Notes: generated by a model from the sequence alone, not told the origin. A DNA stretch of 64,000 nucleotides from Gemmatimonadota bacterium (GCA_003222035.1 QHUS01000045.1:2615-66614); one strand, 5' to 3'; numbered from the stretch's first letter, positions 1 to 64,000 are shown. Translations and numbers: made by a program.

Positions 1-7
1 CACCCGC

Positions 8-1141
8 GTGGAATACGATCCGGCGAAAGTCGAGGGCGCATACCGCGCGGCGCTCGAGCAGAACCCGGAAGACGGGGTGGCGCTCAACAACCTGGCGTTA
101 CTGTTCAACGAGCGAAGGCGATTCGCGGAGGCCGAATCGCTTGCGGTGCACGGGATCACCGTCGCCCCGAACCAGTGGGCGCTGTACGTCAACGCCATGC
201 AGGCGCAGGTCGGGCAGGGCAAGTTCGCCGACGCGAGTCGGACGGCAGCGTTGTTCGAGCAGCGGGCGCCGGCCAACCCCATGAAGCATTTCATCCGGAT
301 CGGCCTGGAGGCGGCGCAGCGCAAGTACGAACAGGCCGAGACCGAGACCCAGGCGGCCGCGCAGACGATCCAGGATCTCACGTGGCAAGCCGCCGGGGCG
401 AGCGAGCTCGCCTCGCTCTACCTGGTGCAGGGGAAGCTCGCAGCGGCCGAAGCTCAGTTCCGCCGCTCGATGGCCCTCAACGAGCAGCGCGGCGTGCCGG
501 GGAATTATTTCGAGAACGCGTTCAGCCTCGCCGTTATCGATGTGTTCTTCCGGAACGCACCCGAGGCCGCGCGCCGCGAGGTCGAGGCGGCGCTGCGCCG
601 CTATCCCTTCGCCACCATGCCCGCCGCGGACCGGCCGTACTCCGGACTCGCGTTTCTGTACGGGCACATGGGCCAGCCTGACCGCGCCAAGCAGGTCATG
701 GCCGAGTACGAGGCAGCGGTCCCCGAAGCGATCCGGCGCAGGCAGCCGTTCCGCCACGGCGCCGCGGCCGCGATCGCGCTCGCGGAGGGGCGCGTCCAGG
801 ACGGCATCAAGGGATATCGGGCATGGTACGACGAGGATAACTGCTCCGTATGCGGGCTGTACCTGGTGGCCCGCGCCTACGAGCGTGCCGGTGAGCGCGA
901 CTCGGCGCTCGCTGTGTACGAGCGCGCCGTGACGACGCCAGGATACAGCCGTTCGTTCGAGGAAGCAGCCACGCTGGGGCCGACGTACAAGCGCCTGGGC
1001 GAGCTCTATGAGGAGCGCGGCGATACCGCGAAAGCTCGCGATTACTACGGACGCTTCGTGGACCTGTGGAAGAACGCGGATGCCGAGCTGCAGCCGCAGG
1101 TCCGGGAAGTGCGCCAACGCCTCGCCAAGCTCACCGCGTAG
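8..1141 (+). CDS. TPR-repeat protein, probably 5'-truncated at the window edge
   Basis: 377-aa ORF. The frame stays open back to base 2. Repeated helical A/L/Y-rich motifs typical of TPR (ALNNLALLFNERRRFAEAE, ARAYERAGERDSALAVYERAV, LGELYEERGDTAKARDYYGRF). Confidence 0.7.
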   Translation: MEYDPAKVEGAYRAALEQNPEDGVALNNLALLFNERRRFAEAESLAVHGITVAPNQWALYVNAMQAQVGQGKFADASRTAALFEQRAPANPMKHFIRIGLEAAQRKYEQAETETQAAAQTIQDLTWQAAGASELASLYLVQGKLAAAEAQFRRSMALNEQRGVPGNYFENAFSLAVIDVFFRNAPEAARREVEAALRRYPFATMPAADRPYSGLAFLYGHMGQPDRAKQVMAEYEAAVPEAIRRRQPFRHGAAAAIALAEGRVQDGIKGYRAWYDEDNCSVCGLYLVARAYERAGERDSALAVYERAVTTPGYSRSFEEAATLGPTYKRLGELYEERGDTAKARDYYGRFVDLWKNADAELQPQVREVRQRLAKLTA

Positions 1142-1157
1142 CACTCTCCCCGGCGTC

Positions 1158-1610
1158 TCACCCCCTGCCCAGCGTCGCCGCGAACAGTGCGATCAGTCCG
1201 AACGTCCCCGCCACCGTCGCCGCAATGATCTGACGTTTGCGGAGCCTGTGGAATGCCTCGGGGAGCTGCCCGCCCTGCGGCTCGAGCCGCGCCAGCTTGG
1301 CCGCTGTCGGCACGCTGATCGCGACGACCCCGAGCGCTCCCAAGATGCCAGCGACCATCATAAGGCTGACCCAGCCGGGCATGGCGCCCGAGCGCATGTA
1401 GGGTTGGCCGAGGATGATGCCCGACAGGACCACGGCGATTGCGCCCGGTCCGACGAGTACACGCTGAATCACGCCGATGAGACGATAGGCCGAGAGCCGC
1501 TCGGTCGTCCCGAGCCGCTTGGCCGTCACACCGGCCACCATCGTGGCGATTCCGCCGCCGAGCCAGAGCGTAAACCCCAGGACGTGCACCAGCAGCCAGA
1601 ACCCCCTCAT
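1158..1610 (-). CDS. small 4-TM integral membrane protein (DUF2269-like)
   Basis: 150-aa ORF with four hydrophobic segments (FWLLVHVLGFTLWLGGGIATMV etc.). Overlaps the next gene by 4 nt. Confidence 0.55.
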   Translation of the reverse strand: MRGFWLLVHVLGFTLWLGGGIATMVAGVTAKRLGTTERLSAYRLIGVIQRVLVGPGAIAVVLSGIILGQPYMRSGAMPGWVSLMMVAGILGALGVVAISVPTAAKLARLEPQGGQLPEAFHRLRKRQIIAATVAGTFGLIALFAATLGRG

Positions 1611-2023
1611 CCTCTGCCTCCCACGGTCACCGGTATCGGTTGCCGGCCCCCGTACCCGGTTTCGAGTTCATGCCAGTGCTCGATCTTTTCCTCCCCGATC
1701 TTCCAGCACCAAAACATCTCCCGGCCATCGAGCTTGCCGTAGAAATCGACGAGCCCCGGCTCGAATCCTTTGAACACGCACCCGATCTGGTCCAGCTCGA
1801 GCAGGAAGTCGTTGATCTGCTTCGCCACCTCGTCGATGCGGGCGCGGAGCGCGAGCTGCTCAGTGGATTCGCCCCATTCGGGACGCGACTGGGTGGCGAC
1901 GACTTCATACTGCGCGACGAGATCGCGCCACTGGGGGTGAAGCGCGATCAAGTCGGCGACGATACGCTTCACGAGGGGCAGCGTACGGTTGGCTTCTGCC
2001 AGAGTGAAATATTTACGGGGCAC
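1607..2023 (-). CDS. DUF2203-like protein
   Basis: 138-aa ORF. N-terminus MPRKYFTLAEANRTLPLVKRIV matches the characteristic DUF2203 start as I recall it. Confidence 0.55.
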   Translation of the reverse strand: MPRKYFTLAEANRTLPLVKRIVADLIALHPQWRDLVAQYEVVATQSRPEWGESTEQLALRARIDEVAKQINDFLLELDQIGCVFKGFEPGLVDFYGKLDGREMFWCWKIGEEKIEHWHELETGYGGRQPIPVTVGGRG

Positions 2024-2044
2024 AGAAGTAAGTAGTTGCCGTTT

Positions 2045-2467
2045 CTATTCTCGAACGATCACGATTCCCTGTATGAACTCGGGATGTGGAATAAACCCCA
2101 CGACCCTCTGATTCCCGTCTACCACGACGATCGTCGATCTGATGTGCGTATCCTTGTCGTCCAGCCTCTCGATCCTGTATCCCTCCAATTCCGTATCGAG
2201 CGTCACCACGACCGTATCCTGGCGCGCGTGCGTCTGTACCTTGCACGTCATGGGATCGTGACCCGCGGCCACGCACGCCGTCACGATATCGCGGTCCGAG
2301 ATCGTGCCCATGTAACGCCGGTCCTTGGGATTGTCCACGACCGGCACGACCGAGATGTCCTTCGCGCGCATCAGCAACGCCAGCTCGGCGCTGGTGGCAC
2401 CGGCGGCGGCGACAAACGGCTCGGGGATCATGATCTCACGGGCGAGCAATGGCACCCCTGTTATCAA
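2045..2467 (-). CDS. CBS-domain pair protein
   Basis: 140-aa ORF with two CBS-like units (ISVVPVVD..., GTISDRDIV, TIVVVDGNQRVVGFI). Confidence 0.75.
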   Translation of the reverse strand: MITGVPLLAREIMIPEPFVAAAGATSAELALLMRAKDISVVPVVDNPKDRRYMGTISDRDIVTACVAAGHDPMTCKVQTHARQDTVVVTLDTELEGYRIERLDDKDTHIRSTIVVVDGNQRVVGFIPHPEFIQGIVIVRE

Positions 2468-2505
2468 GTGAGCTTCGCGTGGTTACGCGAGCGAACTCGC
2501 GGCTC

Positions 2506-3342
2506 TTAGCCGCGCCCTAATGTATGAGCCAATGCCTTTTTCGCTTCGCGATACCCTGCCTCGAAGTACCGTTGCCCCTGCCCCACGGCAAACGTCGCCT
2601 CCCGCTCCGCCACCGCCCGAACGAACACGAGCCGCGGCGCGTCCTCGGGCCATTCGGCGACCGCGCGCTCGGTTTGCGCCGCCATCATGATCCGGATCGC
2701 CTCGCCGTGCGCCCGCACGAGCGGCGGAATCGCCGCCTTCTTGTCGACGGGCGGCTCATCGAACCCCGGCCCGACGTGCACCGCCACCACGAGATCGACG
2801 GGGGGAGGGGGGGGAACTCGCCGCGCCACCTCGAGCGCGACCACCGCGCGCAAGCCGCCCTCACCCACCCGCCGTCCATCGATCACCTGAGGCGGCAGGT
2901 ACAACGGGAGCGCGCAGGAAGCGTACAGCGCATCGATGAGCGGCCCATCCTGCCCCAGCGCGCCGAACAGCACCAGCTCACCCGACTCCATGTCGGTCGT
3001 CGTGATGGTGAGTGGGATCTTCATGTCGGCGAAGCGCGTGACGGGAACGAGCCGCGCGATCGTGCGCTTCAGGGGCTCGGGCTTCAAGATGTTGCCGGCG
3101 AACACGCCCTTCGCGAGCGACCATGCGTCGAGCGCCGCGAAATCCTTCTTCCCGAGCGACAGCGCGATCTCGAGGATCCGCTCGGGACTCGACCCGGCCG
3201 CGAGCGCGGCGCCGATCACCGCGCCCATGGACGTCCCGATGATGTGGGAGGGCCCGATATTCGCTTCGCGGAGCGCCTTCCACGCACCCGCATGAGCCAG
3301 CGATTTTGCCCCGCCGCCGCCGAGCACCAGCACCACCCGCAC
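2506..3342 (-). CDS. patatin-like phospholipase
   Basis: N-terminal glycine-rich oxyanion motif VLGGGGAKSLAHAG and nucleophile elbow GTSMG (GxSxG). 278 aa. Confidence 0.85.
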   Translation of the reverse strand: MRVVLVLGGGGAKSLAHAGAWKALREANIGPSHIIGTSMGAVIGAALAAGSSPERILEIALSLGKKDFAALDAWSLAKGVFAGNILKPEPLKRTIARLVPVTRFADMKIPLTITTTDMESGELVLFGALGQDGPLIDALYASCALPLYLPPQVIDGRRVGEGGLRAVVALEVARRVPPPPPVDLVVAVHVGPGFDEPPVDKKAAIPPLVRAHGEAIRIMMAAQTERAVAEWPEDAPRLVFVRAVAEREATFAVGQGQRYFEAGYREAKKALAHTLGRG

Positions 3343-3360
3343 CGCCCCGCCCCTCCCTAA

Positions 3361-3460
3361 CGCGGAACGCGGAAGGCGGAACGCGGAACATCCGGGTGGG
3401 CCTCGTGGGGCGCCACGACCTCACACGTCTGTTCCGCGTTCCGCGTTCCGACTTCCCCGT
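3361..3460. repeat. palindromic heptamer-array element (GCGGAAC arrays inverted to GTTCCGC arrays)
   Basis: Left arm cgcggaacgcggaaggcggaacgcggaac (3361-3389). Right arm gttccgcgttccgcgttccgacttcccc (3431-3458). Loop of about 41 nt. Fills the spacer between the thioesterase stop (3461) and the patatin start (3342). Confidence 0.85.
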
Positions 3461-3946
3461 TCACTCACCTGCCCCCGTCGCATATCTCCTATCCATCACT
3501 CGGCTCGCCCGCCGCTTCGCCGCCCGGTCATACCGTCGCTTCTCATCCGGCGTCTCCGGCACGATCGGTGGCACCGGGGTCGGCAGGCCCTCATCGTCGA
3601 GGGCCACGTACGTCACGTAACACGAGTTGGTGTGCCGCTTCTCACCCGACAGCACGTTCTCGGCGATGATCTTGACCCCTACCTCCATCGAGGTGCGGCC
3701 CGCGAAGTTGACGCGCGCGTACGCCGTCACCAGCTCACCCACGTGGATCGGTTCCCGGAAGTCCACCTTGTCCACCGACACCGTGACGCACGGCTTCGAG
3801 GCATGGCGGATCGCGGCCACCGCGGCCACCCGGTCCACCAGCCCCAAGATGACGCCGCCGAACACGTTGCCCAGGATGTTCGCGTGCTGCGGCATCATCA
3901 GCTCCGACATGATCGTTTCCGAGTCGCGCGGATGCTTGGGCTGCAT
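3461..3946 (-). CDS. acyl-CoA thioesterase (hotdog fold, YciA/Acot-like)
   Basis: Internal ATG at 3946 overlaps the nadE stop (TGATG). Motifs MMPQHANILGNVFGGVILGLVD and TSMEVGVKI are typical of hotdog acyl-CoA thioesterases. The upstream 123 codons of the track ORF are R/G-rich and overlap nadE. Confidence 0.85.
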   Translation of the reverse strand: MQPKHPRDSETIMSELMMPQHANILGNVFGGVILGLVDRVAAVAAIRHASKPCVTVSVDKVDFREPIHVGELVTAYARVNFAGRTSMEVGVKIIAENVLSGEKRHTNSCYVTYVALDDEGLPTPVPPIVPETPDEKRRYDRAAKRRASRVMDRRYATGAGE

Positions 3947-5787
3947 CAGTAGTCCACCGGTCTCAGGTAGAATTCGCCGATCGCCGTCTGCGACATCATG
4001 GCCACCGTCGGCAGCCGGCGCTTCCAGTGGGTCGACTCGAGCCGCCCCGCTACCTTCGCCACCTCCTCCGGCGTGAAGCCACGCGCCACCACCTCGGCGG
4101 GCTTCATGCCGCGGAGCAGATAGTACAGGATGCGGTCGACCTTGTCGTAGCTGATCCCGTAGTCGCCCTCCGTGGTCTGACCGGGGACCAAGTCTGGGGT
4201 GGGCGGCTTGCGAAGGATCACGTCGGGCACGCCCACGTGGCGCGCCAGGGCGCGCACCTGCGTCTTGAACAGATCGCCCAACGGATTCACCGGAGGCGTA
4301 TCGTCGGCGTGCCACGTGAAGTAGCCGAGCAGCCGTTCCGACTTGTTGCTCGTTCCGATCGGCAGGGCCTTGTGCTTCGCCGAGAGATCGAACAGCACGA
4401 TCATGCGCTCGCGTGCCATCACGTTGCCGCGGCGCGTGGCATCGGCACTCCCGTCTTTCTCCACTTGGGCCAGGTAGCCGTCCACCGCCGCGGTGATATC
4501 GACCGTCAGCGACTGGATGCCGAGCTGGTCGATCACGAGCTGCGCGTGCTCCAGACTCTCGGGGGACGACGTCTTGTACGGCATGCGCACGCCGATCACG
4601 TTCTCCTTGCCAAGTGCTTCGACGGCGAGGTACGCGGTGAGCGACGAATCTATGCCGCCCGAGATCGCCACGATGCCCTTCGTGAAGCCGCGGCGCCGGA
4701 CGACCTCGTCCTTCAGAAACGAGACGAGCCAGCGGCGCGCGAGATCGGTGTCGATGGCGAGCGGGTCTCCTTCCTCAACGCCGCGCCCCACGACATGAAT
4801 TGCGGATTGCGGATTGCGGATTGCGGATTGTCCCGACGCGCCGTTCGTCGCAGGGTCGAACTCGACGGGTCGCGCCTTCCGTTTCCCTCTTCCCGTTTCC
4901 CCTTTCCCGAGGTTCTTGATAAGATGCGGCAGATTGACCTCCAGATCTCCCAGCAGCGGCGCCTCCGCCCTTGCCCGCGTGATCTCGCCGAAGTCCACGT
5001 CGTACGTGAGCACCGCCTCCTCGAACAGCGGCCCGCGCAGCACGATCTCCCCCCCCGGGCTCACCACCACGGAGCCGCCGGGAAAGCCCTTCCCGCCCTC
5101 GAACCCCACCAGACTCGAGAACACGACCCAGACGCCGTGCTCGTCCGCGATGCCGCGCAGGATGCGCTCCCACCGCACCACACTCGCGGGGAGCCGCACC
5201 CCCTCCTCGTCCATCCCCGTCCCCCGGGCCGGCGACGCACTCGGCACGATCACGAGTTGCGCGCCCTCGAGCGCGGCGATCGTGCCCGAGAGCGAGTGCC
5301 ACGCGTCCTCGCAGATCAGGATCGCCGCCCGGCCCCACCGCGTATCGAAGGCCCGTAACTCCCGGCCGCGCTCCACGAACCGCTCCTCGTCGAACACGCC
5401 GTAGGTGGGGAGGAACATCTTGCGATGGACGTGCGTGACGCCGGGTGGGGCGTTGCCGGATGAGGCGTTGCCGAGAGAGGCGAAGAGACACGAGTTGTAG
5501 AAATGGTTCTGGAACACTTCATAGAACCCGACCGCGACGTCCAGCGGCGGGGCCTTCGCGGCCTCGTGCTCGACTTGCAAGTCGCGGAACAGGGTTCCCG
5601 CCGTGACCGCTACGTCCCGCACGCCCCCTTCGACGAAATAGCCGGAGGTAGACGTCTCGGGGAAGATCACGAGATCGGGGGCCGGCTCGAGCTTCGCGAC
5701 CTGTGCCAGCACGCCGCCGATCTTTTGGAGATTGGCGGCATAATCGCCCTTCTTGGGGCGAAGCTGTGCAATCGCGATGCGGGGCAT
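3946..5787 (-). CDS. nadE: glutamine-dependent NAD+ synthetase
   Basis: Start MPRIAIAQLRPKKGD at 5787. N-terminal carbon-nitrogen hydrolase domain (FPETSTSGY, ICEDAWH) and C-terminal NAD synthetase with the PP-loop ISGGIDSSL. The 934-aa track ORF is an artefactual N-terminal extension. Confidence 0.9.
   Translation of the reverse strand: MPRIAIAQLRPKKGDYAANLQKIGGVLAQVAKLEPAPDLVIFPETSTSGYFVEGGVRDVAVTAGTLFRDLQVEHEAAKAPPLDVAVGFYEVFQNHFYNSCLFASLGNASSGNAPPGVTHVHRKMFLPTYGVFDEERFVERGRELRAFDTRWGRAAILICEDAWHSLSGTIAALEGAQLVIVPSASPARGTGMDEEGVRLPASVVRWERILRGIADEHGVWVVFSSLVGFEGGKGFPGGSVVVSPGGEIVLRGPLFEEAVLTYDVDFGEITRARAEAPLLGDLEVNLPHLIKNLGKGETGRGKRKARPVEFDPATNGASGQSAIRNPQSAIHVVGRGVEEGDPLAIDTDLARRWLVSFLKDEVVRRRGFTKGIVAISGGIDSSLTAYLAVEALGKENVIGVRMPYKTSSPESLEHAQLVIDQLGIQSLTVDITAAVDGYLAQVEKDGSADATRRGNVMARERMIVLFDLSAKHKALPIGTSNKSERLLGYFTWHADDTPPVNPLGDLFKTQVRALARHVGVPDVILRKPPTPDLVPGQTTEGDYGISYDKVDRILYYLLRGMKPAEVVARGFTPEEVAKVAGRLESTHWKRRLPTVAMMSQTAIGEFYLRPVDY
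4799..4830. repeat. heptamer tandem array (ATTGCGG) x4.5 inside nadE
   Basis: attgcggattgcggattgcggattgcggattg. Read in the nadE sense it encodes SAIRNPQSAI in the inter-domain linker. Confidence 0.9.
4876..4910. repeat. degenerate heptamer array (TTCCCNN) x5 inside nadE
   Basis: cttccgt ttccctc ttcccgt ttcccct ttcccga, with 7-nt periodicity. Encodes GKGETGRGKRK in the nadE linker. Confidence 0.7.
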
Positions 5788-5805
5788 GCGAAGAAGATAC
5801 TGCGA

Positions 5806-5851
5806 CGGTAGAGGCCGGTAGAGGTCGGCTCCGTCCTCTACACCTCTACCG
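5806..5851. repeat. palindromic tandem-repeat hairpin at the permease stop codon (candidate terminator)
   Basis: cggtagagg ccggtagagg tcggctccgt cctctaca cctctaccg: two direct GGTAGAGG units facing two CCTCTAC units. The right arm includes the TAG stop (5838-5840) of the APC permease. Confidence 0.7.
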
Positions 5852-7127
5852 TCCAGCTCAACCCGTACGCCGCCACCAGCACCGCGAGCGCGACTCCAAC
5901 GACCCCCGGCTGCGCGACCACCGTTCCCACGAACAACGCCGCGTACACGCCGACGAACACCAGCGGGATCACCGGAAAAAACGGCACTAGGAAGGGGGCT
6001 CCCCGCTCGCGGGCCCGGAGCCGGAACAGGGACAGCACCGCCAGACTGTCGATTACCAGGATTACGGTGATGGCAAAGCCGAGTAGCGCCTCGAACGTGC
6101 CCGAGGCGGCGAGGGCGATCGTGACGACGCCCACGAGCAGCATGGCGACCCACGGCGTGCCGCCACGGTTGACGAGCGCCAGCGCGCGCGGTCCCAGCCC
6201 GTCTCGCGCCAGCCCGAAGATCACGCGTGCCGTCACGAAGATGTTGCCGTTGAGCGAGGCGAGTACGACCAGCACGGCGAGCGCGGCGACGACCGTCCCG
6301 CCGCGCGCGCCGGTCAGCGTCGCGGCGACGTCGCCCGGCGCCAGGTTCGACGCGGCGAGCTGATCGATCGTGAGCACCTGGAAGAATGCGGCGTTGAGGA
6401 GCAGATACAACGCCGCCGCCGCGCCGATCCCGCCCAACAAGACGCGCGGCAGCGTACGATCGGGATCGACGACTTCCTCGGCGATCTTCACCACGTCGAG
6501 ATAGCCGTAATACGTCCAGATCACGGCCTGAAACGCCACGGTGAGAGCGACGAGCACGGCGCCGCCGGTCGGCGCGGTGGAGAGTGTCGAGTGCCACCCC
6601 ACGCCGCTTCCGGCGGCGAACCCGAGCACGACGACCCCCGCCAGGGCGACCACCTTCGCGGCCGTCGCGAGGTTCTGTGCCCAGCGCCCCGATGCCACGC
6701 CGGCCAGGTTGATTGCCGTGAACAACGCGGCCATTCCGGCGCCGAGCCAATGCGTGTGACCGACCCCCAGTCCCGCGAGCCGGCCCGTGTATTCGCCGGC
6801 GACCACGGCGATCGCCGCGATCGCGACAGGGTAGACCGCCGCTCCCTCGACCCAGCCCACCACGAAGCCGGCGCGCGGCCCGAACGCCTCACGTACGTAC
6901 ACATACTTGCCGCCGGCCCGCGGATACCGAGTAGTGAGCTCGGCGAAGCACAAGGCGCCGAGCAGCGCGAGCACGCCGCCCAGGATCCAGGCGATGAACG
7001 TGAGCCAGGGACGGCCAAGCTGCGCGGCGACCAGCCCGGGCGTGCGGAAGATCCCCGAGCCCACCATCATGCCGACGACCATTGCGAGGCCGTCCACCAG
7101 GCGGAGCGATTTCCTGAGCTCGGTCAT
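5838..7127 (-). CDS. APC-family amino acid permease
   Basis: Start MTELRKSL at 7127. Signature MVVGMMVGSGIFRTPG, FAELTTRYPRAGGKYVYVREAFG, about 12 hydrophobic segments. Confidence 0.85.
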   Translation of the reverse strand: MTELRKSLRLVDGLAMVVGMMVGSGIFRTPGLVAAQLGRPWLTFIAWILGGVLALLGALCFAELTTRYPRAGGKYVYVREAFGPRAGFVVGWVEGAAVYPVAIAAIAVVAGEYTGRLAGLGVGHTHWLGAGMAALFTAINLAGVASGRWAQNLATAAKVVALAGVVVLGFAAGSGVGWHSTLSTAPTGGAVLVALTVAFQAVIWTYYGYLDVVKIAEEVVDPDRTLPRVLLGGIGAAAALYLLLNAAFFQVLTIDQLAASNLAPGDVAATLTGARGGTVVAALAVLVVLASLNGNIFVTARVIFGLARDGLGPRALALVNRGGTPWVAMLLVGVVTIALAASGTFEALLGFAITVILVIDSLAVLSLFRLRARERGAPFLVPFFPVIPLVFVGVYAALFVGTVVAQPGVVGVALAVLVAAYGLSWTVEV

Positions 7128-7204
7128 GAGGGCCGAGAATCTGCACCGAAAAACAAAGGGGCGCAGCCTGCTGCGCCCCTCTGCCACAAAGCCCGTGCTG
7201 GAAC

Positions 7205-8476
7205 CTACGGCCTGCGCCGTCCTCCTCCACCGCCACCACCCCCACCCCCACCAGAGTGCCCTCCTCCACCACCACTCCGATTCGACGGAGCTGCGCGGGC
7301 GCCGCGGTCACCACCGCCACTCGACCCGCGCGGCGCGCTCCACCCACTGCCGCCACCGCCGCGTCGCTCGGAAGGTCTGTCAGCGCTACGGTCCCCCGCC
7401 CCCCCTCCCCCGCTTCCGCTCCGGCTCCCGTCCACGCCACCGCTTCCGCCAGCGCTGCGCCGTCCGACCCACGCGTCGCGATCGGCGGACGTGCCGCGGT
7501 CACGCTGCACGGCGTCGCGCACCGGCACGGTCGTCGAGCGCCGCCGAGCGATGAGCGCGCCGTCGGGGACACGAAAGTTCGGGCCTATGCCTCCGGCGGT
7601 CGGGTTCGACCGATCTCTGAAGGTCGTCTGAACGCCTATTCCGGTCCCCGCGTTCGACCGATTCCGGAAGGTCGTCTGAACGGCTATGCCGGTCCCCGTG
7701 CGATTGATGAATGTGTTGCGCGGGCGGTACCCGTACCCGTAACCCCCGCCGTAGTAATTCCCCCGGTACGGATAGCCATAGTACCGGTACGGGTAGGGGT
7801 AGCCGTAGGAGGTGTAGGCGTAGGGCGAGTAGTAAAACGGGCTGTAGCACGAGTAGAAGAACGGATCGCACGCGCTGTAGTAATAGGGGTAACCCCAGCC
7901 GAAACCAACGCCAACGCCGTAGGGGTAAGGGTAGCCCCAACCCCAGCCGACGCCGACGGCGACATGCGTGTGGTACGCGTCATGGGGACGCGACGACACG
8001 ACGTAGGTGACTACGTCGTAGTCGAAGTGGGCGTCGGGCGACATCCGCTGCACCATGTCGAGCAGCGCCGTTTCCTTGTCGTCACCCGATCCCCGCGTGT
8101 CGAGCACGCGGTAGTCCCAATGATCCCCCCGAACGAACTCGTCGAACTGGAACGGCGCGACCGACCGGGCCGCGAGCACCACGCCAGATCCGTCTTTGTC
8201 ATCGATGAAGAACGCTTCGCGGTCGCCGCGACCCCGCACCTCGATGGTCCTGCGGCCGCGCACGAAGTTGTCGTCGGACGGATCGAGCGGGTACAGCACG
8301 CGCACGCGACCCTGCGCGTCCGCGCGGAGCACGAGCAGGTAGCCGTCCTCGGCCAGCTTTACCTCGACGCGGGCCTTGTCGCCTGGCTCGAAGTAATTGT
8401 CGTTGTTGAGCGAGACTTTGACCGGGGGATCATCGGCCCCGGCAAGGGCGAACGAGAGCAGCAGTGGAAGCAACAT
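7205..8476 (-). CDS. secreted DUF4384-domain protein with a Tyr/Gly/Pro/Trp-rich and Gly/Arg-rich low-complexity C-terminal half
   Basis: Signal-like MLLPLLLSFALAGA. N-terminal region (VKVSLNNDNYFEPGDKARVEVKLAEDGYLLVL...) resembles DUF4384. Then GWGWGYPYPYGVGVGFGWGYPYYY..., a 16-aa tandem repeat, and a poly-G/R tail. Confidence 0.7.
   Translation of the reverse strand: MLLPLLLSFALAGADDPPVKVSLNNDNYFEPGDKARVEVKLAEDGYLLVLRADAQGRVRVLYPLDPSDDNFVRGRRTIEVRGRGDREAFFIDDKDGSGVVLAARSVAPFQFDEFVRGDHWDYRVLDTRGSGDDKETALLDMVQRMSPDAHFDYDVVTYVVSSRPHDAYHTHVAVGVGWGWGYPYPYGVGVGFGWGYPYYYSACDPFFYSCYSPFYYSPYAYTSYGYPYPYRYYGYPYRGNYYGGGYGYGYRPRNTFINRTGTGIAVQTTFRNRSNAGTGIGVQTTFRDRSNPTAGGIGPNFRVPDGALIARRRSTTVPVRDAVQRDRGTSADRDAWVGRRSAGGSGGVDGSRSGSGGGGAGDRSADRPSERRGGGGSGWSAPRGSSGGGDRGARAAPSNRSGGGGGHSGGGGGGGGGGGRRRP
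7604..7699. repeat. 48-nt direct tandem repeat x2 within the DUF4384 gene
   Basis: gttcgaccgatctctgaaggtcgtctgaacgcctattccggtccccgc followed by gttcgaccgattccggaaggtcgtctgaacggctatgccggtccccgt. Encodes GTGIAVQTTFRNRSNA / GTGIGVQTTFRDRSNP. Confidence 0.85.
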
Positions 8477-8584
8477 GGGGCCATCCTCTATATACCTAGC
8501 CCCGCCAGTGAATCAAGAACCGTGCCTGTTTCAGCCCGGTAGGGCCTGATCTCCCTTGACCACCCTGGGAGACACGGCTGTCTC

Positions 8585-9439
8585 CTATGGAGACGGCTCC
8601 TTCCCGGCGTCGGGCACGAACAGGCTCTGGCTGAAACGCCCTTTCCCGAACTCCCCGATCCGACGTTGGGTCTCGGGCGCGACCAGGAAGTCCGCCAGCG
8701 CCCGGCCACCCGCGACGTTGATGCGCGATGCGTTCTTCGGATTCAGCTCGAGGACGTGGTACACGTTGTACAGCGAGGTATCGCCCTCGACCATGGGGAC
8801 GACGTGCAGCTTGTCCCGCCAGGCGAGGTAGGTGGCGCGGTCGGTGAGCGTGTACCCGCGCTTTTCGTCGGCGAGTTGGAGCGTCGCGCCCATCCCCTGC
8901 CCAGATTCGATGTACCAGCCGTCGCGGGGAGGCGTCGAGAATCCGGCGCGCTTCCAGAGCAGCTGCTCGCGCAAGTGCGTACCCGATTGGTCGCCGCGGG
9001 ACACGAATGGACCGTGGCCTTCCGCGATCCGCCGCATGGCCGCCACTGGATCGCTCATGCCGCGCAGCCCCGCGGGGTCGGCTGCCGGGCCCACGATGAG
9101 AAACTCGTTGTGCATCACGATGCGGCGTCGCACGAAGTAGCCCGAATCGACCAGCACGCGCTCGGCCTCGGGCGCGTGCGACAGGACCACGTCCGCGTCG
9201 CCGCGCTTGCCCATGGCGAGCGCCTGCCCGCTGCCGACGGCGATCACTTTCACGGTGTAGCCGCTGGCGCGCTCGAAGTCGGGCAGAATGGAGTCGAGCA
9301 GGCCAGCGTCGCGGGTGCTGGTCGTGGTGGCGAGGATGACGGCGGACGACTGGGCGGCAAGAGGCGACAAGGGGCGGCATGGGACGGCAACGAGAACCGC
9401 GGCAGCAGTGAGCGCCGCTGCACCGTGCCGCCTTCTCAC
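8585..9439 (-). CDS. tupA: periplasmic tungstate/molybdate-type substrate-binding protein (TupA-like)
   Basis: Signal peptide, then ILATTTSTRDAGLLDSILPDFE (the TTTS anion-binding motif I associate with TupA) and FVSRGDQSGTH. 284 aa. 4-nt overlap with the porin gene. Confidence 0.7.
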   Translation of the reverse strand: MRRRHGAAALTAAAVLVAVPCRPLSPLAAQSSAVILATTTSTRDAGLLDSILPDFERASGYTVKVIAVGSGQALAMGKRGDADVVLSHAPEAERVLVDSGYFVRRRIVMHNEFLIVGPAADPAGLRGMSDPVAAMRRIAEGHGPFVSRGDQSGTHLREQLLWKRAGFSTPPRDGWYIESGQGMGATLQLADEKRGYTLTDRATYLAWRDKLHVVPMVEGDTSLYNVYHVLELNPKNASRINVAGGRALADFLVAPETQRRIGEFGKGRFSQSLFVPDAGKEPSP

Positions 9440-10386
9440 CAGCGCACCTGCATCTGTACCACCCCGCGGTCGTTTTTCACCTGGGTCGTCTGCTCGCGGA
9501 ACACTTCGTAGTCGGCCATCATCTTCAAGTCGTCGCCGCGCCAGAAGTACTGCACGCCCGCGAGATACCCCGTCGTCCGGTCGGTTGTGACCTGGTCACT
9601 CGGGTCGTACTGCTCGACGCGTGCGACGAGCTGGGCGTGGCGCGGCACCACCGCGTACGCCGCCAGCGCGTACCATCCGGTCGTATGCACGTCGGTTCTG
9701 CGATTGTGCTCGTCGATATACTCCGCCCGCGCCGTCCACCGCGCCCTCCGGTACATGCCCTGCGCGCCGACCCCGCTCAAGTCGCTGTAGCCCTCGAACG
9801 CCCCACCCACGTCGAGCCCCTTTACAGGCGTCACGATGGCGCGCGCGAAATAGGCCATGCGGTTATCCGGGTTGGTGGCCCGGTTGGGACCCTCCCCGTT
9901 TACGACGGCGCCCTGCAGCGTCACGCGATCGGGAATGCGCCACTCCCCCTGCACGCCGATGTCGCGTTTGGCTGCGTTCACGATCAGCGAACGCTCGGTC
10001 GTCTCGAGGGTCGTGGAGCTGAGCAAGGATTCCAGGGCAAACGGGACGCGAAACTGTCCGACGGTGGCTCCCCACCCGCCGTGCGTCGCTTTCACCCACA
10101 GGTCCGTGGCGGAAAGGCTGAGCGGCGACGCGGCGGGCGTCGCCGCGGCGCCGGCCGTGCGCATCTCGACCTGCGCGCGATACGACGCCCAAGGGGTAAC
10201 GTTCCCCTCCAGGGCGAAGCGCGCTCGCCGCAGGAAGAACACCGCCGTATCACCATGCACCTCGAAGCGCGGTTGGAGATAGCCTGTCAGCTTGGGCGTG
10301 GTGGAGAACGGAGCGGGGGTTGACTGCGCCGTCGCGCGCAGGGCCGCGCAGCAGGCCAGAACCACGATGAAGAAGGGCGAGCGCAT
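9436..10386 (-). CDS. outer-membrane porin (OprO/OprP-like anion porin family)
   Basis: Signal peptide ending ATAQS, alternating beta-strand pattern, FFLRRARFALEG motif, C-terminal ...VVQMQVRW aromatic terminus. Confidence 0.65.
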   Translation of the reverse strand: MRSPFFIVVLACCAALRATAQSTPAPFSTTPKLTGYLQPRFEVHGDTAVFFLRRARFALEGNVTPWASYRAQVEMRTAGAAATPAASPLSLSATDLWVKATHGGWGATVGQFRVPFALESLLSSTTLETTERSLIVNAAKRDIGVQGEWRIPDRVTLQGAVVNGEGPNRATNPDNRMAYFARAIVTPVKGLDVGGAFEGYSDLSGVGAQGMYRRARWTARAEYIDEHNRRTDVHTTGWYALAAYAVVPRHAQLVARVEQYDPSDQVTTDRTTGYLAGVQYFWRGDDLKMMADYEVFREQTTQVKNDRGVVQMQVRW

Positions 10387-10410
10387 GCCACCAAACTACG
10401 CGTCGCCCGC

Positions 10411-10436
10411 CCGATAGGCTACCGCGTGCCTATCGG
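10411..10436. promoter_or_regulatory. 9-bp perfect inverted repeat CCGATAGGC-N8-GCCTATCGG between the ModE-like gene and the porin-tupA genes
   Basis: ccgataggc taccgcgt gcctatcgg. Overlaps the stop codon of the regulator gene and lies 25-50 nt upstream of the porin start. Could be an operator or an attenuator hairpin. Confidence 0.4.
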
Positions 10437-10810
10437 CGCAAAAGCTTTCGAAATGCCACGTCGCTCTGCCGGAGCGCTTCGCGCCGCCACGTCTCGAACA
10501 GCTTCACGAGCCGGCGGGCCTCCGGCGTGAGTCGGGATCCCCCGCGACGCGCGCCACCACGGGTCGTGACCAGCACCTTGGCGCCGAGGACGCGCTCCAT
10601 CTCGCGGATGCGATTGAGGCAGGTGCGATAGCTCCACCCCACCTCGCCACCGGCCGCTCGGATCGTGCCCCGCCGGTCAACCGCGTCGAGGAACCGTAGA
10701 TAGCGCGGCCCCATGAGGAACGCCCCGTCCCAATTGAGCCACAGCTTGTGGTGCGGTTTCAGATGGGCGCCCAGGGAGGTGGCGCGGGGGCGGGGGCGAG
10801 ACGGAGCCAT
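10430..10810 (-). CDS. ModE N-terminal-like winged-helix regulator (no Mop domains)
   Basis: 126 aa. LRFLDAVDRRGTIRAAGGEVGWSYRTCLNRIREME...TTRGGARRGGSRLTPEARRL matches the ModE/LysR-type N-terminal wHTH pattern. Confidence 0.7.
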   Translation of the reverse strand: MAPSRPRPRATSLGAHLKPHHKLWLNWDGAFLMGPRYLRFLDAVDRRGTIRAAGGEVGWSYRTCLNRIREMERVLGAKVLVTTRGGARRGGSRLTPEARRLVKLFETWRREALRQSDVAFRKLLRR

Positions 10811-10863
10811 ACCGGTCGGCGTGAGCTAGATTTGTGCTGCGAAAGCTAGCGGCTGTGTTTCCC

Positions 10864-11334
10864 ATGAGCCAACTCCTCGATGCCATCGCCGGCGTCCCCA
10901 ACGCCTCGGAGCCGATCCCCGGAATCGTGACTGGCGGACAGCCCACCCTCGAGCACCTCGCGGCACTGAAGCGCGCGGGATGCAAGGTGGTGATCGACAT
11001 CCGCGAGGGGATGGAGCCCCAGCCGTTCAAACGGCCCGAGGCGGTCGTACAGGCCGGACTCGAGTACCGACACATCCCCGTGGGGCACGGCGCGGTGAGC
11101 GACGCCACCTTTGGCCGCCTTGTAGACGCCGTGCGTGAGCTCGCCGGAAGGACTCCCGCCTTTGTCTATTGCAGCAGCGCCAACCGCGTCGGGGGGGCAC
11201 TGCTTCCCTATTTCATGCTGGAACAGGGCGTGGAAGAAGAGGATGCGGTCGCGCAGGCGCTGCGGGTGGGCCTACGCAGTGCCGAGCTGATGGAGCAGGC
11301 CTTGGAGTACGTGCGGAGCAGGCAGGGGGTGTAG
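10864..11334 (+). CDS. DUF442 / protein-tyrosine-phosphatase-like fold protein
   Basis: IVTGGQPTLEHLAALKRAGCKVVIDIR and a P-loop-like CSSANRVG. ATG at 10864 is preferred over GTG at 10834 because it leaves a 53-nt divergent spacer. Confidence 0.6.
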   Translation: MSQLLDAIAGVPNASEPIPGIVTGGQPTLEHLAALKRAGCKVVIDIREGMEPQPFKRPEAVVQAGLEYRHIPVGHGAVSDATFGRLVDAVRELAGRTPAFVYCSSANRVGGALLPYFMLEQGVEEEDAVAQALRVGLRSAELMEQALEYVRSRQGV

Positions 11335-11347
11335 CACGCGGCCACGG

Positions 11348-11719
11348 CTATGGGTTGCGTTGCCAGTACATTCGCATCTCCCTGATCTTGCCGTCCTTGG
11401 TCTCGCAAAAGATCGCCCCACGAGCGTCGACCCATTCGCCGGTCCGGCGGCGGCGATAGGTGCACCGAAACTCGGTGGCGAACCAGGGACCCGCGACGTA
11501 CATCTCACCCGCCTTGAAAGTCGTGTCCGCCTGGTTGGCGGGGACGTCTTTCCAATAGTCGCGGATCTGGTCGAGACCGACGCGCTGGCTGCTGAACGGG
11601 TTCTCGAGGAACACCGCCTCGGGCGCGAACACGGAGGTGATTTCATCCACCGCGCCGCGCTCCCACCCGCGGCCAAACGTATTCACCAGTTCGCGATACG
11701 CCTCGGTCATGGCGCCCAA
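11348..11719 (-). CDS. SnoaL-like / NTF2-fold protein
   Basis: 123 aa. AVFLENPFS...IRDYW...ARGAIFCETKDGKIREMRMYW pattern typical of the SnoaL/NTF2-like fold. Confidence 0.55.
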   Translation of the reverse strand: MGAMTEAYRELVNTFGRGWERGAVDEITSVFAPEAVFLENPFSSQRVGLDQIRDYWKDVPANQADTTFKAGEMYVAGPWFATEFRCTYRRRRTGEWVDARGAIFCETKDGKIREMRMYWQRNP

Positions 11720-11832
11720 TATACGCCAAATCTGGAACCATCGGCCGAAGCGTATGGTAGACGGGAGCGGTCACGAGTCGCTCCTACCGTCCCGTGACCT
11801 TTCACGGCGAAACCGTACACAGGAGGATGAAT

Positions 11833-12210
11833 ATGTTGAAGCGTATCCTCGCGACGACCACCGTTCTGGCTCTGTTCGCGCTGCCGCTCATGGCGCAGGG
11901 GCATGCGATGGCGGCCGGCGACGAGATCACGATCACCGGTCAGGTGGTGGACCTGAATTGCCACACGACCAACGGCGCGTCCGGCGCGGCACACAAGGCG
12001 TGCGCGCAGGCGTGCGCGAAAGCGGGCGTGCCGCTGGGCATTCTGGCGAGCGACGGCACGATTTACTTGCCCGTGAGCTCGAAGCCCGGCGATCCGCAGA
12101 ACTCGAAGCTCTCGCAGTTCGCGGAAGCGCAGGTGAAAGTCACGGGCACGCATCGTTTCGTGTCGGGCCTGCACACCATCGAGATCAAGACCGTCTCGGC
12201 CGCGTCGTAA
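11833..12210 (+). CDS. small secreted Cys-containing protein, unknown function
   Basis: AGGAGG at 11821-11826, 6 nt before ATG 11833. Signal peptide MLKRILATTTVLALFALPLMAQG. Stop overlaps the next start (TAATG). Confidence 0.5.
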   Translation: MLKRILATTTVLALFALPLMAQGHAMAAGDEITITGQVVDLNCHTTNGASGAAHKACAQACAKAGVPLGILASDGTIYLPVSSKPGDPQNSKLSQFAEAQVKVTGTHRFVSGLHTIEIKTVSAAS

Positions 12211-13571
12211 TGCGGCTGGTGCTGGGCGCCCTGCTGGCGGCGGCCCTGTTCGGCTGCCGCCGCACGGCGCCCAGCGGCTTCACACTTCTCTTTCTGGGGC
12301 GCTCGCCCGCCGCGTCGCTGGGTGGGCTCACGTGGGCGCCCGACCCAGAACACGCCCGGCTGGTCGGATTCGACCGGGAGCTGCGTGTCGCCCGTGTCAT
12401 CTCGAGCCCCCGACTCGCCACGCCGATGGCCGTGGCGCCGCTCACCGGGAGCGAGCTGCTGGTTACCGAGCACACGGGTGAAGGCGTCGTCATCGACACC
12501 GCGGGGCGTCCGGTGCGTGAGTGGACGAGCCCGGACATCGCGTCGCTGTACGCGGTCGGTGGCGGCCGGGTGGCCGCGACCCGCTCGCCCTATTACGTGC
12601 CCCAGCTGGGGGCGCCCGAGCCCGAGGCGGCGCCCCTGATCCGGATCCTCGACACGATGGGACGTCCCACCGGCGGCCTCGCCACCATCCGCCGGGCGGC
12701 AACGCCATTACTCGACAATCTCGTGAACGCGGGCGCGCTCGCTCTGGACGCGGGGGGCGCGGCGTACTATGCGCCGCTGGTGCGCGACGAGATCCGCAAG
12801 TACGGACCCGGGGGCCAATTGCTCTGGTCCGCGAAACGGGGGCTGTATCCGAGCGAGCCCGATCCCGTGTTCCTCCCGGCCAAGGGTACCGAGCTGCGCC
12901 TGCGGAGCGCACTCGTGAACGTGGCGCTCGCGCTCGGCCCCGATGGGCGGCTGTACGCCCTCGGTGCCGACGACTCGGCCGCGACCCGGCTGCGGGTGGA
13001 TGTGCTCGACACGGCGACGGGCGCGATCGTCCTGACGAGACACCTGGGCGCGCGCGAGACCGCGGTCGCGGTGAGCGAGGACGGAGCACTCGTGCTACGC
13101 GACGCCGATTCGCTGTTGGCACGAGCGGGGGCCACGGGCAGGGAGCGGCAGCCGTTCGCCCCCGCGTTCGCCCTGCCCGACCTGAAGGGCGACACGGTGA
13201 CGCTCGCGCGCTTCGCGGGCAAGGTGACGCTCGTGAACTTCTGGGCCTCGTGGTGCGACCCGTGCCGGGAGGAGTTCCCCCACATGGCCGAGCTGTACCG
13301 CGAGTTCGACCGCGCGGACTTCGAGATCGCGGCTGTATCGGATGACGTGGACCGCCGCAGCATGCGCGGGTTCGTCGCGCGGTTCCGCCCGCCCTTCCCC
13401 ATCCTGGCCGGAGGCGGTCGCATGAAGCAGCTGTATCACTACCGCGGCCTGCCGTACTCGGTGCTGCTCGACCGCCATGGCCGGGTGATCGAGCGCATCT
13501 TCGGCTTCGGCGGCGCCGCGGAGTTCGGGAAACTGCGCGCCACTATTGCAAAGGAGGTTGGCGTTCCCTAG
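12210..13571 (+). CDS. lipoprotein with a beta-propeller-like N-region and a C-terminal TlpA/AhpC-type thioredoxin domain
   Basis: Start MRLVLGALLAAALFGC (lipobox) at 12210. C-terminal FWASWCDPCREEFPHM (CxxC thioredoxin motif). The track ORF from 11637 is an artefactual extension. Confidence 0.8.
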   Translation: MRLVLGALLAAALFGCRRTAPSGFTLLFLGRSPAASLGGLTWAPDPEHARLVGFDRELRVARVISSPRLATPMAVAPLTGSELLVTEHTGEGVVIDTAGRPVREWTSPDIASLYAVGGGRVAATRSPYYVPQLGAPEPEAAPLIRILDTMGRPTGGLATIRRAATPLLDNLVNAGALALDAGGAAYYAPLVRDEIRKYGPGGQLLWSAKRGLYPSEPDPVFLPAKGTELRLRSALVNVALALGPDGRLYALGADDSAATRLRVDVLDTATGAIVLTRHLGARETAVAVSEDGALVLRDADSLLARAGATGRERQPFAPAFALPDLKGDTVTLARFAGKVTLVNFWASWCDPCREEFPHMAELYREFDRADFEIAAVSDDVDRRSMRGFVARFRPPFPILAGGGRMKQLYHYRGLPYSVLLDRHGRVIERIFGFGGAAEFGKLRATIAKEVGVP

Positions 13572-13581
13572 CCTTCAGTTC

Positions 13582-14580
13582 GTGACCGATCGTACTCTTC
13601 CCCCGTCCCCCGTCCCCCTTCCCGTCATTATCGACTCCGATCCCGGCATCGACGACATGCTGGCGCTGTTCCTGGCGCTGGCGTCGCCCGAGCTCGACGT
13701 CCGAGGCGTGTCGGTCTCCTACGGCAACACGGTGGTGGAGAACGCCTACCGTAACGCGGTCGCCATCCTGCGGCGCGCGGGCAAGCGGACGACCCTCGGC
13801 GTGGGAGCCCGGCGGCCGCTGAAGCGGGGGCTCGCGGTCGCGCGCGAAACGCACGGCGAGTCGGGTCTAGGATACGCGAGTGTTCCGCCCGCGGGCGTGA
13901 TCCTCGACTTCGTCAAGTCACTCGACCGGCTGCTCGCGGAGCAGCCGGCGCCCGTCACGCTGGTGACACTCGGTCCGGTGACGAGCCTGGCGCTCGCATG
14001 GCGCAGAGACCCCGACCTGGTGCGGGCCAAGGTGGCGCGGCACATCGCGATGATCGGTAACGTGGCCGCTCAGGGCAACACGACTCGCTATTCCGAGTTC
14101 AATGCGTGGTGCGATCCCGAGGCGCTGGACATCGTGCTGCGCGCCGAGCTGCCGACCGAGATGGTGGGTCTGGACGTCACCCGTGAAATGGTGCTCGCTC
14201 CCCACGAGATCACACGTCTGCAGCATGCCGGCGCGGGAGCGGAACATGCGCACTGGATCCAGGATGCGCTGCGCTTTTATGTCGACTTCCACAAGCAGCA
14301 GGAAGGGCTCGACGGGTGCATCGTGAACGACGTGCTGCCAATCGCGGCGCTCATCAAGCCCGCGTGCCTCACGTTCGAGGAGAAACGATTGGTGGTGGAT
14401 CTCGACGATGGGGAGCACCGGGGACACACGCGCATCGATTCCAAAGAAGTGGGACCCCTGGTGAAGGTGGCGACGGAAGTGGACGTCAGCATGGTACGTC
14501 CGCTCCTGTCGGAGCGTGTGTTCCGCTGGGCCGTGCACCAGGCAGCCAGCCCGATCGTGGCGCAAGAGACGCCGGCGTGA
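13582..14580 (+). CDS. nucleoside hydrolase (IUNH family)
   Basis: IIDSDPGIDDMLAL (DxDxxxDD calcium/ribose motif). GTG at 13582 lies just after the upstream stop. The alternative start at 13546 would overlap by 26 nt. Confidence 0.85.
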   Translation: MTDRTLPPSPVPLPVIIDSDPGIDDMLALFLALASPELDVRGVSVSYGNTVVENAYRNAVAILRRAGKRTTLGVGARRPLKRGLAVARETHGESGLGYASVPPAGVILDFVKSLDRLLAEQPAPVTLVTLGPVTSLALAWRRDPDLVRAKVARHIAMIGNVAAQGNTTRYSEFNAWCDPEALDIVLRAELPTEMVGLDVTREMVLAPHEITRLQHAGAGAEHAHWIQDALRFYVDFHKQQEGLDGCIVNDVLPIAALIKPACLTFEEKRLVVDLDDGEHRGHTRIDSKEVGPLVKVATEVDVSMVRPLLSERVFRWAVHQAASPIVAQETPA

Positions 14581-15527
14581 CGGCCCTGCCCCAGAAGGTC
14601 GCCGTGATCGGTGGGGGAGACATCGGTTGCGGCTGGGCCGCACTGTGCGCCTCTGCAGGGTGGCCGGTCACGGTGTTCGATTCGAATGCCAGCGGGCTCG
14701 AGCGCGCCGCTACGGACGTGCCGCGCCGAACCCGCGCGCTGGTGGCGCTCGAGCGCGCCACGTCGGGAATCGTGGAGCGCGGCCTGAAGGAATTCACGCA
14801 GGCGCGCAGCCTGCTCCAGGCCGTGCAGGACGCCGACTGGGTGATCGAGGCGATCCCGGAAGACATGATCGCGAAGCAGAAGGTGTTCGGCTCGATCGAA
14901 CAGGTGGCGAGGGCCGACGCGCTGCTCACGAGCTCGTCGAGCGGCATCCCGCCCGCGGACATCTTCGCGCGCTGCCGCCGCCAGGACCGTTGCCTGGTGA
15001 CACACCCGCTGAACCCACCGGAGCTCATACCGCTGGTCGAGGTGGTCCCCGCGGCACGCACCAGCGCCGCCGCCGTGGTGCAGGCTCAGGAGTGGCTGCG
15101 CGCCCTGGGCCGCATGCCGATCCTCCTCAAGAAGCCGATTCCGGGCTACGTCGTGGGCCGGATCGCCGCCGCCGTGTGGCGGCAGTGTATCGATCTCGTT
15201 CTGGACGGTGCGATCGACGTGGACCAACTGGACCGCGCGGTCTCGCTCGGCCCGGCGCTCGGCTGGGCGGCCGCAGGCCCGCATCTCACGTATCACCTCG
15301 CCGCCGGGGACGGCGGCGTCACCCTGTTCGTCCAGCAGCTCCTCGCGAGCTTCGAGGGCTGGTGGGGTCAGCTCGCGACGTGGCAGCGGCTCGAGCCCGA
15401 GCAGCAGCGGGCGCTGACTCAGAGCATTGAACGGGCCTATAAGAGCAACATCGAGCAGCTGCGAGAAGCCCGCGACCGGAGGCTCGGGGCGATCTTGCGG
15501 GCGTTGGAGCAGGCGAGAACGACATAA
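14577..15527 (+). CDS. 3-hydroxyacyl-CoA dehydrogenase family (L-carnitine dehydrogenase-like) oxidoreductase
   Basis: GTG at 14577 overlaps the upstream TGA (GTGA). Rossmann motif KVAVIGGGDIGCGWA. HPLNPPELIPLVEVV is typical of the 3HCDH family. Confidence 0.8.
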   Translation: MTALPQKVAVIGGGDIGCGWAALCASAGWPVTVFDSNASGLERAATDVPRRTRALVALERATSGIVERGLKEFTQARSLLQAVQDADWVIEAIPEDMIAKQKVFGSIEQVARADALLTSSSSGIPPADIFARCRRQDRCLVTHPLNPPELIPLVEVVPAARTSAAAVVQAQEWLRALGRMPILLKKPIPGYVVGRIAAAVWRQCIDLVLDGAIDVDQLDRAVSLGPALGWAAAGPHLTYHLAAGDGGVTLFVQQLLASFEGWWGQLATWQRLEPEQQRALTQSIERAYKSNIEQLREARDRRLGAILRALEQARTT

Positions 15528-15537
15528 GACTTAGCCG

Positions 15538-15969
15538 TTATTTTTTCTCCGCTCGCACCATGAGAATCGGCACCATGGTGTGATGTCGTAACGCTGTCGC
15601 AGTGCTGCCACGAAGCACGTCCTCGAGCAACCGATGCCCGTGCGTGGCCATTGCGATGAGGTCGCAGCGCTCCCGCTCCGCCACGGCGGCAATCTCCTGG
15701 GCGGGGTCGCCGGCGGCGAGCACGGCGTCGGCGTCGAACCCCTCCGCCACGAGCCGTGCGCACGTGTCCTCGAGGTAGGCGCGGTCGTCGCGCATCTCCT
15801 CCGATTCGCGCAGGTCGAGCTCCTTGATGTTGCGGGCCACCCACCCGTCCGCCACGTGCACGAGCACCAGCGCCGACCCCAAACGCCGGGCCAGCTCACG
15901 CACGTGCGCGAGGATCGTCTCGTCGGCCGGAGAGTGCTCGAGGGGAACGAGGATCCGGGCGTACATCAC
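15538..15969 (-). CDS. universal stress protein
   Basis: 143 aa. ILVPLEHSP...LVLVHV...[10 protein letters not shown]...[18 protein letters not shown] is the UspA pattern. Start overlaps the mntH stop. Confidence 0.85.
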
Positions 15970-17327
15970 CCCGCCCAGCTACGCAACGTCTGGGCGAGGA
16001 GCCAGGCGTTGAGGGCCGCGATCAGGACCGCGACGACATACGCCAGAGTCTTCACCCACCTCGAATTCACGAACTCGCCCATCTTCAGACGATCGGAGGT
16101 GAACCAGACGAGCGGGAACACGGCGAAGGACAGTTGCAGGCTGAGAATCACCTGACTCAGGATGAGGAGCTTGGCAGTGCCGCTCTCCCCGAAGAAGATA
16201 GCGGTGAACGCGGCCGGCACAATCGCGATCAGCCGGGTGATCAGACGCCGGAGCCAGGGCCGGATGCGGATGTTGAGAAACCCCTCCATCACGATCTGGC
16301 CCGCCAGCGTTCCGGTAAGCGTGGAATTCTGCCCCGACGCGAGCAGCGCGAGTGCGAAGACGGTGCTGGCGCCAGTCACCCCGAGCAGCGGCGTGAGCAG
16401 CTGATACGCTTGCTGAATCTCGGCCACGCCGGTGTGTCCGGCGCGATGAAACGTGGCCGCCGCCACGATCAGGATCGCCGCGTTGATGAACAACGCGAAG
16501 CTCAGCGCGACGGTCGAATCGAGAAACGCGTACTTCACCGCCATCCGCTTGCCGGCCGGTGTCTCTTCGTATGCTCGCGTCTGCACCACCGACGAGTGGA
16601 GGTACAGGTTGTGCGGCATCACCGTGGCGCCGAGGATCCCGATCGCGATGTACAGCTTGTCGCGATCGGCCAGGATGCTGGGGCTCGGCACGAATCCGGC
16701 GGCGACCGCGCCCACGGCCGGGTGCGAGATGACGATCTCGAACAGGAAGCACCCCGCGATCGTCGCGATCAGCACCACCACCAACGCCTCGAGCAGCCGG
16801 AATCCCCTGTGCTGCAGCAACAGCACGATCAGCACGTCGAGCGCGGTGATCATGATGCCCCAGGTCATCGGAATGCCGAACAGCAGGTTGAGCCCGATCG
16901 CCGATCCAATCACCTCCGCCAGGTCGCAAGCCGCGATCGCGATCTCGCACAGCACCCAAAGGGCGATCGTCGTGGGTCGCGAGAAGTCGTCGCGGCACGC
17001 CTGCGCCAGGTCGCGCCCCGAAACGATGCCGAGCTTCGCGGCGAGCCCCTGCAGCAGGATCGCCATCAGGTTCGACAACAGTATGACCGACAGCAGCGTG
17101 TACCCGAAGCGCGAGCCGCCCGCCAGGTCCGTGGCCCAGTTGCCCGGATCCATGTAACCCACGGCGACGAGGTAGCCGGGGCCCGCGAACGCCAGCGCCT
17201 TGCGCCACCAGCCGCCGGCGTGGATCGGGACGGTGCGGTAGACCTCGGCGAGGCTCGGTGTGAGCCGGGGACGTCGCCATCCGGGCTCGGGACCGGTGAT
17301 CGGGATGTTCGGGCGGGGCGTGGCCAT
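15966..17327 (-). CDS. mntH: Nramp-family divalent metal (Mn2+/Fe2+) transporter
   Basis: Start MATPRPNIP at 17327 (ATGA overlap with the upstream gene). Signature [23 protein letters not shown] and [12 protein letters not shown]. Confidence 0.9.
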
Positions 17328-18079
17328 CAGGGACCGGTGTGCCCGAACGGGTGCTCGAAGCTCAGATAAACGAACGGTCCGACATCGAATGCGTAGGCGA
17401 GCCCGGGAACGATTTGGAGGCCATTGCGCAGATTGTACGCCCAGCGGATTCCGGGACTGACGATCAGCTCGTCGCCGCTCGCAGCGCCGAGCCACACGAC
17501 CTCGACCAGCGCATTGAACGCAGGCCGCACGAGCCAGATCGCGCTCGCGCCGAGGTTGTACACAGTCCGGGCCGAAGGCGTGAAGGTCGTCCCGGCATTC
17601 CAATGCGTGACGAGCTGGCGCGTGATGGTCACGCTCACGGGCAGGTTGAACTGCATGCCGAGCTCGCCCGCCCCCGACCGAAACGAGGCGGTCGGCAGCA
17701 GCACCGAGAGCCGCGGAGCCACAGCGAGACGATCGGCCGCGACGAGCTGGTAGCGGTAGTTGACCGCCACGTCGCCCACACCCGTGGCGCTACCAATCCC
17801 GTTGCGCAGCCTTGCGATCGGCAGCGTGTAGCTCAGTTGATTCTTCTGGCCGAACAGGGGCCACTCCTGAGTGAACGTGTACATCCAGGAATCGGCGTCG
17901 CGAAACAACTGGAGTCCGCTGATGTGCTGCACCACGTGGGGCTCCTGGTTGTACGCCTCTTCGATCAGGAAGCTGTTGTCGGAGATGGACGGTGCAGCTG
18001 CGGGGTCCTGGGCCACGGCGCCGCTCGCGCGGAGCAAACCGAGTGCGACGGCGACGGCATTGAGTGCGGTCGAGCTCAT
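17327..18079 (-). CDS. small outer-membrane beta-barrel (MetA-pathway/transporter-like), candidate OM metal channel
   Basis: Signal peptide [25 protein letters not shown] and alternating strand pattern. ATG 18079 overlaps the mntR stop (ATGA). An alternative GTG lies at 18100. Confidence 0.65.
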
Positions 18080-18771
18080 GTTCCCAGCGCCCGGCACCAC
18101 AACAGCTGTGCCAGCTCCCGGCCAACCACGCGGGGGTCGCCTGAAGGCACCAGCGCGATGGTCGTCGGCCCGTTGAAGGGCTGACGTTCGCTTACCGTGA
18201 GCAGGACGCCGGGCGTGAGCCCCTGCTCGGCGAAGTAGTGCAGGCGCGCAGGATCCTGCGTCCCCACCTGGCGCAACTCGAGCTTGGTGCCGATGGGCGC
18301 TTCCCCGAGGGCGACGAGCTCGGCCTCCTCGATGTCACCGGCCGCGGTGGGGATCGGGTCGCCGTGCGGGTCGTATTGCGGCTGCCCGAGAGCGTTCGCC
18401 ATCCGCTCGATCAGATCGTCGGATACGGCGTGCTCGAGCCGCTCGGCTTCGGCGTGCACGTTGCCCCAGTCGTAGCCCAGGTGCTGGGTGAGATACAGCT
18501 CGAGCACGCGGTGGCGGCGAATCATCCGGAGCGCGGCACGCCGGCCCTGCGACGTGAGTTGCACACCCCGGTAGGGCACGTGCTCGATGAGCCCCGTCTC
18601 GGACAGCCGTTTCACCATGCCGCTCACCGACGGTGGCGCCACGTCGAGCATCGCCGCGATATCGCTGGTTGCCGCGAAGCCCCCCTGGCTGGACAGGTGG
18701 TAGATCGCCTTCAGGTAGTCTTCCACAGACCGGGTGAGCGGCGGGTTGGGATCGCGCAGCGCTGGTTGCAT
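18076..18771 (-). CDS. mntR: DtxR/MntR-family metal-dependent transcriptional regulator with a FeoA/SH3-like C-domain
   Basis: VEDYLKAIYHL..., SVSGMVKRLSETGLI, RRHRVLELYL, HAEAERLEH metal-site motifs. 231 aa. Confidence 0.9.
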   Translation of the reverse strand: MQPALRDPNPPLTRSVEDYLKAIYHLSSQGGFAATSDIAAMLDVAPPSVSGMVKRLSETGLIEHVPYRGVQLTSQGRRAALRMIRRHRVLELYLTQHLGYDWGNVHAEAERLEHAVSDDLIERMANALGQPQYDPHGDPIPTAAGDIEEAELVALGEAPIGTKLELRQVGTQDPARLHYFAEQGLTPGVLLTVSERQPFNGPTTIALVPSGDPRVVGRELAQLLWCRALGT

Positions 18772-18858
18772 GCCGATTCTTTCTGCCGTGAAGGCAGGTC
18801 CCCGGGACTGGTTACTCGGTGCTATGATAATGAGTTAGGTAGCATCGCCCCGTAGGTG

Positions 18859-18872
18859 TTAGTCTATACTAA
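18859..18872. promoter_or_regulatory. candidate DtxR/MntR-type operator (TTAGT-N4-ACTAA) in the AT-rich leader of the mntR operon
   Basis: ttagtctatactaa is a near-palindrome in an unusually AT-rich patch, with a second TTAGGTAGC half-site at 18835-18843. The DtxR/IdeR consensus as I recall it is TTAGGTTAGCCTAACCTAA. Confidence 0.3.
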
Positions 18873-18912
18873 TTCGAGGATGCTGTCAAGCGAATATGTA
18901 GATTTCGGCGGG

Positions 18913-19512
18913 CTATTGTTGCTTGCTAACGAGGTCGACGAACGGGCTGAGGATCCGCTCCGTCATGCCCCAGATAACCTCGCCGTCCACCAGGTAGGCG
19001 GGGAACGTCCGTTTCGCACCCCGAAGCGTGAGGGTCACCTCGCGCCGCACGTCCGGGTCCGTGAGCCGGGCCAGCGGGAGCCAGAAAGCGCGTTGCACCT
19101 CATCGCTCGGTACGAGCGCGACACGCCGCGGCAGGGAGAACACGAAGGGCCGCACGACGACGGGAGGCAATGTCGGAGTACGCGGATGCAGGTCGTCCAG
19201 CGCGCCGAGCGACTCGGCACCAGTCAGGTCGACGCCCGTCTCTTCGCGCGTCTCCCGAATTGCCGTGGCCCGAAGGTCCGAGTCGCCGGGATCGTGGCGC
19301 CCGCCCGGGAACGCGATCTGGCCCGACCAGGGGTCATCCGCGCGTTCGGCGCGCCTGATGAGCAGGAGCTCGACGCCCTGCGGACTTTCCGCGAGCACGA
19401 CCGCGACGGCGGCGGGGCGGGCTTCCGGTGCATCGACTAGATACGGGCGATGGTCGCGCAAGGCGCGGCGCACCGCACCCAGGGTGATCAAGCGAGGTAC
19501 TTCGCCAGCCAT
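18913..19512 (-). CDS. NUDIX hydrolase (CoA pyrophosphatase-like)
   Basis: Nudix box GGRHDPGDSDLRATAIRETREETGV preceded by LLLIRRAERADDPWSGQIAFPGG, which is typical of the NudL/CoAse subgroup. Confidence 0.8.
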   Translation of the reverse strand: MAGEVPRLITLGAVRRALRDHRPYLVDAPEARPAAVAVVLAESPQGVELLLIRRAERADDPWSGQIAFPGGRHDPGDSDLRATAIRETREETGVDLTGAESLGALDDLHPRTPTLPPVVVRPFVFSLPRRVALVPSDEVQRAFWLPLARLTDPDVRREVTLTLRGAKRTFPAYLVDGEVIWGMTERILSPFVDLVSKQQ

Positions 19513-19883
19513 TGCACGATTGCCGCCGCGGCGAGCTCCGCCGACTGGCCGGGCACCACCGGACCCGGCACGCGCACGCCTCCCGACGCGCGTGCCGTCG
19601 CGAGAGAACCGTCGCGGCGCGGTTCGACCAGGGCGTAGCTATCCGCGTCCACGTCGAACACGCCGCGCTCAAGTGAATCGAGCGCGACCTCGAGCCCGGG
19701 CGATCCCGGCGGATCGAAGGCGACGACGGCAAACCCGGCCCGGGCGAGTCGCTCCACCAAGCCGGGCACGGGTGCGCACAGGACGACGACAGGGCGTCGC
19801 CCGGACGCGCTCGTGACATCCACCGCGACCGGAGGACCGGATGCGCCGGTGAGGCGGAACGATCGCGTGACTGGAGTGGCCAC
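19488..19883 (-). CDS. hypothetical protein (short alpha/beta-hydrolase-like fragment)
   Basis: 131-aa ORF with coding-like composition. 25-nt overlap with the NUDIX gene start. No catalytic motif recognised. Confidence 0.4.
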   Translation of the reverse strand: MATPVTRSFRLTGASGPPVAVDVTSASGRRPVVVLCAPVPGLVERLARAGFAVVAFDPPGSPGLEVALDSLERGVFDVDADSYALVEPRRDGSLATARASGGVRVPGPVVPGQSAELAAAAIVQWLAKYLA

Positions 19884-19941
19884 TCGTCAGCCGTTGCGAA
19901 GCACCGCAGCGCCGGTGATCATAGTGCCCGGAAATAATACG

Positions 19942-21201
19942 ATGACTGCGACGAGAATCCACATCTGGATGGCGGCGGGCCTCGTCGCGGGGCTCGCGCT
20001 CGGCCTCGCCGCAGCGTTGACCCACTCGCCGCAACTCCTCGCCCTGACCCAGTGGCTCCGGCCGCTCGGGACGCTTTTCTTGAACCTCTTGTCGATGGTC
20101 GTCATCCCGCTGGTCGCGACCGCGCTGTTCGCCGGGGTCGCGGGCCTCGGCGACCTGCGGCGCGTGGGCCGGCTCGGCGCGCGCACGCTCGGGTTCTTCG
20201 GCGCCACGACCATCGCCGCGATCGCGATCGGGTTCCTCGTGGCCGGCCTGATCCTCCCGCTCGCGCCCGTGACGCCGGACCAGCAGGCGGCACTGCGCGA
20301 CGCCGCGCAGTCGGATGCGGGCGTAGTCCACCGTGCCGCGGAGCAGCTCCCGACCGGTGCGCGGTTCGTGGTCGACCTGATTCCTGCGAACCCGGTGCGG
20401 GGCGCGGTCGAGGGGAATCTGCTGCCGCTCATCGTATTCATTACCATCTTCGCGGTCGCCGCTGCGGCGCTGCCCGAAGACAAACGCCACGCGCTCACCG
20501 AGCTCGCGGACGCGGCGACTCAGGCGTTGATCGTGATCGTACGCTGGGTTCTACTGCTCGCGCCGCTCGGCATCCTCGCGCTCGTCGCGGGCGCGGTCGC
20601 TGCGCTCGGCGTGCGGCTGGTCGTCACGATGGCGATGATGATCATCGCGGTGATCACGGGTCTCGCGGTGTTCATTGGGGGCGTGTACCTCCCGGCGGTG
20701 GCTCTCCTCGGACGAGTCCGCGTGGGGCGCTACCTGCGCGCGATCCGGGCGTCGATGCTCATGGCGTTCTCAACCACGTCGTCGCTCGCCACCTTGCCGA
20801 CGATGCTCGACGCCGCGGAGAACGATCTGCGGATCTCGCGCACCGTGGCGGGGTTCGTGCTTCCGCTCGGCGCGAGCATCGGCCGTGCGGGGAGCGCGCT
20901 GTTCCAGGCGGTCGCGGTGCTGTTCATCGCGCGGCTGTACGGCGTGAACCTGGGGGCCGTCGAACTGGTTCAGGCCGGTGCGGCGGTGTTCCTCACTTCC
21001 TTCACCGTCGCGAGCGTGCCGTCCGCGAGCATCGTGAGTCTCGCCCCCGCGTTCGCGAGCACCGGGCTCCCCTTCGCGGGGCTGCAGCTGCTCCTCGGGC
21101 TCGATCGCATTCCGGACATGTTTCGAACCATGACCAACGTGGTCGGACACTTGACTGGCGCAGTTGTCGTCGCCTCAGTAGAGGGAGAAAAGCTCGAGTG
21201 A
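19942..21201 (+). CDS. dicarboxylate/amino acid:cation symporter (DAACS/GltP family)
   Basis: Start MTATRIHIW at 19942. LNLLSMVVIPLV, SSLATLP, PLGASIGRAGSALFQ and NVVGH are typical DAACS motifs. Confidence 0.85.
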   Translation: MTATRIHIWMAAGLVAGLALGLAAALTHSPQLLALTQWLRPLGTLFLNLLSMVVIPLVATALFAGVAGLGDLRRVGRLGARTLGFFGATTIAAIAIGFLVAGLILPLAPVTPDQQAALRDAAQSDAGVVHRAAEQLPTGARFVVDLIPANPVRGAVEGNLLPLIVFITIFAVAAAALPEDKRHALTELADAATQALIVIVRWVLLLAPLGILALVAGAVAALGVRLVVTMAMMIIAVITGLAVFIGGVYLPAVALLGRVRVGRYLRAIRASMLMAFSTTSSLATLPTMLDAAENDLRISRTVAGFVLPLGASIGRAGSALFQAVAVLFIARLYGVNLGAVELVQAGAAVFLTSFTVASVPSASIVSLAPAFASTGLPFAGLQLLLGLDRIPDMFRTMTNVVGHLTGAVVVASVEGEKLE

Positions 21202-22022
21202 CGTGGCTGACCCCCGTCGCGTACGCGCTGTTCCTGCTGCTGCTCGTCTACCGCTACGCCACTCGCGGTCCGCGCCTGTCCGCGTACCAACCACAACGGG
21301 ACGGGCCACTCGTCTCCGTGATCGTCCCCGCCCGCAACGAGGCGGTCAATATCGAGCGCTGCGTTCGATCGATCCTCCAGACGGAGTACCGCTCCATCGA
21401 AGTGATCGTGGTGGACGATCGCTCCACCGACGCCACGGCCGAGATCGTCGAGCGCCTCGCGCGCGCGCCCGAAGCGACGGGCCGCCTCCAGCTCGTGCGC
21501 GGCGCGGAGCTCGCCGAGGGGTGGTTCGGCAAGCGCGTCGGCACGCACGCCGCCGTGAAGCAGCACGTCGCGGAAGACCTCGCTCTGGCGCAGCTCTACG
21601 TACGACATCATCTCGACATCTTCTTGACACACGGCGATCAGTACATGGCTGTCCGCATGTACCGGAGCCTCCCAGAGGTGATCGAGGGGTGGTCCAAGAA
21701 CCTCGCGTTGGGCGTGCCGTTGATGTTCCCGCCCAACGTGCTGATGCGGCGCGCGGCGCCCTATCTCATGTGGGTACCGGCCCTCTGCTGGATCGTGCCG
21801 CCGCTCGCTTGGGCCGTTGCGGGCCAGGCGTGGGCCGCGGTGACGACGGCGATCTCACTCGCGATCTGGGTCGCCGTTTATCGGGCCGAAGGCGCGCCCG
21901 TGCGATACACGCTGCTCTACCCGCTCGGCGCGGCGATGGTGGCGTACATCATGATTCGCTCGGCGCTGCGAGGGCCGAACGTGGAATGGCGGGGGAGGCG
22001 CTACGGCTTGGGCGCCAAGTAG
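21198..22022 (+). CDS. CrtQ-like family-2 glycosyltransferase with an apparent in-frame internal deletion (possibly non-functional)
   Basis: GTG 21198 overlaps the symporter TGA. VSVIVPARNEAVNIERC...IVVDDRSTD...EGWFGK, then directly ...HAAVKQHVAEDLALAQ...VRMY...EGWSKNL...VEWRGRRYG. The segment that carries the DxD motif appears to be missing. Confidence 0.6.
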   Translation: MTWLTPVAYALFLLLLVYRYATRGPRLSAYQPQRDGPLVSVIVPARNEAVNIERCVRSILQTEYRSIEVIVVDDRSTDATAEIVERLARAPEATGRLQLVRGAELAEGWFGKRVGTHAAVKQHVAEDLALAQLYVRHHLDIFLTHGDQYMAVRMYRSLPEVIEGWSKNLALGVPLMFPPNVLMRRAAPYLMWVPALCWIVPPLAWAVAGQAWAAVTTAISLAIWVAVYRAEGAPVRYTLLYPLGAAMVAYIMIRSALRGPNVEWRGRRYGLGAK

Positions 22023-22086
22023 CCGCTGTTGCTCGCTGCAAACGAGTGCGACGCTGTGTACCGAACCGCGCGGCGACCTGCGCTTG

Positions 22087-22446
22087 TTACACTCCGCACG
22101 CCTGAAACACTGGAGGGTGGTCGCCGCGTCCCAGGAGGTCGTGCAGCATCTCGTGCTCGGCGAGCCGCCTGTCGTCGAGCCGCTGCTCCGCCATGTAGAT
22201 CAAGTGCGGCGCGCGCCACCAGCCGTCGCACCAGCCCTCGTAGGCTGGACAGCGGTAGCTCGAGCCGGGGACCTCGTACCACTCCACGCGATCGAAGTCA
22301 CCCCATAGGCCCGCGCACTGCTCCATCTCCGACCACCATACCCGATAGCGAGCGGCGGGCGCGAACGGTTCCGCACCCGCCGGAGCGAACGAGTCGAGGC
22401 AGCCCAGCAGCAACAGCGGAGCCAGCCAACGCAGCCGAAACCGCAC
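22087..22446 (-). CDS. small Cys-rich lipoprotein with an HExxH motif
   Basis: GTG at 22446, lipobox LLLLGC, six further Cys residues, and HEMLHDLLGRGDH near the C-terminus. Lies 8 nt downstream of the Ni/Co transporter gene. Confidence 0.5.
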   Translation of the reverse strand: MRFRLRWLAPLLLLGCLDSFAPAGAEPFAPAARYRVWWSEMEQCAGLWGDFDRVEWYEVPGSSYRCPAYEGWCDGWWRAPHLIYMAEQRLDDRRLAEHEMLHDLLGRGDHPPVFQACGV

Positions 22447-22454
22447 CGGCCGTC

Positions 22455-23168
22455 TCAGGGCTCCACCGCGACCCGCACGGCGACGAGCAATCCCACGGCT
22501 ACACTCGCGAGTGCGCTCCCCACGTGCAGCACGGTCGCCCATCGCGCCCCCTGCCGGGAGGCCAGCCGCACGGCGCTCGCGAGCGAGACCGACACGAGCA
22601 GCATCCCGATCACCGTTCCGGCGGCGAAGGCGACGAAATACGCGAGCTGGGCGGTGCGGGTGGGCGCCGCCGCGACGAGCAACACGAGGATCGCGGCACT
22701 CCCGGCCAGCCCGTGCAGCAAGCCGAACCCCAGCGACCGCCGGGCGTCGGCCTGCGGGTGGCTGTGACTGTGCTCGGCGCCTTGCGCGTGGCTGTGAAGG
22801 TGAAGGTGGGGAGCACTCTCCGCATTGTGTGAATGCAAGTGCAGGTGCCAGCGACCGCGGGCATAGCGCAGGATGACCGTGCCGCCGAGGCCGACGAGCA
22901 GCAGCCCGACGAGAAGATCGGCGGCGGGCCAAAGACGATCCGGAAGATGCCACCCGAAGAGGATGATCGCGCCCACCACCACGCCCACGCTGGCGGTGTG
23001 ACCCAGCGCCCACGCGAGTCCGAGACGACAGGCGTCGAGCAGGCGGCCCTGCCGAGTCGCCAGCGTCGAGACGGCCGCGAGATGGTCCGGCTCGAACGCA
23101 TGTCGGAAACCCAGTAGCAGGCCGAGGCCCGCCAGGGCGAGGAAGTTAGGGCTCATGGCGGCCCGCAA
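22455..23168 (-). CDS. NicO/HoxN-type nickel/cobalt transporter with a His-rich loop
   Basis: GFRHAFEPDHLAAV signature, 6 TM segments, central loop HLHLHSHNAESAPHLHLHSHAQGAEHSHSH. Confidence 0.75.
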   Translation of the reverse strand: MRAAMSPNFLALAGLGLLLGFRHAFEPDHLAAVSTLATRQGRLLDACRLGLAWALGHTASVGVVVGAIILFGWHLPDRLWPAADLLVGLLLVGLGGTVILRYARGRWHLHLHSHNAESAPHLHLHSHAQGAEHSHSHPQADARRSLGFGLLHGLAGSAAILVLLVAAAPTRTAQLAYFVAFAAGTVIGMLLVSVSLASAVRLASRQGARWATVLHVGSALASVAVGLLVAVRVAVEP

Positions 23169-23199
23169 TCTAACGCGATTCGCTTCGCAGAGTCATGGC

Positions 23200-23814
23200 T
23201 CAGAAATAGACGGTCGCCCCGAAAGAGAGTCCTTGAACCGAACCTTGATACGCCCAATCCCGGCCGACCAACCCACTGGAGCCCGTGATCTTCGTTTTTT
23301 GATACGTGAACGCGAGGGTCGCAGCTCCTCCGATACTGAAGCGCCGCGTGATCAGGTACGCGGCGCCGAGTTCTCCGAATACACCCGCCCTCCATCCGTT
23401 GGAACATCCGCCCGCCGCGATGGGCGCGGTCGTCCCACCGCAGTTGTGTGTGTAGCCGCCAAGCGCGCCCACGGTCTGAAAGCTCACGACCGACTTACCG
23501 CGCCCCTGATAAAAGCGGCGCCCGATTCTGGTATCGACACTCGCGTTCGAGCTGAATCCGTCGCTGAGGAGCGTGTCGCCGGCGTATCTCGTGTCGTGCG
23601 CGTGGCCGCCCGTGAACCGGAAATCCAGCAGCCAGGCGCGATCGGGCGCCGTGAATCGGAGGGCGCCGAGACTCGCGAACGTCGTCCCGCCGGCGAACTG
23701 TGCGGCCCACTGGTGCCGCCGGAAAGGAATGGAGTCAGAAGCCGTGTCCTGGGCCGTGGCGAGCATCGGTGATAGGACGAACGCGCAGCAAATCGCGAAG
23801 CGGGAAGCGAACAC
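23200..23814 (-). CDS. small outer-membrane beta-barrel protein
   Basis: GTG start with GGAGG 5 nt upstream. Signal peptide ...MLATAQD, alternating strands, C-terminal ...GATVYF. Confidence 0.65.
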   Translation of the reverse strand: MFASRFAICCAFVLSPMLATAQDTASDSIPFRRHQWAAQFAGGTTFASLGALRFTAPDRAWLLDFRFTGGHAHDTRYAGDTLLSDGFSSNASVDTRIGRRFYQGRGKSVVSFQTVGALGGYTHNCGGTTAPIAAGGCSNGWRAGVFGELGAAYLITRRFSIGGAATLAFTYQKTKITGSSGLVGRDWAYQGSVQGLSFGATVYF

Positions 23815-23835
23815 GAGAGCCTCCGGTGAGGGGGT

Positions 23836-23845
23836 GGGGGGGGGG
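23836..23845. repeat. G10 homopolymer (preceded by G5-T) in a divergent promoter/leader region
   Basis: gagggggtggggggggggcgaga. Lies 22-31 nt upstream of the OM barrel gene start (read as C10 on its strand). Confidence 0.9.
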
Positions 23846-23909
23846 CGAGACGCTAACTATGCCCGGCGCGCATGGCGGCTCGCAACTTCCTCTGTTCTCT
23901 TTGACGATC

Positions 23910-25664
23910 ATGGAGTCCGTCCTCGACGCCATCCACGCCCGCTACGCGCCCGTCGACGCCCGTGTCGCCGAGATCCTCGAGAACATTCGCCGCGACTGCC
24001 GGGCGCTCGAACGGGAAAGTCGCAATCAAGGGAACGAGCGGCAGGTCGAGGAGTTCATCGACCGGCTGCGCGCCGAGTTCGGCGAGCGGGTGGTGATAGA
24101 GCGGCAGCGCCTTTCGGCCTGGGCGGTGCGCACGACGCGGTGGAACTACCTCTTCACCGTCCGCGGCGACAGCACCGACCGGATCGTCCTCGTCGCCCAC
24201 TACGACACCTGGCGCGGACCGGGCGCGGACGACAACACGACCGGCGAGGAGATCGTCAAGCAGTACCTCCTCGCCGACCTGCGTGCCGCGCGACGGCCCG
24301 CGTTGACCCACACCTACTTCCTCGCCGGCTCAGAGGAGTGCGGCCTGGTCGGACTCAGCTCTCAGCTGCTGCTCGCGCTGGGGCTCCAGGCCGCCAATCT
24401 CGCCCTCACCCAGCAGAATTGGCTGTGGGCCGTGGTGGCAGCCGCGCTCGCGCCGCTCGCCGGCTACCGATTCGGCGTCTCCGGATCCCGCGAGTACGTG
24501 AAGACCCTCTCCACCGAGCAGCTGCGCCGCATTCGTGGCGTGGTCTCCGTCGATTCGGTCGGGGAGGGCCGGCTCTACATCCCGCGCGGTACGCTCGGCG
24601 CCGATTTCTTGCACGTGCTGATCCCGTTCGGGGACTACGACTCGATCAACGATCTGCTCGAAGAAGCGGCCCACCTGCACGGGATCAAGTACAACAATTA
24701 TCTCGCCGGAGGCACGACCGATCACGTGTCGTTCCTCGAGGTGAACAACGGGCTGTGGGTCCGGGGGCGCGAGGCGGCGCGCCGAGTGGCAGCGCGACTC
24801 GCCCGCCGTCCCTACGCGCCGCCGCTGCGCGTGCCCGCGACCGCGCTGGTCGCGATGCTTCCGGGCAAGGCCTCCCCGCTCGTGTTCGGCGGCAAGATCC
24901 ACACGCCGCGCGACACGCCGGACCGCGTCTACCCCGGGCCGCTGCGCGAGACGCTTCTGATCCTCGATTACTTCTTTCACCGGCTCGATGGAGGCGCGCG
25001 CGTCGGCGAGCCGCGCAACCTGGACGAGTTCCACTACGCCCGGCTGTACCGCACCGCCGCCGGCCACCTGCTCGCCCTGAAGGACGCCGTGGAGCCGAAC
25101 CGCCGCAACGTGAACGGTGTGTATCGCGCGACTGCGACCGTCGAGGGGAAGCGCGGCATCGCCACCGTGCGGGATTTGGTGGGTTGGGGCGTGGAGACGC
25201 GGTTGCGCGATCAGGTCGCGGAAATCTGCGCCCAGCTGGGACTCACCTGGGAGCGTGAACGCATCGACGAGCTCGAGGTGATCGGCGACGACGCCCGCTT
25301 GCACTTCGCCCGGCACCTGACGCCGTTTCAGCGGCTCGCGAAAGCGTCACACCGCGCAATCGCCGCCGTGCAGAGCGTGGTGCGGAACTGGATCTTCCTG
25401 ACGTTCTTCGCGCTGGCGTGGGTGCTGGCGCAGGTGTTCGGGTGGGCCTTGGATGTCGCGTTCAGCCTGTCGACCCCGTTTGCCCTGTGGGTCGCAGAGC
25501 ATACCGTGCTGACGCTCATCGCCGTCGTCGCAGTGGAGATCGCGATCCTCTTGTACATGATGGCGCGACGGATCCCGACGTGGATCGATAATGCATACCG
25601 ACACGAGAACCGAGCCGATAACTTGGGAAGTCTGCGACGAGTCAGGGACCAGACGTTGAGGTAG
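23910..25664 (+). CDS. membrane-associated M28-family metallopeptidase
   Basis: VLVAHYDTWRGPGADDNTTG and FLAGSEECGLVG (M28 zinc-ligand motifs), plus internal and C-terminal TM segments. An alternative ATG lies at 23859. Confidence 0.7.
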   Translation: MESVLDAIHARYAPVDARVAEILENIRRDCRALERESRNQGNERQVEEFIDRLRAEFGERVVIERQRLSAWAVRTTRWNYLFTVRGDSTDRIVLVAHYDTWRGPGADDNTTGEEIVKQYLLADLRAARRPALTHTYFLAGSEECGLVGLSSQLLLALGLQAANLALTQQNWLWAVVAAALAPLAGYRFGVSGSREYVKTLSTEQLRRIRGVVSVDSVGEGRLYIPRGTLGADFLHVLIPFGDYDSINDLLEEAAHLHGIKYNNYLAGGTTDHVSFLEVNNGLWVRGREAARRVAARLARRPYAPPLRVPATALVAMLPGKASPLVFGGKIHTPRDTPDRVYPGPLRETLLILDYFFHRLDGGARVGEPRNLDEFHYARLYRTAAGHLLALKDAVEPNRRNVNGVYRATATVEGKRGIATVRDLVGWGVETRLRDQVAEICAQLGLTWERERIDELEVIGDDARLHFARHLTPFQRLAKASHRAIAAVQSVVRNWIFLTFFALAWVLAQVFGWALDVAFSLSTPFALWVAEHTVLTLIAVVAVEIAILLYMMARRIPTWIDNAYRHENRADNLGSLRRVRDQTLR

Positions 25665-25672
25665 ACGCCTAG

Positions 25673-26338
25673 ATGCGGCGCCGCCAAGCGGATATGAGGG
25701 CTGAGCTTCAAGGATTACAACCTTTCGCTCCTAACCCCCATCAAATCGGGCACATGGAGCTCACCATCCCCGGGGTGGCTACACTGCGCACAGACTCCGA
25801 CCAGGCGAAAAGGGGGGGCGGCGACGCGGAAGCAGCCGACGTGGCCCTCGCCGCCTCGGGCGACGGCAGCGCGTTCGAGCGGCTGTACCGCGCTCACGTC
25901 GCCCGCGTGCACAGCCTGATCCGACGGATGATCGGCCCGGACGCGGCCGACGACGTCGCGCAGGATGTGTTCGTGCGGGCCTGGACCAAGCTGGGGACGT
26001 TCCGCGGCGACGCGGCGTTCGGGACCTGGCTGCACCGCCTGGCCGTGAACGTGATCCTCGCCCGCCGCACGACCATCGGCACGGAACGGGTGCGTTACGA
26101 CGACTCCGAGAACGTACTCGATGGAGTCGCGGGACGACCACCCGCACCGGAGCTGTCGATGGATTTCGAGGAGGCGGTCGGACGGCTGCCCGACGGGGCA
26201 CGACAGGTGTTCGTGCTGCACGATATCGAGGGGTACCGGCACGAGGAGATCGCGGACATGCTGGGGATCGTGCCGGGGACGTCGAAGTCACAGCTGCACC
26301 ACGCTCGCATGGCGCTACGGAAGCACCTGGACCGGTGA
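25673..26338 (+). CDS. ECF-type RNA polymerase sigma-70 factor
   Basis: Region 2 (FERLYRAHVARVHSLIRRM...DVAQDVFVRAW) and region 4 (VFVLHDIEGYRHEEIADMLGIVPGTSKSQLHHAR). The true start may be the internal MELTIPG. Confidence 0.85.
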   Translation: MRRRQADMRAELQGLQPFAPNPHQIGHMELTIPGVATLRTDSDQAKRGGGDAEAADVALAASGDGSAFERLYRAHVARVHSLIRRMIGPDAADDVAQDVFVRAWTKLGTFRGDAAFGTWLHRLAVNVILARRTTIGTERVRYDDSENVLDGVAGRPPAPELSMDFEEAVGRLPDGARQVFVLHDIEGYRHEEIADMLGIVPGTSKSQLHHARMALRKHLDR

Positions 26339-26362
26339 GCGCGGCGGGACAAGGAGCGACGT

Positions 26363-27028
26363 ATGAAGGACCAATGGACTGATCGACTGTCGGAATATCT
26401 CGATGGCGAGCTTGCGGGATCCGAGCGGACCGCGCTCGAGGCGCACCTGGCTTCCTGCGGTAACTGCCGCGCGACGCTCGAGGAGCTGCGCCGCGTGGTG
26501 GGGCGCGCCCGCGCGCTCGACGACCGCCTGCCGACGGCCGACCTGTGGCCCGGGATCGCGGAGCACATCGGCGTCGTGAGCCTCGCGGCGCGACGTGCGC
26601 GCCGGCGTCTTTCGTTCACGGTGCCGCAGCTCGCGGCCGCTTCGGTTGCGCTGGCGCTGGTCTCTGGTGGAGCCGTCTGGCTGCTGGGCGGGCGGACTCA
26701 CGCCCCGACGGCCACGGCTGTCACGGAGCTGGGGCGCAGGCCTGCGCCGCTGATCAACGCATCCGCCTACCCGACGGACCCCCGCTACGCCGCGCAGGTC
26801 GCCGCTCTGGAGCGCGCCCTGCAGCGCGGCCGGAGCCAGCTCGACACGGCGACGGTCCGCATCATCGAAAAGAATCTGAAGATCATCGACCGGGCGATCC
26901 GCGATGCGCAGAGCGCGCTGGTGGCCGACCCCGGGAGCGCCTATCTGAACCTGCATCTCGCTCAAGAGATGCGACGGAAACTGGAGCTCCTGCGCGAGGC
27001 GGCGAATCTCGCCGGCGCGCGGAGCTAG
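26363..27028 (+). CDS. zf-HC2 anti-sigma factor
   Basis: LSEYLDGELAGSERTALEAHLASCGNCRATLEEL (H-x3-C-x2-C), a single TM segment, immediately downstream of the ECF sigma gene. Confidence 0.8.
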   Translation: MKDQWTDRLSEYLDGELAGSERTALEAHLASCGNCRATLEELRRVVGRARALDDRLPTADLWPGIAEHIGVVSLAARRARRRLSFTVPQLAAASVALALVSGGAVWLLGGRTHAPTATAVTELGRRPAPLINASAYPTDPRYAAQVAALERALQRGRSQLDTATVRIIEKNLKIIDRAIRDAQSALVADPGSAYLNLHLAQEMRRKLELLREAANLAGARS

Positions 27029-27044
27029 AGGAGGATCGAGGAGC

Positions 27045-27923
27045 ATGCTCACGACTCTGGCGACGCTCGCGACGTTCGCGCTCGCGCAACAAACCGACAC
27101 GACCGTTCCCGTGCGGACGGGCGCCCGCCTCGAGGTCAGCAACTTCGGCGGCGAGATCGCCGTCAAGACGTGGAGCCGGAACGCGGTCCGCGTGGTGGCC
27201 GACCATTCGAGCCGAGACCGCATCCTTGTCGATGCGCTCGACCAGGTCGTCCGCGTGAAGGCCGAAGGCGGCCGGCGCGGGCCGTCGCAAGTCGACTACG
27301 TCATCACGGTGCCGGCATGGATGGCCCTGAGCCTGTCGGGTGTCTACACCGACATCAAGGTGGACGGCGCCCAGAACGAAGTGCGGGCCGAGACGGTCCA
27401 GGGAGAGGTGTCGGTGGTGGGAGGATCGGGGAACGTGTCGCTCAAGTCGGTCCAGGGCAGCGTGACACTCGAGAAGGCGCGGGGCCGTATCGATCTGAAC
27501 ACGGTCAACGAAGAGATCCGGGCGACGGACATCTCGGGCGACATCGCCGTCGAAACCGTGAACGGGGACATCACGCTCACACAGATCGAATCCGCGAATA
27601 CCGAAGCCAATACGGTGAACGGCGACGTCAGCTACGATGGAACCATCAAGGACGGCGGCCGCTACCGCTTCACGACCCATGACGGAGACCTCCGTGTCTC
27701 GGTGCCCGAGAAGGCGAGCGTCACCGTTACCGTCTCGACGTTCGACGGCGATTTCAGCGCCTGCTTCCCCGTGCAGCTCAGCCGCAAAAGCAAGCACCGG
27801 TTCGACCTCACGATCGGCGCGGGGAGCGCCCGGGTCGAGCTCGAGTCGTTCAACGGCGATATCCACCTCTGTCGTCCGGGTCAGGTGATGAAGCCTGAGG
27901 GCGACCACAACCACGAGCACTAG
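27045..27923 (+). CDS. DUF4097-domain (putative adhesin-like beta-helix) protein
   Basis: Signal peptide. Repeated V(N/Q)G(D/E)(I/V) units (TVQGEVSV, SVQGSVTL, TVNGDITL, TVNGDVSY, FNGDIHL). Confidence 0.75.
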   Translation: MLTTLATLATFALAQQTDTTVPVRTGARLEVSNFGGEIAVKTWSRNAVRVVADHSSRDRILVDALDQVVRVKAEGGRRGPSQVDYVITVPAWMALSLSGVYTDIKVDGAQNEVRAETVQGEVSVVGGSGNVSLKSVQGSVTLEKARGRIDLNTVNEEIRATDISGDIAVETVNGDITLTQIESANTEANTVNGDVSYDGTIKDGGRYRFTTHDGDLRVSVPEKASVTVTVSTFDGDFSACFPVQLSRKSKHRFDLTIGAGSARVELESFNGDIHLCRPGQVMKPEGDHNHEH

Positions 27924-27934
27924 GAGGAAATGTG

Positions 27935-28717
27935 ATGCGGGTATGCACGGTCGCGTTGTTCATGGTCGGCGCGGTCGCGGTGGGGACTACGCGGCAGGCG
28001 GCCGCCCAGAATGAATTTCACTGGAAGGGCCCCGTAGCGGCGGGAAAGGCGATCGAGATCAAGGGCGTCAACGGCGACGTCCGGGCCATCGCCGGCTCCG
28101 GAGACGTCGAGGTGACCGCCGTGAAGCACGCGCGGCACAGCGACCCGGACGATGTGAAGATCGAGGTCGTGCAGGATGAAGACGGAGTGACCATCTGCGC
28201 GGTGTACCCGAGCGATGGGCGCCGCGAGAACCGGTGTGAGGCGGGTGAGGGCGGCCATATGGACGTGCGCGACAACGACGTGGTGGTTGACTTCACCGTG
28301 CGGGTCCCCGCCAGCGTGCGGTTCGTCGGGAAGACCGTGAATGGGGAGGTAGAGGCCGCGAATCTCGGGGGCGATGTCGACGCGAACACGGTGAACGGCA
28401 GCATCAGGATCTCGACAGCGGGTTACGCGGAAGCACAGACGGTGAACGGCGAGATCGTGGCGACGATGGGGCGGGCCACCTGGAGCGACGCGCTCGACTT
28501 CAGCACCGTGAACGGGGGGATCACCCTGACGCTGCCCGCGAACCTGTCGACCGAGGTGCGCGCCAGCACCGTCAACGGCGACATCGAGACGGATTTTCCC
28601 CTCATGGTCACCGGCCGCTTTGGACCGCGGCGCCTCAACGGCACGATCGGCAGCGGGGGACGGAGGCTGGCGCTCCAGACCGTGAACGGCAGCATCAGAC
28701 TGAGAAAGACCGCTTAG
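27935..28717 (+). CDS. DUF4097-domain protein (paralogue of the upstream gene)
   Basis: AGGAGG at 27922-27927. Signal peptide. Repeated VNG(D/E/S)(I/V) units (GVNGDVRA, TVNGEVEA, TVNGSIRI, TVNGEIVA, TVNGGITL, TVNGDIET, TVNGSIRL). Confidence 0.75.
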   Translation: MRVCTVALFMVGAVAVGTTRQAAAQNEFHWKGPVAAGKAIEIKGVNGDVRAIAGSGDVEVTAVKHARHSDPDDVKIEVVQDEDGVTICAVYPSDGRRENRCEAGEGGHMDVRDNDVVVDFTVRVPASVRFVGKTVNGEVEAANLGGDVDANTVNGSIRISTAGYAEAQTVNGEIVATMGRATWSDALDFSTVNGGITLTLPANLSTEVRASTVNGDIETDFPLMVTGRFGPRRLNGTIGSGGRRLALQTVNGSIRLRKTA

Positions 28718-28740
28718 GAACGGGATGCGGTGCGCGGGTA

Positions 28741-28770
28741 CGGGATGCGAGTCTGAAGGAGCGCATCCCG
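28741..28770 (+). terminator. hairpin downstream of the ECF/DUF4097 operon
   Basis: cgggatgcg-(12 nt)-cgcatcccg, a 9-bp stem 24 nt after the stop. No T-tract. ACGGGATGCG is also directly repeated at 28720. Confidence 0.35.
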
Positions 28771-28862
28771 CCTCCGCAACAATTCGGCCCTCCCCGCAAT
28801 ACCTCGGTACATAATTCCAGGCCTCGCCGCACCACCTTGGTCGTCTCCGAACCAGGGGTCCC

Positions 28863-31800
28863 GTGCTGCGAGACCTTCTCGCCCGCACCGAGCAGATCGA
28901 CGATCTTCGCCACCTTTTTGGGGCGCTCGGATTCCAAGTGGCGTGGGAGCCGGTACCGCCCGGGCCCTGGCTCGGTCCGGTGGAAGCCGAAGCGGCGGGG
29001 CTCGAGCGCGCGGCGCTGGTGGCGCGGCATGACGCGTTCCGCGTGTTCGCACTCGAGGCGCGCGACCCGGAGCGGGCAGCCCGCGCGGCGGCCCGGCGGC
29101 TGGCCGCACACGCCGAGCGGGGGCTGGCATGCGCGCTGGGCGTGGGTCCGCGGCGTCTCGTGTGCGCCACCTGGCGCCCGGCGGCGCGCGGACCCGTCGC
29201 GCGCGTCGCCACCGTCGCCCTGGACCAGCCGTCTGGCAGTTCGCTCGCGACCCTGGAGCGGCTCAGTCCCGTCGCGGGGGAGACGTCGCTCGCGCTGAGC
29301 CTGCGGGTGGGCGAGGCGCTCGCCAGCGAAGGAGTCACCCCACGGTTCTTCAAGGCGTTCCGGGTCACGCTCGAGCGCCTCACCGATCGCCTTCCGGCCC
29401 CCCGCAGCCGCACCGAGCGTCACGCCCTGGCGCTCACTGCCCTCACCCGAGTGTTGTTCCTGTACTTCGTCCAGGCGAAGGGCTGGCTGGACGGAGACCG
29501 GCGTTACCTCATCCATCGTTTCGACGAGAGCGCGACCGCCCGCCGCCACTTCCATCGCCATGTGTTCGATCCGCTGTGCTTCGGTGCCCTCAATCGGCCG
29601 GTCGGAGAGCGCTCCGGCGCGGCATGCGCCCTGGGCAATCTGCCGTTTCTGAACGGCGGTCTGTTCGAGCCGACCGGCCTCGAGCGACGCCACGGGCCCG
29701 CCCGGTGGTCCAACGCCGACTGGCGTGATGCCTTCGACGATCTGTTCGAGCGCTTCCACTTCTCGGCGCGGGAGAGCGAGGACGGCGCGACGGTCGCGCC
29801 CGACATGCTGGGCCGCGTCTTCGAGGGCGTGATGGACCCGATAGAGCGCCGCGCCAGCGGCAGCTATTACACGCCGGCGGCGCTGGTGCGGGAGATCGTG
29901 CGTTCCGGCCTTGCGGGGGCGCTCGTGCATCGGTTCGGCCTCGCTCCGCGAACCGCCGAACGCTGGCTGCATGACGGAACGCCCCCCGACGGCACGGCGA
30001 CGCGCCCCGACCTGCGGCGACTGACCGTTATGGACCCGGCCGTCGGTTCGGGAGCGTTCCTGCTCGGTGCACTCGAGGAGCTGACCCGGCTGCGCTGCTC
30101 CGCGGGTGAAGGGCCCGCCGCGGGCGTGCGCCGGGACGTGGTGGCGCACTCGCTCTTCGGAGTGGACCTGAAGCTCACGGCAGTCCGGCTCGCCGAGTTG
30201 CGCCTGTGGCTCGCGCTCGTCCAGGACCAGGACGAAACAGACCTCAGCCGGATCGCACCCCTGCCGAACCTCGATGGGCACGTGCGTCAGGGGGATGCCC
30301 TGCTCGATCCGCTCACCCTCGCCCGCGCGCTCGGCGGCGTGCCCATGCTGTGTCCGGACACTCCGTCACGGGAGGTCGAGCGGCTCGCCATGGCCCGGCG
30401 CACGCTCTTCAATCTCGCCGGCCCCGCCAAGCGGCGAGCCTCGGACGAGCTGGTGCGAGCGGAGGCGGCGCTCGCGCGTCGACTGCTCGCGGCTGGCGTC
30501 GCGGTGCTCGAGCGGCGCGCGGGGGAGCTGGTGAATGCGGGCAAGGATCGCGACCTGTTCGGACGACGCCGCGGCCTGCGCCCGGACGAGCGCGCCCTCT
30601 TGCGCCGGCTGCGGGCCGGCCGCCGCGACCTGCGCGCGGCGGCGCGGCGCCTCGCGGACCAGGGCGAGGCGCCGTTCTTTGCGTTCGAGTCCCATTTCGC
30701 CGACATCCTGGCACGCGGCGGGTTCGATCTGGTGGTGGGGAATCCTCCATGGGTGCGAGGCGAGCGGGTGCCCGCCCAGGTGCGCGAGACGCTGGAAACG
30801 CGCTATACGACGTGGCGACCGGCCCACGAACGCGGGTTCGCCCATCTGCCCGACCTCGCGGTGGCGTTCGTCGAGCGGGCGCTCGAACTCGCGGCGCCGG
30901 GCGGAACGGCGGCGTTGCTGGTGCCCGCGAAGCTCGCGTCGAGCGGGTACGCCGAGCCGCTGCGACGCCGGCTCACGGAGAGCACCTGTCTCGAGTGCGT
31001 GGCACCGCTCGCGGCCGCGAGTGCCTTCGGCGCCGCGGTCTACCCCATGGCGATCGTGGCGACGCGAATCGAGCCAACCGGACGGGAGCGCGTGGCTACC
31101 GCCCTCGGCCCGAAGAGCACGACCCCCGCGATCCCGCAGCGCGCGCTCGCCGGAAGCGGTCCGTGGATCCTGGCCCACGATGCGACGCGCATCGCCCGCC
31201 ACCTCCAAACCTCCTGCCCTACCGTCGGCGATCGCTGGGCGACGCAACTCGGCGTCAAGACCGGGGCGGATGATGTATTCCTGGTAGCGCAGCCTGGCCC
31301 GGTGACCCGGCCTTGCGTGCGCGGGCGGGACCTGCGGCCGTGGGTGGCGACGCCCCGCATGCATGTGCTGTGGCCACACGGCGCCGACGGTCGACCGCTC
31401 GCCCGACTCCCGGCCGAGCTGGCCCGCGCCCTCGAGCCGCACATCGCGCGGCTTCGTCGCCGCAGCGATTATCACGGCGGACCGGCGTGGCAGCTGTTCC
31501 GCACAGCCCTCGCCGCTGCGCCGCACCGCGTGATCTGGCCGGACCTCGCCCGGCGACTCGCGGCGGTGGTTCCCGACGCAGAACTGGTTCCCTTGAACAC
31601 TGCATATGGGATCGCGACGCGTACTCGGGAGGATGCCGACGCGCTCGCGGCCCTCTTCAACTCGCGCTGGCTCACCGCGCTCGCGCGTCTCCGCGCCGAC
31701 CCGGCGCGCGGCGGGTTCCGGCGGTTCAACGCGCGCGTCGTCCGGGGACTGCCGCTGCCGCCCGCGGACGCGGCGGCGTGGCGGGCGCTGGCGGACCAGG

Positions 31801-31901
31801 GACGACGCAATATGGCCGACGACGACGCGATCGCGAACCTGTATCAGCTCGATGCCGCGGACCGCCGTGCATTGGACGCATCAACCGCGGATCCTCTCTG
31901 A
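28863..31901 (+). CDS. large gamma-class N6-adenine DNA methyltransferase (Eco57I/type IIG/PglX/DrmMI-like) with a TaqI_C-like specificity domain
   Basis: [32 protein letters not shown] motif [16 protein letters not shown], motif [14 protein letters not shown]-terminal [12 protein letters not shown]. 1012 aa. No clear nuclease motif in the N-terminal 200 aa. Confidence 0.85.
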
Positions 31902-34167
31902 GCACCTCGCGCCGCTCCCGGAGCCGCTCGCGTGCCTCCTCACGCCAACGGCGATCGAGGAAACCTCGCCGGCCGCGGTCGCCGCACTCGGGGCGCGGGC
32001 GCTGCTCGACTGGCCACCGCAGCCAGCCGCGTCGAGGCCCACGTGGCCGCGATGGCTCGCGCCACATCAGGTCCCCGCCGCGGAGCGGCTCGCGGGCATC
32101 CTCACTCGCTACAACGGCGCGCTGCTCGCCGACGCCGTGGGCTTGGGCAAGTCGTACGTCGCGCTCGCAGTCGCCCTCGCGTTCGGTGAACCCTTCGCTC
32201 TCGTGGTGCCAGCCGTCCTGGTTCACCAGTGGCGTGCCTTGCTCACGCAGCACGGTGTCAGCGCCCCTATCATCACCCACGAATCGCTTAGCCCGGCCCC
32301 TTGCCGCCCATTGCCGACTGGTGCCGCCCTCTGCCGCCTTGTCGTCGTGGACGAAGCCCACCGCTTCCGGAATCCCGACACCAACCGGTACCGCGCCATC
32401 GCGAAGCTGGTCGTAGGACGACGCGTTCTGCTGGTCACTGCCACGCCGGTTCACAACCGGATGGCGGACCTGTTCCACCTGTTTCGGCTCTTCCTCCGCG
32501 ACCACGATCTCACGGCGCTCGGTGTGCCCTCTCTGTGGCGCGCTGCAGGGGCGGGGGCGGATGCGGATGGAAACGCCGTGATAGCTGCGGCAGCCCGGCT
32601 GTGCGTCGCGCGCTCGCGCGAGCGCGTACGGACCGACTACCCTGCGGTGCCGGCAATGGGCGCGTTCCCCAAACGCATGGCTGGGGAGGTGCTGCGGGTC
32701 GGTACGGCCCCTGCGGCGCGACTCTGCGAGCTCGTCACCGCGATCGGCCGGCTCGATGCGGGAGGCGAGGCCGCGGGCTTGTTCCGGTTGCTCCTCTTGT
32801 CGCAGCTCGCCTCCAGCCTGCCAGCGTTCCGGGCGAGCCTCGGCCGGTACGAGGCATTCCTCGACCTGAGCACGGCCGCCGCCACGGAGGGACGGTCACT
32901 CCAACGCAAAGACTTCCGGCGGCTGTTCCCCGCGGGATCGGACGACCTGCAGCTCGCGTTCTTTCCTCTGGTGCTGCCCACCGGACCCGGCGCCGTGGCC
33001 GCGCGGGACCGGGAGCTCGTGCGCCGGCTGTGCGCGCTGGCGGCCTCTCCCCTGGATCCCAAGGCCGACGTGCTCGTCGGGCTGCTCGCACGCCGGACGG
33101 GCAAGACGATCGTCTTCGCGCAACCCAGGGCAACAGTCCGTCACTTGGTCGGGCGACTCCATGGCCTCCGTGTGGTCGCGATCACCGGGGAGCGCGGCTG
33201 GTTCGGGACGACTCCCGCCGGGCGCGATGAGGTGCTCCGCGCCTTCGCGCCGCGCGCGCAGGGCGCATCCCTGCCTGCCCCCGCTCTTCAAGCCGACATC
33301 CTCGTGACGACCGATCTCCTGAGCGAGGGTCTGAATCTCCAGGACGCCGTGCGCGTGATCCACTACGATCTGCCCTGGAGTCCGGCGCGGCTCGCCCAGC
33401 GTGTGGGCCGGATCGATCGCGCCGGGTCGCCCCACTCGCACATCGAGACCGTGACGTTTCTACCGCCGGGCCCGCTCGCCGATGCCCTCGCGCTGGAGCG
33501 CCGCCTGATCGCGAAACGACGCCTGCAAACGCGCGCCGGCGCTGGGCCGGGCGGGTTCGACTGGTGCGATCGTCTGTACCATCTCGCTGCCGAGGGGGCG
33601 CCGCCCGCCGCGGTGGGGACCTGTGCCGCCGTCGCGACCGGATCGGAAGCCGCCGTCGTCCTCATCGTGCGGATCGGCGAGCGGGTGGAGAGCGTGGTCG
33701 TCACGGAAACGGGCGTTCACGCGGATCCAGCCCGGGCCACGGGGCTGCTGGAGCGAGCGGGCCACGCAACTCCAGTCCCCTGCGACCGCGCGACGCTGGA
33801 CCAGGCCATTCGGCGGGCGGCACCGCTCCTCCGGAGCCGGCTCGCGTCCCTCGAGGAGTGCCGCTGGCGCGGGGGCCATCGCGACCGCCTCAGCCGCCGG
33901 CTCATCCCGTGGGTTCTCGTGGCTGCGCGCCGCGCCGCCAGGCAGCGCCGTCACGTCGAGCTCGACCGCCTTGACGCGCTGGTGTCGCGCCTGGCGCTCG
34001 GGATGACGGCGGGAGAAGAGCTGGAGCTCGAGGAGCTCGTCACGCGCGCGGCGCCGCTCGCGGTGCGCGAGGTGCTGGCGTGGCACGAACGCCTGCCGCC
34101 GCTCGCGCCCGATTCCGCGGCGCCACACCTGGAGCTCGTGGCGGCCCTGATCGTCGAGACCGCGTGA
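31852..34167 (+). CDS. SNF2-family helicase/translocase
   Basis: Motif [10 protein letters not shown], motif [13 protein letters not shown], motif [13 protein letters not shown], helicase-C [12 protein letters not shown]...[24 protein letters not shown]. The only in-frame starts (ATG 31852, GTG 31867) lie inside the 3' end of the methyltransferase gene. Confidence 0.85.
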
Positions 34168-34168
34168 G

Positions 34169-35755
34169 TCACTCCGCGCCGAGCAGCAGCTCTTCCAGGT
34201 CGATCTCGCGCTGTACCCGTCGCATGACGGCGTCGCTGATCGCTCCCCGGTCACGCAGCCGGATCAACGCGCGTCGCTCCACGATCAGGAGCTCCAACAG
34301 AAGGCGTCGGTCGGCGGTGGAGATCGTTTCTTCGCCGCTGTTCACGACACCGTCGGCCTGGCCACGCAGCCGGCGGGTGCGGTGGCGATAGCGATCCTCC
34401 GTGTGAGCGAGCGTCTCCGGGTGCAGCCACTGCTCTTGGGAGAGCTCGTGCAGGCGCGCGAGCGCCGCTTCCGATACCTCGAGGCGCGCCGCGATCTCCT
34501 CGCGCCGCTCGTCCACTCCAGTTTCTCGAACGCCGAGCCAACGCGCGAGCGGCGCGAGCGTGAATCCTTGTCCCAGCAGGGTCACCAGAATCACAGCGAA
34601 CGTGATGGCGATGATCGCGTCACGGCCGGGGAACGGCACGCCCGCCGCGGTGGTCGTGGGAATGGCGGCGGCGAGAACCAGGGATTCCGCGCCCCGCAGG
34701 CCGGCCCAGGCCACGATCGTCGGATACTGCCACGGCGGGTACGGATCGCGTGCGCGCACGCGCCTGCTCAGGAGTCGCGGGAGGTAGGTCGCGGGATAGA
34801 CCCAGACGAAGCGAGCGACTATGACGGCGAGGCAGACCAGGACGGCGCCGCCCGCGAGTACGAAAGCGCCCGACCCGCTCAGGCTGCCGACGATTGGTCG
34901 CAGCCCGAGACCGGTCAGAATGAAGATCAACCCCTCTATCATGAAGACCACGACGTCCCACACGCCCGTGCTCTGGACGCGGGTGTCGGCGGCGATGATG
35001 CGCGGGCCGACACGACCGAGGTAGAGCCCGGTAGCGACCACGGCCAGAATTCCCGATACGCCGAGGTGTTCCGCGGGGAGATAGGCCGCGTAACCCGTGA
35101 GGAGGGAAATCGTGTTCTCGACTTCGGGGTCGTGGATGCGGCGCCGCACGACGGCGAGCACCCGCCCCACGGCGAGCCCGACGACGATTCCTCCCGCGCC
35201 CACCAGCAGAAAACGACCGCTCGCCACGACGAGCGAGAACGAGCCGGTGACCACCGCCGCGACCGCCATGCGATATGCCACGATGGATGCGGCGTCGTTG
35301 ATCATGCTCTCGCCCTCGAGGACGGTCACCAGACGCCGCGGTAGGGAGAGGCGACGGAGAAACGCTGTGGCCGCGGCGACGTCGGGCGGCGACACGACGG
35401 CGCCGAGGGCGAACGCCGCGCCCCAGGGCAATCCCGGCACCACGAGGTGCGCCACCCACGCCACGACTACCGTCGCGAACAGGACGTGGCCCACGCCCAG
35501 CAGGAGGATCGGGCGCAGGTTTGCGCGCACGTCGCGATACGACGCGAGCAGCGAGGCGCGGTACAACAACGGCGGGATGAAGACCAGAAACACGAGCTGT
35601 GGGTCGAACTGAATCGTGGGCAGGCCCGGGAGCAGCGCCGCGAGCAGCCCGCCGACGAGAAGCATCGCGGGCGCGGGCACCGCCAGGCGCCGCGCGGTCA
35701 GCGCCAGGAGGGCGACACCCACGAGCAAGGTGAGGACGGTCTCGAAATGATGCAT
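34169..35755 (-). CDS. Na+/H+ antiporter (CPA1/NhaP type)
   Basis: 528 aa, multi-TM. VSPPDVAAATA and LEGESMINDAASIV motifs, cytoplasmic C-terminal tail. Confidence 0.85.
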   Translation of the reverse strand: MHHFETVLTLLVGVALLALTARRLAVPAPAMLLVGGLLAALLPGLPTIQFDPQLVFLVFIPPLLYRASLLASYRDVRANLRPILLLGVGHVLFATVVVAWVAHLVVPGLPWGAAFALGAVVSPPDVAAATAFLRRLSLPRRLVTVLEGESMINDAASIVAYRMAVAAVVTGSFSLVVASGRFLLVGAGGIVVGLAVGRVLAVVRRRIHDPEVENTISLLTGYAAYLPAEHLGVSGILAVVATGLYLGRVGPRIIAADTRVQSTGVWDVVVFMIEGLIFILTGLGLRPIVGSLSGSGAFVLAGGAVLVCLAVIVARFVWVYPATYLPRLLSRRVRARDPYPPWQYPTIVAWAGLRGAESLVLAAAIPTTTAAGVPFPGRDAIIAITFAVILVTLLGQGFTLAPLARWLGVRETGVDERREEIAARLEVSEAALARLHELSQEQWLHPETLAHTEDRYRHRTRRLRGQADGVVNSGEETISTADRRLLLELLIVERRALIRLRDRGAISDAVMRRVQREIDLEELLLGAE

Positions 35756-35787
35756 CGCGTTTGACCTTCACTAAGCTACCTTCCGGC

Positions 35788-36441
35788 GTGCCGCTCTCCA
35801 CTTTCCTGTTCGATCTCGACGGCACTCGCATCGACTCCGTCGACCTGATCCTGCGCTCGTACCGCCACACGATGCGGCGGCATCGCGGGCACGAGCCATC
35901 GGACGACGTCTGGATGCGGGGACTGGGCACTCCGCTGTGGGTGCAATTCCGCCAGTTCAGCGACGACCCCGCCGAGATCGAGGCGATGGTCGCCACATAC
36001 CGGGAGTACAACCTCGCGCATCACGACGAGATGGTGCGGCCGTACCAGGGCGTGGTCGAGGCCGTGCGCTCCCTGCACCGAGGGGCAAACGTGCTGGGCC
36101 TGGTGACGAGCAAGATGCGGAGCGGTGCGGTGCGTGGGTTACGGATCGCCGGGCTCGAGGACGCGTTCGACGTCATCGTCGGCTCCGACGAAGTCACCCA
36201 TCCCAAGCCTCACCCGGAGCCGGTCCTCATCGCGCTGGAGCGGCTGGGGGCCCCGCCCGAGAGCGCCGTGTTCATCGGCGACTCACGGCACGACCTCGAA
36301 TGCGGCCGCGCCGCCGGCGTCAAAACCGCAGCGGTCCTGTGGGGACCCTTCGACCGCGCTCACCTCGCGGACCTGGAGCCCGATTACTGGCTGGAACGCC
36401 CGGCGGACCTCAGTTTACTGGCACGGTCCCCTGACACCTAG
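35788..36441 (+). CDS. HAD-superfamily phosphatase (phosphoglycolate phosphatase/PpaX-like)
   Basis: Motif I FLFDLDGTRIDS, motif II LVTSK, motif IV FIGDSRHD. GTG 35788 is preferred over TTG 35761, which lies only 5 nt from the divergent antiporter start. Confidence 0.8.
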   Translation: MPLSTFLFDLDGTRIDSVDLILRSYRHTMRRHRGHEPSDDVWMRGLGTPLWVQFRQFSDDPAEIEAMVATYREYNLAHHDEMVRPYQGVVEAVRSLHRGANVLGLVTSKMRSGAVRGLRIAGLEDAFDVIVGSDEVTHPKPHPEPVLIALERLGAPPESAVFIGDSRHDLECGRAAGVKTAAVLWGPFDRAHLADLEPDYWLERPADLSLLARSPDT

Positions 36442-36454
36442 CACCTAACACCTG
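36434..36454. repeat. heptamer array (CACCTAN) x3 spanning the HAD stop codon
   Basis: acaccta gcaccta acacctg. The TAG stop at 36439-36441 lies inside the array, and the last unit runs into the GGAGG ahead of the aminotransferase TTG start. Confidence 0.7.
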
Positions 36455-36462
36455 GAGGTTCA

Positions 36463-37587
36463 TTGCCTTTCGTCCCGTTCCAGCTCGAGCGCTGGCAGAG
36501 TACCTGGGAAAACCGGGTGCGCTACAACTTGTCTGAGTCGGGGGTGCACCCCCTCTCGATACGCGAACTGCTCGACCTGGCCGGCGCGTCGGTGGCGCCG
36601 CTCCTCGACGTGCGCCTTGGCTACAGCCAGTCGAACGGCACCGATCTCCTGCGCGAGCGCATCGCGGCTTTGTACTCGGGCGTCTCGCCGGAGCAAGTGC
36701 TCGTCACGACCGGGAGTGCGGAGGCAAACTTCGTCATCTGCTGGCGGCTGATCGAACCCGGAGACAAGGTCGCCGTCATGCTCCCCAACTACCTCCAGAC
36801 CTGGGGGCTCGCCCAGAACTTCGGGGGCGCCGTCCGCGGCTTTGCGTTGCGCCCGGAGGCGGGGTGGGAACCCGGCGCGGACGAGGTGCGCGAGGCGATC
36901 GCACCGGGCACGAAGCTCGTGGTGGTCACGAACCCGCACAACCCGACGGGACACGTGCTCTCGGACGAAATGCGGAAGCTCATCGTGGCCCGGGCGGCGG
37001 AGGTCGGCGCCTGGCTGCTCGCGGATGAGGTCTACCAGGGCGCGGAGCGGGACGGTACCACGACACCGTCGTTCTGGGGCAGCTACGACAGGGTCATCGT
37101 GGTGAATGGCCTGTCCAAGGCGTACGGCCTGCCGGGTCTGCGGATCGGCTGGGTGGTCGCGCCCCGGGGGTTCACGGGGGACGCGTGGGCGCGGCACGAC
37201 TACACGACGATAGGTCCTGCGGGCGCGAGCGATCACCTCGCCGCCGCCGTGCTCGAGCCGCAGGTGCGCGACAAGGTGCTCGCCCGCACCCGGGCGATTC
37301 TCCGCTCGCACTATCCAGTCCTCGAAGCCTGGCTGAAGCGCTTCGGCGACACGTTCACGTGGCATGCGCCGCAGGCCGGGGCGATCTGTCTCGTGCGGTA
37401 CCGGCAGGCGATCAGCGCCCTCGATCTGGTGGAGCGGATGCGGGCCGGGCACAGCGTGCTGCTGGTCCCGGGCGACCACTTCGGGCTGCCGAACCACATT
37501 CGCTTCGGCTTCGGCGAGGAGCTGGGTCACTTTCAGGAGGCGCTCGCCGAGACGGAACGAGGCCTCAAGCGCGCGTTCGCCGACTGA
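36463..37587 (+). CDS. class I/II PLP-dependent aminotransferase
   Basis: TTG start 5 nt after GGAGG. VVVTNPHNPTG and VNGLSKAYGLPGLRIGW (PLP-lysine motif). Confidence 0.85.
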   Translation: MPFVPFQLERWQSTWENRVRYNLSESGVHPLSIRELLDLAGASVAPLLDVRLGYSQSNGTDLLRERIAALYSGVSPEQVLVTTGSAEANFVICWRLIEPGDKVAVMLPNYLQTWGLAQNFGGAVRGFALRPEAGWEPGADEVREAIAPGTKLVVVTNPHNPTGHVLSDEMRKLIVARAAEVGAWLLADEVYQGAERDGTTTPSFWGSYDRVIVVNGLSKAYGLPGLRIGWVVAPRGFTGDAWARHDYTTIGPAGASDHLAAAVLEPQVRDKVLARTRAILRSHYPVLEAWLKRFGDTFTWHAPQAGAICLVRYRQAISALDLVERMRAGHSVLLVPGDHFGLPNHIRFGFGEELGHFQEALAETERGLKRAFAD

Positions 37588-37588
37588 G

Positions 37589-38536
37589 ATGCAGGTCGTC
37601 CCGCTCGAGGCGTTCCGAGACAAGATCCCGTTTTCCGTGGCGATCGCCGCCGTCGAACGCGGCTTCGCGGCGCTCGGCCGCGGCGAAGCCGAGCTCCCCG
37701 ATCCGATGGTGTTAGAGCTGCGCGCGCAGCAAGCCGAGGTGCACGTCAAGGGCGCGCATCTCGCCGGCGGACGTCACATCGCGCTCAAGGTCGCGACCGG
37801 CTTCTACCGGAACCGGGCGCGCGGCCTGCCCTCGGGCGACGGCATGTTCCTGTTGCTCGACGCGGACACTGGCGTGCCCGCCGTGTTACTCGAGGAACAC
37901 GGCTATCTCACCGATTTTCGCACCGCGGCGGCCGTGGCAGTGACGCTCAAGTACCTCGCTCCCAAGGACGCGCGGGAGGCGCTCCTCGTCGGCGCGGGAG
38001 CGCTGGCCCGACTCACGGCCCGCGCCATGATCGCCCAGATGCCGCTCGCGCGGCTGACGTTGTGGAATCGGAGCAGCCAACGAGCCATGACGCTCGCCCG
38101 CGAGCTGTCCCAGGTGGTCGAGACGCGCATCGCGCCCGCCCTCGAGTCCGCCGTGCGCGACCATCGGGTGATCGTCACGGCGACCGCCAGCACCACGCCC
38201 CTCATCATGGACTCGTGGGTCGGAGCGGGGACGCACGTCACGTCGGTGGGGACCGGGAGCCCGGAGAAGATCGAGCTCGAGCCGGCGCTGCTCGCGCGCG
38301 CCGACAAGCTCGTCGCGGATCGTGTGTTCCAGACGGAGCGGTACGGCAACCTGCACCACGCCGTGGTGGCCGGCGCGATGACGCGCGACAAGGTCTACGC
38401 GGAGCTCGGCGCTCTCGCGGCCGGCCGTCTGCCCGGCCGCGAGAGCGCGAGCGAGATCACCGTGGCCGACCTGACCGGCGTCGGAGTCCAGGACGCCGCG
38501 ATCGCGCAGGCAGTGGTGGAGGCGCTGGGCCTTTGA
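37589..38536 (+). CDS. ornithine cyclodeaminase / mu-crystallin family protein
   Basis: Start MQVVPLEAF 1 nt after the upstream stop. LTDFRTAAA and Rossmann motif LVGAGALA. GTHVTSVG is typical of the OCD family. Confidence 0.8.
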   Translation: MQVVPLEAFRDKIPFSVAIAAVERGFAALGRGEAELPDPMVLELRAQQAEVHVKGAHLAGGRHIALKVATGFYRNRARGLPSGDGMFLLLDADTGVPAVLLEEHGYLTDFRTAAAVAVTLKYLAPKDAREALLVGAGALARLTARAMIAQMPLARLTLWNRSSQRAMTLARELSQVVETRIAPALESAVRDHRVIVTATASTTPLIMDSWVGAGTHVTSVGTGSPEKIELEPALLARADKLVADRVFQTERYGNLHHAVVAGAMTRDKVYAELGALAAGRLPGRESASEITVADLTGVGVQDAAIAQAVVEALGL

Positions 38537-38543
38537 CGACCTC

Positions 38544-39575
38544 TCACCGCAGCGCGTGCAGCACGAGGTAACTCAAGGCCGCGACAAACGCGGACGCGGG
38601 GATCGTGAGGATCCAGGCCCACACGATCCGCCCCGCCACGCCCCACCGCACTGCGGACAGCCGCTGCGCCGCACCCACACCTGCGATCGCCCCCGTGATG
38701 GTGTGGGTAGTGCTCGCCGGAATGCCGGCGTAGGTGCAGATGAACAGCAGCGCCGCGCCGCTCGTCTCCGCGCAGAACCCGCCGAACGGCTTGAGCTTGG
38801 TGAGCCGCTGGCCCATGGTGCGCACGATCCGCCAGCCGCCCGCCGCTGTGCCGAGGCCGATCGACGCGTGGGCCGCGAGGATGACCCAAAGCGGGATGTC
38901 ATGCGTCGTCAGGTGGAAGGCCTGCACCGGGAAGTTCACGAACTTGTCCTGCTCGGCCACGAGCAGGCCGACGATGACCCCCATGGTCTTCTGAGCGTCG
39001 TTCCCGCCGTGACCGAGCGAGAACGCCGCCGCCGATCCTAGTTGCAGCACCCGAAACGCCCTGTCCACCCGCCGCGGGAGCGCGCGTCGCAACAGCCAGG
39101 AGAGCGCCACGGTCAAGGTCACCGCGAAGACCAGGCCGAGAACCGGCGCGAGAAAGATGAACGCGATGGTGCCGACCCATTTCCCCGGCCACACGAGCGC
39201 GGCGATGCCCGCCTTCGCGATCGCGGCCCCGCCTAACCCGCCTACCAGCGCGTGGGAGGACGATGATGGGATGCCCCCGTACCAGGTGATCAGATCCCAG
39301 GCGATCGCCCCGATCAGCGTGGCGAGAATGACACTGGAGTCCACGACGGCTGGATCGACGATCCCCTTTGCAATCGTCTTCGCGACCGCGGTGGTGAAGA
39401 TGAACGCCGCGACGAAGTTGAAGAACGCCGCCCAGACGACCGCGAAACTGGGCGACAGGACGCGTGTGGAGACGACGGTGGCGATGGAGTTGGCCGCGTC
39501 GTGGAACCCGTTGACGAAATCGAAGGCGAGCGCGACCAGGACGATCGCCAGAACGAACCAGGCGGAATCGGCCAT
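38544..39575 (-). CDS. pitA: PiT-family inorganic phosphate transporter
   Basis: FDFVNGFHDAANSIAT and a second GGNDAQKTMG repeat motif. 343 aa. ATGA overlap with the DUF47 gene. Confidence 0.9.
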   Translation of the reverse strand: MADSAWFVLAIVLVALAFDFVNGFHDAANSIATVVSTRVLSPSFAVVWAAFFNFVAAFIFTTAVAKTIAKGIVDPAVVDSSVILATLIGAIAWDLITWYGGIPSSSSHALVGGLGGAAIAKAGIAALVWPGKWVGTIAFIFLAPVLGLVFAVTLTVALSWLLRRALPRRVDRAFRVLQLGSAAAFSLGHGGNDAQKTMGVIVGLLVAEQDKFVNFPVQAFHLTTHDIPLWVILAAHASIGLGTAAGGWRIVRTMGQRLTKLKPFGGFCAETSGAALLFICTYAGIPASTTHTITGAIAGVGAAQRLSAVRWGVAGRIVWAWILTIPASAFVAALSYLVLHALR

Positions 39576-40189
39576 CAGGCGTGCTTGATGGTGATGGACT
39601 CAAGCACGTTGGCGACGTCTTCTCCCTGATCCAGGGTTAGTTCGAGGTTGTCGTAAATCTCCTTCCACTTGATGACTTCGAGCGCGTCGCGCTCGGTCTC
39701 GAACATGTCGCCGAGCGCCTGGTGATAGATCGCGTCGCCCTCCTCCTCGAGCTTCTTCGCCTCGATGCAGAACCGCAGCACGTCGTCGCCCTTCTTGAGG
39801 CGGCTGACGCCTTCGGCGAGCACGCCCACCATCCGCCTGATCACGTCGGTGAGCTGGTTCACCGCTGGACGCGAGGGGCCCAGGTGAAAGATCTGGGAGT
39901 GCCGCGCGGTGCCGTCGATCGCATCCATCACGTCGTCCAGGTCGGAGGCGAGCTGGTGAATGTCCTCGCGATCGAGCGGCGTGATGAACGTGCGGTCGAG
40001 GCGGTTGACGATCTCGTGTGTGACCTGATCCGCCTCGTGCTCGAGCCGCTTGATCGCTTCGACATGCGCCACTCGGCGGTCGGGCGGTGCCGCGAACAGA
40101 TCCTGGAGATGCTGCGCCGCCTCGATGTTGCGCGTCGCCACCGCGACGAACAGGTCGAAAAACTCCTCCTCCCGGGGTAGCAGGCGCAC
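39575..40189 (-). CDS. DUF47 (PhoU-like, Pit accessory) protein
   Basis: VRLLPREEEFFDLF start (GTG 40189, an AGGGA motif lies upstream), typical of the TIGR00153/DUF47 family. The track ORF starts 15 codons earlier. Confidence 0.8.
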   Translation of the reverse strand: MRLLPREEEFFDLFVAVATRNIEAAQHLQDLFAAPPDRRVAHVEAIKRLEHEADQVTHEIVNRLDRTFITPLDREDIHQLASDLDDVMDAIDGTARHSQIFHLGPSRPAVNQLTDVIRRMVGVLAEGVSRLKKGDDVLRFCIEAKKLEEEGDAIYHQALGDMFETERDALEVIKWKEIYDNLELTLDQGEDVANVLESITIKHA

Positions 40190-40270
40190 GGTCGTTTCCC
40201 TCGCGTGACTGGGTGAGTACAGCGCGGAAAACATAGCGGCCGCGCGCGGGAGTCACTAGGTTACCGACCC

Positions 40271-41707
40271 ATGACCGCCACCAAACCGCAAACCGAGTTC
40301 GTCAAAGCTATCTCCCGGCTCGACGCCACCGCCCTCGTGGTCGGATCGATGATCGGCTCGGGGATCTTCATCGTTTCGGCGGAGATCTTGCGGGAAGTCC
40401 GCAGCCCGGGCCTGCTGCTCGTGGTCTGGGGCGTATCGGGCATCGTCACGCTCATGGGCGCGCTCACCTACGGCGAGCTGGCGGCCATGTTCCCCCGCGC
40501 CGGCGGGCAGTACGTCTACCTGCGCGAGGGAATCTCCCCGCTGTTCGGCTACCTGTACGGCTGGACGCTGTTCGTGGTGATCCAGACCGGGACCATCGCC
40601 GCGGTCGCGGTCGCGTTCGCACGGTTCACCGCCGTCTTCTGGCCGGCCCTCTCGCCCGACGTGTTCTTCGGGACGACCCTGCACTTCCCGAACCCGATCG
40701 GCGATATCGCGGTCGGGCTCTCGCCCCAGCGCATTCTCGCCGTCCTCTCGGTCGCCCTGCTGACGTGGATCAACGTGCGCGGCGTGCGCACCGCCGCGAT
40801 CATCCAGACGACTCTCACCGCCGTCAAAACCGGCGCGCTCGCGCTGCTGATCCTGCTCGGCCTCACCATCGGCCGGCACCCTGAAGCCCTGGCCGCCAAC
40901 TTCGGGGCCAACTTCTGGGCCACCGGGGGCGTGGCCGTCGGCATCGGGATGATCGGAGGCGCCATGGTCGGGTCGCTGTTCTCGATGGACGCGTGGAACA
41001 ACGTGGGGTTCGCCGGAAGCGAGCTCAAGAATGCGGAGCGCGACCTGCCCGTGGCGATGGGAGCGGGCGTCCTGATCGTCACCGTGCTGTACGTGCTCGC
41101 CAACGTCGCTTACCTGAACGTTCTGCCGGCGAGCGCGATCGCCAGCGCGCCACAGGACCGTGTCGGCACCGCCGCACTCCAGGCAATCCTGGGAGAGCCC
41201 GGCCTGAAGCTCATGGCCGGAGCAATCATGATCTCGACGTTCGGGTGCAACAACGGGCTCATCCTGTCCGGCGCCCGCGTGTACTACGCGATGGCCCGCG
41301 ACGACCTGTTCTTCGAGTCCGCCGGCGCTCTCCATCCCCGCTACAAGACACCGACCGTCGCCCTCGTCGTCCAAGCGGTGTGGACGAGCGTGCTCTGTCT
41401 GTCGGGAACGTACACGCAGCTTCTGAACTTCGTCATCTTCGCGGCGCTGGTGTTCTACGGCTTGACCGCCGTCGGCCTGTTCGCGCTACGGGTGAAGCGC
41501 CCGTCCGCCCTGCGACCGGTTCGCGCACCGGGATATCCGTGGCTGCCCGCGCTTTATGTCGTTGCCACTGCCGCAATCGCGGTGGATCTCCTCACCCAGG
41601 ACGCCACCCGCACCTACAGCTTCCTCGGCCTCGGCCTCGTGGTGCTCGGCGTCCCGGTGTACTTCGGCTGGCGGGCGTTGGTGCGGCGCGCCGGCCCCGC
41701 GGCGTAG
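40271..41707 (+). CDS. APC-family amino acid permease
   Basis: LVVGSMIGSGIFIVSAE, YGELAAMFPRAGGQYVYLREG, 12 TM segments. 478 aa. Confidence 0.85.
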   Translation: MTATKPQTEFVKAISRLDATALVVGSMIGSGIFIVSAEILREVRSPGLLLVVWGVSGIVTLMGALTYGELAAMFPRAGGQYVYLREGISPLFGYLYGWTLFVVIQTGTIAAVAVAFARFTAVFWPALSPDVFFGTTLHFPNPIGDIAVGLSPQRILAVLSVALLTWINVRGVRTAAIIQTTLTAVKTGALALLILLGLTIGRHPEALAANFGANFWATGGVAVGIGMIGGAMVGSLFSMDAWNNVGFAGSELKNAERDLPVAMGAGVLIVTVLYVLANVAYLNVLPASAIASAPQDRVGTAALQAILGEPGLKLMAGAIMISTFGCNNGLILSGARVYYAMARDDLFFESAGALHPRYKTPTVALVVQAVWTSVLCLSGTYTQLLNFVIFAALVFYGLTAVGLFALRVKRPSALRPVRAPGYPWLPALYVVATAAIAVDLLTQDATRTYSFLGLGLVVLGVPVYFGWRALVRRAGPAA

Positions 41708-41800
41708 TCCTCCCCCAGTCCATGTAGCCCTTGCCGCCCGACGGCGGGAGTCGCATATTCTCCTCGCACCCCGAACAAATACCGAAGAGCACGTGAGCCT

Positions 41801-41929
41801 ATGCAGCCCCAGCCCCCAGTCCCCAATCCCCAGTCCCTCACCTCGACCTGCCCTGACTGTGGGGGCGGACTGGTCCGGCAGTCGGGGTGCCTGGTGTGCG
41901 TGCAGTGCGGGTGGGCGAAATGCGCATAG
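41801..41929 (+). CDS. 42-aa zinc-ribbon mini-protein (not in the supplied ORF track)
   Basis: MQPQPPVPNPQSLTSTCPDCGGGLVRQSGCLVCVQCGWAKCA. The pattern CPxCG-x9-GCxxCxxCGWxKC matches the C-terminal zinc ribbon I recall from class II ribonucleotide reductases. GC-rich third positions. Overlaps the next ORF by 10 nt. Confidence 0.45.
   Translation: MQPQPPVPNPQSLTSTCPDCGGGLVRQSGCLVCVQCGWAKCA
41804..41838. repeat. heptamer array (AGYCCCC-like) x5 at the 5' end of the mini-ORF
   Basis: cagcccc agccccc agtcccc aatcccc agtccct. Confidence 0.75.
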
Positions 41930-42999
41930 TCGGACAGTCGGACGGTCGGACGGTGAAGGCCGCACAGCTCCCGCTGTTACAGTCCGACAGTCCGACCGCC
42001 CGACTATCTGTTCTAGATGAGCGTCTCCGCGGCACCAAGTTCGTCCAGCTCACGCCGCGGTCCGTGCTCAACTCGCCGCAGCAAACGGGCGTCGATTTCT
42101 GGTCCATCAATCCGTACATCGGCTGCGAGTTCGGATGCACCTATTGCTACGCGCGCTACGCGCACCGTTACGCGGTCGAGCGCGCGCACGATGCCGGGAA
42201 GCTCTCGGACGACGAGTTTCGGGAGTTTCGCGGACCCCACGGGTGGGAGGCATTTGAGCAACGGATCTTCGTGAAGGAGCAGCTGCTTGGAGCGCTCGAG
42301 GCGGACCTGCGCCGGTATTACCGCTCCGGCGGCCCCGCCGCGCCTCTCGTCATCGGCACCGCCACCGACCCCTACCAGCCGGCGGAGCGGCGCTTTCGAC
42401 TCACGCGACTGATTCTGGAGCGGTTGGCGCGGTGCGAGGGCCTGAACGTCGGCGTCATCACGAAGAGCCCGTTGATCGCGCGCGACGTGGACGTGTTGCT
42501 GCGGCTGCAACAGCGGAACGATCTCGAGGTGTACGTCTCGCTGATCACGGTCGACGTCTCGCTGATCAAGCGCGTGGAGGCCCGCTCCCCAATGCCCGCA
42601 GTCCGACTGCGCGCGCTCCAGCGGCTGGCCGACGCCGGGATTCGTGCGGGCCTGATCGTGGCGCCGGTCCTTCCGGGGATCACGGACGACGTACCCCATC
42701 TGGAAGCGCTCTTCCAGGCGGCCCGGGAGGCCGGCGCGCAGTTCGTTCACGCCGGCCCGCTGCGTCTCTACCGCGCCGTGCGCGAGCGGTTTCTCCCGGT
42801 GCTCGATGAATCCTTTCCAGGCCTGTCGCCACGCTACCGGCAGGCCTATCGGTCGAGCGACGCGCCGCGCGCGTACGCCGCAGCGCTCGCGGCGCGCATC
42901 AAGGCACTCCAACAGCGTTTCGGATTTCCGGTAAACCGAGGAATGGTGGATCGCTATCGACCGCGGCGAACGGCGCTTCAGGCGGAGCTGGATCTGTGA
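41920..42999 (+). CDS. radical SAM protein (SplB/PA0069-like family)
   Basis: WSINPYIGCEFGCTYCYARY (CxxxCxxC). The conserved RGTKFVQLTPRSVLN precedes it, so the start must lie at or before 41920 (ATG) or 41887 (GTG). Confidence 0.75.
   Translation: MRIVGQSDGRTVKAAQLPLLQSDSPTARLSVLDERLRGTKFVQLTPRSVLNSPQQTGVDFWSINPYIGCEFGCTYCYARYAHRYAVERAHDAGKLSDDEFREFRGPHGWEAFEQRIFVKEQLLGALEADLRRYYRSGGPAAPLVIGTATDPYQPAERRFRLTRLILERLARCEGLNVGVITKSPLIARDVDVLLRLQQRNDLEVYVSLITVDVSLIKRVEARSPMPAVRLRALQRLADAGIRAGLIVAPVLPGITDDVPHLEALFQAAREAGAQFVHAGPLRLYRAVRERFLPVLDESFPGLSPRYRQAYRSSDAPRAYAAALAARIKALQQRFGFPVNRGMVDRYRPRRTALQAELDL
41925..42007. repeat. palindromic octamer-array element (GTCGGACN arrays inverted)
   Basis: Left atagtcggacagtcggacggtcggacgg. 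Right cagtccgacagtccgaccgcccgactat, which as reverse complement reads atagtcgggcggtcggactgtcggactg. Loop of about 24 nt. Lies in the first 30 codons of the radical SAM ORF. Confidence 0.85.
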
Positions 43000-43379
43000 T
43001 TCTGGAGCTGCGGTCCATGGACGGCGAGCAACACGGCACGCCACAAGGTCGCCGGCGAGACGGGCGTGATCAGGAAGCTCTCCTGCTCGAGGACCTCGTC
43101 CCTGTCGAAAACCGGCCCGGAGCCGCAGAACACGAAGCGCCGGCGCAGCTCGGGTCGCAGAGCGGTGGCCTCACGCCAAAGCCACAGGCCCCCACGCGAC
43201 CGCCGCAGGAGGTCGCTCACGACCACGTCGAAGCGTCCCAGGACGATGGCCTCCAGTCCTTCGGCGGGCGTGGCGGCGGGCGTGACGACGCACCCCCGCT
43301 CCTCGAGATCCGCGCACCGGTCCTCGCGCGTGTCGCGGTCAGCTTCCACCAACAGGATCGAGAGAGGAGGCACGCTCAC
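42978..43379 (-). CDS. stand-alone response-regulator receiver domain
   Basis: ILLVEADRD...DVVVSDLL... REC pattern, 133 aa, GTG start. The 3' end overlaps the convergent radical SAM gene by 22 nt. Confidence 0.7.
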   Translation of the reverse strand: MSVPPLSILLVEADRDTREDRCADLEERGCVVTPAATPAEGLEAIVLGRFDVVVSDLLRRSRGGLWLWREATALRPELRRRFVFCGSGPVFDRDEVLEQESFLITPVSPATLWRAVLLAVHGPQLQNHRSSSA

Positions 43380-43471
43380 CTACACTTTCAGCCTGCCCGT
43401 GTAGTCGGCGATGAGTTCCTTGGCTCAGCAGGGGACTCGGCCGGCCTCAAACTGCACAAACCGCACACCCC

Positions 43472-43500
43472 ACATTACCACGGTCGCGGCCAAGCGGCAA
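43472..43500 (-). promoter_or_regulatory. candidate sigma70-like promoter TTGCCG-17-TAATGT upstream of the REC gene
   Basis: Read on the minus strand. Followed immediately by the conserved GTGTGCGGTTTGTGCAG block. Duplicate of the block upstream of small paralogue B1. Confidence 0.35.
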
Positions 43501-43513
43501 CCCAGGGTCGGGA

Positions 43514-43780
43514 TTACGACTTGCGGGCGGTCCCGGTGTAGTGCGTGACGAGCTGCGTGACCCAGGCGGGAGTCGGGCCCCGGCGCTGCTTGTACACGTC
43601 GAGGAGCAGGCGCGCGATGCCTTCGCCGAGCACGACCCCATTTCGGGCGCCGCAGTCGGCGCTGATGGCTTCGACCAGGCTGACGATCGCGACGGTTTTG
43701 GGAGACCGCGCCGCGGCGCGCTTATTGGCCCGAGGCGGGCGCCGTGCCCGCCTTGCTCCGTTCTTGCCCTGGCGTTTCAC
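43514..43780 (-). CDS. paralogue B1: small protein with a basic N-tail and the shared C-terminal domain, unknown function
   Basis: GTG at 43780. VKRQGKNGARRARRPPRANKRAAARSPKTVAIVSLVEAIS...GVVLGEGIARLLLDVYKQRRGPTPAWVTQLVTHY aligns with B2 and with the C-termini of A1 and A2. Confidence 0.6.
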   Translation of the reverse strand: MKRQGKNGARRARRPPRANKRAAARSPKTVAIVSLVEAISADCGARNGVVLGEGIARLLLDVYKQRRGPTPAWVTQLVTHYTGTARKS

Positions 43781-43838
43781 GGGTCCGCGATGTCGGTGCC
43801 ACCGGCGCCCAGAATGAACTGCACAAACCGCACACCCA

Positions 43839-43867
43839 CATATACCGTGGTTGTACGATCGGCGCAA
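43839..43867 (-). promoter_or_regulatory. candidate sigma70-like promoter TTGCGC-17-TATATG upstream of paralogue B1
   Basis: Read on the minus strand, in the A1-B1 spacer. Followed by GTGTGCGGTTTGTGCAG. Confidence 0.35.
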
Positions 43868-43872
43868 TCCCG

Positions 43873-44292
43873 TTACGCGACTTCGCTCGCGGCCTTCCCT
43901 CTGAGCGGGCGATAATGCCGCAGCAGGGCCTGCACCCAGCGCGGCGGGGAGAGTCGGCGCACTTCGTAGGATTCGACCAGGAGTTCTGCGATCGCGCGAC
44001 CGAACTGCTTCGTCTGGTCCGGCGAGAGATCCACGGCCAGGTGGTTCAGGAGGCGGATGAACTGGCCCATGTTGGGAGGCCGAGTGACCTGGCCCTGGCT
44101 GGCGAGCCACTGCTCGAGCTTGGCACGCGTCGCGCTCCGGGGCAGCGCGCCGCGCAGGAAATCGCGGAGGCCGTTCGGGCTCATCCCGACTTCCCTCGCG
44201 ACGCGGCGCAGCGAATATCGCGCCGCCTCCCGGGCAATCCCGTCGCGCAGCAGCGGAACCGGAAGGGTGGGAACGCTCGCGCGGGCTTTCAT
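43873..44292 (-). CDS. paralogue A1: HTH-containing protein with the shared C-terminal domain, unknown function
   Basis: 139 aa. HTH-like SLRRVAREVGMSPNGLRDFLRG. C-terminal ...GRAIAELLVESYEVRRLSPPRWVQALLRHYRP. About 55-60 percent identical to A2 by eye. Confidence 0.7.
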   Translation of the reverse strand: MKARASVPTLPVPLLRDGIAREAARYSLRRVAREVGMSPNGLRDFLRGALPRSATRAKLEQWLASQGQVTRPPNMGQFIRLLNHLAVDLSPDQTKQFGRAIAELLVESYEVRRLSPPRWVQALLRHYRPLRGKAASEVA

Positions 44293-44308
44293 TGGTCACG
44301 CCCTTGAG

Positions 44309-44560
44309 TTAGCCGCCCTCCGGCTTCACTCCGTAGTGCGCTGCGAGCTGTTTGACCCACCGCGGAAGGGAACGCCCGCGCTCCCGATACGCGCCGGCCA
44401 GCAGGCGCACGACCCCCCTCCCCATTACGACCCCGTCCTCTGAGCCAAGGTTGGAGCTGAGCGTGTGCACCAAGCGCACGATCTCTTCGACCTTGGGCGA
44501 CCGTGCCCTGGTCCGCTTGGTTTTGCTCGATCTGGTGGCGCTCGCACGCGAGCCTTTCAC
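44309..44560 (-). CDS. paralogue B2: small protein with a basic N-tail and the shared C-terminal domain
   Basis: GTG start. MKGSRASATRSSKTKRTRARSPKVEEIVRLVHTLSS...GVVMGRGVVRLLAGAYRERGRSLPRWVKQLAAHY. Confidence 0.6.
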   Translation of the reverse strand: MKGSRASATRSSKTKRTRARSPKVEEIVRLVHTLSSNLGSEDGVVMGRGVVRLLAGAYRERGRSLPRWVKQLAAHYGVKPEGG

Positions 44561-44667
44561 CGGGTCTTCCCAAGTGGCGTGTACGACGTGTCAAACCACC
44601 GAACTGCACGAACTGCACAGGAAGACGTTGCGTCAACGGCCCGCGTTTGGCAAGCCCCGCGGGCTCC

Positions 44668-45090
44668 TCAAGCGGTTTCGCCGGACTCCTTGGCACGCCG
44701 TGGCCGGTAGTGCCGCAATAAGTCCTGAACCCAGCGCGGAGGTGAGAGACGACGCGCTTCATACGCGTCTGCGAGGACCGCGGAGATGCTGCGTCCGAGC
44801 AACACCGTCTGCTGGGGCGACAGGTCCCCGGAGAGGTCGGTCAGTAGCCGGACCAGGTGGCCCACGGTGGGAGGAGGCACGGTACGGTGGTCGAGGGAGG
44901 CGAGCCAGCGCTCGAGCTTGGCCCGTGTGGCGCTCCGCGGCGCCGATCCGTTGATGAAGTTTCGCAAGCCGTTCGGGCTGATCCCCATTTCCTTGGCGGC
45001 GCCGCGCAGCGACAACTCGGTGATCGCGAGCGCTACCGCGTCTCGCAGCACGGCCACGGGGATGGTCGGCACGCCTCGGCGCTGTAGCAT
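44668..45090 (-). CDS. paralogue A2: HTH-containing protein with the shared C-terminal domain
   Basis: 140 aa. SLRGAAKEMGISPNGLRNFING. C-terminal ...GRSISAVLADAYEARRLSPPRWVQDLLRHYRP. Confidence 0.7.
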   Translation of the reverse strand: MLQRRGVPTIPVAVLRDAVALAITELSLRGAAKEMGISPNGLRNFINGSAPRSATRAKLERWLASLDHRTVPPPTVGHLVRLLTDLSGDLSPQQTVLLGRSISAVLADAYEARRLSPPRWVQDLLRHYRPRRAKESGETA

Positions 45091-45189
45091 CAGACCGGCC
45101 GGGCGACGTGTGCATTTTGTGCGGAATGAGCGGGGCTACACGGAGGTACGGTAGCAAAATTCGAAAAAGCTCGCAACCGGGGGGGCCGA

Positions 45190-46182
45190 TCACGGCAACG
45201 TCTGCTCTTCCCCCCCCGCGAGCGCCGTCGCGAGCGCCCGGACCGTCGCCGGTGCGTTGCCCTCCAGCCGATTATTCACCAAGATCAGCGCTTCCAAATG
45301 GCGGCGCGTGGCCTCCGCTATGACGCGAAGCAGGTCTTGGCGCACCTCAGGCTGCGGATCTCGGATCCGCTCGTACGGCTGAAACAGCTTCACGGCGTCC
45401 GCGTACGCGCGCCCGGGGCGGAGTAGCGCGCGCGCAACCGTGAACGCCGCCGGGAACGTCCAGGGGAGCTCGAGCTGCTCGCCGATCGGGGGCATCTCGT
45501 TCCACGAGTTGAACACGTGGGCCACGCCGTGTCGCGCCAGCACAGCGCCGTGCGAGTCGGTCATGAGCTCCCGATTGCGCAGCTCGACCGCATAGCGATA
45601 ATCGCGCGGCAGCTGGCGCAAGAAGCCGTCGAGCTCTTCCGCCCATTGTGGGGCCGAGGGCAGGTCCTTTCCACGCATCGCCTGGAACTCGAACACGAAC
45701 GCGGCCGCGTGGTCGCGAAACACCCGCGCGTACGGCCCGAGTACCGCCTCCTTGAAAAGGTCGGCATTCAGGAAATCCGGGTTCCGCTGGCCTGACAGGT
45801 TGCCCCAGCGCGCGTCCTGGTTGAAGCGGCGCGCCGTAATCCGATCCCACACTTTGCTCACGCAGGGAAAGCCCCGCGGCAACGCCCGTGCGTACGCGGC
45901 GAGCACTTCTTCGGTCGGCGGCTCGTAGAACGCGCTGTCGATCCCCACCGTGCGAAACAAGGGATAGCGCCAGTACTCCTCGAGCCGCCGTGCCGGCTGC
46001 GCGCCGCGATACGGACGATGATAGACCTCGCCCGCCCAGCCGTCATAGGTCCAGGTCGACGTACCAAACTTGACGTTGGGAGGTATGCGACTGCCGAGCG
46101 CCACCAGATCGTCGGACGGCGGTGGCAGCGATGCGAGATCGTCGAACAGTCCTGGTTGCTTAGGCTCGCTCAATATCACCAC
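45190..46182 (-). CDS. DUF72-family protein
   Basis: KFGTSTWTYDGWAGEVY..., FVFEFQ, YAVELRN, VFNSW are typical DUF72 (UPF0759) blocks. 330 aa. Confidence 0.8.
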   Translation of the reverse strand: MVILSEPKQPGLFDDLASLPPPSDDLVALGSRIPPNVKFGTSTWTYDGWAGEVYHRPYRGAQPARRLEEYWRYPLFRTVGIDSAFYEPPTEEVLAAYARALPRGFPCVSKVWDRITARRFNQDARWGNLSGQRNPDFLNADLFKEAVLGPYARVFRDHAAAFVFEFQAMRGKDLPSAPQWAEELDGFLRQLPRDYRYAVELRNRELMTDSHGAVLARHGVAHVFNSWNEMPPIGEQLELPWTFPAAFTVARALLRPGRAYADAVKLFQPYERIRDPQPEVRQDLLRVIAEATRRHLEALILVNNRLEGNAPATVRALATALAGGEEQTLP

Positions 46183-46281
46183 TTAAACAGTGTCATATCA
46201 ACAAGTTATAACGGCAATCCCGAGTCTTGCCATCCCCTCTATCTTCGGGATATATTCGGGTCCCACTTTTGGGATCCGGCA

Positions 46282-47547
46282 ATGATCCGTACCTCCCACC
46301 TGACGAGCGACTCCGCCGCGTGTTGTTGGATACCGTTGTTCGCCCTGCGCTGCGAAACGGCGCGGCGTCCCGAGCTCGCATCCCAGTCCTGCGCACTGCT
46401 CGCACCCGACCACCCTCGCCCCCCTCGCGTGTGGCAGGTCTCGGCGCTCGCGCGGCACGCCGGAGTGAAGCCAGGGATGACCGTGAGTCAGGCGATCGGG
46501 CTCTGTCCCTCGCTCAAGCTATGTGAACCCGACCCGGTGCACTACGACGAGCGGTTCGCGCAGCTCCTCACGGCGCTCGCCGGCGTGTGCCCGGTGGTGG
46601 AGCCGGTGGAGCTGGGTCGGACGTTTGTCGGCACCGATGGGCTTGAGGGGTTGTACGGATCGCCGGAGCGGATCGTCGATCAGATCCGATTGCGGATTGC
46701 GGATTGCGGATTGCGGATTGGAAGCTCGGGCGTCGAATCCGCAATCCGGGTGGGCTGGGGCCGCGGGAAGTTCGTCGCTTGGGTGGCAGCCAATCGTGCG
46801 CGACCGGGGGAAGCCGTGATCGTGCGGCCTGGGGAGGAGGGGAGGTTTCTCGCGTCCCAGCCGCTCGGGGTACTGCCGCTCGATCCCGACACGTATCGCC
46901 GGCTGCGCCAGCTCGGCATCAAGACATTGGGCGCGCTTGCCGCCCTCCCGGAGGACGCGGTGGTCTCGCAGTTCGGCCGGCCCGGCCGGGAACTCTGGCA
47001 GCTAGCCGCCGGCCGGATCTCTGAGCCGGTGGTGGGGCGGGTCGCGCCCGAGCCGATTATCGCCGCGCTCACCTTTTTCTCTCCAGTCGCCGGGCGAGAG
47101 TTGCTCGAGCTGGCGCTCGATCACTTGATCGAGCGGGCGCTCAAGGATCCGCGCCGCAGCGGCTGGCGGGTGCAGGTGATGCGCGCGCGGGCGGAACTCG
47201 AGCAGGGTGCGTCGTGGCTCGTGGAGACTAGGCTCAAGGAGCCATCGGCGTCGCGAGAACGGCTGCTGGCGCCGCTCAAGACGCAGCTGGAGCGGTCGCC
47301 GCCCGCCGGCGCGGTGGAGCGACTCGCAGTCGAGTTCACCGGGTTCGCGCCGGGCACGACGGAGCTGCAGCTGTTCGCGCGCGACGCGAACGCCGCCGCG
47401 CGCGCCGGGCGGCGCCGAGCGCTCCAGTCCGCTGCAGAGGAAATCAAGCTCCGAATAAAGCGACCGATGCTGTATCACGTCATCGCGGTGCAGCCCTGGT
47501 CGCGGCTCCCGGAGCGCCGGTATGCGCTGATCGACTATGAGACATGA
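46282..47547 (+). CDS. imuB: ImuB-like Y-family polymerase homologue (core only, lacking the usual C-terminal module)
   Basis: Start MIRTSHL at 46282. CCWIPLFALRCETARRPEL N-terminus and LPLDPDTYRRLRQLGIKTLGALAALP (HhH) are typical of ImuB. Sits directly upstream of dnaE2. Confidence 0.75.
   Translation: MIRTSHLTSDSAACCWIPLFALRCETARRPELASQSCALLAPDHPRPPRVWQVSALARHAGVKPGMTVSQAIGLCPSLKLCEPDPVHYDERFAQLLTALAGVCPVVEPVELGRTFVGTDGLEGLYGSPERIVDQIRLRIADCGLRIGSSGVESAIRVGWGRGKFVAWVAANRARPGEAVIVRPGEEGRFLASQPLGVLPLDPDTYRRLRQLGIKTLGALAALPEDAVVSQFGRPGRELWQLAAGRISEPVVGRVAPEPIIAALTFFSPVAGRELLELALDHLIERALKDPRRSGWRVQVMRARAELEQGASWLVETRLKEPSASRERLLAPLKTQLERSPPAGAVERLAVEFTGFAPGTTELQLFARDANAAARAGRRRALQSAAEEIKLRIKRPMLYHVIAVQPWSRLPERRYALIDYET
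46688..46749. repeat. heptamer array (GATTGCG) x4.7 with a short inverted partner, inside imuB
   Basis: gattgcg x4 then gattgg aagctcgggcgtc gaatccgcaatccg. Encodes RLRIADCGLRIGSSGVESAIR. Confidence 0.85.
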
Positions 47548-47803
47548 AACTGACAGACTTCGTGCGCTCAATGTCCCGCAACGGGTGCAGGTGGAGCTGG
47601 ACGAGCAACGAAGACCAAGAGTTGTGATGCGGGAACCGGGAAACGTGAAACGCGTCGAGTCGCTCGGTGAGAATTGGCGCATGGACGACGAGTGGTGGCG
47701 ACAACCGATCGTGCGCCGCTATGTCGAGGTTGTCTTGGAAGGCGGAGGACGTGTGGTGCTGTTCGAGGACCTGATCACCGGAGAGTGGTTCGTGCAGACG
47801 TAG
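47537..47803 (+). CDS. 88-aa protein resembling the ImuB C-terminal module
   Basis: ENWRMDDEWWRQPIVRRYVEVVLEGGGRVVLFEDLITGEWFVQT resembles the GWW...RDYF...G...W(F/Y)LHG tail of proteobacterial ImuB as I recall it. Overlaps the imuB stop by 11 nt and ends 9 nt before dnaE2. Confidence 0.6.
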   Translation: MRHETDRLRALNVPQRVQVELDEQRRPRVVMREPGNVKRVESLGENWRMDDEWWRQPIVRRYVEVVLEGGGRVVLFEDLITGEWFVQT

Positions 47804-47812
47804 TGCGTGGTT

Positions 47813-50800
47813 ATGTATACCGAGCTCCACTGCCACTCCGCGTTTTCATTTCTCGACGGCGCCTCGCTCCCCGAGCAGCTCGCGCTCACCGCCTCGCAGC
47901 TCGGGCTCTCTGCCCTCGCCCTCACCGATCATAACGGCCTCTACGGCGCGATGGCGTTCGCGCAGGCAGCGAAGCAGCTCGGCCTGCAGGCGATCACCGG
48001 CGCCGAGCTGACGCTGCTCGACGGTTCGCACGTGACGCTGCTCGCCGAGACGCCCGAGGGATATGCGAACCTCTGCCGGCTGATCACCGAGGCCCATCTC
48101 GGCCGTGAGGACCGCCGCGACCCGCGGCTCGACTTCGCGTCTCTCGAGGCGCGACACGCGGGACTCATCGTGATGTCGGGATGCCGGGAGGGATTGTTGC
48201 CGACGGTCTTGCAAACGCACGGCCGCCAGGCGGCTCGCCGACTGGCGGAACGATGCAAAGCGGCGTTCGGACCCGAGAACTTTTTCGTCGAGCTGCAGCG
48301 CAATTACGTCCGGGGCGATCTGCCGCTTACCCGCGCGCTGATCGACCTCGCAGCCGACGTAGGACTTAGCGTCGTGGCGTCGGGCAACGTGCATTACCAC
48401 AAGCGTGAGCGCCATCGCCTGCACGACGTGCTGGTGGCGATCCGGCACCGCACGACGCTCGACGGCTCGCACCACGTGCGCCGTGCGTACAGCGAATTTT
48501 TCCTGCGGCCGCCTCAAGAAGTCGAGATGCTGTTTGGAGACTGTCGCGATGCTGTCGCCAATACGAATGCCCTGGCGGAACGCTGCCGCAGCTTCGATCT
48601 CACGCGCGATCTGGGATATCGATACCTGGCAGGCTCCGAGCACCACGTCCTCGCCGTGCGACGGCTCGACGAGGAGCTGCGGCTGATCGAGCACCACGGG
48701 CTTTCCGGGTTCTTTCTGGTCTACAACGACCTGTTCGACCTGGCCCGCGAGGTCGGGGCGGACGTGCGCCGGGGTAGCCGGCGCGCCCGTGGCAACCTGC
48801 TGCCGGGCCGCGGGCGTGGCTCGTCGGTGTCGTCGATCGTGTGCTATCTGCTCGGTCTCTCGCACATCGATCCGATCGCCAACGGGCTCTTCCTGGGACG
48901 GTTTCTGAACGAGTCGCTCGCCTCGGTCCCGGACATCGATCTCGATTTTCCCCGCGAGATCCGCGAGGAGCTGATCCGCCGGGTCTACAAGCGCTACGGC
49001 GACGAGCACGTCGGGCTCGTCTGCTCGTTTCCCACTTACCGCCTGCGCTCGACGGTGCGCGAGATCGGGAAGGCGCTCGACCTGCCGCCGGGAGAGATCG
49101 AGCAGGTCGCCAAGCTGTCGGACAGTCGGACTGACGGACTGTCGGACGAGATCGAGCGGCTTCCCGGATTCGCCGGCCGGCGCAACGCCCCGCTCTGGAA
49201 GGAGCTGTGCGAGCTCGCCGAGGAGATTGCCGGGCTGCCGCGCCACGTGTCGCAGCATGTCGGCGGCATGATCATCTCGAGCCGGCCGCTCGTGGAGATC
49301 GTGCCGCTCGAGCGCGCCGCCATGGAAGACCGTGTGGTGTGCCAGTGGGACAAGGACTCGTGCGACGACGCCCGCTTCATCAAGATCGACTTTCTGGCGC
49401 TCGGCATGCTGTCGCTCGTCGAGGAATGCGTCGAGCTGGTCGCGGAACGCGAGGGGGCGCCGCCCGATCTCTCCCGCATCGATTTCAAAGACCCGGCGGT
49501 GTACGACCGGATCTGCCGTGGCGACACGGTGGGGCTATTCCAGATCGAGAGCCGGGCGCAGATCCAGATGCTGCGTCGCACCCGGCCGCGCAATCTCGAG
49601 GACCTCGCGGTCGAGGTGGCGATCGTGCGACCGGGGCCGATCGTGGGCGGCGCGGTGAACCCGTACGTGCGCCGCCGCGAGGATCAGCGCCGCGCCCGCG
49701 AAGCGGGCCGCCCCTACAAGCCGCCGCTCGATCATCCCCTGCTCGAGTCGGCGCTCGCGGAGACGCTGGGCGTGATTCTCTATCAGGACCAGGTGCTGCA
49801 GGTGTGCCAGGCACTGGCGGGATTCACGGCGGGCCAGGCGGAGGCGCTGCGCCGCGCAATGAGCCGGCGGCGCAGCCGCGAGCTGATGGCGGGCTTCTGG
49901 GAGGAATTCCGGGACGGCGCCGCGGCGCGCGGCGTCCCGCCCGCGACCGCCGAGCGCGTGTTCACGCAGGTGATCGCGTTCTCCGAGTTCGGCTTTCCCA
50001 AATCGCACGCCGCCGCGTTCGGCCTGCTCGCCTACCAGTCGGCGTGGCTCAGGCACTATCACCCCGCAGAGTACTACTGCGCGCTGTTCAACAACCAACC
50101 GATGGGGTTCTACTCACTCGACGCGCTCGGGCGGGACGCGAAGCGCAACGGCGTGGAGATCCGGCTACCCGATGTGAACGAAAGCGACGTGTGGTGCACG
50201 GTGGACCTCACCCCCTTTCCCCCTCTCCTGGCGGGAGAGGGGGGACGCAATGCCGTACGAGTGGGACTCGGGTTTGTTCGGGACTGGAGCGAGGAGACGG
50301 CCACCGCAGTCGTCCTCGAGCGCGAGCGGAACGGCCGTTACCGCAGCATTGGTGACTTCGTGCGCCGCGCTCCGCCCAACCTCAAGCGGACCGCGATCGA
50401 GCACCTGGTGTGGGTGGGCGGATGCGACGGTTTCGGGCTCACACGGCGCGAGCTCTTGTGGCAGGTGGGGCTCTGGCTTCCGCCCGAGAACGGGCGTGGG
50501 TCGGGGGGAGACGCACGGGTCCGACGGCAGCTCGAGCTGTCACTCGATCATCCCTACGAGGGGCTCCGATTCGGTGACCTGGTGCCGGCCGAGCGGATGC
50601 TCGCCGAGTACGGGGTGCTGGGATTCGCTCCCAGCGGGCACCCGCTCTCTCTGTTGCGTGCGTCGCTCCCTGCCGGGGTCGTGCAGAGCGACGCGCTCCC
50701 GAAACTCGAGCACGGGGTGCGGGTGGAGGTGGCGGGGCTCGTGGTCGCGCGCCAGCGTCCCGAGACGGCGAAAGGATTCGTGTTCGTCCTGCTGGACGAC

Positions 50801-51085
50801 GTGGCCGGGATGGTGAACGTGATCGTGCGGCCCGACGTGTACGACCGGTACCGAGCCACGATCCGTGGCGAGCCGCTCTTGTGGATCGCCGGCAAGCTGG
50901 CGAAGGACGATGGGACGGTGAACGTGATCGCGGAAGAGGCACAAGGTCTCAAAGTCGGAACGCGGAACGCGGAACGCGGAACGAACAGCGAGTCGGACAG
51001 TTCCGCGTTCCCACTTCCGCATTCCGCGTTCGCCTTTCTCAAGTCCATGCGCCGCGTCGCGCCCGATTCCAAGGATTGGGGTTAG
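47813..51085 (+). CDS. dnaE2: error-prone DNA polymerase III alpha-like subunit
   Basis: PHP domain MYTELHCHSAFSFLDGA...LTDHNGLYG and the Pol III alpha core (GRGSSVSSIVCYLLGLSHIDP, DIDLDF, HVGGMIIS, OB-fold region). Sits next to imuB. Confidence 0.9.
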   Translation: MYTELHCHSAFSFLDGASLPEQLALTASQLGLSALALTDHNGLYGAMAFAQAAKQLGLQAITGAELTLLDGSHVTLLAETPEGYANLCRLITEAHLGREDRRDPRLDFASLEARHAGLIVMSGCREGLLPTVLQTHGRQAARRLAERCKAAFGPENFFVELQRNYVRGDLPLTRALIDLAADVGLSVVASGNVHYHKRERHRLHDVLVAIRHRTTLDGSHHVRRAYSEFFLRPPQEVEMLFGDCRDAVANTNALAERCRSFDLTRDLGYRYLAGSEHHVLAVRRLDEELRLIEHHGLSGFFLVYNDLFDLAREVGADVRRGSRRARGNLLPGRGRGSSVSSIVCYLLGLSHIDPIANGLFLGRFLNESLASVPDIDLDFPREIREELIRRVYKRYGDEHVGLVCSFPTYRLRSTVREIGKALDLPPGEIEQVAKLSDSRTDGLSDEIERLPGFAGRRNAPLWKELCELAEEIAGLPRHVSQHVGGMIISSRPLVEIVPLERAAMEDRVVCQWDKDSCDDARFIKIDFLALGMLSLVEECVELVAEREGAPPDLSRIDFKDPAVYDRICRGDTVGLFQIESRAQIQMLRRTRPRNLEDLAVEVAIVRPGPIVGGAVNPYVRRREDQRRAREAGRPYKPPLDHPLLESALAETLGVILYQDQVLQVCQALAGFTAGQAEALRRAMSRRRSRELMAGFWEEFRDGAAARGVPPATAERVFTQVIAFSEFGFPKSHAAAFGLLAYQSAWLRHYHPAEYYCALFNNQPMGFYSLDALGRDAKRNGVEIRLPDVNESDVWCTVDLTPFPPLLAGEGGRNAVRVGLGFVRDWSEETATAVVLERERNGRYRSIGDFVRRAPPNLKRTAIEHLVWVGGCDGFGLTRRELLWQVGLWLPPENGRGSGGDARVRRQLELSLDHPYEGLRFGDLVPAERMLAEYGVLGFAPSGHPLSLLRASLPAGVVQSDALPKLEHGVRVEVAGLVVARQRPETAKGFVFVLLDDVAGMVNVIVRPDVYDRYRATIRGEPLLWIAGKLAKDDGTVNVIAEEAQGLKVGTRNAERGTNSESDSSAFPLPHSAFAFLKSMRRVAPDSKDWG
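49117..49148. repeat. octamer array (GTCGGACN) x4 inside dnaE2
   Basis: gtcggaca gtcggact gacggact gtcggacg, the same unit as the 41925-42007 element. Encodes SDSRTDGLSD. Confidence 0.8.
50954..51034. repeat. palindromic GCGGAAC/GTTCCGC heptamer-array element, 81 nt, in frame near the dnaE2 3' end
   Basis: gtcggaacgcggaacgcggaacgcggaac gaacagcgagtcggaca gttccgcgttcccacttccgcattccgcgttcgcc. Same family as 3361-3460. Encodes VGTRNAERGTNSESDSSAFPLPHSAFA. Confidence 0.85.
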
Positions 51086-51094
51086 TATTCAGCC

Positions 51095-51643
51095 GTGGCA
51101 CAACGCGAAACCGCGACCCTCGCCGGTGGCTGCTTCTGGTGTCTCGAGGCAGCGTTCCAGGACCTGAAAGGCGTCGAGAAGGTCCAGTCCGGATATGCCG
51201 GCGGGCACATTGCCAATCCGTCGTACGAGCAGGTGTGCACCGGGACGACCGGTCACGCCGAGGTCGTCCAGATCACCTTCGATCCCACGGTCGTCTCCTT
51301 CGACGACCTGCTTCACGTCTTCTTCACGATCCACGACCCCACCACGCTGAACCGTCAGGGCGAAGACGTCGGCACCCAGTACCGCTCGGCGATCTTCTAT
51401 CACACGCCGCAGCAGAAGGCCACGGCCGAGCGAGTCATTCGTGAGCTCGAGGCCGAGAAGGTGTGGGACGATCCCGTTGTAACGGAATTGAAGCCGCTCG
51501 ACGCGTTCTACCCGGCCGAGCAGTACCACCGTGATTATTATCGCCGGAACCCCAACCAGGGCTACTGCCGCGCCGTGATCGCGCCTAAAGTCGCCAAGGT
51601 GCGCAAGCTCTACTTCGACAAGCTGAAGCAACCCGTCGGGTGA
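51095..51643 (+). CDS. msrA: peptide-methionine (S)-S-oxide reductase
   Basis: TLAGGCFWCLEAAF (GCFWC active site), GYAGG, TGHAEVVQITFDP. Confidence 0.9.
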   Translation: MAQRETATLAGGCFWCLEAAFQDLKGVEKVQSGYAGGHIANPSYEQVCTGTTGHAEVVQITFDPTVVSFDDLLHVFFTIHDPTTLNRQGEDVGTQYRSAIFYHTPQQKATAERVIRELEAEKVWDDPVVTELKPLDAFYPAEQYHRDYYRRNPNQGYCRAVIAPKVAKVRKLYFDKLKQPVG

Positions 51644-51660
51644 CACTGCGAGGAGGACGA

Positions 51661-52095
51661 ATGAAGCACTGGGCAGTGCTCGCGGCGCTGATCGCGCCCG
51701 CAGCGGCCGCGGCGCAGGCTCCGCCCGCTGGCTCGACGGAGCCCTTCGTGGTGGAGTACTACTACAAGGTCCGCTGGGGTTACGCCGACGAGTTCATCCG
51801 CCTCTTCAAGAAGAACCACTACCCCGTTTTGAAACGCCAGATGGAGCTGGGGCACATCCAGACCATCACGGCGGAGGCACCCAGGTTCCACGGCACCGAG
51901 GACGGCCGCTGGGACTATCGCGTCACGCTGGTCTGGAAGAACGCGGCGGCGCCCCATGAGCCGTTCCCCGAGGCGGAGCTCAAGCGCCTATTTCCCGACC
52001 AGGAAACCTTCCGGCGAGAGGAGCAGCACCGCTTCGAGATCCTCGCCGCGCATTGGGACCTGCCGGTGGTTACGGTGGATTTGACCCGGCCCTAG
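51661..52095 (+). CDS. secreted hypothetical protein (small alpha+beta barrel-like)
   Basis: GAGGAGG upstream of ATG 51661. Signal peptide [20 protein letters not shown]. No motif recognised. The 3' end overlaps the convergent lhr by 26 nt. Confidence 0.5.
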
Positions 52096-55000
52096 CCGGG
52101 GGGCCTGGCGCGGGGGGGGAGGGGGGGCGGCGGCTGGTTTTCCCGAGATAGGCTCGCACGAGGGGCGCCACGCGCCCCCGCACGAGCGCGGACTTGAAGA
52201 CATCCCGCTCCTCCGGCGTCACGTCCAGCAGGTACCGCTCCCCGCTTCCCGCACCCTCCCTGATGGCGACCGGGATGCCATCGCGATACAGAATTCGGTT
52301 CGTCGCGAGCCCGGGGACGACGTCTCCCGGCGTCACGATCCCGATCAGGTTGAGTGGATCGGCCCCGCTCACGGCCACGAGCTCGCCGGCAGGCGCCGCG
52401 CGCCGCACACTGCGTAACAGACCCACTGCCTCGGGCAGTGCGTACTGTTCTCCCGAGAACCCGCCTACGAAGCGCCCACCGCGGATCTCGCCGCGCGCTT
52501 CGAGCCGCCGGTACACTCGGAGAATGTCGCGCCACGGCGTGAGCAACGTCTCGCGCGTGACCAGCCTCCTGAATACCACGCCGTAGCGTCGCAACAGCTG
52601 CCACGCGACGGCCTCGGCGACCGCGTCCTCCGGCAGAGGCGTCGGGGCTCGAACGCGCGACCAGCGTCCGGCAGTCTCGACGCCGAACGGTGCGACCTTG
52701 CCCCGCCGCCGGAATCCTCCGATCGGACGCCGGCGGTCGGAGGGCACCAACAACGCGCGCAGCCCGGCGAAGCTGTCGGCGGTGACGAGTCCCCAGGCGA
52801 CCAGCTCGCCGAGCCCCTTCTCCACCTCCGTGCGCAGCAGGCCGGTCGCGTTCACCAAGTCGCCAAAGAACGACGCGCCGCGTTCGCCGAGCGCATCGCT
52901 CACCGCGCGGGCGGGATGCGAGAGCGGGAGATCCGCCGGATCGGGGTGCACCGCCAGGGACCGCCATACCGCTCCCCGCTCCCTGCGAAACAGCGCCACT
53001 GGGGTCGTGCGGATCGGCCCGGACTTGTGTCCGTTCGACGGCGCAGCCGGGGACAGCCGGCCCCAGGCGATCTCTCCCGACAGGCACAGGCCGTCGAGCC
53101 ACAAGGGGTCGTATTCACCGAGCCGCGCGGGCAGGACATCCGATTCCCAGGCACCTGCCGCCACCTCGTAGCCGTCGAGCTGCTCCAGCACCGCGGCGAG
53201 GCCTTCCGGCCCCTCGGCGCGCGTGTCCGACGCGGCGCGCTGCCAGCGCAACAAGAAGCGCATGAAATCGGCCGGCGCGACCGGCTCGATCTCCTGGCGC
53301 AGCCGATCGAGCGTGTACCGATGGATCCGCGCGAGCAAGCGGCGCTCGCACCACTCGAGCTCCACACTCCCAGGGGTGAACCGTCCGCGCAGCACGAAGC
53401 CTTCGTGCTCGAGCGCGCCAAGCGCGAAGTCCACGTCGGGAACGGGGACGCCGAGTGCCGATCCGATTGCGGCGGCAGTGGTCGGCCCTACGACTTCGAG
53501 CCGCCCGCGCACCAGCTCACGCAGCGCGTCCTCGCGAGTCCACGCCTTCGCCCGATCGCGCGCTGGCACGCTGAGCGCTGGCTCCGTGAGCGCGCCCGGG
53601 AAGGCCGCTTCGAGCATTGGCACGCGCTCGGCCGCCACCCACAGGCGGGGCTCCCTCAACAGCGTCGCAGCGCGTTTAGCCCGCACCAGCTCATTGAACG
53701 CCTCTTGCCAATCCACATTCCGCAATCCGCAATCCGCAATTGGCACCGCGCCCGCCACCATCAATGCATCATGCAGCTCGTCGGCGCTCCCGACCTCCGG
53801 CCACGCCTCGTCCCTCACGCGATCAATCGCCGCTTGATCGAGCCTCCCCAGCTCGTCCGCGGTCTTTACGTCGAGTCCGCGTCGCGTGATCACCGCCTGG
53901 GTGCGACGCTCCTCGAGCGGGGCGTCATCGAGGAACGCGTACGGCTTGGCGTTGATGACCTCGTGGGCAAGGGGAGACGGCTCCGTGGTGTCTCGCGCCA
54001 CCAGCGCGACCTGGCCCGATGCGATCGCCTCGAGCACGCGCTTCAGGCCGGGGAAATCCATGGCCTCGAGCAGGCAGTCGGCGATCGTCTGGTTGACGAG
54101 CGGGTGGTCCGGGATCTCGCGGTCGCCGACGAGGTTCTCGGGGCAGGCGAGCTGGTCGGGGAACACCGCGGCGACGAGGTCCTCTGCGTCCATGCGCTGG
54201 AGCGGGGTAGGCACCTTCTTCCCGCCTCGGGCCCGCAGCACGGCGAGCGCCCGCGTGGCGTTCCAGCGCCACCGGGTGCCGAACATCGGCGCATCGAGCA
54301 TCGCCTGCACCAACAGATGCTCGGCGGTCTCGGGCTTGAGGTACTGGAACACGTCCTCGAGCGGGAAGCTGTGCTGGGGGCCGAGCGACAAGACGATCGC
54401 GTCCTCCGTCGCCGCCGCCTGCAGCTCGAAGTTGAAGCTGCGGCAGAACCGCTTCCGGAGCGCGAGCCCCCACGCGCGGTTCACGCGGCTTCCGAAGGGC
54501 GCGTGCAGCACCAGCTGCATCCCACCCGCTTCGTCGAAGAACCGCTCCAGCACGAGCGTTTGCTGGGTCGGGATCACCCCGAGGATCTTCTTGGACGCGT
54601 CCAGATACTCGACGATCTGGCGGGCCGCCGCCTCGGGGAGGCCGGCGATCTCGCCCGCCAGCCAGGCGGTCGCTTCGCGGGCATCACCCAGCCGATCGCC
54701 GATGTCCTGGCGCAGCCGTGCGACCGCTTCGGACAGCTCGGCGGTCCGACCCGGCGCCTCACCCAGCCAGAACGGGATCGATGGCGGCTGACCCTGGGCG
54801 TCCACGACGCGGACCTGGCCGGACTCGATCCGCTGGATGAGGTACGACCGGTTGCCCAGCTGGAAGATGTCGCCGGGCGTGCTCTCGATGGCGAAGTCCT
54901 CGTTCAGCGTCCCGACGAACGTCTCCGTGGGCTCGAGGATGACCCGATAGTCCCCGACATCGGGTATCGCTCCACCCGACGTGAGCGCGGCGAGTCGGGC

Positions 55001-56449
55001 ACCGCGTCGCGCGCGCAAGCGGCGGTTCACGCCGTCGTAGTGGACGTAGGCGCCGCGCCGCCCGCGCCGCGTCGTGAATCCTTCGGCGAGCATCTGCACC
55101 ACGGCGTCGAAGTCCTTGCGCGAGAGATCGCGGTACGGGTACGCCCCCCGCACCAGCTGGAAGAGCGCGTCCTCGGCCCATTCGTCGCCCGCGACGGTGG
55201 CGACGATCTGCTGCGCCAAGATGTCGAGCGGACGATCCGGAATGATCAGCCGGTCGAGCTCGCGCCCGCGCGCGGCCCGCACCAGTGCGGCGCACTCGAT
55301 CAGCTCGTCGCGCGACAGCGGGAACACCCGGCCCTTCGGGATCGCGGCGAGGTGATGCCCCGAACGGCCCACGCGCTGCAGGAACGTCGCGATCGAGCGG
55401 GTCGAGCCGATCTGGCAGACGAGGTCCACAGTGCCGATGTCGATCCCCAGCTCGAGGGATGCCGTCGCGACCAGCGCTTTGAGCTTGCCTTCCTTCAGGA
55501 GCGTCTCCGCTTCCAGGCGCTTTTCCCGAGACAGGCTGCCGTGGTGCGACGTCACCTGGTCCGCGCCGAGACGTTCGGAGAGATGCAGGGTCAGGCGTTC
55601 CGCGAGTCGCCGGGTGTTGACGAAGACGAGCGTCGTCCGGTGCTCAGCGATGAGCTGCACCAGTCGCTCGTGGATCTCCTCCCACACCTCCGCGGCCATG
55701 ACCGCCTCGAGCGGCGACGACGGGATCTCGATGGCCAGATCGAGCGTGCGCGCGTGTCCCGAATCGATAATGCAGGTGTCGGGTGTTGGGTGTCGGGTGC
55801 CGGAAAGGAACGCGGCTATGTCCTCGATGGGCTTCTGTGTCGCCGACAGGCCGATCCGCTGCAAGCGCCGGCCGGCGAGGTGCTCCAGCCGCTCGAGCGA
55901 CAGCGCCAGGTGGCTCCCTCGCTTGTCGCGGGCCACCGCGTGGATCTCGTCCACGATGACAGTGCGCACCGGGCGCAACATCTCGCGCGCGCGCTCCGAC
56001 GTGAGGATGAGATAGAGCGACTCGGGCGTGGTGACGAGGATGTGGGGGGGGCGCCGTACCATCTCCTGCCGCTCCGCCCCCGGCGTGTCGCCGGTGCGCA
56101 CCAGCGTGCGAATCTCGACATCGGGCAGGCACAGTTGCTCGAGCATGCCCCGGATCTCGACCAGCGGCTCGGCCAGATTCTTCTGGACGTCGTTCGAAAG
56201 CGCCTTGAGCGGCGAGACGTACACCACCTGCGTCCCATCGGTCAGAGTCCCGGCGAGACCCTGCCGCAGCAGCGAATCGATCGCGGTCAAGAACGCCGCG
56301 AACGTCTTGCCAGACCCGGTCGGCGCGGCAATCAGCGTGTTCTTGCCGGCCTGGATCAACGGCCAGGCACGCTGTTGCGGCTCGGTGGGCGCGGGAAACC
56401 GGGACCCGAACCAACGCTCCACGGCGGGATGAAAGCCCGACAACGACAT
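52070..56449 (-). CDS. lhr: Lhr-family large ATP-dependent DEAD/DEAH helicase
   Basis: 1459 aa. N-terminus FHPAVERWF...[12 protein letters not shown]...[33 protein letters not shown], and the long Lhr-type C-terminal extension. Confidence 0.9.
53708..53743. repeat. heptamer array (GCAATCC-like) x5 inside lhr
   Basis: ccaatcc acattcc gcaatcc gcaatcc gcaattg. Complement of the ATTGCGG unit seen in nadE and imuB. Encodes [12 protein letters not shown]. Confidence 0.8.
55774..55801. repeat. heptamer array (GGTGTCG-like) x4 inside lhr
   Basis: ggtgtcg ggtgttg ggtgtcg ggtgccg. Encodes GTRHPTPDT. Confidence 0.8.
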
Positions 56450-56468
56450 ACTGAAATATGGCGAAGAT

Positions 56469-57665
56469 TTACCGAAGGAGCGACACCCCTCGGGATGCCG
56501 CGATCCGCTCGATCGTCTCCCCGATCTTGTTGTTCGGCGTCGACGCTCCGGCGGTCACACCGATAGTGCGCGGTCCCGGCGGCAACCACCCCGTCGCCGA
56601 CCGTTCCTCCTTCGCGCCAGCGGGGCGGAACCGAATCGTCCCCGCGTCCGGATCGATGCAGCTCGCGTCCTCGATGTGATAGGTCGGGACTCGCGTCTGG
56701 CAGATGGCGGCGAGGTGGGTCGTGTTGCTCGAGTTGTACCCGCCGATGACCACCATGAGGTCGAGTGGCTCGGCGATGAGCTTCAGCACCGCATCCTGCC
56801 GATCCTGTGTGGCGGAGCAGATCGTGTCGAACGTGCGGAAATGCTCCGCCAAGGCTGCCTCGCCATACCGTTGCACCATGCTCCGCCGTAGCTCGGCCGC
56901 GATGGCGAGGGATTCCCCCGAGAGCATCGTCGTCTGATTCGCGACCCCTACGCGCACCAGGTCGCGATCGGGGTCGAATCCCGCGGACATCTTGCCCGCA
57001 AAGGTCGAAACGAGCTGCTCCCTACTCCCGGCTCCCTCGATGTAGGTACACACGTCCCGTGCCTCGGCCATGTCCCGCACGACGAGATACTCGCCGCCCG
57101 GGTACTTGGTCACCTGGCTCGAGGTCGCCTTGGTTTCCTCGTGATAGTACTTGCCATGGATGACGGCGGTGAAGCCGTCTTTCGCATAGGAATCCACCCG
57201 CTTCCACACGTTCAGGACGGAGCCGCAGGTCGTGTCCACCAGGACGCACCCGATCGCACGCAGCCGCTCGAAGTCCTTCACGGTGACGCCGAAGGCGGGG
57301 AGAATGACGACGTCCGCGGGTGTGACCTCCCGGAAGTCGAACTCGCCATCGTCGGGCCGGTGCAGAAACTCGACGCCCATGCCCCGCAGCTTGTTGTTGA
57401 CGTGCGGATTGTGGATGATCTCGCCCACGAGGAACACCCGCCGGTCCGGAAACTTGGTGCGCGTTTCGTAGGCGTACTCGACGGCGCGGTCCACGCCGTA
57501 ACAGAACCCGAATTCGCCGGCGAGTTTGAACGTCAGATCGCCGGCCTCCAGGACGTGACCCTGTGCACGGATGCGGTCCACCACGCGGCTGTGATAGTCA
57601 GCCGCCAGCGCGCCCTCGATGTCTCCTTTGAGGCCGAACCCGCGCCTGAAATAGGTCTGCTCCAC
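56469..57665 (-). CDS. ispH: 4-hydroxy-3-methylbut-2-enyl diphosphate reductase (long form)
   Basis: [35 protein letters not shown] are typical IspH/LytB blocks. GTG start. 398 aa. Confidence 0.9.
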
Positions 57666-57669
57666 GAGG

Positions 57670-58731
57670 TCAATCTAACCGGGCACTGCGGCCCTCGCGC
57701 ACGGCGGCCATCACGCGTTGCACGGCGAGCCCGTCGCGAAAGGTCGCTGGCTCGCCGCTCGGCGGTCGGCCTTCCACCGTGGGGACGAGATCTCGCATCA
57801 ATCGCACGAAGGAGCGGGCCCACATGTTGTTCGGGACCGTCCGTTCCCACAGGTCGTCCGGTACGCTCGCGTCTTCGGGCGGCGCTCCGGGCCGCACGAT
57901 TTCCAGCTTGGTCTCGCCGGTCAACACCAGCGTGGCGTCGCGCCCCGTGATCTGGGCGAAGTGCCCCGGCCCGCACGCGGCCACCGTGCTCAGCGTCACG
58001 GTCGCCACCACGCCGTTCGCGAGGGACATGATGAAGCTCGCGTATTCGTCAGCCGTCACGGGCCGGCGCACACCCTGGTCGTCACTGCGCTCCGACACGA
58101 ACGTAGCGACCCGGCCGTTGACCTCCGCGACTTCGCTTCCGGTCCAGAAGCGGCACAGGTCGATGAGGTGCGAGCCCACGGCTCCCAGAATGCCGCCGCC
58201 ACGGCGCGCGTCGTACCACCAGCTCCACGGGGCATCGAACGCCTGCCGTCGGCCGTCGCCACGCAAATACGGTTTGAGCAGCAACTCGATATGGAGAACG
58301 GGGCCGATCGCTCCCGCGCGGATCAGCTCTCGGGCCCGCTGGCGGTTCGGCTCGTAGCGCAGCTCGTGATCGATACGGGCGAGCCCCCGGCTCCCTTCAG
58401 CGACGTCCACCATCTGCTCGGCTTCGCGCACCGAGAGCGCCATCGGCTTCTCGCAGAGCACGTGCTTGCCCGCTTTCAAAGCAGCGATGGCGTGACGGGC
58501 GTGGGCGTCAGGCGTCGACGACACGATCACGAGATCGACGTCCGGGGACTCGGCCAGCGCCTCGCCGCTTCCGAACGCGCGTGCGATGCCGAACTCCGCC
58601 GCGACGCCCCGCGCGCGGTCCAAGCTGCCGCTCCCGACGGCCGCGACACGCACGCCCGGTACCAGTCCGAGGCCGGGAAGCTGCACCCGGCGCCCGAACC
58701 CGGTGCCGATTACGCCGACGCGAACGGTCAC
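57670..58731 (-). CDS. Gfo/Idh/MocA-family oxidoreductase
   Basis: GTG 58731 overlaps the upstream TGA. VRVGVIGTGFGRR Rossmann start and HVLCEKPMA motif. The 543-aa track ORF is an artefactual extension. Confidence 0.8.
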   Translation of the reverse strand: MTVRVGVIGTGFGRRVQLPGLGLVPGVRVAAVGSGSLDRARGVAAEFGIARAFGSGEALAESPDVDLVIVSSTPDAHARHAIAALKAGKHVLCEKPMALSVREAEQMVDVAEGSRGLARIDHELRYEPNRQRARELIRAGAIGPVLHIELLLKPYLRGDGRRQAFDAPWSWWYDARRGGGILGAVGSHLIDLCRFWTGSEVAEVNGRVATFVSERSDDQGVRRPVTADEYASFIMSLANGVVATVTLSTVAACGPGHFAQITGRDATLVLTGETKLEIVRPGAPPEDASVPDDLWERTVPNNMWARSFVRLMRDLVPTVEGRPPSGEPATFRDGLAVQRVMAAVREGRSARLD

Positions 58732-59219
58732 GGCTTGGGCCGGCAGGGAACGGTGTCCGCGCCGAGCGGCACCGCCTCGAACCACGCCTGGAGAAACGCC
58801 CGTCCTGCAATGGCCGATTCGAGCCCGACGCCGCGCGCCGTGACCGTTAGCCCGCGACCGTCCGCGCGCACATCGACCGCGCCGCTGTCGAGCGCAAAGC
58901 CGTGCGGCATTTCCCTTACCATGTACCGCACGGCGACGGTAGCGCCACGCGGCGACACGGTGTCCCCGCGCTGCAGCATGGGCCAGGCGCCATTTGCGAC
59001 CGTGTCCGGAGAGCGCAGCCACACCGCGACCCCGTTCCCGGCGCGAGAGCCCCGGAGGAAGATCCCCCAGCCCCGCGCAGGGGTGCTGTCGCCGCCCGAG
59101 CAGCGGCTCGCCCGCGCCGCTGCCTCGAACCGGGTCGTGTCGCTCGGAGGACGGGTGACGAGGGCGCGGAGCCGTCCAGCCGGATCCTCCGGCGGTGCGC
59201 TGCCGCACGCCTCGGCCAT
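58728..59219 (-). CDS. hypothetical (probably secreted/lipo-) protein with uncertain start
   Basis: The first ATG (59219) gives MAEACGS.... The in-frame upstream codons read LRPLPVASIAFIL and look like a signal or lipoprotein h-region, but I found no canonical start codon after the upstream stop at 59261. Confidence 0.4.
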   Translation of the reverse strand: MAEACGSAPPEDPAGRLRALVTRPPSDTTRFEAAARASRCSGGDSTPARGWGIFLRGSRAGNGVAVWLRSPDTVANGAWPMLQRGDTVSPRGATVAVRYMVREMPHGFALDSGAVDVRADGRGLTVTARGVGLESAIAGRAFLQAWFEAVPLGADTVPCRPKP

Positions 59220-59260
59220 CAGGATGAACGCGATGCTCGCGACGGGCAGCGGTCTCAGGG

Positions 59261-59746
59261 TTACGCTCTCGCCCCGCCGTGGGAGGCCGGCGATGTGACA
59301 CCGAGGATCTTGCGCGCTGCGTCCGTCGCGAGCGTGTGCGGCGCGAGTGCCTCGATCAGCCCGGCGGGCAGGGGCTGCGGCTTGAGCCGCTTGCGGTCCA
59401 CACACACGAGCACCATCCAGCCGGCGGCGCCCAGGCGCGACGGCTCGTCGCGGAGCACGTCGAAGTTGAGCGTCATCGACTTCGTGCCCACGCGCCCGAC
59501 ATAGGTGGCGACGCGTAGCCGGTCGTCCAAGCGCGCGGGCAAGTAGAACTCGCTGTGCACCGCCTTGCGCGGCAGAAAGATGTCATAGCGGTCGAAGAGC
59601 CGCGCGTAGGCGAGGCCGCACGCACGGAACAGCTCGGTCTCGGCGATCTCGAAGAACCGCACGTACGACCCGTAAAAAATGATGCCCGCGAAGTCCACGT
59701 CGGACCACCGGACGTACTCTTCGATGATATACGGCGTGGCGGGCAT
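59261..59746 (-). CDS. 4HBT/YbgC-type acyl-CoA thioesterase
   Basis: VRWSDVDFAGIIFYGSYVRFFEIAETELFR is the typical hotdog 4HBT N-terminal block. 161 aa. Confidence 0.8.
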   Translation of the reverse strand: MPATPYIIEEYVRWSDVDFAGIIFYGSYVRFFEIAETELFRACGLAYARLFDRYDIFLPRKAVHSEFYLPARLDDRLRVATYVGRVGTKSMTLNFDVLRDEPSRLGAAGWMVLVCVDRKRLKPQPLPAGLIEALAPHTLATDAARKILGVTSPASHGGARA

Positions 59747-59822
59747 CGCGTCCCGACCGGTGGAGCCCGAGCGGGAAGCTAGGGTAGGTAAAACGCCGAC
59801 GCCAGGATCGGCGGGTCGGCGG

Positions 59823-60296
59823 TCAGGCGCGCGCGGCGGAGCTAGCGCCTCCGTGCCCGTTGTGGCGCAGGCCGTAGGCGCGCAACCGGCGCCACAGCGT
59901 CGTGCGACTGATGCCGAGGCGCCGCGCGGTCTCGGCGAGCTTGCCTTGCGTCACTGCGAGGGTGTCCAAGATGGCCTGTCGCTCGCGCTCCGCCAGCGTG
60001 GGGCTATGCTCGCCGTCCGGCAAGAACACCACTTCACCGAGCTCGACCGAGCCCTGCTTCAGCGCCCGCGCGCGTCCGCCGAACGTGACGAGCCGGTCAC
60101 GCAGGTTCTCACCGCGGTGCGTGACGCCATCGCCGAGGGCATCGATCGCGCGGCGCGCACGCTGGTTTGCGTACAGCATCCGGCCGTACGTGTCGAACAC
60201 GACCACGCCTTCATTGAACGTTTCCATCACCGCTTGTCCGAGGGGCGCGAAGCTCGACTGGGGAGCAAGGCCGGGGTTCTTTTCGCGTGCTGGCAT
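59823..60296 (-). CDS. small regulator with a C-terminal Fis-type HTH (HTH_8) and a PAS-like N-region
   Basis: C-terminal ERQAILDTLAVTQGKLAETARRLGISRTTLWRRLRAYG is the classic Fis/NtrC-type HTH. Confidence 0.75.
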   Translation of the reverse strand: MPAREKNPGLAPQSSFAPLGQAVMETFNEGVVVFDTYGRMLYANQRARRAIDALGDGVTHRGENLRDRLVTFGGRARALKQGSVELGEVVFLPDGEHSPTLAERERQAILDTLAVTQGKLAETARRLGISRTTLWRRLRAYGLRHNGHGGASSAARA

Positions 60297-60387
60297 ACGT
60301 TGGATAACTCTAGCTCCAGGTCAAAGTTCCAGAAGGCACCACCATTAACTAGACCCGCCGTGCGTCGGGAGGTCACACAAAGAAACC

Positions 60388-62943
60388 TTAGCGCCGCCGG
60401 CCCCGCCGCCCTGCCCGCGCCAGGCGCTGCCGCTCGCCGCGCGACAGCCCGCTCAACTGGCGGCGCAGCTCCTCGAGGGAGTCAGATCGCACGGCCTCCC
60501 GCTTGCCACGGACGACGGTGAAGCGCACCGGTCGATCGAGCGGGGGCAGGTCGCGAGGCTGCAACCGCCGCGCTTGACCCTCCTTAAGGCGCAACCGCAC
60601 CACCCCCACCCCCTGCTCCACCTCGTAGTCCACGGGCACTCGGTCGCCATACAGGTGCACGGACGCGGGAAGCGCTTCGAGCGCGCGACGCGCGGCCTCG
60701 GGTATCAGTTCGTCTACGTCGAGCGCCATCCGCGTGTTGATGAAGGCGTCCCATGACGTGACGCTCGCGATCTGGGCCGCCAGCCGCTCACGCAGGCTGT
60801 CCGTTTCAGCCTGGGTCAGCTGCCCACCCGAGCGCCGCCAGTAGAACCCAAGGCGCTCCAGCGCGCGCCGCAGCCGGGCTTGATCGGGGTGCGGCGTGTC
60901 CCCTCTGAGCAGGGCATCGATGAGCGCGGCCCGGGCGGCCTCCGCGAGCTCCGGGGGGAACGGACTCGGCAGCGGCTCCACGTCCCTTTCGAGCAGGAAG
61001 CCGAAATAACTCACGGTCCTGACGCGCATCAGGCCTTCCCGCCGCCGCTGCCGCTCGAATACGACCGTGGGCGCGCCCCGTCGGGCATAGCGGCGGATCG
61101 CCCGCTCCGGCAGCTGAGTGCCTTCGATGCTGGCCCGCGGCACCCCAAAGCGATCCGCAAAGTAGCGCAGGGTGCCGGCCACGGCACCCCAACTGGAGCA
61201 CACGGAGCCGCGGCTCACGCGTGCTTCGCGGCCGTCCGCTGTCTCCTCGTCAATCACCAGGTCGAACGGCTGGATCCTGCCGACCAAGTCGGCGAACGCC
61301 ACGAGGGCCTTTTCAGCCGCGTGCGGCAACCGCTCGGGGAGCGGCAGCTCGAGCTGGCGGTACACGGAGGCCAGCCCCAACGCCACGTCCTCGATCGCCT
61401 TCACGAGCACGCCGCGGCCCTCGGCCCAGCGATCGATGGTGTCTCGGAACAGATGGCGGGGCAGGCCATAGACCTCACCCAGGTAGCCATGCTTGTTGAC
61501 CGCCTCGGCATGCACGTTGTACGCCGTCAAATGGTCGCTCCCGGCCACGATCAGGCCGCGAAGGTCGCGCTCCTCACGGGTCATCCGATGCAGCGACTCG
61601 ATGTTCGCCGCGACCGCAACGAACGGCACGAGATCGGGATCCGCGTGAAACAGCAGCTCACCCCAGGGTCGTTCAACCGGCATCGCGTCGACGTCGCGAC
61701 CGTAGCGCGTGAGCCGACCGCGCTCGATCAGCCCGCGGTCTGTCAGTAGCTCGACGGCCTCCCGATAGGCTTTGCGGTCGAGCGGCACCGGGAGGTCGAG
61801 CTCCCTCGCGTCCACACCCAGAGCTGCACAGGTGATGGCAACGCGCTCGGCGTCGCCGGCGAGCTGGAACTCGGGAGGTGTCGGCGCGAGCTGCTCGAAT
61901 ACCAGATCGCGATCGCTCAGGATGTAGACCTCGCCGCCCTCCACCCGACCGTGCACGCGTCCTGCCATCTGGAGGATCTCGTTGGCGCCGAGATAGAGGC
62001 GTGTCAGGACGTTGCGGCCGCGCTCGACGACGTTGGCGTAGCGCGCGTCATAGATCACCACGGTGTCGAGGCCGCGGATGTTCAGAGCGGACTGGCCCGC
62101 GGCGGTCATCGCCAGCAGGAACGGCCGACGTACCTGGCCATCGAGAAACGGCCGGATCACCCGGATCGGCTCGCCGCCGTGATAGAACGCCGTCGGAATT
62201 CCCTGCCACCGGTCCCCGAGCTCCTTCGCGATCTGCTCGACTTCCGCCCGCGTCGGCACGAATACGGCCACACCGCGCCGCTCACGCAGGACCCGCTTCA
62301 TGAAGCGATCGTTCAGGAACTCAAGGGGCTGCTCGGGCAGCACGCGCACGTCGGCCGCCCGCGTCGGATCGAACGCCCGCGTCTCGAGCACGTCGACCGA
62401 TGCGAGGTAGCGCGCGTAGAACGATGGGTCCACGGTCGCGGACAGCCAGATGAACCGACAGCCCGCGCGCTTCCCGAGCGCCAGGCACAGCTCGAGCTCG
62501 GCGGACGTCTGGTGGATCTCGTCCACCACGAGCGTGTCGCGGGACGTGATGAGCCCGTCCTCGAACCAGCGGCGCGCGATGCCCGTGGTGACGATCACGA
62601 CGTTCCACGTGGGCGTTTCGGGCGTCGCCTCGCGCTCCCGATTCACCACGCCGACCTTGAGCGGCGCCTCGAGGATGGTGGAAGCGATCGACCGGATGGC
62701 GAGCGTCTTGCCGGTGCCCGTCCCCGCTACTATCCCGAACCCCTCCCCCGACGCCGCGAGGCGCCGGATGTCGTCGCCGTGCTCCCGGGCGAGCAGGGTG
62801 TCGATGTCGAGGCCCATCGCCAGCTCGATGGTCTCGCACGCCGCCCGCGTGGGGGCGATGACCACGACGCGCCCCGTGGCAGGCTCGGCGGCGAGGAATG
62901 CGCTGGGGTCGGGAGGAAGGGCGTGGTCGCGGGAGATTCGCAC
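60388..62943 (-). CDS. DEAH-box (HrpA/HrpB-like) ATP-dependent helicase with a long divergent C-terminal region
   Basis: Walker A AGTGTGKT, DEIH, SAT, QMAGRVHGR. GTG 62943 is preferred, because the upstream ATG 62991 would overlap the divergent gene start at 62990. Confidence 0.75.
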   Translation of the reverse strand: MRISRDHALPPDPSAFLAAEPATGRVVVIAPTRAACETIELAMGLDIDTLLAREHGDDIRRLAASGEGFGIVAGTGTGKTLAIRSIASTILEAPLKVGVVNREREATPETPTWNVVIVTTGIARRWFEDGLITSRDTLVVDEIHQTSAELELCLALGKRAGCRFIWLSATVDPSFYARYLASVDVLETRAFDPTRAADVRVLPEQPLEFLNDRFMKRVLRERRGVAVFVPTRAEVEQIAKELGDRWQGIPTAFYHGGEPIRVIRPFLDGQVRRPFLLAMTAAGQSALNIRGLDTVVIYDARYANVVERGRNVLTRLYLGANEILQMAGRVHGRVEGGEVYILSDRDLVFEQLAPTPPEFQLAGDAERVAITCAALGVDARELDLPVPLDRKAYREAVELLTDRGLIERGRLTRYGRDVDAMPVERPWGELLFHADPDLVPFVAVAANIESLHRMTREERDLRGLIVAGSDHLTAYNVHAEAVNKHGYLGEVYGLPRHLFRDTIDRWAEGRGVLVKAIEDVALGLASVYRQLELPLPERLPHAAEKALVAFADLVGRIQPFDLVIDEETADGREARVSRGSVCSSWGAVAGTLRYFADRFGVPRASIEGTQLPERAIRRYARRGAPTVVFERQRRREGLMRVRTVSYFGFLLERDVEPLPSPFPPELAEAARAALIDALLRGDTPHPDQARLRRALERLGFYWRRSGGQLTQAETDSLRERLAAQIASVTSWDAFINTRMALDVDELIPEAARRALEALPASVHLYGDRVPVDYEVEQGVGVVRLRLKEGQARRLQPRDLPPLDRPVRFTVVRGKREAVRSDSLEELRRQLSGLSRGERQRLARAGRRGRRR

Positions 62944-62989
62944 GGTGGCAATATAGATTAGGCCCGGATCAGGCCAGGAGGGTGCAGGC

Positions 62990-63780
62990 ATGCTGAACCG
63001 ACCGTCCCTGCTTCTGCTGATCGTGCCGTTCCTCGCCGCGCCCCCGGCGGCTGGCGCGCAGCGCCTCGAGCGCACGCCCGCCCATCCCACGCGCGACCAG
63101 ATCGAAGCGCAGCTCGGCTACCGGACGGGCCGCGTCACACTGCCCGGCGGTCTTGCCACTCTCGACCTGCCCGCCCACTTCCGGTACCTCGACGCGGAGG
63201 ACACGGAGATCGTGCTCCGCGCGTGGGGCAATCCACCCGGCGCCCAGACCCTCGGCATGGTCGTGCCGACCGCGTTGCGCGTGCTCACGCCCGAGGGATG
63301 GGGCGTCATCATCACGTATGCCGAAGACGGGTACGTCAAGGACGACGACGCGGCGAAGATCGACTACCACGAGCTGCTCACCGACATGCAACGGGCGACC
63401 CGGGAGGCCGATCCGGAGCTCGCCAAGGCCGGATACACGACCGTCGAACTCGTTGGCTGGGCCGAGCCGCCGCACTACGACAGCGTGGCACACAAGCTGT
63501 ACTGGGCCAAGGACCTCAAGTTCGCCGACGAGTCAAGGTGATCGGCTTCGTCGAGTTCAACGGTGGGCACCGCTACGCCGACTTCATCCCGGGCACGGAC
63601 AAGGTCGCCGAGTACGGCATCGCGGCGCTGATCGCGGGGAGCCTCGCGGCCAAGGCAGGAGTGTTCAAGCTGCTACTCGGCGCCCTCCTCGCGCTCAAGA
63701 AGCTCATCGTGGTGGCGGCGGTCGGGGTGGCGGCGTTCCTCCGCAAGTTGTTCCGCCGCGCCCCGGCCGACGCGTCTTGA
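62990..63780 (+). pseudogene. DUF2167-family membrane-anchored protein split across two frames (internal deletion/frameshift, or two coupled ORFs)
   Basis: Frame A (62990-63541) has a signal peptide and GYVKDDDAAKIDYHELL...KLYWAKDLKF, then a stop. Frame B (GTG 63538-63780) has FNGGHRYADFIPGTDKVAEYGIAALIAG and a TM anchor. The roughly 45-50 aa that link these blocks in the family as I recall it are absent. Confidence 0.55.
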
Positions 63781-63788
63781 TTCTGAGC

Positions 63789-64000
63789 CTAATCCCAGTG
63801 GCGGCCGCGATGGTGGCGATGCCGATAGAAATCCTCGCGGCGCACGACGAACACCGGATAGCGGTAATAGCGGTAATGGAAGTAGCGGTGTGGCGGGTGC
63901 ACGAAATAGGGACGACCAACCACGACGATGCCACTCACGAACGGGTGCGGGGCGCCGACGCCTATCGCGACGTTGATTCGGGTCTGCGCTGCACCGGGTG
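63789..64000 (-). CDS. 3' end of an ORF encoding a Tyr/Arg/His-rich C-terminus (partial, runs off the window)
   Basis: Manual translation: ...GIVVVGRPYFVHPPHRYFHYRYYRYPVFVVRREDFYRHRHHRGRHWD*. No start inside the window, so it is absent from the ORF track. Confidence 0.3.
   Translation of the reverse strand, partial: PGAAQTRINVAIGVGAPHPFVSGIVVVGRPYFVHPPHRYFHYRYYRYPVFVVRREDFYRHRHHRGRHWD

Follow-up and report, generated by a model that had tools for sequence, protein, structure and literature searches.

A Conserved N6-Adenine Methyltransferase and SNF2 ATPase Gene Pair at a Fixed Chromosomal Site in Soil Gemmatimonadota

The window analyzed here, a 64,000-nt stretch of a Gemmatimonadota bacterium genome (GCA_003222035.1, QHUS01000045.1:2615-66614), carries a two-gene locus in which the gene for a predicted gamma-class N6-adenine DNA methyltransferase (MTase) precedes and overlaps that for an SNF2-family ATPase. 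Across soil Gemmatimonadota the pair has been passed down vertically at one fixed chromosomal position, and both enzymes keep all catalytic motifs. It looks like a resident DNA-marking machine more than a mobile anti-phage system, and the explanation that we place first, with about an even chance of being right, is a vertically inherited, nuclease-free writer-plus-translocase complex that would deposit lineage-wide m6A on the host chromosome, its most likely ancestor being a DrmMI/DrmD-like or Type III-like module. An earlier note on this DNA had described the pair as a minimal module serving either defense or an epigenetic role; the evidence supports such a module and shifts the balance toward the epigenetic or chromosomal role over a typical mobile defense system.

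Organization of the Locus

The 1012-aa and 771-aa open reading frames on which the earlier note was built are present where it had placed them, both on the + strand and overlapping by 50 nt. The locus and its putative transcription signals are laid out as follows.

28742..28769, + strand: GC-rich hairpin, GGGATGCG-12 nt-CGCATCCC, immediately 3' of the upstream DUF4097 stop codon (read from the sequence)
28795..28818, + strand: promoter-like box, CGCAAnAnnnCGGTAC(C/A)TAAT(C/T)C, ~45-65 nt 5' of the MTase start
28863..31901, + strand: N6-adenine DNA methyltransferase gene, 1012 aa, GTG start
31852..34167, + strand: SNF2-family ATPase/translocase gene, 771 aa, ATG at 31852 (ORF frame 31606..34167)
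31852..31901, + strand: overlap of the two genes, 50 nt (35 nt if the start is the GTG at 31867)

The overlap probably couples translation of the two genes, and overlap or abutment is found again in orthologous loci. Upstream on the same strand are genes for an ECF sigma factor, a zf-HC2 anti-sigma factor, and two DUF4097 proteins, and downstream on the opposite strand is a Na+/H+ exchanger, so that the flanks are those previously recognized. The hairpin, which has no T-run and was not listed by a terminator scan, probably ends the transcript of the ECF-sigma operon; inverted repeats that are analogous but different in sequence also occur at its position in orthologous loci. A sigma-70 consensus scan made no call at the promoter-like box, of which the GGTACCTAAT core is kept in most of 33 aligned orthologous upstream regions amid variable surroundings, and this conserved box suggests that the pair has its own promoter. 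The GC3 of the pair (0.83-0.84) is like that of its neighbors, indicating native codon usage, and we regard the locus as a self-contained two-gene operon.

The Methyltransferase

The first protein matches the Pfam families Eco57I (63.5 bits, cut-off 25.3), N6_Mtase, and MmeI_Mtase, and has the motif order X, I, IV followed by a C-terminal target-recognition domain (TRD). By these sequence features it is a gamma-class N6-adenine enzyme with a layout like that of MmeI or DrmMI.

28863..29297, + strand: N-terminal alpha/beta domain, residues 1-145 (AF2 mean pLDDT 94.5)
29298..29822, + strand: helical spacer, residues ~146-320, resembling the MmeI helical spacer and DUF7814
29859..30752, + strand: catalytic core from motif X to motif IV, motifs invariant in all clades
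31053..31898, + strand: TRD, residues ~731-1012, with a TaqI_C-like block at 31251-31280 (residues 797-806)

Residues 182-429 of MmeI (5hr4) align to residues 185-451 of the MTase, and the matches to MmeI_hel and DUF7814 are weak for the window protein and clearer for its orthologues. Within the core, motif X is GSYYTP (residues 333-338), motif I is DPAVGSGAF from residue 391 (block at residues 389-399; 30027-30059), and motif IV is GNPPW (residues 626-630, with NPPW from residue 627; 30738-30752), with PLPNLD between motifs I and IV. The core also contains an Arg-rich helical insertion of ~120 aa (residues ~490-610), across which the PADLOC DrmMI model is collinear (MTase residues 422-694 correspond to model positions 666-939). 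Every motif that had been quoted for the gamma-class MTase and for the SNF2 set was found. The TaqI_C-like block is present as a motif, but the window protein resembles TaqI_C only weakly, as TaqI in the PDB gives E = 0.007 over residues 620-834; the resemblance is stronger in orthologue P0390 (E = 7e-4).

The SNF2 Motor

The second protein matches Pfam SNF2-rel_dom (46 bits, cut-off 24.9) and Helicase_C (66 bits), and carries motifs Q, I, II, III, and VI of an SNF2 ATPase.

32047..33471, + strand: SNF2 motor, residues ~66-540, motifs conserved in all clades
32056-32070, + strand: motif Q, LAPHQ
32140-32157, + strand: motif I, GLGKSY, residues 97-102
32350-32361, + strand: motif II, DEAH, residues 167-170
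32437-32448, + strand: motif III, TATP, residues 196-199
33397-33429, + strand: motif VI, residues 516-526
33472..34164, + strand: C-terminal domain, residues 541-771, a small beta-sheet and then a helical bundle (AF2 mean pLDDT 79)

A helical insertion of ~185 aa separates the two lobes of the motor, whose top sequence matches in the PDB are RapA and a Sulfolobus Rad54-like SNF2 protein. The C-terminal domain, which has only 21% identity to distant orthologues, may be a partner-binding or DNA-binding part.

Search for a Nuclease and for Known Defense Systems

The earlier note had proposed looking for nuclease folds at the N-terminus of the MTase and the C-terminus of the helicase, and the search was negative at both ends. 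For MTase residues 1-145, Foldseek against the PDB found no nuclease (best E = 0.04), a profile search against PDB sequences found nothing, and across clades there is no invariant acidic or lysine column and no conserved D...(D/E)xK. In the window clade, D57...E65-x-R67 lies on a beta-hairpin of this domain, but these positions are not conserved in other clades. For helicase residues 541-771, Foldseek against the PDB gave nothing significant, with RapA as the top non-significant matches, a profile search against the PDB likewise found nothing, and no polar residue is invariant across clades. Judged from sequence and predicted structure, neither end domain shows a nuclease signature or a nuclease fold match.

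Scanning with Pfam and PADLOC of 40 window ORFs, i.e., all but a handful of shorter ones, found no DrmA/B/C, PglZ, BrxC, BrxL, or PLD protein, in agreement with what had been claimed for the 64 kb, and no DISARM, BREX, Dpd, or Hma partner. No partner gene of the described systems is contiguous with the pair in the window or at 80 related loci, and the distant loci of the pair hold no third conserved gene and no defense partner. The only other matches to defense models in the window, a Lhr helicase (DpdJ model) and a patatin-like lipase, lie over 18 kb from the pair and have no partners; the former is a generic Lhr despite this match.

The best PADLOC matches are DrmMI for the MTase (2.9e-28) and DrmD for the helicase (5.9e-25), and in this one respect the resemblance to class 1 DISARM that had been pointed out is real. 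Further models matched are PglX and Type IIG as well as DpdE and BrxH, all of them defense components. Every equivalog model is far below its cut-off for both proteins, and none of the HMMs assigns the two genes to a complete system already described, in keeping with the view that the pair fits no described type. Class 1 DISARM was rejected, as the triad of DrmA (helicase), DrmB (DUF1998), and DrmC (PLD) was neither found among the 40 window ORFs nor conserved beside the pair at the 80 related loci and the DrmD equivalogs scored 84.9 bits against 610 (NF038317) and 75.5 against 950 (NF038318). BREX was rejected with neither PglZ nor BrxC/PglY in the scanned window ORFs or related loci and PglX equivalogs at 37-58 bits against cut-offs of 400-900 (best NF033451, 57.7 against 400), and Dpd with DpdE at 105 bits against 500 and no DpdA-C among the ORFs scanned. 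The Hma/Type-1 BREX-related group was rejected on the lack of both its ATPase and its nuclease at the locus and on an MTase of a different type. The MTase has the helical spacer, gamma MTase, and TRD of Type IIG/IIL (MmeI-like) enzymes in one chain but not their N-terminal PD-(D/E)xK. Type III R-M was set aside on the helicase C-terminus, which has no nuclease signature or fold, and on the MTase, which is gamma-class and not a beta-class Mod.

Conservation and Inheritance of the Pair

The MTase gene lies directly upstream of the SNF2 gene, usually overlapping it, in 78 of 80 species-level loci, and all family members are MAG or metagenome sequences. The two exceptions are L083, in which the 900 nt preceding the helicase gene contain no MTase, and L020, whose sequence is cut 34 nt before that gene. 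Adjacency spans helicase identities from 73% down to 32%, extends to Longimicrobiales, Planctomycetota, and Thermoanaerobaculia, and is also seen on a closed 5.5-Mb chromosome. One MAG carries, on a single 8.4-kb contig, a natural in-frame fusion in which the C-end of the MTase runs on into the N-end of the SNF2 protein. The question of whether the two genes stay adjacent or fused across relatives, raised in the earlier note, is answered by these loci in the affirmative.

The housekeeping neighborhood of the pair is conserved in Gemmatimonadales. In the close clade the gene order is kept (ECF sigma, anti-sigma, two DUF4097, the pair, HAD, aminotransferase, PHO4, and PhoU), and at 35-45% identity PHO4/PhoU or HAD still adjoin the pair. 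Planctomycetota and Thermoanaerobaculia carry it among unrelated flanks, a pattern that a self-sufficient module could produce by horizontal transfer. The identities of the MTase and SNF2 proteins are closely correlated (Spearman 0.90-0.95), and those of the pair and its housekeeping flanks less so (Pearson 0.74-0.80, Spearman only 0.49-0.56), with the MTase more conserved than the helicase. Both genes are under purifying selection like the flanking genes: dN/dS is 0.10-0.18 in the MTase and 0.12-0.27 in SNF2, compared with 0.07-0.29 in the flanks, and the TRD taken by itself has 0.11-0.23. The TRD is not hypervariable, and its mean identity in the close clade (64%) is about equal to that of the whole protein. 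No relative above 31% identity occurs among 2.9 million viral contigs, and the plasmids searched contained only remote SNF2 proteins and no close relative.

Proposed Function and Alternative Explanations

In the explanation preferred here, a site-specific N6-adenine MTase and an SNF2-type dsDNA translocase would work as one nuclease-free complex. The single-chain TRD, in the MmeI/DrmMI layout, would read a short asymmetric site, of which, going by family resemblance only, one adenine on one strand would be methylated. The SNF2 motor, tethered near the MTase C-terminus, would spend ATP in moving the complex along DNA or in clearing bound proteins, and sites left fully unmethylated after replication would thereby be found and re-marked. 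That partner proteins can make methylation more complete has a precedent in class 1 DISARM, in which m6A by DrmMI reached 84% with the full system but 56.5% when only the two methylases were present (10.1101/2021.12.28.474362). The pair most likely originated from a DrmMI/DrmD-like (class 1 DISARM) or Type III mod-res-like module, whose nuclease would have been lost or never present. The m6A mark would be kept for housekeeping, e.g., gene regulation, replication, or repair, with exclusion of unmethylated foreign DNA secondary at most; we regard this housekeeping role as evenly poised between right and wrong. A chromosomal or epigenetic reading is favored because the pair occupies a fixed site, co-diverges with its flanks, has a TRD under purifying selection, and is absent from the viral contigs and plasmids.

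The main rival, possible but in our view doubtful, is a minimal nuclease-free defense system of the BREX/DISARM kind, in which the MTase would mark self DNA and the complex would sense unmethylated sites on incoming DNA, with the motor blocking replication or transcription, stripping proteins, or recruiting a host nuclease encoded elsewhere. Vertical inheritance does not exclude defense because some R-M systems are species-core, and in other phyla the pair, having traveled as a unit, sits among unrelated flanks. The overlapping mod-then-motor order resembles Type III R-M, and DrmMI and DrmD, which are specific to class 1 DISARM, are the top model matches, ahead of the other defense components named above. 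Moreover, in Serratia class 1 DISARM, loss of drmD together with drmMI removed nearly all protection against one phage, and the system did not need DrmC (PLD) (10.1101/2021.12.28.474362). However, even between deeply diverged relatives the pair stays at its chromosomal site and diverges in step with its housekeeping flanks, its TRD is under purifying and not diversifying selection, no clade shows defense-island neighbors, it was not seen in the viral contigs and plasmids searched, and no effector domain is present.

It is unlikely that the locus is a decayed Type III, ISP, or IIG R-M system, with the MTase an orphan methylase and the SNF2 gene adjacent to it through operon inertia alone and kept for an unrelated job such as RapA-like RNA polymerase recycling. 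RapA is the best solved-structure sequence match of the motor and heads the non-significant fold matches of the helicase C-terminal domain, but the match is limited to the shared SNF2 core (53 bits against a cut-off of 576). The L083 helicase without an upstream MTase and the stronger conservation of the MTase also fit decay, whereas adjacency and overlap in 78 of 80 loci down to 32% identity, the tightly correlated divergence of the two proteins, and the existence of an in-frame fusion do not. A nuclease of novel fold hidden in MTase residues 1-145 or helicase residues 541-771, giving a two-gene restriction enzyme like Type III or a split Type ISP, is very improbable: both end domains are without assigned function, the first sits where MmeI-type enzymes carry their nuclease domain and has the D/E/R hairpin in the window clade, but that trio is not conserved in other clades, the helicase end has no invariant polar residues, the confident N-terminal model resembles no nuclease in the PDB, and profile searches of both ends found nothing.

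Comparison With Known Systems

Class 1 DISARM likewise combines a gamma-class Eco57I-type MTase (DrmMI) with an SNF2 ATPase (DrmD), and the DrmMI model follows the window MTase collinearly across the helical insertion that separates motif III from motif IV. Unlike DISARM, the window and related loci have no DrmA/DrmB/DrmC core, both proteins fall short of the model lengths (771 versus ~1040 aa and 1012 versus ~1350 aa), and the pair is vertical at a housekeeping site and not in defense islands. The DISARM gene order, reportedly as described by Ofir et al. in 2018, is opposite to that of the window pair, in which the MTase comes first. DrmMI methylates one strand of the asymmetric site ACACAG (10.1101/2021.12.28.474362).

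The MmeI family (Type IIL/IIG) and BREX PglX share with the window MTase a collinear arrangement of N-terminal domain, helical spacer, gamma-class MTase, and C-terminal TRD. Unlike MmeI enzymes, the window MTase has no N-terminal PD-(D/E)xK motif or nuclease fold and has a dedicated SNF2 partner, which MmeI does not; unlike BREX, its locus has no PglZ, BrxC, or BrxL.

Type III and Type ISP enzymes (LlaGI/LlaBIII) resemble the pair in joining an MTase, probably marking one strand of an asymmetric site, to an SF2 ATPase, Type III in its mod-then-motor order with overlapping genes and Type ISP in its single chain, as in the MTase-SNF2 fusion variant. However, the window motor is SNF2-type and not Res- or HsdR-type, and has no N- or C-terminal PD-(D/E)xK or Mrr nuclease; the window MTase is gamma-class with a C-terminal TRD and not a beta-class Mod as in Type III, and the domain order of Type ISP is opposite to MTase-SNF2.

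The Hma/Type-1 BREX-related group is defined by an SNF2 helicase-nuclease, a DUF1156 MTase, and a DUF499 ATPase, and its helicases have a RapA-like architecture (10.1101/2025.10.09.681413). The window locus similarly encodes an SNF2 helicase and an N6-adenine MTase, and the HmaA model is a weak match (4.6e-15), but it has no DUF499 ATPase, its helicase carries no nuclease and has none nearby, and its MTase belongs to the Eco57I/MmeI type and not to the DUF1156 type.

For a housekeeping role, we know of no bacterial MTase with a dedicated SNF2 partner. Although they have no sequence relationship to the window pair beyond shared folds, two groups offer functional analogies only: the domesticated orphan MTases Dam and CcrM, which are lineage-wide, vertically inherited, and stable in their specificity domain, and eukaryotic DDM1/LSH with DNMTs, in which an SNF2 ATPase is dedicated to a DNA methyltransferase.

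Organization and family assignment of the gene pair

The pair comprises two overlapping genes within window positions 28863–34167:

28863–31901, + strand: ORF A, N6-adenine methyltransferase (MTase) gene, 1012 aa
31852–34167, + strand: ORF B, SNF2 helicase gene, 771 aa

Both ORFs and all of the motifs quoted for them in the earlier note were recovered as described. Their overlap is 50 nt long and would shrink to 35 nt with the GTG at position 31867 as the helicase start. Pfam assigns Eco57I, N6_Mtase, and MmeI_Mtase to ORF A and SNF2-rel_dom and Helicase_C to ORF B, and the top PADLOC models are DrmMI and DrmD, respectively, followed by lower-ranked models (Type IIG, PglX, DpdE, and BrxH) that are all partial matches. 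The NCBIfam equivalog scores fall far below their cut-offs (DrmD, 85 against 610 bits; DpdE, 105 against 500; PglX, 58 against 400; RapA, 53 against 576). Exactly two activities are recognizable in the pair, a predicted SAM-dependent adenine methylation and a predicted ATP-driven DNA translocation. The G+C content of the target stretch is 72–73%, compared to ~68% for the window, while the GC3 of both ORFs (0.83–0.84) equals that of the neighboring genes; the excess lies at the second codon position and fits proteins rich in Ala, Arg, Gly, and Pro rather than foreign DNA.

Upstream of the pair on the same strand are genes for an ECF sigma factor, a zf-HC2 anti-sigma factor, and two DUF4097 proteins. 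The GC-rich hairpin following the DUF4097 gene (28742–28769) is probably the terminator of this ECF operon. Between the hairpin and ORF A lies a box with the core GGTAC(C/A)TAAT (28795–28818), which most of the 33 orthologous upstream regions in the alignment retain amid drifting sequence, and which is probably the pair's own promoter. This promoter role is one that we infer, because a sigma-70 scan gave no call at the box. Regulation of the pair by the upstream ECF sigma factor was considered and rejected, as the MTase gene has its own conserved upstream box and linkage to the ECF operon occurs in the close clade only (loci with a helicase at least 48% identical to the window protein). A conserved 5′-UTR hairpin masking the ribosome-binding site was likewise unsupported (RNAalifold, −0.15 kcal/mol; 1 of 4 pairs covarying). 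Inside the MTase ORF, a terminator-like hairpin with a T-rich tail is located at 30644–30675 (+ strand); the scan found two such hairpins against 1.5 expected by chance.

Surrounding genes in the window

Downstream, the pair is followed by a convergent Na+/H+ exchanger gene and by genes for a HAD hydrolase, an aminotransferase, an ornithine cyclodeaminase, PHO4, PhoU, and an amino-acid permease. The remaining scanned ORFs are housekeeping genes, including those for DnaE, Lhr, LytB, MsrA, a DtxR-type repressor, and a porin. The claim that no known defense-system partner accompanies the pair in the 64 kb holds for the 40 window ORFs scanned, which comprise all but a handful of shorter ones. Defense models matched elsewhere in the window only at an Lhr helicase (DpdJ) and a patatin-like lipase (CBASS effector), both more than 18 kb away. 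The former is a 1494-aa Lhr-type helicase (52070–56554, − strand; Pfam DEAD_assoc and WH_Lhr) to which the PADLOC DpdJ model gives 1712 bits; as DpdA, DpdB, DpdC, and other Dpd genes were not found among the scanned window ORFs, it is a generic Lhr captured by that model. The latter, a patatin-like phospholipase (2506–3420, − strand), matches the PADLOC CBASS "Effector phospholipase" models (E = 1.7e-16), and its vicinity showed neither a cyclase nor another CBASS gene.

The exchanger gene (34169–35755, − strand), located between the SNF2 and HAD genes, occurs in some members of the close clade and is missing from the rest, in which the HAD gene comes directly after the helicase gene; this indicates a later insertion or loss at that spot. 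The observation concerns the window and loci L014, L015, L018, and L020–L036.

Domain architecture of the MTase and the helicase

The MTase encoded by ORF A contains the following regions outside its catalytic core:

Residues 1–145 (+ strand gene): compact alpha/beta domain, AlphaFold2 (AF2) pLDDT 94.5
Residues ~146–320 (+ strand gene): helical spacer related to the MmeI spacer
Residues ~731–1012 (+ strand gene): target-recognition domain (TRD), TaqI_C-like

The catalytic core motifs DPAxGSGAFLL, PLPNLD, and NPPW(V/I)R are invariant, and an Arg-rich helical insertion of ~120 aa lies between motifs III and IV, through which the DrmMI model aligns collinearly. Residues 1–145 gave no significant fold match in the PDB with Foldseek (best, TrmA, E = 0.04) and no match to PDB sequences by profile search. 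In the window clade, D57 and E65-x-R67 are placed on a beta-hairpin of this domain in an arrangement as in PD-(D/E)xK enzymes. We dropped their interpretation as a remnant or degenerate nuclease, since the fold search lent it no support and the arrangement is confined to one clade; these positions are lost in other clades, and therefore no nuclease is claimed, not even a degenerate one. A cross-clade alignment of residues 1–150 contains no invariant polar (acidic, lysine, or histidine) residue.

In the helicase, a 65-residue N-terminal extension precedes two RecA-like lobes, whose motifs are all conserved; the protein also carries a 185-residue helical insertion. Its C-terminal domain of 230 residues (541–771; AF2 pLDDT 79) forms a small sheet and a helical bundle, has no invariant polar (acidic, lysine, or histidine) residue in a cross-clade alignment, and is only 21% identical in distant orthologues. 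Neither Foldseek nor profile searches against the PDB gave a significant match for these residues, the best fold matches being to RapA and all non-significant. An inactive REase-like domain follows the SNF2 core in RapA and BrxHII (2025 preprint, 10.1101/2025.10.09.681413), and such a domain in the window helicase is a lead rather than a result. A hidden nuclease in either end domain was rejected, as invariant catalytic residues, fold matches, and profile matches are all lacking.

Distribution and synteny

Searches with the helicase returned more than 1,700 matches, the best 120 of which are full-length with 60–74% identity; the few of these 120 that are named by source are Gemmatimonadales/Gemmatimonadetes proteins from metagenome-assembled genomes (MAGs), except for one contig binned as Chloroflexi. 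The MTase search gave the same picture (66–83% identity), and the top-scoring relatives of the pair are all from MAGs. Clustering at 50% leaves 1,180 representatives with helicase matches at E ≤ 1e-30, a loose threshold that includes other SNF2 families. The best 150 of these range from 170 to 1123 aa, with full-length ones at about 650–900 aa; none is near 1800 aa, which speaks against an MTase–SNF2 fusion as a common form.

For comparison, 16 window proteins were mapped onto each of 80 species-level loci from GTDB genomes. In 78 of the 80, the MTase gene directly precedes the SNF2 gene in the same orientation, and the two overlap or abut; this adjacency spans helicase identities from 73% to 32%, including Longimicrobiales (L070, L078, and L080), Planctomycetota (L082), and Thermoanaerobaculia (L085 and L086). 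One exception is L083, where a 956-aa helicase relative (903–3773, 38% identity) has no MTase gene in the 900 nt available upstream, and the 213-aa ORF present there has neither a Pfam match nor MTase similarity. In the other, L020, the sequence breaks off 34 nt ahead of the helicase gene.

Where contigs are long enough to show it, the close clade keeps most of the neighborhood between NicO with the ECF operon on one side and the amino-acid permease on the other, these genes included. The flanks differ in a distant Gemmatimonadota clade, with GH15 and DUF402 upstream and a HisKA protein downstream, although PHO4/PhoU or HAD genes still adjoin the pair in several loci and in one closed 5.5-Mb chromosome. 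Clustering of the flanking ORFs of 24 distant loci identified no third conserved gene and no defense gene, only clade-specific housekeeping clusters (DUF402, GH15, Pro_dh, GGT, a sigma-54 activator, and FG-GAP proteins).

A phage origin was rejected, as the best relative among 2.9 million viral contigs reaches 31% identity, and its match is limited to the motor core. The plasmid relatives are all distant SNF2 proteins (~1100 aa, "helicase-related") whose multigene loci also encode an MTase and DUF262; these proteins belong to a different family. Two such loci, on Deinococcus radiophilus pRadio5 (L122) and a plasmid of Nostoc sp. C052 (L123), encode an N6 MTase, a DUF262 protein, small ORFs, and an SNF2 protein of ~1100 aa; they look like a separate, multigene kind of MTase–SNF2 defense-type locus that is only remote kin (32–37% over the motor). 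Separately, a 3.5-kb contig binned as Candidatus Eisenbacteria (L081) and an entry binned as Chloroflexi (P0053) are 65–68% identical to the window pair, as true Gemmatimonadales orthologues are; mis-binning of the contigs is a more probable explanation than recent transfer.

Mode of evolution

Across loci, the identities of the MTase and the SNF2 protein to the window proteins are closely correlated (Spearman, 0.90–0.95), and both correlate with those of the housekeeping flanks (Pearson, 0.74–0.80; Spearman, 0.49–0.56). Mean identity is 68% for the MTase, 58% for the SNF2 protein, and 56–78% for flanking genes, while that of the TRD (64%) is near the whole-MTase value. Nei-Gojobori dN/dS ratios in eight close pairs are 0.10–0.18 for the MTase, 0.11–0.23 for the TRD alone, 0.12–0.27 for the SNF2 protein, and 0.07–0.29 for the flanks. 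Judged from these sequence comparisons, the co-divergence, dN/dS, and TRD identity form the pattern of a vertically inherited resident pair with apparently stable specificity, unlike that of a defense-island system under diversifying selection.

At one locus (L040, 3–3302; QHUE01000183.1, Gemmatimonadetes MAG AG35), the MTase and the helicase are encoded in one uninterrupted frame, in which a short linker replaces ~45 residues of the MTase C-terminal end and ~40 of the helicase N-terminal end. The single frame reflects either natural fusion of the genes or an artefact of assembly in this one MAG contig; as a Rosetta-stone hint from a single contig, it suggests that these two ends are neighbors in a complex. 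At other loci, frameshifts split one or both genes (L053, 4999–10249, both genes; L055, 6891–9136; L069, 5016–7849). Pseudogenization was not adopted for these, since assembly indels are the simplest explanation, with true decay as the alternative.

Proposed role of the pair

The pair is a self-contained, co-inherited, and co-evolving MTase–SNF2 operon, vertically inherited in Gemmatimonadota, without a nuclease and without a third partner. All of the evidence on it is computational and derived from MAGs. The observation in the earlier note is real, and its overall interpretation is supported.

On the evolutionary evidence of vertical inheritance, co-divergence, and stable specificity, we favor a role in marking the host chromosome, by what would be a domesticated DrmMI/DrmD-like or Type III-like module. 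The MTase and the helicase would form one complex, in which the MTase would mark one strand of an asymmetric site, like its closest relatives; DrmMI, for instance, methylates ACACAG (10.1101/2021.12.28.474362). The motor may help the MTase to find and re-mark sites left unmethylated by replication. In class 1 DISARM, the two methylases on their own reach an m6A completeness of 56.5% and the complete system one of 84% (10.1101/2021.12.28.474362), a precedent for partners boosting such an MTase. In a cultured relative, Gemmatirosa kalamazoonensis, the methylome includes an asymmetric m6A motif, ATGCAC, that is unassigned (PMC3974934). The most specific form of the proposal, an SNF2 ATPase whose sole job is to enable an m6A MTase to keep the chromosome marked, as a vertically inherited fixture of the phylum with a restriction- or DISARM-like ancestor, is a tentative and rather doubtful one.

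The main rival is a minimal, nuclease-free defense system: both proteins are homologous to defense components, and the pair appears intact in other phyla with unrelated flanks. An orphan MTase that happens to lie beside an unrelated RapA-like helicase is less likely, as it is contradicted by the co-evolution and the fusion. Also less likely, given the lack of conserved residues, is that the pair hides a nuclease with a new fold.

If the pair marks the chromosome as a housekeeping function, it would be bacterial epigenetic machinery of a new kind and one more instance in which a restriction-type MTase was domesticated; if it serves defense, it would be the smallest nuclease-free system and a clean model for BREX- or DISARM-like action without DNA cutting. 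The two activities occur here on their own, and purifying selection has maintained the combination across order-level divergence in an abundant soil phylum. Under either role, the pair offers a simple two-protein setting for studying what an SNF2 motor contributes to a DNA methyltransferase.

Comparison with known systems

To our knowledge, modules of an MTase plus an SF2 motor are known only within larger defense systems, namely Type I, Type III, and Type ISP restriction-modification, DISARM, BREX, and Hma. Each of these includes, or is suspected to include, a nuclease or another effector. We found no description in the literature of a stand-alone MTase–SNF2 pair, nor of any MTase–SNF2 pair in Gemmatimonadota. 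The pair is not DISARM, as the DrmABC core is absent and the scores are below cut-off, and it is neither BREX (PglZ and BrxC absent) nor Dpd (DpdA–C absent). It also differs from Hma and Type-1 BREX-related systems, whose DUF499 ATPase and nuclease are missing here and whose MTase is of another type, from Type IIG/IIL enzymes in having no nuclease domain, and from Type III and Type ISP systems in having an SNF2-type motor, no nuclease, and a gamma-class MTase. Its nearest counterpart in working is the DrmMI and DrmD accessory pair of class 1 DISARM, taken alone, and its novelty is that of a minimal, domesticated-looking version of known MTase-plus-motor modification systems. If the most specific form of the chromosome-marking proposal is true, in which the SNF2 ATPase serves the MTase alone as its remodeler, its domestication could be likened to that of Dam and CcrM, and the pair would be a prokaryotic counterpart of the remodeler-assisted DNA methylation by DDM1/LSH with DNMTs.
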